This document shows, one piece after another, positions 1 to 41,539 of a stretch of 41,539 nt of DNA (within the stretch, counting starts at the first letter, position 1; each line of letters starts with the position of its first letter). The position numbers were made by a program, and so were the translations under genes. The stretch lies in the IMG/VR virus record IMGVR_UViG_3300048589_000132, positions 1-41,539 of that record, one strand, 5' to 3'. The notes below the pieces were generated by a model. The model was not told the DNA's origin, did not search any database, and saw nothing but the letters and a program-made list of their open reading frames with translations. This stretch comes from a virus (Duplodnaviria > Caudoviricetes).

Positions 1-38
1 CCCAAGTATAAGAAGCCGCGCGCGCCGCGTCAATCCTA

Positions 39-66
39 TTGACACAGATTCATGATGCGCTATAAT
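39..66 (+). promoter_or_regulatory. sigma70-type promoter of the tRNA gene
   Basis: TTGACA (39-44), 16-bp spacer, TATAAT (61-66), 12 nt upstream of the tRNA. Confidence 0.85.
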
Positions 67-78
67 GCCTCCTTGTTG

Positions 79-150
79 TGCGGGGTAGAGCAGTGGCAGC
101 TCGTCGGGCTCATAACCCGGAGGTCGCAGGTTCGAATCCTGCCCCCGCGA
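79..150 (+). tRNA. tRNA-Met(CAT), initiator (fMet) type; CCA not encoded
   Basis: Cloverleaf: acceptor TGCGGGG/CCCCGCG plus discriminator A, anticodon arm TCGGG-CTCATAA-CCCGG with three consecutive G-C pairs, T-loop GGTTCGAATCC, non-Watson-Crick 1:72 pair. Confidence 0.95.
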
Positions 151-157
151 CTCTTTG

Positions 158-187
158 AAAGTCCCGAGAAATCGGGATTTTCTTTTT
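158..187 (+). terminator. Rho-independent terminator after the tRNA
   Basis: TCCCGA-GAAA-TCGGGA hairpin followed by a T-rich tract. Confidence 0.8.
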
Positions 188-209
188 ATACCGTAGCTTA
201 TACAGTAGC
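186..209. repeat. 12-bp tandem direct repeat, possible integrase arm-type sites
   Basis: TTATACCGTAGC (186-197) and TTATACAGTAGC (198-209), just downstream of the tRNA 3' end. Confidence 0.5.
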
Positions 210-227
210 GTGTAAGTTTTTCTTAAT

Positions 228-743
228 CTACTTCTTCTTGCGTGCGGGGAACTTGAATAACGGGTGCTGGGAACGCTCTCTAGCAGTGATTTCCATCTCA
301 CAGTCGTGATCAGTATTCCAATAGGGTTCGCCTCTCTCGGTCTTTTCCCGCCTCGCTTTCATAACCTCTCTAAATGATTTATCTGTGCCGTCGTAGTTAT
401 CGAAGGCTTGTTGCATGTCCCCGTGTACTACGAAGTGTTTTTTTTGGTCTATGTATCTTTCCCCCATCTTCGGTTAGTTTCTAATTCTATTACTTGGACA
501 TCTCCCCACGTGTTGACAAGAAAATAAAGTTATCAGGTTCTCCGGCTCGTTTTTACCTCCAGCACCTACAGGCAAGACATGGTGCACTTCAAGGTGTGGA
601 CAAGGTCTGTTATCGTAGGGACAATTTTCGTTTGTGTGGAAGCCTTTTTCTTCGGAGTAGTTGCGGAGTTGGGAGTGGAAGTCGTCACGCTGGAGGATCG
701 AAAGTCTTTCTTGTTTGGTAAGTCTTATTCTATTCCCCTCCAT
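228..743 (-). pseudogene. HNH endonuclease-family gene interrupted by an in-frame TAA (ORFs 474-743 and 228-467)
   Basis: HNH motif LEVHHVLPVGAGGKNEPENLITL in 474-743; both ORFs share a frame and are joined by AAC TAA CCG AAG ATG. Confidence 0.55.
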
Positions 744-1071
744 GTTCGATGGGGTCGTCCCTCTTTAAAATATCATACCAGTGGGTGTCGTCAAGTAGCG
801 ATTGATAATCTTCGTCGTCATAGTCGGGAGTTTTTACATATCTTTCGACTAGCTTACTCATATAGAAGGCTTCGACTGCGGTTCTTTCTGGTGGGGTGGC
901 ATAGTAAATGTAACCTTCAACAGGAAATGGCGGTGCATCTTTAATTGGAATATCTTTGGGAATAAATCTTGAAGCATCCCTTCGGGGAGCACAGTGTTCG
1001 AAACAAGCTCTGGTGCCGGCGTTCTCACAGATGTTCCTACAGTGTGATGGTGGTATAACCCTTTCTACCAT
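730..1071 (-). CDS. Small Cys/His-rich hypothetical protein, paralog of 1936-2229
   Basis: C-x3-C-x-N-x5-C-x2-HC motif; TATAAT 6 nt upstream of the ATG. Confidence 0.7.
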   Translation of the reverse strand: MVERVIPPSHCRNICENAGTRACFEHCAPRRDASRFIPKDIPIKDAPPFPVEGYIYYATPPERTAVEAFYMSKLVERYVKTPDYDDEDYQSLLDDTHWYDILKRDDPIEHGGE

Positions 1072-1109
1072 TGAGATATTATAAACCTTGAAAGCAAGTT
1101 TTGCCTTTC

Positions 1110-1380
1110 TAGATACAGTCCCCCCAACTTACTAATGTAAGTGTTACTGTCATTTCTAAGCGGTCTGATTTCTCCTACGGTCAACGTTCCAGGTCTGGCT
1201 TTACACTCGCGCAGGCTTATGTCCTAGGTGCTATCGACTTGCACGATAGCCTTCCAGTACGGTTATCCCTTTCGGGAAGCTTCTGGTAAACCCTTGGTCT
1301 GATGGTCCATCAGCCAAGCTCTACAACTTATAAAATGACTTATGAATGTGCTTGTCCTTATCGTTAGGTTTGGACAAATA
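1110..1380 (-). ncRNA. Putative structured non-coding RNA or ssDNA element
   Basis: No listed ORF in the ~320-nt gap; at least five hairpins, including UCCC-GAAA-GGGA and GCUAUCG-UGCAAGU-CGAUAGC on the minus strand. Confidence 0.5.
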
Positions 1381-1390
1381 AAAATCCACA

Positions 1391-1771
1391 CTACAAGGTC
1401 TCCATGTTCTTAATCTCGTTTAGTGACTTGTTTGGTACATAGAAGAGTGTGACGTGGTTAACTCTCTCTTTCGCTGCTAACCCTTCTTTGACAAGGTTAT
1501 TTAGATAGGGTCTTACAGTCCCGCCAGTGTAACCTGTTGCCAGTTCTACCTCGTTTGCTGTCGATCCTTCAATCAGTTCCCATTTTCCAAGCACGTTTGC
1601 TGCTTTCTTTCCCAATAGATAAGTAAGGATTCTTGCCTTTATGGATAGATCGTTAGGTCGAAGATGAACTTCACCGCTTGGTCTATCTATTCGCACATAA
1701 GGCTCAATCAGCTCCTCCAAAAGCTGTTCGTCTAGTTCCACTTCGTCGAATATTAAATCTGTTAGTGCCAT
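1391..1771 (-). CDS. Winged-helix DNA-binding protein
   Basis: C-terminal STANEVELATGYTGGTVRPYLNNLVKEGL..ER pattern typical of wHTH. Confidence 0.7.
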   Translation of the reverse strand: MALTDLIFDEVELDEQLLEELIEPYVRIDRPSGEVHLRPNDLSIKARILTYLLGKKAANVLGKWELIEGSTANEVELATGYTGGTVRPYLNNLVKEGLAAKERVNHVTLFYVPNKSLNEIKNMETL

Positions 1772-1840
1772 ATAGTTAATCTCGCCTCAGGGGATTAGTA
1801 ACTTGCCCAGAACTAACCCCCAGAACCGGTATTAAGCCAT

Positions 1841-1939
1841 TAAAAAACCCATCCGCTGATTAGACCAGATGGGTTTGCTAATATTCTAGTTGATCTAATC
1901 AGTACATTTCAAGTTACCACTCTGAAAAGACTATTTCAA
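1841..1939 (-). promoter_or_regulatory. Promoter plus attenuator leader upstream of the wHTH gene
   Basis: TTGAAA(1934-1939)-17 bp-TGgTAACTT(1911-1916), then terminator AACCCATC...GATGGGTT-TTTT whose loop is complementary to the leader 5' end. Confidence 0.6.
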
Positions 1940-2229
1940 GTGGCAACTTTGCCGTTATTCGTGCGTGTGCGGTATGAAACTTGTCTACCTTGCAGATAAT
2001 CAACTACCTTCCCCAAATAGAAACCTGCGCATTTTTGTCTCTCAATAGCGTTCATTTCGTTGTTAAACTCTTGCACTGGAAACTGTGGTGCTTCAGCGAG
2101 TGTCATATCTTTAGGCTTGAAGAACGATGTGTCCCTACGAACTGCACAATGGGTAACACACTGTTCGTTCATGGCGTTCGTACAAATATCGCCACACCAA
2201 ATTCGGGGGTAAGCTATTTTACGCTCCAT
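1936..2229 (-). CDS. Small Cys/His-rich hypothetical protein, paralog of 730-1071
   Basis: WCGDICTNAMNEQCVTHCAVRRDTSFFKPKD aligns with HCRNICENAGTRACFEHCAPRRDASRFIPKD. Confidence 0.7.
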   Translation of the reverse strand: MERKIAYPRIWCGDICTNAMNEQCVTHCAVRRDTSFFKPKDMTLAEAPQFPVQEFNNEMNAIERQKCAGFYLGKVVDYLQGRQVSYRTRTNNGKVAT

Positions 2230-3736
2230 CCTTCTTCACCCCCTTCCGTGTCTTCTCCTCTACCAATTCCCTTCTATCTATTACATCAAGAGCCTGTCTG
2301 ATTTCAATAGCCCTACGGTCAAACAATTCTTCTTTGATCGTGTCGAGTTGACCTTCGGCTAGAGTAGACTGCGGTTTCTCTCGGGTCTTTTCGATAAATG
2401 CCACAAAGCCCTCCTTATCTCTTTCATTGAGATACCGCCTCATGGCCAGCTGCCGCCAACCTAAACGTTGCAACCAATTAGATTCCTTCAAGTACTGTCC
2501 TCGGTCTGGTTCCAACTGATCCATGCCCTTGTCGTTTTCCAACTTAATCTCAAGCGGATCGTAGGGAATTGTCTGCTGAGCAAACTTATACGCATCGCTG
2601 TGATTATCCAGTGCGAATGTTACCAAGTTGCCCATGTTCCAGATTTGTTCTTTAAGTAGTTCGTCCAGTTGCCAGAAAGCCTGAATTACAAAAATCGGAC
2701 ACAACCTGCGTGATCGGTAGTAAGCGGATATCTGTCCTATTTCCTCGGATAGACCCTTGAATTTGAATAACTGATACACCTCGTCAATCACTAGAAGTAC
2801 AGGCTTGTTTCTCTTGTCATGGGGTATGCGTTTATTGATTAGAGCCTTTAGACTTGCGTATTCATCCCAGAACACAAATGCCTGAGCCTTCTTTTGGTTA
2901 GTCAACTCCGAGCCGTCAATAAAGTAGATAAGCCCTTTCCTTATAATCTCCTCGATGGTTACGCCTGGTCTGTAATAACCATACCTAGCCCTTAGGGGTT
3001 TGGTGTCAATCACTCCCAGTGCGCTAGTTAGTGCGAATGTCCTAGATTCCCTTCCAGCGGCTGATAATTGCTCCTTGAGAAGCGATTGCCTGAAATGCTT
3101 AGCCACTGTCGGAAGTTCACCCGCAACCTTCCTACATGCGATATCTAACTGACCACCCTCGAAAGTATCTTCAAGTAAGCTGTTGACCTCGGTGATCTGC
3201 CAACTCTCGCCGTACTCATTCTTTAAAGCTTGTACCAAGCGAAAGATATTAGGAGCGGTGTTTGTGATAGCCTTTGCCATTACAGGGGTTTGTTCAAGTA
3301 ACTCGGTGTTAAGTTGCTCGATGATCATGGTTACTTTCTGGACCAACTCCTCATCACTTAACCCATACGAAGAATGAAATATCGGTTTAGGGAGTACCTT
3401 GGTAGGATGACCAGGCTTATCGTAAACAATCCTCTTACCTATCTTTTCATGGTCGTCCCGCCCCAATGACATCCATATTTCAAGGAACTCATTCGTCAAA
3501 GATCCTGAAGCATCTAAAACGATGACAGGTCTATCGGGTTTCTCTAGTGCATACTCGATCAAAATTCCTGCAAGCCATGTGGTCTTACCCGTACCGGGAT
3601 TACCAGTCACGAGTGTCCCTCGTGTAAGTGAATCAAAATACAGACCATCGTAGTCACTCTCTTTGACATCTGGAAAGTCGGGCAGGCTAGATATCTTTCT
3701 GCCAAATAGGAAGTTGAGTGTTTTAAAGTCAAGCAT
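2219..3736 (-). CDS. VirD4/TraD/HerA-like P-loop ATPase (type IV coupling protein-like)
   Basis: Walker A GNPGTGKT, IVLDASGSL, Walker B LLVIDE, downstream FVIQ motif; adjacent to a relaxase-like gene. Confidence 0.75.
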   Translation of the reverse strand: MLDFKTLNFLFGRKISSLPDFPDVKESDYDGLYFDSLTRGTLVTGNPGTGKTTWLAGILIEYALEKPDRPVIVLDASGSLTNEFLEIWMSLGRDDHEKIGKRIVYDKPGHPTKVLPKPIFHSSYGLSDEELVQKVTMIIEQLNTELLEQTPVMAKAITNTAPNIFRLVQALKNEYGESWQITEVNSLLEDTFEGGQLDIACRKVAGELPTVAKHFRQSLLKEQLSAAGRESRTFALTSALGVIDTKPLRARYGYYRPGVTIEEIIRKGLIYFIDGSELTNQKKAQAFVFWDEYASLKALINKRIPHDKRNKPVLLVIDEVYQLFKFKGLSEEIGQISAYYRSRRLCPIFVIQAFWQLDELLKEQIWNMGNLVTFALDNHSDAYKFAQQTIPYDPLEIKLENDKGMDQLEPDRGQYLKESNWLQRLGWRQLAMRRYLNERDKEGFVAFIEKTREKPQSTLAEGQLDTIKEELFDRRAIEIRQALDVIDRRELVEEKTRKGVKKDGA

Positions 3737-4439
3737 AGAGATTCACCTTTTCCCCTCTCCAGATATAAATCTGACGTGATAACTGCTCCCCATAAGGAAC
3801 TGAGTAAAACTGTCTCGCATCTGTGAAGTAGAAATTGTTAAAATCATGCTGCGCGGCAAACTTCTCTACTTCCCACTCTGGAGCATCTATCACCCACACT
3901 ACATATGGCTCTGCCGAAAACTCCTCTCTAAACTTGCTTAGATTTTCTTTGTATAACTGGAGCCTCTTTTCAATGAGCTTTTTTCTTCTGAAGTTATCGG
4001 GAGTTGAATACTCAAACAGCAGTACGACTGCGTCACCACCGTTATACCGAACAGCAAACTCTGGAACTGGATTGAATCTCCTCGCCCTGAAGTCCCTCTC
4101 GCTAACGTATTCCCCAACCTTTGAAAGATGAAACCGAACGAGTGCATCCGTACACATTAGCCCATGAATAAGGCGATAATCACTACCTCGTTGACCAGGT
4201 AAGGCATAAATAAATCTTCCCTGATATCTCTTGCGTTTTAGAAGTCTCTTCCGGGTCAACACGGGCAAGTTATACTCCACCCCTTTGAGTCGCAAATCCC
4301 GCCCCTTTATGACTCGCACGAAGTGACCTCTCTCAGCCCAATGAAAAAGGTACGCCCACTCCAAAATAATATCTTGGTTAAGTGTATTCATGTCTCTCCA
4401 GAGTAATACTGGTGGAGAGGACACCTCCCTCCCCACCAT
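3729..4439 (-). CDS. Replication-relaxation (Replic_Relax)-like protein
   Basis: wHTH-like N-terminus, conserved His (LIHGLMCTD), PD-(D/E)xK-like VPEFAVRY...LLFEY, KxxxY helix; stop overlaps the ATPase start. Confidence 0.6.
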   Translation of the reverse strand: MVGREVSSPPVLLWRDMNTLNQDIILEWAYLFHWAERGHFVRVIKGRDLRLKGVEYNLPVLTRKRLLKRKRYQGRFIYALPGQRGSDYRLIHGLMCTDALVRFHLSKVGEYVSERDFRARRFNPVPEFAVRYNGGDAVVLLFEYSTPDNFRRKKLIEKRLQLYKENLSKFREEFSAEPYVVWVIDAPEWEVEKFAAQHDFNNFYFTDARQFYSVPYGEQLSRQIYIWRGEKVNLYA

Positions 4440-4448
4440 CTTATCACT

Positions 4449-4766
4449 TCAAATCAACAAACTAAGTATCCTAGGCACGAGCCACACCGTGGCGTAAGCT
4501 AGAATGATCCAACCCACCAGTACACAGACATAAGCTAGTAGACCGAATATCGATCGCAGTTCCGCTTCGTAGAGGGAAAGCCCCTCACGTTCAGTAACAC
4601 ACCTTCGAGTCCACTCAACTGCTACTGCTTCGCACTCTTCACTGACCCCTTTACTAAAGAACTTGATACACATCGAACTACTCACAAGCATGACCCAGAT
4701 CAATCTTGCGATGTAGGGTGTAGCCAGTCGAGTAATCGTCGTGATTCGTTGTATTGTTCGCCACAT
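4449..4766 (-). CDS. Small membrane protein (two hydrophobic segments)
   Basis: Two hydrophobic helices; likely start is the ATG at 4766 overlapping the upstream stop (TGATG). Confidence 0.6.
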   Translation of the reverse strand: MWRTIQRITTITRLATPYIARLIWVMLVSSSMCIKFFSKGVSEECEAVAVEWTRRCVTEREGLSLYEAELRSIFGLLAYVCVLVGWIILAYATVWLVPRILSLLI

Positions 4767-5179
4767 CACAACCACTCCGCTATTGATATCCATCGGCCGT
4801 CTACGACTACAATCAACTTCGGGTCTGTGAGCATTGCCTCAAATACTAATACCGTTGCAATGGCCATGACCGACAACCCGACACGCGCCACCTTCTTGGC
4901 AACCTCACCGAATGTCGCTGGCTTAGTAAGATCATCAGCAATAATGATCTGCTGGATAGGGAAGTTGGACCCCACCATCTCTAACCTTCGGTGCGCTTCG
5001 TTGGGGATGTGAAACCCTTGGGGCAATTCGTCGATAGGGTAGTAGACATACCTCTCATCGCGCTCTGTCTCTGTGAGAATCCCCTTGCGCTCCAACACCT
5101 TGAAGGTCATTCCGCATTGTTGTCCGAACTCCATTACTGACTGAACCGTGTCCACTCTCTGAATCACTAACGTTTGCAT
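4766..5179 (-). CDS. Hypothetical protein with one TM segment; first gene of the relaxase operon
   Basis: AAGGAG RBS upstream; hydrophobic VARVGLSVMAIATVLVF. Confidence 0.65.
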   Translation of the reverse strand: MQTLVIQRVDTVQSVMEFGQQCGMTFKVLERKGILTETERDERYVYYPIDELPQGFHIPNEAHRRLEMVGSNFPIQQIIIADDLTKPATFGEVAKKVARVGLSVMAIATVLVFEAMLTDPKLIVVVDGRWISIAEWL

Positions 5180-5294
5180 TTGCCATTCTCCTTGAATGAA
5201 TTTAAAATCTGCTCCAGCAGTTAGTGTCAGCGTAGATCGTTAAGTTCATTAAGCAATTAAGATTTTCGGGCTGTTTTGTGTCTCAGGAGGGGTC

Positions 5295-6392
5295 ATGGAC
5301 GCAAGCGACATTAAATCCCGCGTAAGTCTCCTTAATCCAGACCAATTAGCGGTTGCCAAGCTCCTCTGCCAACACCCAGAGTACAAGGACAGTGATATTG
5401 CTGATGATCTACCCTTCAGCGAAAGCACATCAAGAAACTTAAGGCGTGAGGTAATAGCCACACTCAAGCCCTTCACCCTTCAAGAATCCTGCCCCTACAT
5501 ACTTGGTGTTGCCGACGAAGAAACAGACCGATCTATTAGAAGGCTGTTTGGCACTCCTCCCCAAACACCACCAACTGAAATCAAAGACGAACCCAGGCGT
5601 AGAAGCCCCATACTTTTGATCCTCGGCGGTCTAGTCGGACTTGTCGTCCTATACTGGTTACTGGATGCCGTACTACCAATCACAGTGACTAACGAAATAG
5701 AGGTAACAAGAATAGCCGAGGTGACAGCACCTCCCGTAAGGGAAACTGTTCTTGTAACATCCCCCCCTGAACTTCAGACGGTACAGGTTACATCTTTAGC
5801 AACTGTGTTAGTTCCTACGGTGATTATCGAAACTGCGTTAGCTACTGTAGAGGTTCCTGTGCTTGTCGAAGTAACACCCGCTCCGACTGCGACACCTACC
5901 CCGATTGCTCAAAGCGAGTACATAGAGGATTTTGACGATCTAAGTATCGACCCTGCATTTAGAGTTGTGGGCGATCCGCAATTTGCCCAAGGCAGAATGA
6001 ATGCTGGACCTAATGTGACGATCTCAATCGGGGATGAATCGTGGAAAAACTACTCGTTGAGTTTTGATGCTGACACCTTGGGTTCTGGACAATTTATCCA
6101 AATGACAGTACGCGACAGAGGTACTTCAAAGCTTCGTTTTCTTCAAAATAGCCCCTACTGGTGGACTGGTGACTGGCAGTATATGAACCAAAGCGGGGAA
6201 TTTGTATCTCTCATCGATAGCAATAATCCCTGGCGGTCAAGGGTTGAGATTCTGGTCGAAGATGACCGCGTGATTCACACCCACACAGAAAAGACCGTTA
6301 CAATCGCAAACACCTATTCAGACTCAGGTGGAATTACAATCACGATTGGTAACATGTGGCTCGATAACCTAGTCATCACACGCTTAGATTAG
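5295..6392 (+). CDS. Membrane-tethered regulator-like protein: N-terminal HTH, TM helix, Pro/Thr linker, beta-rich (lectin-like) extracellular domain
   Basis: LNPDQLAVAKLL...DSDIADDLPFSESTSRN (LuxR/sigma4-like HTH), TM PILLILGGLVGLVVLYWLL, TPAPTATPTP linker, EDFDD...WKNYSLSFD domain; AGGAGG RBS. Confidence 0.65.
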   Translation: MDASDIKSRVSLLNPDQLAVAKLLCQHPEYKDSDIADDLPFSESTSRNLRREVIATLKPFTLQESCPYILGVADEETDRSIRRLFGTPPQTPPTEIKDEPRRRSPILLILGGLVGLVVLYWLLDAVLPITVTNEIEVTRIAEVTAPPVRETVLVTSPPELQTVQVTSLATVLVPTVIIETALATVEVPVLVEVTPAPTATPTPIAQSEYIEDFDDLSIDPAFRVVGDPQFAQGRMNAGPNVTISIGDESWKNYSLSFDADTLGSGQFIQMTVRDRGTSKLRFLQNSPYWWTGDWQYMNQSGEFVSLIDSNNPWRSRVEILVEDDRVIHTHTEKTVTIANTYSDSGGITITIGNMWLDNLVITRLD

Positions 6393-6417
6393 TGCCTGTG
6401 GCTTTGTAGAATCAATT

Positions 6418-6615
6418 TTAAGCCCTCTGTCCCCTTGAAGTGGATAGATTACCCCCTACACGCACACCCTTACTATCGTAGATGTCTTTGTAATATTCGT
6501 TTCCATTAAAGGGTCTGACCGCGATTTCTACTAAATACTTTGCCTTGGGATCTCTTTCGGTCTCTTTCCCAAGCAGTCTGTTTCGTTGACCTTTGTCTAG
6601 TGCTACTTCTTTCAT
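6418..6615 (-). CDS. Hypothetical protein
   Basis: ATGA overlap with 6612-6878. Confidence 0.55.
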   Translation of the reverse strand: MKEVALDKGQRNRLLGKETERDPKAKYLVEIAVRPFNGNEYYKDIYDSKGVRVGGNLSTSRGQRA

Positions 6616-6878
6616 TTCTTTGGACTGACACGTTTTTTGATGTTTAAATCTTCCACAGCGTCTCTAAATATTCCACCCTCTAATCGCTTATCCATTTCGT
6701 CGTGCAATACTTGCACGTTGGCCTTCCATTCGACTGAAGATGTCTCTCCTTCTTCCTGTGCTTTTGCTCCGTCAAACCATCTAGCTGGATTCTTTGCCTG
6801 GGCGATTCTGTCCGCAAGACCAAACAACTCGTTAAAGTCTTTGTCTGTCTTTCCCACTCTGCGTTCATTTCTGCCCAT
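6612..6878 (-). CDS. Hypothetical protein
   Basis: ORF co-oriented with neighbours and coupled to the next gene. Confidence 0.55.
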   Translation of the reverse strand: MGRNERRVGKTDKDFNELFGLADRIAQAKNPARWFDGAKAQEEGETSSVEWKANVQVLHDEMDKRLEGGIFRDAVEDLNIKKRVSPKK

Positions 6879-6903
6879 ATTTTCGATCTAACTTGCAACC
6901 ATT

Positions 6904-6965
6904 TGCTATAATTGTTTATAGACGAGGATAGTTGGCTGGAACCGGCTTTAAACCTCGTCTATTTT
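6904..6965 (+). ncRNA. Extended -10 promoter followed by a ~48-nt hairpin (small RNA or bidirectional terminator)
   Basis: TGcTATAAT (6904-6912); 10-bp stem ATAGACGAGG(6918-6927)/CCTCGTCTAT(6953-6962) followed by T's. Confidence 0.45.
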
Positions 6966-6967
6966 AA

Positions 6968-7159
6968 TTACTTCACTTTCTTGTTTGGGACTGCCCACAC
7001 GACAACCGAAGTTGCCAACAAAGTTACAGCGTCTGTAACAGTCATGTCTTCAGTTACTCCAAACTTTGCAAGCACCCCAAGGACGACTGCTACCAATAAC
7101 GGCATTACAGCTTTGTTATACGGTGCTACTGCTTTTAAAACTTTACTCATTCTTATCAC
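6968..7159 (-). CDS. Holin-like protein
   Basis: 63 aa, two TM segments, basic C-terminus (VWAVPNKKVK), in the lysis module. Confidence 0.7.
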   Translation of the reverse strand: MIRMSKVLKAVAPYNKAVMPLLVAVVLGVLAKFGVTEDMTVTDAVTLLATSVVVWAVPNKKVK

Positions 7160-7343
7160 TTCCTTTCAGCCACTCCTTCTTCAATTTCTTTTCTAACTTT
7201 CGAACCTTCAGCGCCTGTTTTTCTTCAACCTTCGGATCGTCTGTTCGTTCTGCGATGAACCTCGCCTCTCTGATCCTCATCATCAGATCTAACTTTGGAT
7301 CGATTGGCACTATCCTCTCTGTCATTCCTCCTTGGGTTTCCAA
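7143..7343 (-). CDS. Small basic hypothetical protein
   Basis: Overlaps both endolysin and holin ORFs in the same orientation. Confidence 0.5.
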   Translation of the reverse strand: METQGGMTERIVPIDPKLDLMMRIREARFIAERTDDPKVEEKQALKVRKLEKKLKKEWLKGSDKNE

Positions 7344-8224
7344 TCAGCATCATCCATACCCAGTTTGCTTTTAAGAGGTCTTAGCGTGCGCCCAAGAGCT
7401 TCTGCGATGATCTCAGTGGTGGTATACCTATCAAGTTGTTTGCGTTTAGTAAGCCTTTCGTATTCGTCTTTGGAGATGATGATTTTTGTCTCGGGGTCAA
7501 TGGCTACCTTAAGGTTCTCCACCTCTTTCGCAAGATTGGATATTTCAGTGTCGCGTGCAGACACCAGCTCCTTGAGTTCGCGGATTTCCTTTTCAAGTCG
7601 CTCTCTATTTTGGATAGACGTTGAAAGCTCTGCCTCGTATCGAGCCGCCTCTCCCTCAGCAAAAGCAACTTTCTTCTCAAGGTCGGCAATACGGCTTTCC
7701 TGTTCATCGTACTTCTTTGCTTTATCAAAAAACTCTTGGACTTTTGACCGCACCTCTCCCTCGGGTTTCTTTATATCAACCCCTCGTTCGATGTACATCT
7801 GTGTCAACCAGTCCATATTGTTTAGTTCTTTCTTTTTCGGTCTCAGCCACCCAAGGACACCCGTAAAATTGTGGGAGTGAAGATGGCTCTTTGAACCAGT
7901 GGGATAGTTTTGCCCAAAAGCACGGAAACTTCTGCTATCACCTTCATTAAATACCGCTACGTGTCCAAAAGGTCCAATTCTGTCTCCCCAGATAACGATG
8001 TCTCCCTTTTCGGGTACACCGCTTGGCGTGTTTTCAATCCTGTCGTAATAGTCTTTTAGGTAAGTGTTCCAGATGTCCTTTGCTCCTGTTACCGCTGGAC
8101 TCTGTGGAAATCCCAACACCTCTTTGACATACTGCCTGTAAAGGTCTACACACTGGTCGCCAAAATGACCATCATAATCAATTCCTTTGCCGTCGTACTT
8201 CTTGATGAACTCATCAAATGTCAT
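7322..8224 (-). CDS. Endolysin: CHAP amidase/peptidase domain plus coiled-coil C-terminus
   Basis: GDQCVDL (catalytic Cys), GDIVIW, FGHVAVF (His), GQN motifs. Confidence 0.88.
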   Translation of the reverse strand: MTFDEFIKKYDGKGIDYDGHFGDQCVDLYRQYVKEVLGFPQSPAVTGAKDIWNTYLKDYYDRIENTPSGVPEKGDIVIWGDRIGPFGHVAVFNEGDSRSFRAFGQNYPTGSKSHLHSHNFTGVLGWLRPKKKELNNMDWLTQMYIERGVDIKKPEGEVRSKVQEFFDKAKKYDEQESRIADLEKKVAFAEGEAARYEAELSTSIQNRERLEKEIRELKELVSARDTEISNLAKEVENLKVAIDPETKIIISKDEYERLTKRKQLDRYTTTEIIAEALGRTLRPLKSKLGMDDADWKPKEE

Positions 8225-8234
8225 AAACTTTGTA

Positions 8235-8281
8235 ATGCTATCATGGCGCTACTTCGGGTTGTCAACCACGTCAGACGTGGT
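8235..8281 (-). promoter_or_regulatory. Endolysin promoter with adjacent palindrome
   Basis: TTGACA (8260-8265), TGaTAGCAT extended -10 (8235-8243), ACCACGTC-A-GACGTGGT inverted repeat (8265-8281). Confidence 0.5.
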
Positions 8282-8523
8282 CAATGCACCACCGTTAGTT
8301 GAATCAATGCACCGAGTACCGCCATTAAGATAGCCCCCACCATTCCATAGACGATCCTCTGGGTAGGCTTAAATTCTTCTTTAGTCACGTACGTGTCATC
8401 GATCTTGGTAACTAGATCGTGAATACTCGTCTTAATCTCCTCTATATCCCTCTGGATGTTTTTGATTTGTTCACTCATAACATTGAGTTTGATTTCATTT
8501 TTTTGTCCCCTTGTTTGTGTCAT
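8281..8523 (-). CDS. XhlA-like/holin-like protein (coiled coil plus C-terminal TM)
   Basis: Coiled coil, YVTKEEF motif, TM IVYGMVGAILMAVLGALI, directly upstream of the endolysin. Confidence 0.65.
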   Translation of the reverse strand: MTQTRGQKNEIKLNVMSEQIKNIQRDIEEIKTSIHDLVTKIDDTYVTKEEFKPTQRIVYGMVGAILMAVLGALIQLTVVH

Positions 8524-8713
8524 ATTTTTTCTTTAGCGTGTTGACCTCCTCTTTGAGCGCGAATAATCCTTTCGCAATCTCTGTAAGGTTTTTGATACCC
8601 AAGCTGTCAAGCCTTTCAGAAAGTTCGTCATAGTCGATACGCCATGCTTTACGTTCTGCGCGTATGTATCTTTCAAGCTCGATGATCTTTTGTTCGATTT
8701 CTTCATGTGTCAT
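8495..8713 (-). CDS. Small coiled-coil protein
   Basis: ATGA-type overlap with neighbours; heptad pattern. Confidence 0.55.
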   Translation of the reverse strand: MTHEEIEQKIIELERYIRAERKAWRIDYDELSERLDSLGIKNLTEIAKGLFALKEEVNTLKKKYDTNKGTKK

Positions 8714-9456
8714 CCTATTGTTACTCCACCCGAAAAGAATAGAGGATTGCCGCCTTCTGGTATGGTAAACGGCACATCTGCTGAGTAACTTGGTGAATTG
8801 GCAAGAGTTAGATCGTTGTTGTTGGATGTTTCGTCTAGAGCGCTGTTATTAAATCTCCAGTATCCTTTTAGATTGGCTTCGTTTCCAACTAGATGTGTAT
8901 TGTAGTTGGCTAATATTTCCCCTGAAGTTCGTATGTCATCCCACACCCTTACTTCGTCAATGAGTCCGTCAAAGAAACTAGTGCTAGGATCATTTCTTGC
9001 GCCCACCAGAAACGGTGCACCACTGTTGTACATTGATGTTTTTGAACCGCTTTGCTGTGTCCCCTGTTGACTTCCATTAAGATAAAAATCAACCGTACCA
9101 GCAGAAGCGTCATAAGCCATCGCGAGGTGATACCATGTCGCTGTTGAAGGAGTCCATGTTACAAATTTATTGGCGATGTCGCCTCCACCTCCACCGGTAC
9201 TGGAGTTGTAAAATGCAATGTAGTAAGTGCCCGCAGCCTCTTGAGTATAAAAGAACCACGATCTGTCATTACTGCCGTTATCATCCCACTTGCTTGCAAC
9301 CACCATTTCACCACCAGAGGGCAAGCTTTCAAATTTGACCCACGCCTCAACCGTAAGATCTCCAGTGATATCAAGCCCTGTCTGGTCTGCGTCTGTGCGA
9401 AAAGCATATTGCGAACTTGATGCTTCTAAATCAAGACTGTGGGTATTTGCTGCCAT
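8710..9456 (-). CDS. LamG/concanavalin A-like domain virion protein (receptor-binding candidate)
   Basis: LTVEAWVK, TWYHLAMAYD, FYLNG, FFDGLIDEVRVW, GYWRFN motifs. Confidence 0.85.
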   Translation of the reverse strand: MAANTHSLDLEASSSQYAFRTDADQTGLDITGDLTVEAWVKFESLPSGGEMVVASKWDDNGSNDRSWFFYTQEAAGTYYIAFYNSSTGGGGGDIANKFVTWTPSTATWYHLAMAYDASAGTVDFYLNGSQQGTQQSGSKTSMYNSGAPFLVGARNDPSTSFFDGLIDEVRVWDDIRTSGEILANYNTHLVGNEANLKGYWRFNNSALDETSNNNDLTLANSPSYSADVPFTIPEGGNPLFFSGGVTIG

Positions 9457-9457
9457 G

Positions 9458-10402
9458 TTAGTCTGAATACTGTGCTTGTTTGTACCTTACTTGAAGTGCT
9501 ATTAGTCTTGCGTCACCGCCCAGATCATCTTCACTCACATCACGAGTCAATTCAAGGTGTACAAGTTCCCCTGCCCCTGCACCCGTAAGCGTTACATCCC
9601 CACTCCATGCTGATATATGGATATCCCCATCGGCTATCCATGTGTCGCTCACCTCAACCGCTGTGCCGTTTGCTTGGTCGATTGCGTCATCATTTGCGAA
9701 TGACCGCCCTGCAAGTTCAAACACTACAGTCTGTGATGAGCTTCCACTTGCGGTTGTCCAGATATATCTAAATTGGACAACTCCAGCGTCCCAAGAATCG
9801 GGCATTTGAAAGTTTGCATAGCAAGATTCATCTGAGGAAGTGTCAAAGTCGAGTACGTCGTAATCAATGTCATTTGTACCCGCCTCAACTGTGGTAGATG
9901 AAGCACATCCTGCTGTAGTTGTGGGCTTTAAGAACCCTGGCATTAAGGTTATGGTTCTGTTGGGATCGGCTGAATTGACTTGAATATTTGAATCGGCATT
10001 TGGTAGATTAGCGTCCCCACCCGACACTGGAATTGCTTTGTCGTTGTCGATTGCTCCCGTTGTTTGGTCTAGTACGTTAATTAGAGAGTCAACCAAGTCG
10101 TTCCACATTCCTTGAGTTAGTACACCTTTGACTGAAGCGCCTGAATTGTGGGCTTCTGCCGATCCCCCCTCAAGTCCCCTATTGGCGAGTGGGATGGTTA
10201 ACGATCCCCCCGACACTCCCGTAGAATAGGCAAGTTCTTCACCTGCTTGACCTTCGTCAACAAGAACCATACCTGCTCCGCTTTTGGCTTGAAAGTTCGT
10301 ATCGCTTGTTAGGGGTAGTGATGTGTCACTATCGGTAATAGACGCACTAGAGGTAGTGCTTGCTGAGTTACCAATTGCGTATTTAAGTTTTGGTGCTGCC
10401 AT
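9458..10402 (-). CDS. Tail/tail-fibre structural protein
   Basis: NRGLEGGSAEAHNSGASV motif of fibre N-termini; beta-rich C-terminal domain (FQMPDSWDAG). Confidence 0.6.
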   Translation of the reverse strand: MAAPKLKYAIGNSASTTSSASITDSDTSLPLTSDTNFQAKSGAGMVLVDEGQAGEELAYSTGVSGGSLTIPLANRGLEGGSAEAHNSGASVKGVLTQGMWNDLVDSLINVLDQTTGAIDNDKAIPVSGGDANLPNADSNIQVNSADPNRTITLMPGFLKPTTTAGCASSTTVEAGTNDIDYDVLDFDTSSDESCYANFQMPDSWDAGVVQFRYIWTTASGSSSQTVVFELAGRSFANDDAIDQANGTAVEVSDTWIADGDIHISAWSGDVTLTGAGAGELVHLELTRDVSEDDLGGDARLIALQVRYKQAQYSD

Positions 10403-10485
10403 AAATAAAAAAACTCCCTCTCGGGAGCTTGCTGTCTTTTACAGATTAGCTAATTTGATAATAGGTACTTCTGACCAAAAGTCAA
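10403..10485 (-). promoter_or_regulatory. Promoter-leader-terminator element, copy A
   Basis: TTGACT-16 bp-TATTAT, AGCT-AAT-CTGT-aaaag-ACAG-CA-AGCT, terminator GCTCCC-gaga-GGGAGT plus T run, then ATTT-ATG. Confidence 0.8.
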
Positions 10486-10496
10486 TTGCTGGCAAT

Positions 10497-13400
10497 TTAA
10501 TTGATACTTGGTGCTGTGATCTTTACCGACTCTTGACCGAGTAATTTTAGTTTCGGTCTTGAGCTCGTTCTTGATTTTGCCTTTGGTGGATTGAAGGGTA
10601 CATACTTTGCTTTCTTGGCTCCTCCAGATTTCTTTGTCCTTTTACTAACTTGATCCTTAAATGCTTCAAGTGTGTTGTACCACTTGGATGCTTCTTCTGC
10701 GGACATATAGCCTAGTTTATACAAGTCCATTACGTCACCCTGTTTCTTTGTAAGAGTGCTCTTGTAATCTTTTAGTAGTTCCTTGTCGATTGTTTCGTTC
10801 CCCGACATCTTCGGTAACTTGAGGTCGCGCTGCAAAGGAATTGATTTAACTTCGTCTGATTCTTCATCGTAGTAGAAGACCTTGCGCTTACTTGATCTGA
10901 CTTGTCCATCACCACGCACTTGTTCTTTTACTTCATCATCGGCTGCGTTTTCTTCTCTTGTGGCAATGATTTTGCCGTAGGTATTTTTCCTTTCACTAGA
11001 ACTAACCGACTTCACCAATTCAGATTGACTCTCTCCGAGTGGCTTTCTTTTCTTGTCGTAGTATTCCTGCATTTCGGGCAAGTTATACTCTCCAAATAAT
11101 GCTCCTCTGACATAGTTGGTTGCAGTTTGATCTACTGGTGATCTTACTCTTCCTTTAGCCGTTTCCGATATTCCTTTACCGACTGTCTTTAGTCCTCCAA
11201 TAGTCTTTTTAATTTGAGTTCCGGCCGGTATCGTCAGTCCCGCAAGTTTCCCCAGCTCACGTTTTGCATTGTCTTGTTTTTGCTCATCCTCGCTTAATAG
11301 ACCTGGCGTAGCTGCTAAAGACTTCCCGACTTGTATAATGGGCGGTGTTGGCATTTTGCCTTCTGAGAAGTTTTGATAGAAGGGTATAAACTCCTTCCAG
11401 TCCATGCCGATTAGATTCCCTATACTGTAGAGTGCAGCAATAGAAGCTCCTGTATATCTGGCGAGTCCGGCTATGTCTTTATTTCTAACCATTCCACCCA
11501 AGAACTCTGCCTGCTTCAATCCAAATGATTGAAACTGGAACAACGTCTTTGTGATGTCGCCTGATAGAGCGACTGGCGTATCAACCTTCCCGAAAGTAAA
11601 CTGTGTATCCCTGACGATCTTCTTGGCATACTCAATGGCTTCTTCTTCACTAACGCCTTTTGCGAGTGCTTTACGCTTTGCTCCGAAGTATGCCGATCCT
11701 CGGTTGATCTTTTCTGCCATATCAAAGAATGTCCACAACACCTCGTCAACCTTCTCGGCCGCCTTCTTAACTGCGTGGAAGTTTCTATCTTGTATGATGT
11801 TGTCGTCTAATACTCCTACACGATACAACTCGTCAAGATTCTTGTTTGCCATCTTCGATGCTAATTCGGTGTAACCCCATAAAGTATATTTCTCGCCAAG
11901 CTTTGCGTAAGTGTTGACTCCCTGTGTCAAATTTCTAACTGCCGATCCGACATTCAAACCAAGCGTGGCTCTGTAAATCCATCGCCTCCCTTTACCAGTT
12001 AGATATGCTGTCGGCCGTTGACCGAACTTATACCCCACTGGTGACGACTTGATAAAGTTGTCTAGTAAGTTGTCAACCGTAGATGGTCGCATATTGATCT
12101 TACTCGCAACATTCTGTATGTACTTCTGATTCTCAAGAGGAATATCTTTAGATGATTCCTGTAATCGCTTTAGTGCGGGATCGAAGTTGTATTTTCTAGT
12201 TGCTCTTTTAACGTAGGCTTCAAGAGCTTTCCATGTGTCCTCGACATACCCCAACTGTCCTAAACGTTTCTCAAGGAATGGATCATAAACTGAACCTGGT
12301 ATGCGATTCTCAATGAGTTTCGCGACCTCGGGATCAAATTCTTTCTTGATAAAGTCTTGTTCAAAGATGTGTGTAATATAACTGGCTATACGTTTATCTT
12401 CGGGAAGTCCAAGTTTATCAGCCCATTGTTTCAAATATGTCTTTATTTCATTTGCAACCTTCAGCTCCTCGCCTTCAAGTTTGATGTCCTGTCCGTCGAG
12501 ATACTTGAAGATCCTCTGACTCGCCCCTTCCTGTGGCACTCTCTTTGCCCACTCCGTTATTCTTGGTATTTCCTCCTTTAGACTCGCCTTGTATGCTTCG
12601 TCTGCTTTTCTTAGCAATTTAGCTTCATCGCCTAAACCAATCTTATTTAACACAGGCTCGGGTGTACGAATGTAATCAAACAGATGAACCTTGCTTGTTA
12701 CGGGGATGTCTGAGCTTTTAACTACGTGCTCTACTGTATCTTTAATCTCTCTACTAATTGGTGGTGTCTTGGTGTCTAATCTCCTTAACGGCTTAGTTTG
12801 GAAACCGAAATTGGATAGTTTGTCTGGATTCTTGGCAGCAGTTAAGGCTTCTTCAAGGAATCTTGAGGTTGTCTTTATCCACAGATCGGGGTCTGTCGAT
12901 GTCGCTTTTCTGAAAGCCTTGTTGTTTACTACATCCGGTATTACCAACTCTCCAACCTCTCTAAGATTCTGTATAAATCCTATTTGATTCTCTTGTGGCA
13001 ATATTCTCCAGTTCTTGCTCGCTCCCACCAGCTCCTCGATCCGCTTCTCGTTATCAAGAGCTACTTTCATGCTTGATTTGGCAGACTTCCGGCTCGACGC
13101 AAACCCTGCTCCAAGAATGATTGGGAACTCTGCTATGTTAGCGATGTCTTTCAATCCACCTTTTGCTTGAAGCGCCTCACCCAGACCTGGCGTACTCTCA
13201 AGCGACGCACTCTTGATTGCTGCATCTGCGAGCTTCATAGGATCTCTCTCACCTTGTCCGTACTTCGTGAGTGCTCCCTTACTCGCGTTGTATGATCCAA
13301 ACAGTAAGTCTGAAGGGTCGGGTATTGAACCCAATATGTCAAAGCCCAGTCTCCCAACGTTCAAGGCTCTGGATTGGTTTGGCGTGGTTTTGGTCCCTGC

Positions 13401-13769
13401 AAATTCAATTGGTTTGGGGTTAGTAATCCCACTTAACGCTTTGGGTATGTCTTTTAGTGATTCATAGTACGTATTTTGCAAATAATTCCCGAAGCGATTA
13501 GCACCATAATCAACCGCTTGAATGGACTTTTTCAGTGGTTTTATGTTCTGTACGACGGGACTCTTTTGAAGTGATTGCGTAAGTCGGGGAATATTGAAGA
13601 CGAAGTCGTCTGCTTTTGATTGAGAGATTCTTTGTTTTGCCCCCTCAAACCCACCAGGTATCTTAGATTCCACGAACTGAGGTAATGCCCTAGCTTGTTC
13701 GACTACGTTAAGCCTAGAAAGCGTAGGTTGCAGTTTCTTTTTGTAGATTTCGATTAGGTTAAATGCCAT
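10497..13769 (-). CDS. Large internal virion/DNA-ejection-type protein
   Basis: 1090 aa, helical and Lys-rich, AKKIVRDTQFTF...FQFQSF motif seen in large podovirus ejection proteins; located after the tail nozzle gene. Confidence 0.6.
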   Translation of the reverse strand: MAFNLIEIYKKKLQPTLSRLNVVEQARALPQFVESKIPGGFEGAKQRISQSKADDFVFNIPRLTQSLQKSPVVQNIKPLKKSIQAVDYGANRFGNYLQNTYYESLKDIPKALSGITNPKPIEFAGTKTTPNQSRALNVGRLGFDILGSIPDPSDLLFGSYNASKGALTKYGQGERDPMKLADAAIKSASLESTPGLGEALQAKGGLKDIANIAEFPIILGAGFASSRKSAKSSMKVALDNEKRIEELVGASKNWRILPQENQIGFIQNLREVGELVIPDVVNNKAFRKATSTDPDLWIKTTSRFLEEALTAAKNPDKLSNFGFQTKPLRRLDTKTPPISREIKDTVEHVVKSSDIPVTSKVHLFDYIRTPEPVLNKIGLGDEAKLLRKADEAYKASLKEEIPRITEWAKRVPQEGASQRIFKYLDGQDIKLEGEELKVANEIKTYLKQWADKLGLPEDKRIASYITHIFEQDFIKKEFDPEVAKLIENRIPGSVYDPFLEKRLGQLGYVEDTWKALEAYVKRATRKYNFDPALKRLQESSKDIPLENQKYIQNVASKINMRPSTVDNLLDNFIKSSPVGYKFGQRPTAYLTGKGRRWIYRATLGLNVGSAVRNLTQGVNTYAKLGEKYTLWGYTELASKMANKNLDELYRVGVLDDNIIQDRNFHAVKKAAEKVDEVLWTFFDMAEKINRGSAYFGAKRKALAKGVSEEEAIEYAKKIVRDTQFTFGKVDTPVALSGDITKTLFQFQSFGLKQAEFLGGMVRNKDIAGLARYTGASIAALYSIGNLIGMDWKEFIPFYQNFSEGKMPTPPIIQVGKSLAATPGLLSEDEQKQDNAKRELGKLAGLTIPAGTQIKKTIGGLKTVGKGISETAKGRVRSPVDQTATNYVRGALFGEYNLPEMQEYYDKKRKPLGESQSELVKSVSSSERKNTYGKIIATREENAADDEVKEQVRGDGQVRSSKRKVFYYDEESDEVKSIPLQRDLKLPKMSGNETIDKELLKDYKSTLTKKQGDVMDLYKLGYMSAEEASKWYNTLEAFKDQVSKRTKKSGGAKKAKYVPFNPPKAKSRTSSRPKLKLLGQESVKITAPSIN

Positions 13770-13787
13770 ATGACTAAGGAGCTTCTG

Positions 13788-14867
13788 CTAAGCCCGATAG
13801 TCAGAAGCCGATCCAAATAATGTTGATAACAGGTTTTTGTCCTTGTCTTCCGCGAGTGCGACTGATTGTGTTTGCATCTCTTGATCTGGATTGATCATCG
13901 TGCCTTGGATTGAATCCAAGTTGGCCGCTGGATCAGCATAATCCTGTAGACTGGCTGTACTTGATGCGAGATTTGTCTTAGCAGCGTCTATCCTCATCTG
14001 CCAATCTACTACCGATGATTTGATCTCTGCGATCCTTTGAGATAGTGCAGCATTTGCGCTTCTTATTGCATCGGCTCTTTGTCGGTCATTGAACCTCAAA
14101 TCGGATTGAATCTTGTTTACCAAGTCTGTGTATTGCTGTTGTATTTGTGTAACCGCGTTTTTGTGTTCAGACATTTTGTTGTTGAAGAAATTGTCAAGGT
14201 CTTGCATTCGCATTCTGGTTGCTTCGACTATGTTGCCTCGTTGTTTGCCAAACTCAAGGTTTGCTTGTGATAGAAGTTCCCCACCCGCACTTGAATTTAA
14301 AATGCCCAATCCCCTAAGGATATTTCTATTCTTTCTTGTAACCGATTGAGCCGTGTCTGAAGCCTCGCCTATTTCTCTTTCTTTGGTTACATTTGCTCGT
14401 TCTCTTTGCGTACCGATCTCACCCTTCATGTTGTTCCAGACTTCCTCTAAGTATGATAGTGTGCTGTTCTTTTGTGCGTCTGCCGATGATTGCTGATTGA
14501 TTAGATTCTCTCTGTTGTAGTCGTATTCGGACAGTGCAGCTTGAAGTTCAGCATCTCTTTCGTCTCTGGCGGCTTGTTCAAGGTTTTGTCCTACGTCACC
14601 CACTGACGTGTTTGCCCCGAGTACGTCCTGTGTACCACCGCCCCCCGTGTTCGTTGTGTTGTTGGTTTTAACTAGCGACTGAACTGCTTTGGGAGTTAAG
14701 AAGTTTTGGTTTTGTCCATAATCGACATGTCCAGCCAGTGTGTTAGATAAATCTGTTGATTTGCCACCAGAATAAAAACTAGATAGTTTTTCGGTTAATC
14801 CCAAGTCGGGCAACTTGAAACCGCCCAAACTCCATGATCCTGCGTGTGGTTTGTTTATTAGTCCCAT
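13788..14867 (-). CDS. Coiled-coil internal virion/ejection protein
   Basis: Gln/Asn/Ala-rich coiled coil, RGLGILNSS motif, located between the nozzle gene and the large ejection protein. Confidence 0.55.
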   Translation of the reverse strand: MGLINKPHAGSWSLGGFKLPDLGLTEKLSSFYSGGKSTDLSNTLAGHVDYGQNQNFLTPKAVQSLVKTNNTTNTGGGGTQDVLGANTSVGDVGQNLEQAARDERDAELQAALSEYDYNRENLINQQSSADAQKNSTLSYLEEVWNNMKGEIGTQRERANVTKEREIGEASDTAQSVTRKNRNILRGLGILNSSAGGELLSQANLEFGKQRGNIVEATRMRMQDLDNFFNNKMSEHKNAVTQIQQQYTDLVNKIQSDLRFNDRQRADAIRSANAALSQRIAEIKSSVVDWQMRIDAAKTNLASSTASLQDYADPAANLDSIQGTMINPDQEMQTQSVALAEDKDKNLLSTLFGSASDYRA

Positions 14868-14956
14868 TAAATAAAAAAGGCAGTCTCTCGACTGCCTGCT
14901 TAGCTTCTATAAGATCGGCTATATTTGCATATTAGACTTCTGAATACAAAAGTCAA
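14868..14956 (-). promoter_or_regulatory. Promoter-leader-terminator element, copy B
   Basis: TTGACT-16 bp-TAATAT, AGCC-GAT-CTTA-tagaagc-TAAG-CA-GGC, terminator GGCAGTC-gaga-GACTGCC-T6, then ATTTA-ATG. Confidence 0.8.
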
Positions 14957-15258
14957 GAGAGTATCCACAGTCCATAAAAATATGTAGAGAAGTTGGACAA
15001 GACGACAAGTGAAGTCAGAGCAATAAACAGCCCCAAAGAAAATCGTATTGTCCTTGACTCTTTGTATCGTCGCTCTATCAGACCGAAGATGATCGCCGAA
15101 AGAAAAATCACAAATATCGGATATCCATATCCCTTATCAAAAAGAGACCTCATGAGTGGATTGGCTTCCGTTAAATGGTCGCCCACGAGAGAAAAGTTGA
15201 GAATGGTGGATATGTAGTCCAACACCTTAATCACAATCCATGCGATTGTAAACTTCAT
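14953..15258 (-). CDS. DUF5658-like membrane protein (moron)
   Basis: LDYIST...TEANPLM motif, three TM segments; own extended -10 (TGtTAAAAT) 5 nt before the ATG. Confidence 0.65.
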   Translation of the reverse strand: MKFTIAWIVIKVLDYISTILNFSLVGDHLTEANPLMRSLFDKGYGYPIFVIFLSAIIFGLIERRYKESRTIRFSLGLFIALTSLVVLSNFSTYFYGLWILS

Positions 15259-15278
15259 GGCTTATTTTAACACTGAGG

Positions 15279-17201
15279 TCAAGCAATCAAGTCCTCGCTC
15301 CTTCGATACCTCTCGGGTCTCGGCTTTGCCAACAGTTCACTTGCAAGTAATGTAAAGGATGCCCCCGAACTTCCATTGTCAAATGTCTTTTGGAAGTTTC
15401 TACCCTCTAAGTTTAGATTCTTCTTGGTCTTTAAAATGATGTCATCAGACGTAGTCACCGATCCGCTTCCGTAAGAATCACCAAACAAGAAGTCTTTGAA
15501 TGTGTAATGTTTAAAGTTGATAGTCGGGCTTACAGTTGATACGTTGGTCTGGTATTGTGTGCTTGTTCCATCTACAACAATGGCGAGGTTGATAGATCCT
15601 TGTGGCTCGCGTAGCACGACTGAAAAGTCTTTGAGCTTCTTGTAATTAGTTGACCCAGTCTTAAACGACTCGGCTCGTAGCTTGAATCTTCCTTGAATGG
15701 CTGTACCAAAGTCGTCGCTGCCGGATAGTATCTCTTTGACATAGCCTGAGTTGTCATCCCCATAAAGGAAGTGTGTCTCACCACCCGAATCGGTATACTT
15801 CGCCCAGCAGTTAGCTTGTATGTTTGTCCATTTAGTCCACGCCAATCTTTCACGATCATAGATTAAAGCTTCTGAGTTGTAAGTACCGCCGCTTGGTGTA
15901 TAGGCGAATATCACAAGATTTGTATTACCAGTGGTAGCGTAGGTAGCCGAAATGTTGTCGAGTCTCGTTGGTTCTATGGCCTGAAACAAACTCCTTACCT
16001 TGGCTGATATTTCATTTGTCCTGAGGATGTCGAAAGCAAACCCCGCTTCGTGTCCGAGTGAAAATACACCTCTTCTTGAAGCGAAGAATATGTCATTCTC
16101 TACGGCGATTATTGATCGTGGCGCGATACATCCCACAGCTGGATTGACTTGCTCGATCTGTGGTAGTCCGCTTGTTGTGAAACTGAAACTGTAAATAGAT
16201 TCGTCTTTAAAAACAATGAGGGAGTCCTTGAATACGATCATTCCAGTAATGACCTGACCATCGTTCTTTGCTACGTCTATAAATCCTCCTCCGCTTTCGA
16301 TTGTGAAGTCATTTATTTTATCTCCACCACCTGAATAGAAGAGCCTTGATGGATTGTCGGGATCACCCGCGATAAACAGCGAATCTTTATATAGCGCACA
16401 ATATTTACCCTTCTGACCTCCTGTTGAGTTGCCTTGCGGTGGCTGAAAAACCTCTTGAGGAGTGTCCAATCCTTTATCCACGTAAGTAACTGAAGAATTA
16501 CCCTCCAAGTATTTCATGAAGTACCATCGTCCGTCTTTGCGGCCATAGACGTTGTAACCGACTGCTCCCGTAACAGCTCCCCAAAGTACAGTCATGTAAG
16601 TAGATTCGTCTAGTTCGTCTACGTTGGCTACTTCAGAGTCTGCGTCTGATGGTGTGGTTTCGCCCACATCTGTGACTGCCGTAACCTTGTAAGAAAACGT
16701 ATACGTTCCTGTCGTGCCAGTTCTCGTAACAGAAGTGATTGTCGGTGCGCTTCGCTGTGTGAATGTGGTGATCGAAGTTCCATCGTAGTAGGTAAGATCA
16801 TCTGTACCGTTACAAACATAGAGCCTGTCGTAACCCATGACCGCCTGTGTATCAAGACCTGTTGTGTAAGTTTTGCCCGAAATATTGTCCCAATTTGATG
16901 TACTGGTATTTAGTTTCTGTAATGCCGTTCCTGCGGTTCTTACTAGCTCCCTTGTGCCATCTGATTTGTAATAGGGATAGAGTCCCACGACCTTTGTGCC
17001 AGATGAATTACCGTAGTAAATCTGACCCTCCCTGGGACACTGTACCTTGCCATCTTCCACAATCTGTACATTGGTGGCTTCTGCTAGTTCGTTATTCTTT
17101 ATTTGTGTTGGAGATACTAGGGTATTAAGACCTCTTATCCACGATTCGTTTCGCTCAATAAGTGGCTTTCGTTTTGTCTTGGGTACGTCATACTTCCTCA
17201 T
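15279..17201 (-). CDS. Tail tubular/nozzle protein (P22 gp10 / T7 gp12-like beta-propeller) with FN3-like insert
   Basis: RGLN...ATNV N-terminus, propeller repeats (DRLYVCNG, DSLFIAG..NPSRLFYS, GCIAPRSI, IFFASRRGVF), YSYKVTAV...GET / GYNVY insert. Confidence 0.75.
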   Translation of the reverse strand: MRKYDVPKTKRKPLIERNESWIRGLNTLVSPTQIKNNELAEATNVQIVEDGKVQCPREGQIYYGNSSGTKVVGLYPYYKSDGTRELVRTAGTALQKLNTSTSNWDNISGKTYTTGLDTQAVMGYDRLYVCNGTDDLTYYDGTSITTFTQRSAPTITSVTRTGTTGTYTFSYKVTAVTDVGETTPSDADSEVANVDELDESTYMTVLWGAVTGAVGYNVYGRKDGRWYFMKYLEGNSSVTYVDKGLDTPQEVFQPPQGNSTGGQKGKYCALYKDSLFIAGDPDNPSRLFYSGGGDKINDFTIESGGGFIDVAKNDGQVITGMIVFKDSLIVFKDESIYSFSFTTSGLPQIEQVNPAVGCIAPRSIIAVENDIFFASRRGVFSLGHEAGFAFDILRTNEISAKVRSLFQAIEPTRLDNISATYATTGNTNLVIFAYTPSGGTYNSEALIYDRERLAWTKWTNIQANCWAKYTDSGGETHFLYGDDNSGYVKEILSGSDDFGTAIQGRFKLRAESFKTGSTNYKKLKDFSVVLREPQGSINLAIVVDGTSTQYQTNVSTVSPTINFKHYTFKDFLFGDSYGSGSVTTSDDIILKTKKNLNLEGRNFQKTFDNGSSGASFTLLASELLAKPRPERYRRSEDLIA

Positions 17202-17202
17202 T

Positions 17203-17886
17203 TTAATAGTTGCCTATGCTTCTTGGTTTATCCGCGCTGACATAACTGCCCATAGCATAGTGCTGGTTGACGTGTGGTGTATTTTCCCATCCCATCTCCT
17301 CGTTGATGATTTGTTCGGCTAGTGCTTTCTCTTCCCTTCCCTCGTCGCGTTCATCCTCGGACATTAGTAACTCGCCGCAAGCATCACGCGCTAGAGCTTC
17401 TAGGTTCACACAATACACACTATCCGTTGTTGATGTTCTCTCGGGCGGCAGCCAAAAATAAGAATAGGTAATAGTCACTCCGCTTTCGGGCGCGGGATTG
17501 ATATACATCTTCCACAGATCATTAACTGAGTCGTACCACTGATAAACCATACGAGAGGAGTTGTTTTCGTTATAGAGTTTTTTAAATTGGTGATAATCGA
17601 CAACATCATACCGATTGCTCTCAAGTGTGCCGTCAACAAATACTTCACTAAGACCCTTGAGTCGTGCTGGATTGGTTGCAGATCCAAGCGTGTAACTGTT
17701 TACTCCGCTTCCTGTGGTTGTCTGATTGGGAAGTATAAATAATTGCCACAATAACCTGCGTGCTATTGATTGTTCACTTCTACTGACTGCTCGCACTCTT
17801 CTTGCGCTAGTGTCGGTAGTAGATTCACCACGATAGTCTGAAACCATCTCTAATATGTCTGCGACTGTTGCTTTGTATAAGGTCAT
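17203..17886 (-). CDS. Head-tail adaptor / tail tubular protein A-like
   Basis: Size, position just upstream of the nozzle gene, YINPAPESGVTITYSY motif. Confidence 0.65.
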   Translation of the reverse strand: MTLYKATVADILEMVSDYRGESTTDTSARRVRAVSRSEQSIARRLLWQLFILPNQTTTGSGVNSYTLGSATNPARLKGLSEVFVDGTLESNRYDVVDYHQFKKLYNENNSSRMVYQWYDSVNDLWKMYINPAPESGVTITYSYFWLPPERTSTTDSVYCVNLEALARDACGELLMSEDERDEGREEKALAEQIINEEMGWENTPHVNQHYAMGSYVSADKPRSIGNY

Positions 17887-17970
17887 AAATAAAAAAAGAC
17901 GGGTTCTACCCCGCCTGCACTGCTTTAGTGATCGACTGATTCAAATTAACACTTTGCGATCAAAAGTCAA
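17887..17970 (-). promoter_or_regulatory. Promoter-leader-terminator element, copy C
   Basis: TTGACT-16 bp-TAATTT, AGTC-GAT-CACT-aaagc-AGTG-CA-GGC, terminator GGCGGG-gtagaa-CCCGTC-T7, then ATTT-ATG. Confidence 0.8.
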
Positions 17971-18021
17971 TTGTCCATCAATAGGTATGAATTAGCGGCC
18001 GATGGGGAGTTGATTTACAAT

Positions 18022-18049
18022 CCTGATCTGATTTTAAAATCCGGTCAGG
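18022..18049. promoter_or_regulatory. 28-bp imperfect palindrome upstream of the restriction endonuclease gene
   Basis: CCTGATCTGATTTT|AAAATCCGGTCAGG, 12 of 14 positions complementary, covering a TAAAAT -10-like hexamer. Confidence 0.55.
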
Positions 18050-18055
18050 TGCCAG

Positions 18056-19021
18056 ATGAAGCAAGTTCTACCCAAACTGCCTCCACTACTCGATAGGAAA
18101 ATTTATAAAACTGGACAGACCCGAGGGGCTGATGATGACGTTATCTACCAAAATCGTGTTGGTAGAAATTCAACCGTCTTAATACCTTACTACTTTTGGG
18201 GACAGCCTTCTCTTTTTCCCGATGATGGATTTGTAAACGGCTATATTGTCTTGATCAGTCCCAAGACATATTTCGATTCTCCGTCGAAACTGATTGAACA
18301 AAATCTTGTACTTGGACAAAATTGCATCGTCTTTTACGAAACCAGATCGGACTGGGAGTTATACAACCCCGAAAAACTTGGATGGATACCAGCACAAAGC
18401 AGAATAGCCCCACTGGGAGGGCATTATGTTGCCAGAATCCCAGCCACTACAGCAAGAGCACACGGTGAAAAAATCAACCGAGGATTTACATCCACCAGTG
18501 GCAAGGGCGCGGGTATCAGACTTTACGAATATGCAAGTACGTCAGTTATAGCTAGCTGTCGTCTACAATTGGAGGCGATTTTTTGGCTATGCTTCAATTC
18601 GGTCGAAACCGTTAGTAGTAACGGAATGAGCAGGGAGGCGGCAGAACATCGCAAAAAAACTATTCTCAATAACTGCCGGCAACTAAATCTGCTTGATATA
18701 GAGCAACTAACCCAAGCAAGAATTTTGAATAATCGGGGCAATACAGTTTGCCCTCTTTGTCTGGATGAATTATCGGGAACGGGATTTTTAAACAGACTAA
18801 TTCAGGCAGAAGGCCGTGACGTGCCAGACCTTACGGTAACGGAAATAAATCTCTTTCATATAGAAGAATTGAGGTACGGAGTCTACAACCACAGGCCGTA
18901 CAACTTGGGATGGGGCCATCATCATTGCAACGTGGTTACAAAAGATGATGGTGTGATAAACACACTTATCTGGATGAAGCGAGTGCTTGAACGAAACCGC
19001 GAATTGGGGTTTGAAAGTTAA
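18056..19021 (+). CDS. Type II restriction endonuclease, BstXI-like (HNH-type)
   Basis: N-terminal RKIYKTGQTRGADDDVIYQNRV.RNSTVLIPY as recalled for the BstXI family; CPLC...LFHI...HRPYNLGWGHHHCN; convergent with a methyltransferase. Confidence 0.75.
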   Translation: MKQVLPKLPPLLDRKIYKTGQTRGADDDVIYQNRVGRNSTVLIPYYFWGQPSLFPDDGFVNGYIVLISPKTYFDSPSKLIEQNLVLGQNCIVFYETRSDWELYNPEKLGWIPAQSRIAPLGGHYVARIPATTARAHGEKINRGFTSTSGKGAGIRLYEYASTSVIASCRLQLEAIFWLCFNSVETVSSNGMSREAAEHRKKTILNNCRQLNLLDIEQLTQARILNNRGNTVCPLCLDELSGTGFLNRLIQAEGRDVPDLTVTEINLFHIEELRYGVYNHRPYNLGWGHHHCNVVTKDDGVINTLIWMKRVLERNRELGFES

Positions 19022-20091
19022 AAAAGCCTCGTCTGATACTGTTCCAAGGTCATTGATTTTGAAACGTAGTTGTTGGGGAAAATGGTGTAATCTTTATCGC
19101 TTACAAACTCTAGTACTCTTGCGATCTTTTTGCACCACTTTTCCTCGATTTCTATTGAGACTGACCCCCTCCCCAATTTCATGGCCGCAATTGCAGTTGA
19201 ACCAGAGCCAGCGAAGCAATCTAGCACAATATCATCGGGATAAGTTGTGGCTGCTATCGCGTGTTCTAATAGAGCTATTGGTTTTTCTGCCGGATGTTTC
19301 CCACTATAAGGTCGGATATTGGGAAACGTCCAGACATCAATGAACTCTTTGGTTTTATCTACATTGAAAGGGCGCACAACGTCTTGGTAGTCCGGCATCT
19401 CCATTCCGCTGACTTGCTTAATTGCCTTTCTTAATTTCTCGTATTGTTCTACGCTGGGGACATTTCTACCCGCCTCCCAGTTGGAAACGGCTCCTCCATG
19501 ATTAACTTTTCCGTGCGCACCTATCATTTCAGTCAGGGATTTACAGGAAAGCCCCGACTTTTTTCTGTATTCCCTTATTAAGTTGCCGAAATATGACCTG
19601 TAAAGATTCCCATGTGTGGCTGGTTCAGTAAAGATGATCCTTTCTGAGTGGTCATACCACTGTCTTAGAGCATCCTTACTCATTTTCTGTTTCCAGCCGT
19701 CAAATCCTGGTTCGTTCGGTTTTGTCCAGACAATGTGAGAAAGGATATTAAAATCACCAGAAAATACACCCTCCAATCTTCCGGCCATTGAGGGGGAACA
19801 GAAACAGAACATCGAGCCGTTTGGCTTTAAAATTCTGATCCATTCTTTTGAGTACTGAGCCATCCATTCAAGGTAATGCTCGTCCTCTTTAAATGCTGTG
19901 TCGCCGTAAATATTTTTCTTGCCGGTTGTGTGATATGGCGGATCTGTGAGGATCAAAGAGACAGAATGGTCTGGAAATTTTTTAAGCACTTCCAGCGAAT
20001 CGCCCTCATACAAGATACCTCTAGGTGTCACACAATAAGGCGCTTGATCAATATTCGCAATTAACTCATTTAGTTTTACTGGGGTGTCCAA
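19018..20091 (-). CDS. Beta-class N4/N6 DNA methyltransferase with an inserted Xre-type HTH
   Basis: DPPY motif, HPAEKP, DCFAGSGST; internal LIREYRKKSGLSCKSL...AVSNWEAGRNVPS HTH. Confidence 0.9.
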   Translation of the reverse strand: MDTPVKLNELIANIDQAPYCVTPRGILYEGDSLEVLKKFPDHSVSLILTDPPYHTTGKKNIYGDTAFKEDEHYLEWMAQYSKEWIRILKPNGSMFCFCSPSMAGRLEGVFSGDFNILSHIVWTKPNEPGFDGWKQKMSKDALRQWYDHSERIIFTEPATHGNLYRSYFGNLIREYRKKSGLSCKSLTEMIGAHGKVNHGGAVSNWEAGRNVPSVEQYEKLRKAIKQVSGMEMPDYQDVVRPFNVDKTKEFIDVWTFPNIRPYSGKHPAEKPIALLEHAIAATTYPDDIVLDCFAGSGSTAIAAMKLGRGSVSIEIEEKWCKKIARVLEFVSDKDYTIFPNNYVSKSMTLEQYQTRLF

Positions 20092-20136
20092 TCCTAATCA
20101 ACCCTTGAAGTGTTTTTAGTACATATATTCTACCAC

Positions 20137-21402
20137 TTATCTCGCAAACGGTATAAATCCACTCCCCAAGAAGTCTTTGATTACTGTAATTGATCCTGCT
20201 GTATAGGTGGCGTAGATGGATAATTTTTGCGTTTTGCTTCCAGACGCAACTAGCCAAGGGCTCTCTGGAGAAGCATATTTGAAAGAACCAGAGCTATATG
20301 CTTCACTATAACCTGCCCTAGCAGTTACGGTGTCGTAGTCTAATGTTATAGACTCGCCATCGGCAATCTCTGATGAATTTGTTTCGGCATTTAAAATATA
20401 ATCAACTGCACTTATTGATTCTCCACCAGCAGTAAAATCTGTAAATGCGGCTTTGGCAAATGTGGTATTTGCCACTTCGACAACAGCAACCTGCCCGTGA
20501 TTTCCCGAACCTCCACTGTCTTTTGTATTCAAAAATACTTTAATATCTCTACTCGCAGTAGAATTAAATACACCCGATATTTTATCTAATGTTCCAACCG
20601 CTCCTGCATAAATATCACCAAGTCTTGATTCAGTCCAAGTTTCAAACATATCGTTTCTGCCTGCAATTCCTGCACTTGAGCCCCCATTTGTCGTATACCC
20701 AAACGTAGGATCAACCACCACTGGGTAGACAGCATTGTCCAAGAACTTTTGATCTACAGTTACGGTTAGAATCCCCGCTTCTACATCAACATTCAAATCT
20801 GCGTAAATACCATCCCCGTTAGCGTCATAAGCGAATGGTCTGTAGATGTGGAAGGCTTTACCAGCCTTGTATTCCATTCCATCGGCTCGGTTCATTCCAC
20901 CCTTAGTCTTGTGATAAACAGCGTAAGAACCAGCCACATCATCGGGTCTTGAACCGCCCTCGTCTATTTCCTTTTGTGTAAGTTCGGGTTGGTAGAAGAA
21001 GTCCAGTCCTTTGGTTTGGAGCGTGAACTCGAACTTGTTTGTGTCGGGTTTTTCTTTTAGGAGTAGCTCTATCTCAAGTCCGCCATCTTCCAACCCCTCT
21101 TTGGGATCAAGGTCGTAAGCACGAAACTCGGTCTTTGGTTTGACATACTTGATTACTTTGCCCTCAGTCCTTATCTGAGCTTCGCCTAGCTCTGTGTCTA
21201 CATATCTGAATGAAGCGTTAACTTCGTTGTCCCACCGCATCACCTTTACTTGAGGTAAAAAACTGTCTGGAGTTTTGGAGTCACCGATTTCTACTTCGAT
21301 TCTGTCCTTGGGGTTCGACTTCTTTTCCTGAATAAAAGTGTTATCCCGCTTTTCGTAGTTCTGCGAGATTGTGTTTGAAACTCTGTTTGGTATCTTTGCC
21401 AC
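20137..21402 (-). CDS. Putative virion structural protein
   Basis: Located in the tail region; YPVVVDPTFGY linker followed by a Gly/Ser/Thr-rich beta domain. Confidence 0.55.
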   Translation of the reverse strand: MAKIPNRVSNTISQNYEKRDNTFIQEKKSNPKDRIEVEIGDSKTPDSFLPQVKVMRWDNEVNASFRYVDTELGEAQIRTEGKVIKYVKPKTEFRAYDLDPKEGLEDGGLEIELLLKEKPDTNKFEFTLQTKGLDFFYQPELTQKEIDEGGSRPDDVAGSYAVYHKTKGGMNRADGMEYKAGKAFHIYRPFAYDANGDGIYADLNVDVEAGILTVTVDQKFLDNAVYPVVVDPTFGYTTNGGSSAGIAGRNDMFETWTESRLGDIYAGAVGTLDKISGVFNSTASRDIKVFLNTKDSGGSGNHGQVAVVEVANTTFAKAAFTDFTAGGESISAVDYILNAETNSSEIADGESITLDYDTVTARAGYSEAYSSGSFKYASPESPWLVASGSKTQKLSIYATYTAGSITVIKDFLGSGFIPFAR

Positions 21403-21410
21403 TATTCAAA

Positions 21411-21905
21411 TTAAATTTCATATCCTACACAAGTGACAATTTGTTTACATTTCGAAATAAATTGTTCGTGTGTCAGATTCCACTTCATGTGATTGCAAAC
21501 CCCACAACACGGTTGCATGTTCCCATCAATATATCCTTTTGAGTTGTCTATTCTGTCAATTCCTGTTGCCGAACCCCCACAGTAAATACATTCACTTTTA
21601 AGAAACTCATCCATTTGTTTTAGTGTTACTTCAAAAACCATATTCTTTTTCTTTGCGTTCGCCCTATAAGTTCGTAACTTCAATTTAACGGGATCTGAGC
21701 CCTTGCCTGTACCCTTATTCCAAGATGGCTGACCTTTGTAAAATCTTCCCTTTTCAGAAAATGGTTTATGTCCCTTCTGAAACCCCTCATTTAATTGATG
21801 CCTCCTTCCCCTCTGAGCCTTACTGATCGCATCTTTCACATGTTGAGGTCTGGGCTTACTAACAGCCTTGTACCAGTTCTCAGACCTCTGGACTTTACTT
21901 GACAT
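21411..21905 (-). CDS. Free-standing HNH homing endonuclease with NUMOD-like N-terminus
   Basis: CIYCG..GIDRIDNSKGYIDGNMQPCCGVCN; ISKAQRG and FQKGH.P / FYKGQPSWNKG repeats; own promoter TTGACA(21935-40)-18 bp-TATCAT(21911-16) 5 nt before ATG 21905. Confidence 0.85.
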   Translation of the reverse strand: MSSKVQRSENWYKAVSKPRPQHVKDAISKAQRGRRHQLNEGFQKGHKPFSEKGRFYKGQPSWNKGTGKGSDPVKLKLRTYRANAKKKNMVFEVTLKQMDEFLKSECIYCGGSATGIDRIDNSKGYIDGNMQPCCGVCNHMKWNLTHEQFISKCKQIVTCVGYEI

Positions 21906-21944
21906 AAGATATGATAACAAATCTCATATCCCGCTGTCAAATCC

Positions 21945-24356
21945 TCATACTTCATAGCCGACCACGGTGCAATATACATTTCCCGCCGTGGTAGTTATGG
22001 TTAGGTCGGCTGCGTCTTCGCCTGACGCCATTGGGTATCTCTCTGTGAAACTTAGAACTACACCAGAATTGGCTGCAATTTCACCCTTCCATACAGGATC
22101 ATCTCCACCTGCTTTATCATCTTCGAGGGTTACCGTAGCTGCTGCTGAAACATTGATATACATCGTTACTACGTGCCATCTCTTACCTACTGCTGGACTC
22201 CAGATGATTCCATCTGTGGCTGCTCCCGCACTTGTGTAGTATTTGCGTGCATAGTTGGTGTGATCAGTTATGTCTCTGTCTGGCGGGGAGACGTTGACAG
22301 TCCCTCCAGCAACATCTACTTCAAGAGAAGTTGAGCCGGTAGCAACAATCAATCCACCTTCTGCGGTTAGCGAAAGAGGTGCAACATCCCCATCAGTAAC
22401 AGTATTCCCTCCAGAGTTATATACCCCACCAACCAATAAATGCTTACTTGTATTGTCTGTCCAGTCTGCATCATCTGCGTAAACCGCATCATCAAGGAGT
22501 TCAACTGCCGTCTTAATTGCCCCTGAATTAGTCTCGGTTATTGCACCGCTTGTTACAGTTACATCGTTATTGGCTCCAAGATCAACCGTTAAAGATCCGT
22601 CTACAGTTATTGAATTACCGCCGTCTTGGATATTTACTGCGGCTGCGCCACCCGCATTGTTGATCGTTACGTCACCGATATCAGTACCAGTAACCAGTTT
22701 GGCATTGATAGTGTCCAAAACAGCGTCAATAGTGTCTAAGACAGCATTATCTGTTGCAGAAAGTTCGGCGGTTACAGTTCCGTCTACAGTCAAAGATCCA
22801 CCTGCGTCTGATATTGGAAGAGGTGCAGAATTGCTTACAACACTAACCGCACTTGTCCCCGTGTTACTTTCAAACATCAAAGCAGTACCCGTAATAGAAG
22901 CATCAGTGTCACCTTCGGTATATTGTGTGCCACCACCAAAACTCGTGATCTGGTCTCCGTTACCGTCTACGATTGCAACTGCTGCGGGGTTTGAATTAGT
23001 AAGATCGAGCTGGTCTACCACCCCCACATCTCCATGGACTGTTACGGTGTCCGATGCTGAGGATAAATCACGTATGTCAAGATTTGTGGCCTGAACTGTA
23101 GTTGTAGGCATAGTTAAAACGTCAACCTGCATTTCGGTTCCGCTTATGGCGTTATCGATGATCTCTACAGCCGTCTTAATGGATGATGCTGTCGTTTCCA
23201 GTGCGAGTGCTGAAGTGTTTAAGTTGGTGCCAGCGTTAGCGGTTACTGTTGAAACTGGTGTAAGCGTGGTCATTTGTGCTGCCGTTAATACGACTGGCAC
23301 TGAAGCTGCTGCTAAAGCCTGACCAAGTGCGGGGGTCTTGGTGTCTATCGAGCCGAGAGAGGTTTCAATACCGTCTACATGACCGATAACAGTTGTAAGG
23401 TCTGCGTCTATGTTGTCGAGTACGGCATTGTCAGTTGCACCGAGATCAACTGTTCCAGTAACTGTCACATCATTGTTTGATCCAAGATTTACCAATAGTC
23501 CATCTGCTACAGTTCCTTGTAAGGGTTCGATAGCATCCCCTGCAACCTCCATCATTGCTACCGTTCCTGTTATAGAAGCATCTGTTGCATCCTCGGTGTA
23601 TTCAACTCCACCGCCACCGCCAGTTACTGTTAGTGTTCCCTCAACTGCTGTCTCAATGGCTGCTGTTGAAGCTGCTATTGCGTCTAGTACTGCATTGTCG
23701 GTAGCTCCCAAGTCGGCAGTTACTGTGCCGTCTACTGTGATAGCCCCACCGTTATCATCCACACTAACAACACCAGTAGAGTTGTTAGCAATAGTTACCC
23801 TTAGAGCACCTGTTTCAGTTCCACCGCCGACTACCGTTCCGAAGTCCGTGTTGGTTTCTATTGTGGGTAGATTGCCAGTGTCTGTGTCGATTGTTCCCAG
23901 TAGTGTTTCAACGCCGTCTAGGTGTCCAATTACCGTTGTTTGATTGGCTGCCGTTGAAGCTCCAGTGGGTAGTGCGGAGCTAACCACATCGACCTGCATT
24001 TCTGTACCGTCAACTGCTCCAGCAATTGTTGTTGTATCGGTCTCAATGGCATCAAGTACGGCATTGTCTGTTGCGCTTAAATTAGCCGTGACTGTTCCTG
24101 ATACCGATTCTGTGGTTGATCCAGTTTCTACAAGTATCTGTAACTTGTCGGCATCTGCCATTGAAGTTGTGTCGTAAGTGAGGGTTAGTGTTGTTCCAGA
24201 AAGTGTCCCGCCCTTGGTTGCATCTGCAAAATTGTAGATGATTATGTTATCAGTGACATTCGTTATTAGCTGTATTGCCTCTAAACTTGTAAACAAATCA
24301 CAATCAATCGTCTGTTCTGAAGCGTCAAATGTATATGTAGTTGCTCTTACTTTCAT
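21945..24356 (-). CDS. Long repetitive acidic tail-fibre-like protein
   Basis: 803 aa, Thr/Asp/Gly-rich; four L(S/G)ATDNAVLD repeats, two EMQVDV, two YTE..TDASITGT. Confidence 0.65.
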   Translation of the reverse strand: MKVRATTYTFDASEQTIDCDLFTSLEAIQLITNVTDNIIIYNFADATKGGTLSGTTLTLTYDTTSMADADKLQILVETGSTTESVSGTVTANLSATDNAVLDAIETDTTTIAGAVDGTEMQVDVVSSALPTGASTAANQTTVIGHLDGVETLLGTIDTDTGNLPTIETNTDFGTVVGGGTETGALRVTIANNSTGVVSVDDNGGAITVDGTVTADLGATDNAVLDAIAASTAAIETAVEGTLTVTGGGGGVEYTEDATDASITGTVAMMEVAGDAIEPLQGTVADGLLVNLGSNNDVTVTGTVDLGATDNAVLDNIDADLTTVIGHVDGIETSLGSIDTKTPALGQALAAASVPVVLTAAQMTTLTPVSTVTANAGTNLNTSALALETTASSIKTAVEIIDNAISGTEMQVDVLTMPTTTVQATNLDIRDLSSASDTVTVHGDVGVVDQLDLTNSNPAAVAIVDGNGDQITSFGGGTQYTEGDTDASITGTALMFESNTGTSAVSVVSNSAPLPISDAGGSLTVDGTVTAELSATDNAVLDTIDAVLDTINAKLVTGTDIGDVTINNAGGAAAVNIQDGGNSITVDGSLTVDLGANNDVTVTSGAITETNSGAIKTAVELLDDAVYADDADWTDNTSKHLLVGGVYNSGGNTVTDGDVAPLSLTAEGGLIVATGSTSLEVDVAGGTVNVSPPDRDITDHTNYARKYYTSAGAATDGIIWSPAVGKRWHVVTMYINVSAAATVTLEDDKAGGDDPVWKGEIAANSGVVLSFTERYPMASGEDAADLTITTTAGNVYCTVVGYEV

Positions 24357-24739
24357 AGTGCAGTTGCGTAAGCGATAGCCAGTACCTCTGATATTCCACC
24401 AGAAGCTATGGTTTCAATTTTGTCATAGACTGCGTTTTTGCTTGGTGCTACGTCTGTAACACCGTTCCATCCAGCACCATAAGCTGCGTCTGAAATTGAT
24501 GCACTTGCTCCCGTGGCTCCTGTATCGCCCTTCTCTGCCAGTACCTGCCAATATGTTGTATTTGTAGGAACTGTCCCCGCCGCCGCATCGTTAAACATCA
24601 CGTAAGAAGAACCATTGTAATCAACAGAATCACCAACTGCGTAATCCGTTCCAGCTGCGTATGCACCCTTTGGCACTAATCCACCAGTAATATTTGTGAT
24701 ATTTAGTGGATCGATCAGTTTGACTACTTGAAATCCCAT
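24353..24739 (-). CDS. Virion protein with a CBM5/12-like motif and short collagen repeat
   Basis: KGAYAAGTDYAVGDSVDYNGSSYV...YWQVLAEKGDTGATG. Confidence 0.65.
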   Translation of the reverse strand: MGFQVVKLIDPLNITNITGGLVPKGAYAAGTDYAVGDSVDYNGSSYVMFNDAAAGTVPTNTTYWQVLAEKGDTGATGASASISDAAYGAGWNGVTDVAPSKNAVYDKIETIASGGISEVLAIAYATAL

Positions 24740-24740
24740 G

Positions 24741-25076
24741 TTAGCTATAAGTTAAAGCCGTTAAATCAGTCGCTACGTTATCAAAGGAACTATCTCCGTC
24801 TGCCCAAGTTAGCACGACCCCGCCAGACGAATCGATCTTATACGCTTGCCACTTGGCCGTAGCTTGTGCTGTACCAGGAGCAGCGACTGCGACATAAGTG
24901 ATAGTTCCAACAGTTGTGACTTTCAATGCAGTTGAATCTGCTATCGACCTTTGTACATTTACGCCATCATATCCAAGTGGCTGTACAACTGGAACTTGAA
25001 ACTCTGGATCAAACCCAAGATTCTCAATATGTGGTATCGAGTAGGGTTTGGTGTGTTGACCTGTATTTACTGCCAT
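24741..25076 (-). CDS. Putative structural protein
   Basis: TYVAVAAPGTAQATAKWQ...WADG pattern; in the structural operon. Confidence 0.55.
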   Translation of the reverse strand: MAVNTGQHTKPYSIPHIENLGFDPEFQVPVVQPLGYDGVNVQRSIADSTALKVTTVGTITYVAVAAPGTAQATAKWQAYKIDSSGGVVLTWADGDSSFDNVATDLTALTYS

Positions 25077-25573
25077 ACTTTGTAATTTTCCATCTCTTCT
25101 AGCACTGTCTTGTTGATATCCTTTGTCGTCTCAAGAGTTGCTAGTTTCATAAATACTTTCTGTCGTTTGTCGTCGTCCTTGATAAACGATAAGTCTCTCC
25201 AAGCATTTATGACCGAACTGAGTCGCTTGATAAAGATATCGGGTGCTACATTCTCGGGTAACCCCATGTCTTCCTTCAGACTGTTCAATTTCTTTTTAAA
25301 AGCGTCTACTGTCTCGTCTTGACCTTCTTTGTTTAATATCTCGACTACATACCTACGTATATCGTCAAGCGACTTCTGATCTTCCGATTCAATCTCGCTT
25401 GCGTCATCTGATAATCCAAGTGCTTCTAAAACGATATTTCCAGCTCGTTCTTCCTTAAACTCAATCGGCTCAATTCCCTCAAGGTTTATCTCTGCTCCGT
25501 ATAGGTTCGGTTCGACATCTTCGCCCACTGGAACTGGCGGTGTTGGCGTGCTCGATCTAAATACGGTACTCAT
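25067..25573 (-). CDS. Hypothetical protein, first gene after leader copy D
   Basis: ORF starts directly after the repeated leader element. Confidence 0.65.
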   Translation of the reverse strand: MSTVFRSSTPTPPVPVGEDVEPNLYGAEINLEGIEPIEFKEERAGNIVLEALGLSDDASEIESEDQKSLDDIRRYVVEILNKEGQDETVDAFKKKLNSLKEDMGLPENVAPDIFIKRLSSVINAWRDLSFIKDDDKRQKVFMKLATLETTKDINKTVLEEMENYKVWQ

Positions 25574-25658
25574 AAAACAAAAAAGCCAAGTTTCCTTGGC
25601 CTGCGACTGATTATCGTTCAGCTATCTAGGGTATATCATTCGTAATGGCTCGGGTCAA
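25574..25658 (-). promoter_or_regulatory. Promoter-leader-terminator element, copy D
   Basis: TTGACC, TGaTATACC, AGCT-GAA-CGAT-aatca-GTCG-CA-GGC, terminator GGCCAAG-gaaa-CTTGGCT plus T run, then GTTTT-ATG. Confidence 0.75.
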
Positions 25659-26641
25659 TATATGGACTCGTAGGCTTCAATCCATTTATCAATATGCTTT
25701 GCTAGGCTAAACCTCTGTGTGACCCTTGAATAAGTAGCTGTGCCTATATCTTCTCTTAGAGCCTGACTTACAATTAGATTGCGTAAGCACTGATACCAAT
25801 GATCCTCAGTGTAAGCGATTAGTGCGTAGCGAGGCTCGATTCCCCTTAACTGATAGACCGTGTTGGAGTAAACACCTGGTATTTTCGCAACTGAATACTC
25901 CTGCCACTTGATGTTAGATTTACACTTGTTGAACTCCGTGTCGGCGAGAGGTGCAATGCCAATATCCAATCTAAGACTGTGAAGCTTTGCCGGCCACACT
26001 TCAAACGGCACACCCACCATGTTTTCCACAGGGCATCCGTCAAATAGTTCGCCCACCCTAGGATCACCAACAAACACAAGCTGTAGATTTTTAAATTCCT
26101 TACACAGTCTCTTGAGAGGATTAACCACCAGTTTAAGATCGTTTATATGCGTGATACTCCCCGCCCACCCTATTCTTATTTTGTCCGATGTGTTTTGATA
26201 CTTAGGTAAGTCCCACCTTTCAAGATCGATATAGTTTGGTAGCACTACTACGTTGTCATTGTATTTCCGCAATTTTTCCGCAAGGTACGGAGTTGTGGTT
26301 GTGATCAAGTCGGCTATCTGCATTGTGATCTTTATGACCTCGGAAGCGTTGGTCATTTCGTGTTCGGCTTTGTGAGGGTTGTCGTCTGTTATCTCAAGCG
26401 CATCGTCTGCGTCTACAACGATCCTTTTGTCCTTTTCTTGTTGGTAGGCGTGAAGTAGTGCTATGCCCTCCTTATCTACCACAGACTGTAAAACATAAAT
26501 GTCTGCCCATCTTGCAACCTCATCGTCTATCCCTGTTGTTACGACCCTTGCGTGATGACCTTTGCGTAATAAATACTTAGCTGGATCTTCAAGTCTCCAG
26601 TATCGACTGCCGCTAGGGTTTGGGAACAGTGCTATTTTCAT
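25655..26641 (-). CDS. GT-B fold glycosyltransferase (GT4-like)
   Basis: VDADD, TTTPYLAE, VLPNYID, IGWAGSITH, DIGIAPL....FNKCKSNIKWQEYS motifs. Confidence 0.85.
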   Translation of the reverse strand: MKIALFPNPSGSRYWRLEDPAKYLLRKGHHARVVTTGIDDEVARWADIYVLQSVVDKEGIALLHAYQQEKDKRIVVDADDALEITDDNPHKAEHEMTNASEVIKITMQIADLITTTTPYLAEKLRKYNDNVVVLPNYIDLERWDLPKYQNTSDKIRIGWAGSITHINDLKLVVNPLKRLCKEFKNLQLVFVGDPRVGELFDGCPVENMVGVPFEVWPAKLHSLRLDIGIAPLADTEFNKCKSNIKWQEYSVAKIPGVYSNTVYQLRGIEPRYALIAYTEDHWYQCLRNLIVSQALREDIGTATYSRVTQRFSLAKHIDKWIEAYESIY

Positions 26642-27252
26642 TCGATAAAATCAGTGATAAATCGCCACTCCGTATCTTCGGGCAAGCGTAGGATGTTTAG
26701 AAGATTGTCATTGAGGTTGTTTGCACTCGGTAAACCCATGTGGCCGTGTAGTTTCAAGACTTCTGTCTTCTCGTTCCAAAACGGCTCGTCAATCGAATGA
26801 CTCCACTTGTAATATCGTTTGGGCGTTATCATCTCGGGCTGGTTACGATCTACTGCTCCCCACCATCCATTTTCGTCTAGTACGTCAACCACGTCTTGAT
26901 TCCATAGCCAGTAAGGAGCACAAAAACCTTTCTCGTATGGGAGTTCGTCTTTGGCAAACTGCTCGTCTATTGCCTTCAAGACCATTTGCATTGTTTCCCT
27001 GTCACAGTGCTCAAACTCTCTCGGCAGGTGCGTGAGTCCGTGAGGGATTATTTGCATCCAGTCTAGGTTCTTGTGTATTTCTTCTAAGGCTTTGTCTCGA
27101 AAGAGCCTGTTTCTTGATGTCTCGGATTCAATGTCGAGGGGTATTGTAAAGAGGGATATTTTAAAAGTAGGATAGTGTTCTTTGATTGTCTTTAGAGCAC
27201 TCAGGTTGTTGTTTATCACACTGAAATCGTGCAGATCAATACTTGCTTTCAT
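26638..27252 (-). CDS. Polysaccharide deacetylase-like (NodB/CE4 fold) protein
   Basis: DLHDF, SLFTIP, IPHGLTH, GFCAPYW, LHGH motifs. Confidence 0.7.
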   Translation of the reverse strand: MKASIDLHDFSVINNNLSALKTIKEHYPTFKISLFTIPLDIESETSRNRLFRDKALEEIHKNLDWMQIIPHGLTHLPREFEHCDRETMQMVLKAIDEQFAKDELPYEKGFCAPYWLWNQDVVDVLDENGWWGAVDRNQPEMITPKRYYKWSHSIDEPFWNEKTEVLKLHGHMGLPSANNLNDNLLNILRLPEDTEWRFITDFIE

Positions 27253-29138
27253 ATATCGGCTATTAAGACATATTCTCGCTCCATACGGTTTAGTTCCTCT
27301 TTGTGAATGATAGTAGAGTCAGAAAACAGCTCGTCTAATTGATTCGTACTCGTAAAGGGGTTGGTATGGGCTGGATTGTTTGTTGCGTTCTCAATCGGTA
27401 CGACAATTATCACCCTCCTTGCGACTCTCTTAATCTCCGCCACAGCCTTCTTCGCATCACTGCTGTGTTCCAGTGTGTGTGAACAGAATACCGTGTCAAA
27501 CTCCTTATCCTTAAAGGGTAACTCCTCCATTAGACCTTGTTTGACATTTAGTCCGTGTTCTCGGGCTTTTAATACCTTCTCTTCGGATATGTCCAGTCCT
27601 TGCGCCTCGTGTCCGAGCCTTCTAAGCTTTTCTATTCCGAGTCCGTCACCACAACCAAGGTCTAGCACTTTCCCTTTAATATATCCCTTGTACCTTTCGA
27701 TTGTGTCCTCAACTCTTTCGCCCCAAGGTGTACCCCTGCTGTTGGCCGACTCCCTCTCCTGTATTTCCTTGTAGGTTCTCTTGGGTCTAGTCGTCTTTTC
27801 AGACTTCCTTCTCTCGAAGTAATCGGGGTATCGTTTAAGTTGTCCTTCCGTACCGTCTATGTGTTCACAAAAGTAATTCTCCAGATATCCCATTCCGTAG
27901 CCTTTGGATAGTAAGTATCTGGATAGTTCAAGGTCTTGTAATCCGTGCAAGAAACTCCCCTCGTCCCACCTGAAATCATCGTAAGCCTTGGCACTCACAA
28001 AGTGGCATATCCCGCCCAGATGCTCTGTCATTCCCAAAAGCTCACCCTTAATCTGTCCATAGCCTATTCTTGGTGCTCCACCTGGATTGTCTCTTAACCC
28101 CTGCACGTAACACGACAAAGCTAACATGTGATTTGATTCCCATATCTCGACCATTCTCTTTAACCACCCATCGGTAAGAAACAAACAATCGTTGTCAACT
28201 TTCATAATGATGTCGTAGTCTGTGCCGATTAGTTTGAGGGCTTGATTGGATGCGATAGAAATACCCTTGTTTTCGGGGTTTACGATGAAGTTACCGAAAT
28301 TGTCTAAGATGTATTCGTGCGTCCCATCGGTTGATCCGTTGTCGATAACGAAATGATCGTACGGGTAACCTGCCGTGTCTTTCAAACTCTTGAAGCACTT
28401 GTTGGTGTACTCTAGCCTGTCGTAGGTTATTGAGAAGATCGCAACCTTAGGCTTTTCGGGCTTCTTGCCTAAGTACGGTAACCGTATCTCGCAATCTACC
28501 GAGTCCCACAAATCAACTGGTTTGTTCTCTGAAAGCATACCGTCTGAGTGAATGTGATATTCGGTTATGATTGCGCGTACGTGATTGAAAGTGAACCCCG
28601 CCTTGGCCAATCTGACATACAGATTCCAGTCGAGAAGCCTCTTATACCTTTCATCCCAACCACCGATGTATTCGATTGCCTCTCGTCTAATCAGTGAATC
28701 GGATGTGTCGATATAGTTGGTATTCATTAAAGTCATGGGGTTGTAATCGCTGTTTATGCCGACATCCCTTTTACCCGTAGACTCATTGACCCTCATCCTG
28801 TCCCCATAAGACACATCGAAGCCGTCAATAGCTTTTAAAAGCACCGCTAGATGATCGGGTCTGTAAACATTATCGTCATCAAGAAACGCAAGATACTTGC
28901 CATTGGATTCTCTGACCCCCCGATTCTTCACTACTCCGTGATTACCCGAGTTCTTGTCTAATCTGAAGTATTTGATTCGCGGGTCTTTGAATCCCTTGAC
29001 GACTTTAGTGGTGTCATCAGTAGATGCGTCATCAACAATAATCAACTCCCACTCTTCGTAGGTTTGGTTGATAACCGACTGAATAGCCCCTGTGAGCCTC
29101 CCAGATCGATTGTAAGAGCTGATAATTACTGATATCAA
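27249..29138 (-). CDS. Fusion protein: two GT2 glycosyltransferase domains plus a class I SAM methyltransferase
   Basis: ISVIISSYNR..IVDDASTD..AFLDDDN; second ITYDRLEY..IDNGSTDG..KVDND; VLDLGCGDG...FDTVFCSHTLEH. Confidence 0.9.
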   Translation of the reverse strand: MISVIISSYNRSGRLTGAIQSVINQTYEEWELIIVDDASTDDTTKVVKGFKDPRIKYFRLDKNSGNHGVVKNRGVRESNGKYLAFLDDDNVYRPDHLAVLLKAIDGFDVSYGDRMRVNESTGKRDVGINSDYNPMTLMNTNYIDTSDSLIRREAIEYIGGWDERYKRLLDWNLYVRLAKAGFTFNHVRAIITEYHIHSDGMLSENKPVDLWDSVDCEIRLPYLGKKPEKPKVAIFSITYDRLEYTNKCFKSLKDTAGYPYDHFVIDNGSTDGTHEYILDNFGNFIVNPENKGISIASNQALKLIGTDYDIIMKVDNDCLFLTDGWLKRMVEIWESNHMLALSCYVQGLRDNPGGAPRIGYGQIKGELLGMTEHLGGICHFVSAKAYDDFRWDEGSFLHGLQDLELSRYLLSKGYGMGYLENYFCEHIDGTEGQLKRYPDYFERRKSEKTTRPKRTYKEIQERESANSRGTPWGERVEDTIERYKGYIKGKVLDLGCGDGLGIEKLRRLGHEAQGLDISEEKVLKAREHGLNVKQGLMEELPFKDKEFDTVFCSHTLEHSSDAKKAVAEIKRVARRVIIVVPIENATNNPAHTNPFTSTNQLDELFSDSTIIHKEELNRMEREYVLIADI

Positions 29139-29680
29139 TGGAATATGCCTAATACGTCTGAAAACTGCATAAATTTATATTTCTCTCCTTTAAGCTCTAT
29201 CTCGATCCCTGCACCACGTTTATAAAATATTTTGTCGCCAACCTTACAAGGGCTTTGGACTGTGTAGCCGGTAGCAAGTAGCTGCCCACTACCCACACCG
29301 ACTACATAGCCCGAATTGTCCGGTAATTCACTACCAGATATGTAAATACCAGACTGCGTTTTGTTTTCCTTCTGATCCCTCTCTACAAGAATGTAGCCAG
29401 GTGCGGGGGTCATGTAATCATCAAACTTTCCCGCATCTCGAAGTTTGTCTGTGATTGAATCCAGCTTTTGTTTTTCTTCTTTTAGTTGTTTACGCTTCCA
29501 GTTGGGTTTGTCTTTTAAAATGGAGCTCTTGCGGTCTCGTTCCCAGTCGTGGGCTTTCTTGTTACTCTTGGTCTCTTTGGTTCTCTCGTCGTCAAATGCC
29601 TCTGCTGCCTTTTTTGCTTTAACTGAATCGTCTGAAGTTAGATCTTTTTCGTAACGTTTCCATGTCGGATCGTAGGGCAT
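29135..29680 (-). CDS. groES: GroES/Cpn10-like co-chaperonin with a charged N-terminal extension
   Basis: PAPGYILVE...TQSGIYI...GYVVGVGSG...CKVGDKIFY..GAGIEIEL.GEKY.FM..SDVLGI. Confidence 0.8.
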   Translation of the reverse strand: MPYDPTWKRYEKDLTSDDSVKAKKAAEAFDDERTKETKSNKKAHDWERDRKSSILKDKPNWKRKQLKEEKQKLDSITDKLRDAGKFDDYMTPAPGYILVERDQKENKTQSGIYISGSELPDNSGYVVGVGSGQLLATGYTVQSPCKVGDKIFYKRGAGIEIELKGEKYKFMQFSDVLGIFH

Positions 29681-29724
29681 ACCGCGATAGTAACATACTG
29701 ATTATGTCAATTTCAAATACCACT

Positions 29725-29747
29725 AAAAAACCCCTCGCGAGAGGGGC
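29725..29747 (-). terminator. Intrinsic terminator after the major capsid gene
   Basis: GCCCCTC-tcgc-GAGGGG-T6 on the minus strand. Confidence 0.8.
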
Positions 29748-29770
29748 TTTTAGCTACAAACAGATCGACA

Positions 29771-30748
29771 TTAAGCTGTAGAGCTTACTGTGCTGTGCGT
29801 GTTAACCATGAAAGCACTGTTCAAAGCTTGCGCTCCGAAAGTTGTCTTCCATCCTGCTGTTGCTACTTTGTCGGTAGGGTCGGCTGATCCTGCGCTTCCG
29901 AATCCTTTGACGTAAGTCTTTAGATTTTGAAGATCAGTTACACCGAATGCGTCTCTACCAAAGAACGAAGTTACATAGATAGATCCAGATGCGGTTACGC
30001 CTGAGCCTCTGACATAAGCATTTGACGAAGACAGGAATCTAACACCCATAAGCTTGCCTGCTTCACCCGTCATGAGTTTAGAGGCGTTGCCATCGGTGTA
30101 TTTGTTAGCGTCTATCCAGCCACCAGTTGTGGTGTCTGCCTGAAGATCGTAAAGAACGTCAGGATGTATAACTGCTACCCATGATCCGTCTGCCTGTTCA
30201 AATGCGTCGTTGCGTTGCAGTGTCCTGTTGGCTCTTCTAACCGAAGCGATATTGAACGTTGCTGTAGCAGGGATAGATGTCCATGCTGCGGCCGCGATTG
30301 CTCCAGTGGGTTCATTAAATGTACCTGCTGTTGAAACTGCGTTTCGTACAATCGTATCGATAGAGAGTCCAGCATTGTAAGCAAGTCGTTCAATTGCTGC
30401 TTTCATCACATCTCCGAAGGAAGTATAAGCTGCCAAATCAGAGATAGAGACTGCTGCGTCATATTGAGCGGTTGATCCGGTTACGTTGGTTGCGGTCATA
30501 GAGACTGCTGTCGTTGGTACACCTTCACCTTGTCCCGCTGACACGAGTGGAAGATTAGACCATTTTGTCCAGTACACGACTCCAGTTCCGTAGCCACCTT
30601 CACCTTTTTCAACTTTTCTGTTCAATTGACCTAGTTGCTTGTGAACGAGTTTGCTTTCTGCAATTCTCAAAAACAATTGGTCGTAATAACGACTCTTGAT
30701 TGCCTCAGAGATTGTGCTTGTTAACGATTTTGCTGAGTCTGTTGCCAT
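29771..30748 (-). CDS. Major capsid protein (HK97 fold, N4-gp56-like)
   Basis: GEGVP, AQYDAAVSISD, AVIHPDVLYDL, GEAGKLMGVRF, DPTDKVATAGWK; strong SD GGAGGTGA. Confidence 0.88.
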   Translation of the reverse strand: MATDSAKSLTSTISEAIKSRYYDQLFLRIAESKLVHKQLGQLNRKVEKGEGGYGTGVVYWTKWSNLPLVSAGQGEGVPTTAVSMTATNVTGSTAQYDAAVSISDLAAYTSFGDVMKAAIERLAYNAGLSIDTIVRNAVSTAGTFNEPTGAIAAAAWTSIPATATFNIASVRRANRTLQRNDAFEQADGSWVAVIHPDVLYDLQADTTTGGWIDANKYTDGNASKLMTGEAGKLMGVRFLSSSNAYVRGSGVTASGSIYVTSFFGRDAFGVTDLQNLKTYVKGFGSAGSADPTDKVATAGWKTTFGAQALNSAFMVNTHSTVSSTA

Positions 30749-30773
30749 AATTTAATCACCTCCTTTTGAAACG

Positions 30774-31529
30774 TTACCACTGTCCGATTTTCTTCAGGTA
30801 CGCTTCCATTGCCTGATCATCGTTCGATTCAAGAACTTTCTCCGCATCGGATTCTATTGAACCCTTTGACTGGACTCGGCTAGTGATACCGGTATCAGAA
30901 CGAATGGATTTCTCCGTCTGTGCGTCAATCTTTACCTTTGCTTGTTTACCCGCGATCTCTTTCGCCATCTTCACGGCTTCTCTTCCTGCTTGAAGAGGAG
31001 TCATGCCAGGATTTGCTTTTAAAATGTGCGCACCCAAGCGATCAAGTTCGGGCGAGTAATCGGGGTTTGTAGGTGTCCCGTCCTCGTCAAACTTAGGATC
31101 AAATTGAGGCAGTTCCATTTTGAGTTCCAATAGATCTGCTTTGGATGGTTGATAACCTACAGGTTGTTGATTGCCAATGCTCTCAGTGTCAACTGATTGT
31201 GTTTTAGGCTTGGAAGTTTGTAACTTCCTTTCTGCCTCCTTTAATTGAGCGTATACTTTCTTAAACCTGTCCTCAGGAACATACCTTTTACCTGTTTCGT
31301 CCTCAGCGTGTTGCGATTCCTCGCTTTCAGATTCTTCTTCCGAAGATTGGGTATCTTCTTCTAAAGCCTCCGCCGACTTCTCTGCCGTTTCTGATTCGTC
31401 CACAGTGTTTTCTTCTTGAGTTGCCGTTGTCTCAGTGGAAGTTTCCTCTTCCAGTTGTCCCTCTTCATCAGTCACCTGATGCTCGTTGAGGGCTGCGGCT
31501 AATTCGTCTAATGAGCTAATATTGCTCAC
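30774..31529 (-). CDS. Capsid scaffolding protein (start may be ATT at 31520)
   Basis: Acidic disordered N-terminus, YVPEDRFKKV coiled coil, directly upstream of the capsid gene. Confidence 0.75.
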   Translation of the reverse strand: MSNISSLDELAAALNEHQVTDEEGQLEEETSTETTATQEENTVDESETAEKSAEALEEDTQSSEEESESEESQHAEDETGKRYVPEDRFKKVYAQLKEAERKLQTSKPKTQSVDTESIGNQQPVGYQPSKADLLELKMELPQFDPKFDEDGTPTNPDYSPELDRLGAHILKANPGMTPLQAGREAVKMAKEIAGKQAKVKIDAQTEKSIRSDTGITSRVQSKGSIESDAEKVLESNDDQAMEAYLKKIGQW

Positions 31530-31604
31530 CCCCTTTCTTGCAAGGTTTTTAAGTTAAACCCAGAAACTCCCTATTGCATGGTTTTAATGTCCATGAACAT
31601 AGAC

Positions 31605-31883
31605 CTAATGGGTCTGGATGAGGTTGTCCCCCTCCACACCCCTCAAGTCGATTATTCTCTCTTCGTGTACTCGGTAGTAACCCGCTAGTTTCGTCCCCCA
31701 AGGACAAAACTTGCAGTTTATCGTGCCGTCATGGTTGTCAATGTACCCCTTATGCGATTTCCAATTTTCCCTAGTATGCGTAGTACATATTTCAATGGGT
31801 CTCGGCTTAAACTGATATGTTTGCGCTTCTTCCCAATATTCGTCCTCATTTGGTGGTAGATTGCTTATTTTTTTCGACTTCAT
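31605..31883 (-). CDS. Hypothetical protein with Cys/His motifs
   Basis: C-x2-H and CKFC; in the head operon. Confidence 0.6.
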   Translation of the reverse strand: MKSKKISNLPPNEDEYWEEAQTYQFKPRPIEICTTHTRENWKSHKGYIDNHDGTINCKFCPWGTKLAGYYRVHEERIIDLRGVEGDNLIQTH

Positions 31884-32148
31884 TTCTTGTCTGTTGTAAT
31901 GTTGAATCTACCTCTCCCATTAAAGCTCTAAGTCCAGCAACAAATCCTCTTGAATACTGATACTCCTCTTGGTTTTTAAATCCCTCAATGAGTGCTTTAT
32001 TGGTGAATAGCCTGATCTGATTTTGAATGTATGCGGTGATGTACTCCCAGCCCCTTATCCTCACTAGCTCCTCAAATGCCGACCCACGTTCAAGCATTTC
32101 GTTTAAGGCTTTCTGCCTCGCTTCAGTATTGCGCTGGTTGTTGTCCAT
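31846..32148 (-). CDS. Small helical protein downstream of the portal
   Basis: RGWEYI...YSRG...GL pattern of portal-adjacent small proteins. Confidence 0.6.
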   Translation of the reverse strand: MDNNQRNTEARQKALNEMLERGSAFEELVRIRGWEYITAYIQNQIRLFTNKALIEGFKNQEEYQYSRGFVAGLRALMGEVDSTLQQTRNEVEKNKQSTTK

Positions 32149-34084
32149 TTTGTAAAGGATTTGCTAAAGGATTCCCCATCGGTTCTCCCAGAGCCATGTC
32201 CATTTCCTCCTGTCCCAGTGGTTGTGTTGCTGCGCCTCCTGTTGGGTCTTGTGGTTTCATTTCTTCAACAACATCATTCATCTCAATACCCAGATTCAAC
32301 TTGTCAAACAGTTTCTCGGTCAGACTTGAATAATTAAGTTTCTTGTTCTCCATCGCCAAGCCTTGCACCCAATCGGGGTCTTTAACCCTATCGAGTGCTA
32401 GGAAGAAGTTTTGCTCAAGGACAGTCGGATCCATAACCGCCTCGCTTGAAGTGGTTGCGATGAAATCATAATTGCCCACGATTGCGGGTTGTATATCTTC
32501 GGGAGACAAATTAAGGAAGGCGAAGTTACCGCCTTTGCCTATCTCCAGCTTAGACTTGCTGTCGTCACCTGGCACAATCGGCTCACCCTCCATTGTGGTT
32601 TGAGATAGATCGGTATTCTCTCTGAGTTGCCTTATCTTGTCTTTGCCGACAATCCTCACCTGTTGCTCTTCTGTGGTGAACTGTATACGCAAGTCCTTCC
32701 ATTGATTAGCGATCCTCTCGACAACCATGTGATTGAATAGCTGTATCTTTAACTTGAACTGTGCGTTTGCTTCTTGCTGAATTAGCCTTGTGCCGGTTGC
32801 TGTCTTGTTGGCTACGTTAGATTGATTGTCTATGCCTATGGTGTAGTCGGTGATACCGCTTCCGTTTTGAAGTGCGCTTGTTAGATAGTTCATGGTATTA
32901 ACAAACGTTCCGCCCGTTACGTCTGGAACTTGAAGCATCTCTACCGAACTCATGTCATCAGTTGAGACCACATTACCAGGTGCTGAGTACAGGGTATTAA
33001 GATCAACTCCCGAGTTCTTTTTGATCTTCCACATCGTGTTGAGTGTTAGCTGTACGTTGTCGAGCCTCTGATTCAGTACTGCATTGATAGCTCGTTGTAT
33101 ACGATCAATCGGTTCGATCTCCCCCATGCCATATAGTTCACCGGGATAGGGATAATCAACTCCATAGATAATTGGCAGCTCTCCATGAAAGTAGGGGTTC
33201 TCAACTTCTCGGATGATTAAGTTTCCGTATTCGGGAGCCACGAATACCCAAGATTCTCTGGTGTATCTGACAAGTATGGTGATGTCTGGATTGCTTTCAT
33301 CTTCACCCAGAAGCTCTTGGGTAGACAACATTGTGCGACGATGTTCCCTGTACTGAATCTGATCTGGTCTATCCCCACCCGATTTACTTTCCCTATTCTT
33401 GGCGTCAATTGCTTCTTCTAACTTATCTAAGTTCTTCCAGTATTCCATTCCCCTAGTGTCATTCTCTCGTTTCAACTCATCGAGTGTTTTAAAAGCACGA
33501 TAGATAAACCACCTCATGTTATCTAAGTGTGTGGCGTTGGGGTCTGGATAGCAATCGTAGATATTAAGCACCTCAAAGTTTGGCGCATCGTACTCTGTTA
33601 CTTTGATTATCTTTTTCTCTTTAGGAGTCCAGACGAGTCTGCCATTGAGTTTCTTTGGAACCATTTGGTATCTGTCGCGTTCTCTGAAATCCCAATATGT
33701 GCGACCAAATGAAGTACCGAAGATCAGCATAGATTTAACGTAGCGTACAAGCTTCTCGAACATATTCGCTTGATTCCAGTCGTATTTGATTAGCGCGTTT
33801 AGTATCTCGGCCGTGTTCTCGTCTGATGATTCTGCGGGGTAGAATGAACCCGTAGGCTCACTCGCTACCATGCGGGGCGTTATTGTTTCTATTACTCTAA
33901 ATATTCTCGGATCAAATACTTTAGCTCCGTGTGGATAATTTTCTTTGTCGAGGTATGTGCGGTACAGCTCCTCTTGGCTGTTCATTCTCTCGTGAATGGG
34001 ATCAAGATATCTCTTGGCCAACTGGAATTGTTCGTCTATCTCTTTCCCAAGTTCCTGCTCGTCCTTTGTGGTCTTGTATGGCAT
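32123..34084 (-). CDS. Portal protein (P22-like)
   Basis: AEILNALIKYDW, MLIFGTSF, YDCYPDP, ENPYFHGELP, YGMGEIE, KTATG; likely ATG at 34084. Confidence 0.88.
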   Translation of the reverse strand: MPYKTTKDEQELGKEIDEQFQLAKRYLDPIHERMNSQEELYRTYLDKENYPHGAKVFDPRIFRVIETITPRMVASEPTGSFYPAESSDENTAEILNALIKYDWNQANMFEKLVRYVKSMLIFGTSFGRTYWDFRERDRYQMVPKKLNGRLVWTPKEKKIIKVTEYDAPNFEVLNIYDCYPDPNATHLDNMRWFIYRAFKTLDELKRENDTRGMEYWKNLDKLEEAIDAKNRESKSGGDRPDQIQYREHRRTMLSTQELLGEDESNPDITILVRYTRESWVFVAPEYGNLIIREVENPYFHGELPIIYGVDYPYPGELYGMGEIEPIDRIQRAINAVLNQRLDNVQLTLNTMWKIKKNSGVDLNTLYSAPGNVVSTDDMSSVEMLQVPDVTGGTFVNTMNYLTSALQNGSGITDYTIGIDNQSNVANKTATGTRLIQQEANAQFKLKIQLFNHMVVERIANQWKDLRIQFTTEEQQVRIVGKDKIRQLRENTDLSQTTMEGEPIVPGDDSKSKLEIGKGGNFAFLNLSPEDIQPAIVGNYDFIATTSSEAVMDPTVLEQNFFLALDRVKDPDWVQGLAMENKKLNYSSLTEKLFDKLNLGIEMNDVVEEMKPQDPTGGAATQPLGQEEMDMALGEPMGNPLANPLQNGQQPAQY

Positions 34085-34119
34085 GTCAAATTTACTAATA
34101 TACTTTGCTAGACCTCGGG

Positions 34120-34329
34120 TCAAGTACGTGGCTTCAACCAGTGCTCACCTTTCCAAAAATCCATCTTCACTACTTCCCCTTCTCTAACCTCAATGCGTAT
34201 GTCGATTGTGCCAAATTGGATCTGTGTTGCCTCTTCTTCGATCTTGATAAGATGCGGTTTTGTGTCTTTTAAATGATTAGCCCACTCAACTGCCGTCATT
34301 TTAGTGTTACTGTCAATTTTTAGTTTCAT
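34120..34329 (-). CDS. YezD/DUF2292-like small protein
   Basis: IEEEATQIQFGTIDIRIEVREGEVVKMD resembles the (F/Y)G-x-(I/V)-x-I-x-V-x-x-G-x-V pattern of DUF2292. Confidence 0.5.
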   Translation of the reverse strand: MKLKIDSNTKMTAVEWANHLKDTKPHLIKIEEEATQIQFGTIDIRIEVREGEVVKMDFWKGEHWLKPRT

Positions 34330-34979
34330 ATCCCGATAATACTGTCGGCTGGTTTGAACTTCGGTAACTCTCCTACGTTGGGCTTACCAACAACAGCCTC
34401 TGCATCCTGATACATTTGCCAAGCTATTGCTAGAGACATCACAAGATCATCATGCGCACCCTCTTCAGCCTGTGCTTTCCACATCGTGGCCGTGGGTACC
34501 ACGACAAAGCTATACAACTCCTCAATGGTAAACTTGTCATATATTCGAAGTATCTTTTGATCTATTGCTTCTTTGAGTCCTGAAAGCATGGCGGGTCTTG
34601 TGGCACTGCTTGTAGTCCAACCGAATTTGACTTGATCTGGAGGGTCGGTTCTTCCGATATTGGGTTGTTTATATATCTGATACTTGTTAAGTCGGTTCAT
34701 GGCCGCAAGTCTCTCCATCTCAAACACTCCACCTGCGTTTCGTTCATAAGCTACTAGCGGTTTAATCCCCGTAATGTCGTGTATCTGTTCTAAGACTGGA
34801 AACAATGAATTTGTCATCTCTACTGCCGTAATCTTTGCATGATAAACAAGTGGTACATCAATGTTTGTCTTTGATAGAAACTGCACAGCACAGTAGTCAC
34901 CCATACCTGCACTGGTATCAGCAGCGACTACAATGAACTCATTCGGTTCTATATCGCGATATTGCCTAAAACTATCCAT
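34326..34979 (-). CDS. terL: Terminase large subunit, C-terminal RNase H-like nuclease half
   Basis: VVAADTSAG.GDY, AYERNAGG, FGWTTSSATRP, AEEGAHDDLVMSLAIA; ATG at 34979 overlaps the HNH stop. Confidence 0.85.
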   Translation of the reverse strand: MDSFRQYRDIEPNEFIVVAADTSAGMGDYCAVQFLSKTNIDVPLVYHAKITAVEMTNSLFPVLEQIHDITGIKPLVAYERNAGGVFEMERLAAMNRLNKYQIYKQPNIGRTDPPDQVKFGWTTSSATRPAMLSGLKEAIDQKILRIYDKFTIEELYSFVVVPTATMWKAQAEEGAHDDLVMSLAIAWQMYQDAEAVVGKPNVGELPKFKPADSIIGI

Positions 34980-35415
34980 ACCTTTTAAGAATCTTTTTTG
35001 CCCAAGAAACCGCATCTTCTGTGCGTATACCCCTAACAGGAGCACCAACCCACAACTCCAAGTTTTCCAGTCTATTGTCGTCTCTTATTCCATTAAGATG
35101 ATGGATTGTTTCGTCGGCGTGTAACTTTCGACCCAGATGTTGCTCCATCACAAGACGGTGCTCCAAGATTGTTTTGCGACTACCCAAGTTAATTACTCTA
35201 TATCCCTCGACATTCACATACCCACCCTTCCAACTCCTGTGCAGTTTCCCCTTGTGGCACAACTTACACAAACCACTTTTATTTCTTGACTTCCCCCCCT
35301 CGTTTCTACCCAGATTTTCACCACACGAACTGCATTTCCCATAAACACCTGCACGCACCCTTCTCAATCTCCATCCTCTAATATAATTCCTTCTAGTCTC
35401 TTGGTTTTTATACAT
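34972..35415 (-). CDS. HNH homing endonuclease between the terminase halves
   Basis: WKGG, EHRLVMEQHLGRKL..DETIHHLNGIRDDNRLENLELW; N-terminal CxxC...CxxC; ATG at 35415. Confidence 0.88.
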   Translation of the reverse strand: MYKNQETRRNYIRGWRLRRVRAGVYGKCSSCGENLGRNEGGKSRNKSGLCKLCHKGKLHRSWKGGYVNVEGYRVINLGSRKTILEHRLVMEQHLGRKLHADETIHHLNGIRDDNRLENLELWVGAPVRGIRTEDAVSWAKKILKRYG

Positions 35416-36208
35416 AAAGATTTCCCCCCACAATTGGTTCTCTCGTGTTCTGACTGTAATGCTCTAGTGCTTCGGCATTAAAATACATTGAACCACTTGT
35501 TAAAAACGCTTGTTGAGGAGTGTCGGGGTATTCCTGCGGGTAGAGCCTTCCTAATTGTTGACGTTTGTCGTTTAAGAAGTCTGTATCATAGAAATCACTT
35601 GCCCTGTAGAAGTTGGATTTGAATCCTCTCTCGCCTTTGACGCACTCATCCCAGAATGTCTTGAAGAAGTTGAATCCATTGGCGGTAGTTTCGATGATTA
35701 CTCTACCGTCTGGCACGACTGCCTGCATAGCTCCTGCGAACAACTTTTCTGGATTCTTGTAGAAGGCAAACTCTGATAAGTGAAGGTTGTTTATTGTCTT
35801 CGATCTCCCAAACTCCGAGTTATCGGCAGTTCCTATCGTGTATCGACTGCCGTTAGACTCATTTGCCAACTCATACTTACTGTTGTACTTGAGAGGAATC
35901 TTGACGTTATTCTTGTATTCGTAGCTCTTAATATAGAACTTAACCCGATCAAGTAATTCCATAGCGTTGTCGGCTATGTCCGCAACTATCACACTTCGAG
36001 TGTTTGGTTTTAAAATGAAGTCAGTAGTAAACAGTGCGAGGATGAGAGAGCTGAACCCTTGCTGCCTTGCTTTAAGCACGACGTCCCTACCTGTGTAATC
36101 TTCGAGTAGATATTTAGTTTGAACGGGGTTTAATCTAAAGGGAATAATGGATGAGGTCTTATCTACAATGTCGAACTGGTCTTCGATAAATGCTTTATAT
36201 CCTTTCAT
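35408..36208 (-). CDS. terL: Terminase large subunit, N-terminal ATPase half
   Basis: LNPVQ, VLKARQQGFSS Walker A, GRSKTINNLHLSEFAF Walker B, IIETTANGFN, QEYP..P.QAF. Confidence 0.88.
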   Translation of the reverse strand: MKGYKAFIEDQFDIVDKTSSIIPFRLNPVQTKYLLEDYTGRDVVLKARQQGFSSLILALFTTDFILKPNTRSVIVADIADNAMELLDRVKFYIKSYEYKNNVKIPLKYNSKYELANESNGSRYTIGTADNSEFGRSKTINNLHLSEFAFYKNPEKLFAGAMQAVVPDGRVIIETTANGFNFFKTFWDECVKGERGFKSNFYRASDFYDTDFLNDKRQQLGRLYPQEYPDTPQQAFLTSGSMYFNAEALEHYSQNTREPIVGGNLYV

Positions 36209-36666
36209 ATATCATATTTCTTTCTCTGCTCCTGTATGGCTACATTAAACACCATCTGGTTGTTTACTGTCTGTTGTCCCTTAAGTCCGAAGTCCTCGCG
36301 TATCATCTCTCCTGCTTTTAGTTGTGTCTGATAGTCTGGCACTTCGATAAAGTCATCAGTCTGAGAGTCTGCGTCTTTACTTGTGATCCTTGCACTAACT
36401 GGTTTGGTAGCATCTAGCCACTCTGCATATTTCTTTGCAAGCTTGTCTTCGGTTATGCCTGTTCCCCTTAGTGTTTCCTTCCATTCTTCGAGTGCATTCT
36501 CCACTCCCCGAGAATCGACCAACTTTTGCTTTGGGTGTGAACTAGTTATTTCCGAATAACCTGCGGAAATCATTGCCTTACCCAGTGGCATGTCTGGATT
36601 GTCTCTCAGTATCTCAAGTGTTCTCCTCTGGAGCTTTGTGGGTTTCACCTTATTTTTCTTGGGCAT
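36205..36666 (-). CDS. terS: Terminase small subunit
   Basis: AMISAGYS HTH motif, PDYQTQLKA, directly upstream of terL. Confidence 0.7.
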   Translation of the reverse strand: MPKKNKVKPTKLQRRTLEILRDNPDMPLGKAMISAGYSEITSSHPKQKLVDSRGVENALEEWKETLRGTGITEDKLAKKYAEWLDATKPVSARITSKDADSQTDDFIEVPDYQTQLKAGEMIREDFGLKGQQTVNNQMVFNVAIQEQRKKYDI

Positions 36667-36678
36667 TGTAATTGTCCG

Positions 36679-36708
36679 AGTCTAACATTTCTCTCTGTGT
36701 TGTTTCAA
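36679..36708 (-). promoter_or_regulatory. Promoter upstream of the packaging operon
   Basis: TTGAAA(36703-08)-18 bp-TGtTAGACT(36679-84). Confidence 0.45.
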
Positions 36709-37484
36709 CTCTTGCGTACTAACAACTCCCCACAAGGTACGTGCATTAAGAATGGTTCATCCTTCTTACCATATCTGACCTTTAGTCCACAAGCGGGACA
36801 CTCGTATTTAATTAGAGTGCTTGAGCCTGGTCTCTCGCGACCTTCCCTATCTGCAAAGAATTTAAACCAATCAAAATCGTTTGGTTCGCCTCTTGGTACG
36901 TCGGGCGGTGGTTTCAGTCCCCATTCGGTAAACAAAATACCCACAGGTGAATCCGCGCCAGCCACTGCAAAGTGCGCTCCGTCGCTGTCGCATTGAAGTC
37001 CAATACTTGCTAGTTTGCCCGTAAACTCGGCATTATGTGTAACCTTTGATTTTCTTGTGAATGGGTCTTTGCCTTTGAGTTGTTGCCAGTGGTGGCCAAG
37101 TTCATGCACTAAAGTTTCATATTTAGCCCACTGCCCATACCTCCACTCCTTGCCATTCTCTCCATCAATGTAGTGCTGTTCGTTGAAATCTATGCGGAAG
37201 GGTAGTCCCACTGCGTCTGGTATCAATCGGTATGCGGCGAGTGTGTTCTTGTTCCGTAGACTTGTTACGCCAAACACTACCTCGGGTAATTCTTCATATC
37301 CTTGGATGTCTGAATAGAATCTCCTCATTACCTCTTTGGATCGGTCATAGAATCTCTGCACCTCGTGGGCATAACTCCACTCTGAGTTTTCCTCAGCTAC
37401 CTTGCGCATTTCCTCGGCCGGCGTGTATGCTGGCTTTAAAATTCCGCTTTTAGTTATCTGTACTCCCCTCTCCATATCTTTCAA
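36705..37484 (-). CDS. SprT-like zinc metalloprotease
   Basis: TLVHELGHHWQ (HExxH), HNAEF, C-terminal YECPACG. Confidence 0.78.
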   Translation of the reverse strand: MKDMERGVQITKSGILKPAYTPAEEMRKVAEENSEWSYAHEVQRFYDRSKEVMRRFYSDIQGYEELPEVVFGVTSLRNKNTLAAYRLIPDAVGLPFRIDFNEQHYIDGENGKEWRYGQWAKYETLVHELGHHWQQLKGKDPFTRKSKVTHNAEFTGKLASIGLQCDSDGAHFAVAGADSPVGILFTEWGLKPPPDVPRGEPNDFDWFKFFADREGRERPGSSTLIKYECPACGLKVRYGKKDEPFLMHVPCGELLVRKS

Positions 37485-37743
37485 TTAGCTTAGCTACATC
37501 AGATAGTGCTTTGTTGTATCCCATGATTAACATGACTTGCTCCTGTCTTGCGATGGGATTGGGTATTTGATTTAGAGTGCAGTAGTCGACCCTGAGGTCT
37601 CCTATCTGCTCAAGTATTCCTTTGTCGGATTCTGGGGGTTCGGGGGTTCGTACCTGCACATTGAATGGACATTGATCGCAAAGTACCTTTCCCTCGTCTG
37701 TGTTGACTGGGTACTCTTTCGCCATGTCCCAAAAGATGCTCAT
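37450..37743 (-). CDS. Hypothetical protein
   Basis: ATGA-coupled ORF; GYNKALSDV motif common in small phage proteins. Confidence 0.55.
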   Translation of the reverse strand: MSIFWDMAKEYPVNTDEGKVLCDQCPFNVQVRTPEPPESDKGILEQIGDLRVDYCTLNQIPNPIARQEQVMLIMGYNKALSDVAKLIERYGEGSTDN

Positions 37744-38018
37744 TTCTTAACTTTTAAAGTCAGATGTAATTTTTCATTATACTCCGCGCCTGTCGAGACG
37801 AGTTCTCGGATCTTCTCGCCTAGTTCGTCATTGGATAGATGCTTAAGAGGGATTCCGCGTATAACTCCGCGTTCTTCGATGTAGAGATAATCTTTGGTCA
37901 AAAAATACTTCATAAAAGTTGTTTGATTAGTTCTTGATAGTCTGACACTTTGCGCTTCGTGATCAGGTTGCGTCTCGAGTCTAAGTAATCTTTTCTTTCG
38001 GGGTATTTTGCTTCCCAC
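37740..38018 (-). CDS. Hypothetical protein (true start probably the internal MKYFLT)
   Basis: Internal ATG overlaps the NinG-like stop. Confidence 0.45.
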   Translation of the reverse strand: MGSKIPRKKRLLRLETQPDHEAQSVRLSRTNQTTFMKYFLTKDYLYIEERGVIRGIPLKHLSNDELGEKIRELVSTGAEYNEKLHLTLKVKK

Positions 38019-38251
38019 CAGTGGGTGAACAAGTCTGGATTATTATGTGCCCACCTATGACAACCAGCGCACAAACAAAGCACATTCTTCAAATCAAATC
38101 TAAGTGTGTGATTCGACCTTCCGACTATATGAGCGCACTGCAATTGAACTCCGTTTGATCTGTCGCACCTTTCACACTTGCCCTTTGATCGGACAATTTC
38201 ACTTACCAACTTATCGGCTTTATTTTTGAGTCTTGTTTTGGTTAGTATCAT
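37910..38251 (-). CDS. NinG/Rap-like HNH-fold nuclease
   Basis: KADKLVSEIVR..CERC...QCAHIVGR...LRFDLKNVLCLCAGCH. Confidence 0.8.
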   Translation of the reverse strand: MILTKTRLKNKADKLVSEIVRSKGKCERCDRSNGVQLQCAHIVGRSNHTLRFDLKNVLCLCAGCHRWAHNNPDLFTHWWEAKYPERKDYLDSRRNLITKRKVSDYQELIKQLL

Positions 38252-38402
38252 TCTGTTTTAGTTTCTTTACCTGGTACTGACCATCCAGCTTACACCTCTT
38301 ACTACAGTACTTGGTGCCTTTCATTGCCAAAGTAATGTACTTTCCACAGATCGCACAATAACGTGTAGTGGTTGTATATTTCCAATGGTCACTTGACATC
38401 AA
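38220..38402 (-). CDS. Small zinc-finger protein
   Basis: CAICGK...KYCSKRCK. Confidence 0.6.
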   Translation of the reverse strand: MMSSDHWKYTTTTRYCAICGKYITLAMKGTKYCSKRCKLDGQYQVKKLKQNDTNQNKTQK

Positions 38403-38657
38403 ATATTTTCTTGGCTTCCTCTACAATGTCTGGCTTCTTATCTGTCTCTGCTCCCTCTACATATTCTATAACGGCTGTCAAAAACTTGTCTCGGATCATC
38501 GGCCACTTTGCCATAGCCTGAGATGGTTTGTATTCCATTAGTGCCTTTGCCGACTTTAAAATGTATTCAGATTGCTGCATAAAGTGCTCTCAATATCAAT
38601 CCAAACAACACCCCATAAAACACTGCCAAGAATAATTTGACCATCCAGCTTACACCT
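38278..38657. repeat. Exact 20-bp direct repeat, two copies 360 bp apart
   Basis: TGACCATCCAGCTTACACCT at 38278-38297 and 38638-38657. Confidence 0.9.
38389..38580 (-). CDS. Hypothetical protein
   Basis: ORF overlapping neighbours in the early operon. Confidence 0.55.
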   Translation of the reverse strand: MQQSEYILKSAKALMEYKPSQAMAKWPMIRDKFLTAVIEYVEGAETDKKPDIVEEAKKIFDVK

Positions 38658-38692
38658 TCCCATGTCTTTTGATTGTGTTCTTCAAGGTTCAT
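38567..38692 (-). CDS. 41-aa single-TM peptide (not in the ORF track)
   Basis: Translated by hand: MNLEEHNQKTWEGVSWMVKLFLAVFYGVLFGLILRALYAAI; ATGA overlap with the upstream stop; fills the gap. Confidence 0.6.
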   Translation of the reverse strand: MNLEEHNQKTWEGVSWMVKLFLAVFYGVLFGLILRALYAAI

Positions 38693-39030
38693 TTCTTTTT
38701 GTTCCAACAAGTTCTAATTCCCATCCCGTATTCTGGATCGTAGATGATAGATGCTTTCATCCCACATCTCCTACAAGTATGCTTATCCTTCTCTCCACAA
38801 CCAATCCATCTATGTTTACCGTATAAGAAACAATCAACCATGGGTCTCACTATCTCGTCTTGAATCCTTCCATCGATTAGATACCATTCACGGACAATGA
38901 GTTTCTCCAACAGCTCGGCTTTCTCTTGTTCGTCTTTTGTCCTATTTATGGGAACGACTTGGATTTTTGGGGTGATGCTGGAACAAGCCTCAATCAACTT
39001 CTCTATTTGTGTGGATAATTTCTTCTTCAT
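38689..39030 (-). CDS. Hypothetical protein with a portal-like segment and Zn-ribbon
   Basis: PKIQVVP...DEQEKAELLEKLIVREW...DCFLYG, then H-x4-C...CRRCG. Confidence 0.55.
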   Translation of the reverse strand: MKKKLSTQIEKLIEACSSITPKIQVVPINRTKDEQEKAELLEKLIVREWYLIDGRIQDEIVRPMVDCFLYGKHRWIGCGEKDKHTCRRCGMKASIIYDPEYGMGIRTCWNKKK

Positions 39031-39476
39031 ATCAGCATTGTTTGATTTCCCTCGGTCTTCGGTATCAGATAATCAAGTTTCTCATTCCAGTAAACATCGT
39101 GGTCGAGCATGTCCTTGATGGTCACTTTCTCGGCACTCCTTGCTACCAAATGGTTGTTGTAGACCTTGACCCATTTGTGAATCGGCTCACCCCTAAGAAA
39201 AGAAGCTCCTCGGCGAGTAAGTAGCCATCTGCCCGAATTAACCTGTCCTGCTACTCTAACCTTTGCAATAAGCCCGAAATATCGGAGCTTTTGCGCATTG
39301 TTGTATTGGTTCTTTGTTAGGTTCATGTCCTTTTGTAGGTGGATGTCGTTCTTTTGGGACATAAACACCGCAAGGGCAAACTTCTCTAGGGTCTGGACCA
39401 GGCCAAGACTTAGAGACTCCTTTCGGGGTTCAAGTGTGTGACCGCAATAAGGGCAATTGTGTTTCATATCTGCCAA
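39027..39476 (-). CDS. Zn-ribbon plus winged-helix-like protein
   Basis: CPYCG; KLRYFGLI...GRWLLTRRGASFLRG. Confidence 0.6.
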   Translation of the reverse strand: MADMKHNCPYCGHTLEPRKESLSLGLVQTLEKFALAVFMSQKNDIHLQKDMNLTKNQYNNAQKLRYFGLIAKVRVAGQVNSGRWLLTRRGASFLRGEPIHKWVKVYNNHLVARSAEKVTIKDMLDHDVYWNEKLDYLIPKTEGNQTMLI

Positions 39477-39934
39477 AATGATTTATCACCAATAACATAG
39501 CTACAAGTCCATGCTGAGAAGGTATTACCTCGTCTTTGATATATCTTGTAAGCCACGTCTGTATTGAAATAAGGGTCTGCCAGTTGTTCATGTGTGTAGC
39601 CGTGAATACTGTTGACCTGCCATAAACCGAAGTCACTTGAGCCGTTACTATTCCAGTTGATCGCTTCGGGATTCATTGTTTTGTTTTCGCACTCCCTTAA
39701 CATCTTGATTCCTCGTTCTGCATCATCTCCGAATACCTGATATATGTAAGCTTCGACGGGATCGCTTGGTGTTGGAGTCGGTTCTTCTTTGGCTTCCACT
39801 TCTACAACTATTGGATTTGGATTCTCGAAACTGATTGTGTGTGTGGTGTTTAAAAAATACTTTCCGAACACAGGAAACTGTACCAGCAGTATTACTACTG
39901 TGATTATTTTGGTGATTCCTTTAGTGTCTATCAT
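39464..39934 (-). CDS. Membrane-anchored lytic transglycosylase (SLT/lysozyme-like)
   Basis: N-terminal TM, catalytic CEN, NPEAIN..NGSSDFGLWQVN, DPYFN..A..IY, FSAW. Confidence 0.8.
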   Translation of the reverse strand: MIDTKGITKIITVVILLVQFPVFGKYFLNTTHTISFENPNPIVVEVEAKEEPTPTPSDPVEAYIYQVFGDDAERGIKMLRECENKTMNPEAINWNSNGSSDFGLWQVNSIHGYTHEQLADPYFNTDVAYKIYQRRGNTFSAWTCSYVIGDKSFWQI

Positions 39935-40464
39935 TCTTCTATTTGAAATCCGAGTGCGTTTAAGAAATCTTCTACTTGATCTTTCTTTAGCTTAATCGTT
40001 CCACCCTTGCCATAGAATTTTGCTTCCCAAAGGTTTGCTTCCTTAAGGTTTGCTTCCCAAAGGTTTGCTTCCCCAAGGTCTGCTCCCTTAAGGTTTGCTT
40101 CCTTAAGGTCTGCTCCCTTAAGGTTTGCTCCCTGAAGGTCTGCTCCCTTAAGGTTTGCTCCCTGAAGGTCTGCTCCCTTAAGGTTTGCTCCCTGAAGGTC
40201 TGCTCCCTTAAGGTTTGCTCCCCAAAGGTTTGCTTCCCCAAGGTCTGCTCCCTTAAGGTTTGCTCCCTGAAGGTCTGCTCCCTGAAGTGATATATCATTT
40301 TCTACTGCCTCAATCACTGCATCTTTAACATTATCTTTAGTAGACGCATAAATCTCAGCACCAGTGAATCTATTTTTGATAACATAACCAGTCTTTTCTA
40401 GTGCTTCTAGCTTTTCTTCTATCTCAGCTTTTTGTTTTAATAATTCTTCTCTAGTGTCTGTCAT
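39931..40464 (-). CDS. Pentapeptide-repeat protein
   Basis: About 18 tandem A(D/N)LxG/E repeats from a 15-nt DNA repeat at ~40020-40290; IKNRFTG N-terminal motif. Confidence 0.92.
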   Translation of the reverse strand: MTDTREELLKQKAEIEEKLEALEKTGYVIKNRFTGAEIYASTKDNVKDAVIEAVENDISLQGADLQGANLKGADLGEANLWGANLKGADLQGANLKGADLQGANLKGADLQGANLKGADLKEANLKGADLGEANLWEANLKEANLWEAKFYGKGGTIKLKKDQVEDFLNALGFQIEE

Positions 40465-40766
40465 TTTAGTTTAGGTTTGGATAGATTCTTAGCACAATAC
40501 TGATTGATTTTACACAGACTTTCGTGGTTTGATTTTGTAACACCAGACGTTTCTACTGACCTGTTATATAAAGCCATAGACATCTTCCATATTTCGCTTA
40601 AATGTTCCTCTACTACTTTGTCTACGGCTTGGGAGATGAACTCTGGTATTGATTGCCCTGACCACGAATCTCCGCCGTGCACTTGATACGCCATCTCAAG
40701 ACTAGCCAATCTTGCACCGAACTTCTCCTCAAATTCCTTTAGTATTTTGTCTTTAGTGTCTATCAT
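40461..40766 (-). CDS. Hypothetical protein (start MIDTKDK)
   Basis: ATG at 40766 overlaps the upstream TGA; ILKEFEEKF...FISQA motif. Confidence 0.6.
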   Translation of the reverse strand: MIDTKDKILKEFEEKFGARLASLEMAYQVHGGDSWSGQSIPEFISQAVDKVVEEHLSEIWKMSMALYNRSVETSGVTKSNHESLCKINQYCAKNLSKPKLK

Positions 40767-40960
40767 TTTTGTTTGGGTAGTGTGTTCAAATTCATTTCTT
40801 TCCACTTTTCATGAATCCAGTTTTTCCCGTATTGCCTGCCCAAATGGACAACAAAACGACCACCTTGGGGTCTTTTTAACATCTTGGTAAACCACTTAGG
40901 AATCGGCTCAAAATCTCCAATCTCGTCAATTATTTCTCGTTTAGTGTCTGTAATTTTCAT
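40763..40960 (-). CDS. Small protein with a terminase-like P-loop motif (start MKITDTK)
   Basis: GGAGGG RBS before ATG 40960; FVVHLGRQYGKN. Confidence 0.5.
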   Translation of the reverse strand: MKITDTKREIIDEIGDFEPIPKWFTKMLKRPQGGRFVVHLGRQYGKNWIHEKWKEMNLNTLPKQK

Positions 40961-41255
40961 AAACCCTCCTTGTACTCGGAACAAGTCTTTTAATATCCTT
41001 CGGATCGTGTACCTTATCCCCCCGTTCACTTATTGCTTCGTCTGTCCACTCGCCTGCTTCGTAAGGATTCTGTTTATAAATCGCCCAGTCCTCTACGTCT
41101 CCCCTTACTGCTACCCAAGGCTTATCCTCAGTCCCCCTAGCAAAGATTGTGTTTGGTTGCATTCGTTTTAGGTCTTTTAGTTTTAGTCTTTCCATGAGTG
41201 CTTTTGGTATCGGCTCGCCTTTATCCCGTTTAGAACATAAGCCAGCCGATTTCAA
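40941..41255 (-). CDS. Hypothetical phage protein
   Basis: WVAVRGDVEDWAIY...GDKV motif; co-oriented. Confidence 0.6.
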   Translation of the reverse strand: MKSAGLCSKRDKGEPIPKALMERLKLKDLKRMQPNTIFARGTEDKPWVAVRGDVEDWAIYKQNPYEAGEWTDEAISERGDKVHDPKDIKRLVPSTRRVYENYRH

Positions 41256-41261
41256 AAAAAC

Positions 41262-41539
41262 TCAGAACGGTACGTCTTTGTCATTCGGATCAAAGTTGTC
41301 TACCGCTTCATTGTCTTTCTCGGTCCATCCACTCGATACTTTTTCAAGTGGGTCTTTGCCCTCAAAAAGTGCTTCCAGCTTCAAGGTATCTTTGATTTCC
41401 TTCCAAGCATTTGCAACTTCCTCGTCGAGCTTCTTTGCGGGTTTAGGTTGAACACTGTAAGTTGTTGCTAAGTCCTCACCTTCTTTAATAACTACAACAT
41501 CGTAATTCTTGGGATCGCCCCAGTCCTCATCATCAAGTA
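41262..41539 (-). CDS. ssDNA-binding protein, C-terminal part (5' end outside the window)
   Basis: Translated by hand: LDDEDWGDPKNYDVVVIKEGEDLATTYSVQPKP...NFDPNDKDVPF*; the acidic tail ending in PF is an SSB hallmark. Confidence 0.7.
   Translation of the reverse strand, partial: LDDEDWGDPKNYDVVVIKEGEDLATTYSVQPKPAKKLDEEVANAWKEIKDTLKLEALFEGKDPLEKVSSGWTEKDNEAVDNFDPNDKDVPF

Follow-up and report, generated by a model that had tools for sequence, protein, structure and literature searches.

The window, that is, the entire 41,539-nt stretch of DNA from an uncultured phage analysed here, contains four promoter-hairpin-terminator leaders, all on the minus strand and all found where the sequence-only reading had placed them (Table 1). 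Copy 1 lies upstream of genes for a 314-aa virion protein, a LamG protein, a holin-like product and an endolysin. Copy 2 is followed by genes for proteins of 359 and 1090 aa, likely ejection proteins as judged from position and weak PHROG matches. Copy 3 precedes a conserved gene of 227 aa and one for a virion structural protein of 640 aa, and copy 4 a conserved gene of 168 aa together with tail-fibre-like genes. Terminase, portal and capsid genes are not preceded by any leader copy; at the position of the leaderless portal promoter, relatives usually have one. The last gene of the terminase operon is a small ORF whose start overlaps the stop of the terminase C-terminal ORF.

Table 1. Leader elements and associated features in the window; the -35 hexamers begin at 10485, 14956, 17970 and 25658.
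Feature	Position	Strand	Basis
Copy 1 sigma70-like promoter (TTGACT-16-TATTAT)	10458..10485	-	sequence
Copy 1 putative antiterminator hairpin (3-bp lower stem, 3x2 loop, 4-bp upper stem)	10427..10451	-	
Copy 1 terminator-like hairpin and U-tract	10407..10430	-	
Copy 2 promoter (TTGACT-16-TAATAT)	14929..14956	-	
Copy 2 putative antiterminator hairpin	14894..14920	-	
Copy 2 terminator and U-tract	14873..14897	-	
Copy 3 promoter (TTGACT-16-TAATTT; weak -10)	17943..17970	-	sequence
Copy 3 putative antiterminator hairpin	17913..17937	-	
Copy 3 terminator and U-tract	17891..17916	-	
Copy 4 promoter (TTGACC-17-TATACC; weak -10)	25630..25658	-	sequence
Copy 4 putative antiterminator hairpin	25599..25623	-	
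Copy 4 terminator and U-tract	25579..25602	-	
Portal promoter without leader; 10-nt -35 region identical to copy 4	34084..34123	-	
69-aa DUF2292/YezD-like protein, candidate antiterminator	34120..34329	-	

The promoters are of the TTGACY type, with the 16-nt spacer reported earlier for three copies and one of 17 nt in copy 4. The distance from the -10 hexamer to the start of the hairpin is 5-8 nt, in leaders of 45-48 nt. Each hairpin spans 25-27 nt and contains one 3x2 internal loop, and the upper stems are those originally described, one G-U pair being present in copy 4. As had been claimed, the lower stem is built on the first bases of the terminator: four bases, the A of the CA included, are shared, for an overlap of 4-5 nt which is also found in the portal leaders of relatives. 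Predicted energies range from -11.0 to -13.9 kcal/mol for the terminators versus -3.6 to -4.5 kcal/mol for the hairpins, a prediction in favor of termination as the default outcome.

A pattern derived from the copies matches four times in the window versus 0.0 times in 300 shuffles, a test which is circular. The unfiltered covariance model recovers the four copies at 35.5-47.6 bits, all of them being part of its training set, and detects no fifth copy in the window, the next match scoring 14.6 bits. Taken singly, promoter-like and terminator-like sites are not above chance in the window. Non-circular support for the leaders comes from the relatives.

Conservation of the leader fold in related podoviruses

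The leader fold recurs, with compensatory changes, in related podoviruses. In a set of 61 portal leaders, chosen by position and terminator only and ignoring pairing, 48 fit the strict architecture and 13 miss it, versus means of 13.0 (maximum 22) in 200 shuffles and 15.7 (maximum 24) under 200 swaps. The antiterminator/terminator geometry, initially proposed from the four copies, is supported by this comparison. Given a sequence-only alignment of the 61 leaders, RNAalifold recovered the upper stem of 4 bp, its pairs showing 8, 32, 16 and 26 two-sided changes, and left the lower stem unpredicted. Pairing holds in 97% of the cells of the 53 training copies, a set that had itself been selected on pairing.

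The internal loop, thought to be a constant RAW/CA, turned out to follow the looser consensus R-H-W/C-A across relatives, where the 5' side is R (56/62), any of A, U or C, and W (60/62). Likeness of the loop triplets within a phage (0.60 vs 0.43) was rejected as evidence of a phage-specific ligand, since the upper stem behaves in the same way (0.39 vs 0.28).

Distant phages (about 30% identity) have hairpin-terminator leaders of a different shape, and the covariance model found no match below E 0.4 among them. Two matches were obtained in 151 Pacebacteria-phylum genomes, both of them plain terminators without the hairpin. Covariance-model searches of Rfam 15 gave no match to the motif: only tRNA was detected in the whole window at the gathering threshold, nothing on the leaders between 10300 and 26000 at E<=10, and only chance-level miRNA/lncRNA matches, far under gathering scores, in 18 related loci at E<=1.

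Joint loss of the leaders and a small gene

Gene 34120-34329 is the only window ORF of at least 40 aa present in 11/11 leader-bearing and 0/3 leaderless relatives, and is put forward here as the candidate for the phage-encoded trans factor that the sequence-only reading had postulated; searching for a gene family which co-occurs with the motif, as had been suggested, thus identified one. At 76 non-redundant portal junctions, gene and leader are both present in 62 cases and both missing in eight; the gene alone is found in five and the leader alone in one. Locus L209 (42% identity) was excluded from this table, and L165 was scored leaderless because its -9.0 hairpin falls inside the small gene. 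The portal is therefore leader-gated in 63 of the 76 relatives, and the head genes of the window phage are ungated, at variance with the idea that all virion operons are switched together.

The eight double losses are scattered on a quick tree, where eight changes are needed and at least five are forced by well-supported branches. The promoter between gene and leader is retained where both are lost, so that a single deletion does not account for the joint loss. In addition, leaders are missing from distant operons too in the geneless G015, G017, G013 and L152, most of which retain TTGAC-type promoters directly before the ATG; G015 (94%) and G017 (100%) are the only near-complete geneless genomes. 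The gene-only class consists of the window phage and of L165, L187, L205 and L251, where no leader was found in the 3-8 kb searched; in each of two sets, four metagenome loci were searched as fetched stretches rather than as whole records. The distant phage G027 and locus L144 each have a DUF2292-like gene, and no leader was seen adjoining it. On this comparative evidence, the co-loss shows a functional link between gene and leader, from which neither direct binding nor the controlled step follows.

The 69-aa protein and the chromosomal DUF2292 family

The structure model of the 69-aa protein (pLDDT 84) has a helix-helix-beta-hairpin arrangement (H13-23, H25-36, E41-49, E52-61), in which a helix, a G-x-(V/I)-(E/D) turn and the beta-hairpin can be aligned to DUF2292 members. 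HHalign comparison with chromosomal DUF2292 gave 93.4% (E 2.5e-7, 38 columns). The window protein alone has no Pfam match and does not reach the PF10055 cut-off of 22 bits, PF10055 is matched at E<=0.1 by 17 of 108 family members (best 8e-5), and OscA (NF033785) by 3 of 108. A homologue search with the single sequence returned only itself, tblastn of an orthologue found no match in GenBank phages, the PDB gave neither a sequence nor a fold match (best Z 2.7), and an Atlas lead fell under its bar. Divergence within the small-protein alignment was too great for it to be used in scanning loci. The protein is predicted to form a dimer: the homodimer model scored 0.55, versus 0.00 for the best control, with runs agreeing in at least 94% of contacts and pLDDT at least 84; the score mark is reached by 20/30 solved pairs and 1/23 single chains.

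Chromosomal DUF2292 genes are followed by a sister hairpin, mostly overlapping a terminator. The same lower stem was found at 28 of 29 such loci, versus 4.7% of shuffles, with a GA/A loop in place of the 3x2 loop of the phages. PF10055 also matches in Bacillus subtilis and is absent from 121 genomes of the phylum of G031. In PMC3596284, oscA is described as co-transcribed with a downstream sulfate-binding gene. The literature searched, where unrelated words swamped several queries, contained no mechanism for DUF2292/YezD/OscA and no paper tying the family to antitermination or describing the motif; the term DUF2292 is absent from eight supplements of PMC8040213.

Proposed mechanism and alternative readings

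The sequences themselves show that pairing is kept through compensatory changes in relatives, that hairpin and terminator overlap by 4-5 nt, and that gene and leaders were repeatedly lost together; the earlier antitermination interpretation is supported by this comparison, with the 69-aa protein as a candidate antiterminator. A dimer of the DUF2292-like protein probably binds the small hairpin, allowing read-through into tail, ejection and lysis genes. The hairpin would comprise the first ~25 transcribed bases and fold before the 3' arm of the terminator exits the polymerase. The protein may recognise the 3x2 loop, with its invariant C then A and mostly C-G closing pair, and, once bound, would hold the lower stem, blocking the bottom pairs of the terminator. 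Without help the terminator is predicted to win, each promoter then yielding a short dead-end RNA. Since the gene lies at the end of the terminase operon, its product would accumulate once the packaging genes have turned on, thereby serving as a timer. A leader would gate the portal as well in most relatives, directly after the gene; in the window phage, the ungated head genes suggest that heads are made ahead of tails and lysis proteins.

We also lean, with less assurance, towards a broader proposal, in which the DUF2292/YezD/OscA proteins would be minimal antiterminators that act by binding RNA, a family not described so far. The present phages, of ultra-small bacteria, would carry a re-tuned, host-orthogonal copy (3x2 loop vs GA/A) as a one-gene master timer of up to seven late operons, a late-control route distinct from Q, N, put, sigma factors and DNA-binding activators. 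The likeness to the family lies in profile similarity and in the sister hairpin-terminators; the window protein differs in its sub-threshold Pfam score and in the loop of its RNA. If correct, the proposal would provide a mechanism for a widespread family of unknown function, amenable to laboratory testing through the B. subtilis homologue, a new way of timing phage late genes, and an ON switch of protein and RNA that is very small (69 aa plus 25 nt) and whose natural variants may not cross-react. The window offers one protein with four natural targets, and leaderless relatives are natural controls.

We propose that the system works like BglG/RAT without being a member of it. As in BglG, LicT, SacY and GlcT, an asymmetric-loop leader hairpin shares bases with the 5' arm of an intrinsic terminator (PMC3575810 and PMC12591593), and a stabilising protein dimer, here proposed, acts as the switch. 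RAT hairpins, as defined in PMC3575810, are 29-35 nt long with two asymmetric internal loops and overlap the terminator by 5-15 nt, versus 25-27 nt, one 3x2 loop and 4-5 nt in the phage leaders. BglG-type proteins have a CAT domain, usually with PRDs, and target sugar operons; the candidate has neither domain, no CAT or PRD Pfam match was found among the 59 window proteins, and its leaders would control late genes. Homology to RAT was dropped on account of the single loop and of the missing CAT protein. ANTAR and HutP also prevent leader termination through RNA binding and are tabulated with dual-hairpin targets in PMC12591593, whereas the phage leaders are single-hairpin and no Pfam match to an ANTAR or HutP-type domain was found among the 59 window proteins.

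It is unlikely, though conceivable, that the small protein is required for read-through but acts on RNA polymerase in the manner of N, Q or P7, the hairpin being a loading site or a host co-factor target rather than a simple clamp. This reading accounts for gene-leader co-loss just as well; also in its favor are the small size of the protein, a fold unmatched in the PDB, and the extension of TTGAC in the late promoters by 5 phage-specific nucleotides, which could act as a loading site on the DNA. The extension, however, persists in geneless, leaderless phages and is thus not tied to antitermination; moreover, a processive system would have no need for a separate hairpin at every operon, joined at a constant overlap to the terminator of that operon. 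Lambda N/nut, Q/qut and HK022 put, as generally described, modify polymerase processively from one site, lambda Q gating late genes. They resemble the present system in timing phage genes by read-through of a promoter-proximal terminator and differ from it in that here each operon has one local switch, which argues against lambda-type read-through. No N or Q family match was found among the 59 window proteins in PHROGs and Pfam, searches which could miss a diverged homologue.

There is a small chance that the leaders are leaky attenuators without a phage ligand, or are read by a host DUF2292 protein, the phage gene merely co-traveling. DUF2292 exceeds the Pfam cut-off in 82 of 301 genomes of the likely host class, the lower stem is shared with the host hairpin, and L191 has two leaders and no gene within its 4.8 kb. 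Loss of the phage gene, on the other hand, is always accompanied by loss of leaders at operons many kb away, and the differing loop and the phage model score of 16.5 bits or less on host loci also speak against a host reader.

Marginally less probable still is translational control, in which the downstream hairpin would lie where the ribosome covers a start codon that has no Shine-Dalgarno site, and would be opened by protein binding. In many copies, 0-5 nt separate the end of the U-tract from the ATG. The earlier statement of a 4-5-nt distance and no Shine-Dalgarno site holds for the four window copies and does not extend to several relatives, which have an AGGAG-like site 3' of the U-tract. 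Almost every copy has ~5-8 U in a row after the hairpin, even where such a site is present and the start codon comes 10-25 nt after the U-tract, and at host DUF2292 loci the start codon lies well past the U-tract, both of which weigh against a translational role. That the ~47-nt terminated RNAs are themselves functional, as small RNAs or protein decoys, is very improbable: every copy is a full promoter-to-terminator unit, but the conserved fold would be lost in the terminated RNA, where the lower stem is predicted to be open (pairing probability at most 0.004), and the copies directly precede the same structural genes across phages.

The leaders of the window

The window, a single virus record of 41.5 kb, carries the genes for the terminase, a P22/SU10-type portal, the major capsid protein, and virion and lysis functions on the minus strand. 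Sequence inspection located all four leaders proposed by the sequence-only reading, each with all the parts described, and we regard them as real. The genes directly behind them encode proteins of 168, 227, 359 and 314 aa, and the gated blocks would correspond to tail-fibre-like, tail, putative ejection and fibre/lysis genes, several of these labels being drawn from position and weak matches. An unfiltered run of the covariance model detected no fifth copy in the window. The proposal that all virion operons are gated does not hold, since terminase, portal and capsid genes have no leader there; the portal promoter shares its 10-nt -35 region with copy 4 and is not followed by a leader. No Rfam family matched the leaders. 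In predicted folds of the window copies the terminator prevails and the lower stem has a probability of at most 0.004; default termination, also part of the earlier proposal, is borne out as a prediction.

Coordinates of the leader promoters and other features in the window, and of a leader pair in a related locus (L006).
Feature	Position	Strand	Remark
Leader copy 1 promoter	10485	-	5-nt extension
Leader copy 2 promoter	14956	-	5-nt extension
Leader copy 3 promoter	17970	-	5-nt extension; BstXI-like nuclease gene diverges from it
Leader copy 4 promoter	25658	-	5-nt extension
Portal promoter	34123	-	5-nt extension
Small gene (69 aa)	34120-34329	-
Terminase large subunit	34326-36208	-	two ORFs around HNH gene
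HNH endonuclease gene	34972-35433
BstXI-like restriction endonuclease (+), DNA methylase (-)	18056-20091	+/-	inserted among tail genes
GroES-like and two glycosyltransferase genes	25655-29680	-	directly 3' of capsid gene; kept in most close relatives
tRNA-Met, promoter and terminator	39-182		left end of window
HerA/TraG-like ATPase gene	2219-4439		adjoined by tRNA-Met
L006 leader	10393-10446	-	points away from the next
L006 leader	10589-10641	+	together they flank an insert within the region of the 640-aa gene

In several relatives the GroES gene lies behind a leader. At the split terminase no intron family reached Rfam's gathering score. The left end, with its tRNA-Met and ATPase genes, may represent a prophage junction or a further mobile element.

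Conservation of the leader fold

Training loci fetched via a 640-aa virion protein provided 49 further leader copies, in addition to the four of the window; the combined set, which was selected on pairing, shows pairing in 97% of cells and two-sided changes in 125. An unbiased test was based on portal loci: 147 were returned, 120 of them close relatives including the portal start, and 77 were left after requiring at least 380 nt upstream and removing duplicates. Leaders were picked by position and terminator alone and two training copies were removed, leaving 61. Of these, 48 conform to the strict architecture of a lower stem, a 3-nt side, an upper stem and C-N, the corresponding numbers being 13.0 for shuffles and 15.7 for swaps. 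With RNAalifold the upper stem emerges, backed by numerous two-sided changes, and the lower stem does not; the covariation noticed in the upper stem extends to the relatives. The internal loop, described as a constant RAW/CA, is nearly so on its 3' side, where C is invariant and the next A nearly so; its 5' side is better given as R-H-W (62/67 parsed copies). Of the 48, 39 close with a C-G pair and 7 with A-U. Almost always the terminator arm begins at or beside the A of CA, which fixes the overlap at 4-5 nt; in relatives too, the putative antiterminator hairpin shares the first terminator bases.

Joint loss of the small gene and the leaders

Between the terminase and portal genes lies a 69-aa ORF that had no annotation; presumed by us to be DUF2292-like, it was then tested. 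In 13 of 16 close relatives an orthologue sits at this position, and behind each come a promoter, the hairpin, a terminator and the portal gene. Of 76 portal junctions, 62 carry both gene and leader and 8 lack both; 5, including the window phage, have the gene only, and one has the leader only (Fisher 5.7e-7, on rows that are not independent). The other four gene-only junctions show no leader in their short loci. Gene and leader are lost together repeatedly: on a quick portal tree of 76 rows (L209 included; L173, too short, excluded) the eight double losses are scattered, corresponding to 8 changes, at least 5 of them forced. The promoter between gene and leader is retained in these phages. 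No leader was found elsewhere in three related genomes that lack the small gene (G015, G017, G013), nor in 18.6 kb of the likewise geneless locus L152; in G017, three distant operons retain TTGAC promoters that immediately precede the ATG.

When window ORFs of at least 40 aa were screened, only the small gene was present in 11/11 leader-bearing and 0/3 leaderless relatives, in a set where several records are incomplete. Searching these records with a profile gave a concordant result. The small gene is a candidate for the co-occurring family that the sequence-only reading proposed to seek. The contribution of this window is the repeated joint loss on the tree, the loss at distant operons and the single-candidate gene screen. 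In locus L191 leaders are present and the small gene is not visible; in G027 and L144 a DUF2292-like gene has no adjoining leader.

A profile search for the small protein gave 109 representatives. The family they form is distantly related to DUF2292 and falls outside it by Pfam score; the window protein retains G40, R49, G51, V53, K55 and W64. Its AlphaFold2 model (pLDDT 84) comprises two helices and a beta-hairpin, and has no PDB match. Modelling supports a dimer, formed via the first strand: the score was 0.55, a mark reached by 20/30 solved pairs and 1/23 single chains, versus 0.00 for the best control, and across runs at least 94% of contacts agree, with pLDDT at least 84.

DUF2292-like genes occur in 5/8 distant portal loci (L073-L080), where the leaders are other hairpin-terminators. 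Three distant phages (G021, loci L125-L126; G026, L137-L138; G022, L129) have two or three leaders each, with a phage-specific hairpin shape before the terminator, and a longer DUF2292-like gene precedes the portal.

Proposed mechanism and related systems

Most likely, transcription would begin at about the first hairpin base and the terminator would prevail by default; the dimeric small protein would clamp the loop and lower stem, blocking the bottom terminator pairs. The small-gene start overlaps the terminase stop, by which the switch would be delayed. Initiation may be subject to a second layer of control: at late promoters, identity over the five bases that follow TTGAC is 0.74 among promoters of one phage and 0.36 when different phages are compared. 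Promoters with this extension, in the window and relatives, have weak -10 boxes, and the extension, which may be the site of a putative late activator, is retained in phages devoid of small gene and leaders.

As described in two papers (PMC3575810; PMC12591593), BglG/LicT acts on RAT by a similar principle, but hairpin shape and protein domain differ, in line with the earlier statement that the leaders do not match RAT. Nor is the system of the ANTAR type, and searches with the window proteins gave no N or Q homologue. Literature searches, some swamped by unrelated words, returned no paper on DUF2292-type antitermination. We regard the leaders and the candidate small protein as a probable case of protein-dependent antitermination.

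A close relative was found inside G028, a 1.3-Mb assembly. The host is likely, and only likely, a member of Patescibacteria, since G028 was sampled with Pacebacteria (its phylum sample being one drawn for a Pacebacteria genome) yet labelled Gammaproteobacteria. DUF2292 exceeds the cut-off in 82 of 301 genomes of its class (one, the unpublished G365, was left out of later analysis). At 28/29 chromosomal DUF2292 loci a hairpin of the type GCU-GA-CCG-CAAA-CGG-A-GGC lies downstream, mostly overlapping a terminator; these hairpin-terminators precede proteins with signal-peptide-like starts, 11/12 of them having no Pfam match. In loci L292-L320 and L143, gene, hairpin and terminator are followed mostly by proteins of 150-420 aa, largely outside Pfam families. 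The lower stem is identical in chromosomal and phage hairpins, and, judging from the sequences, the phage 3x2 loop would be the chromosomal GA/A loop with one more pair open.
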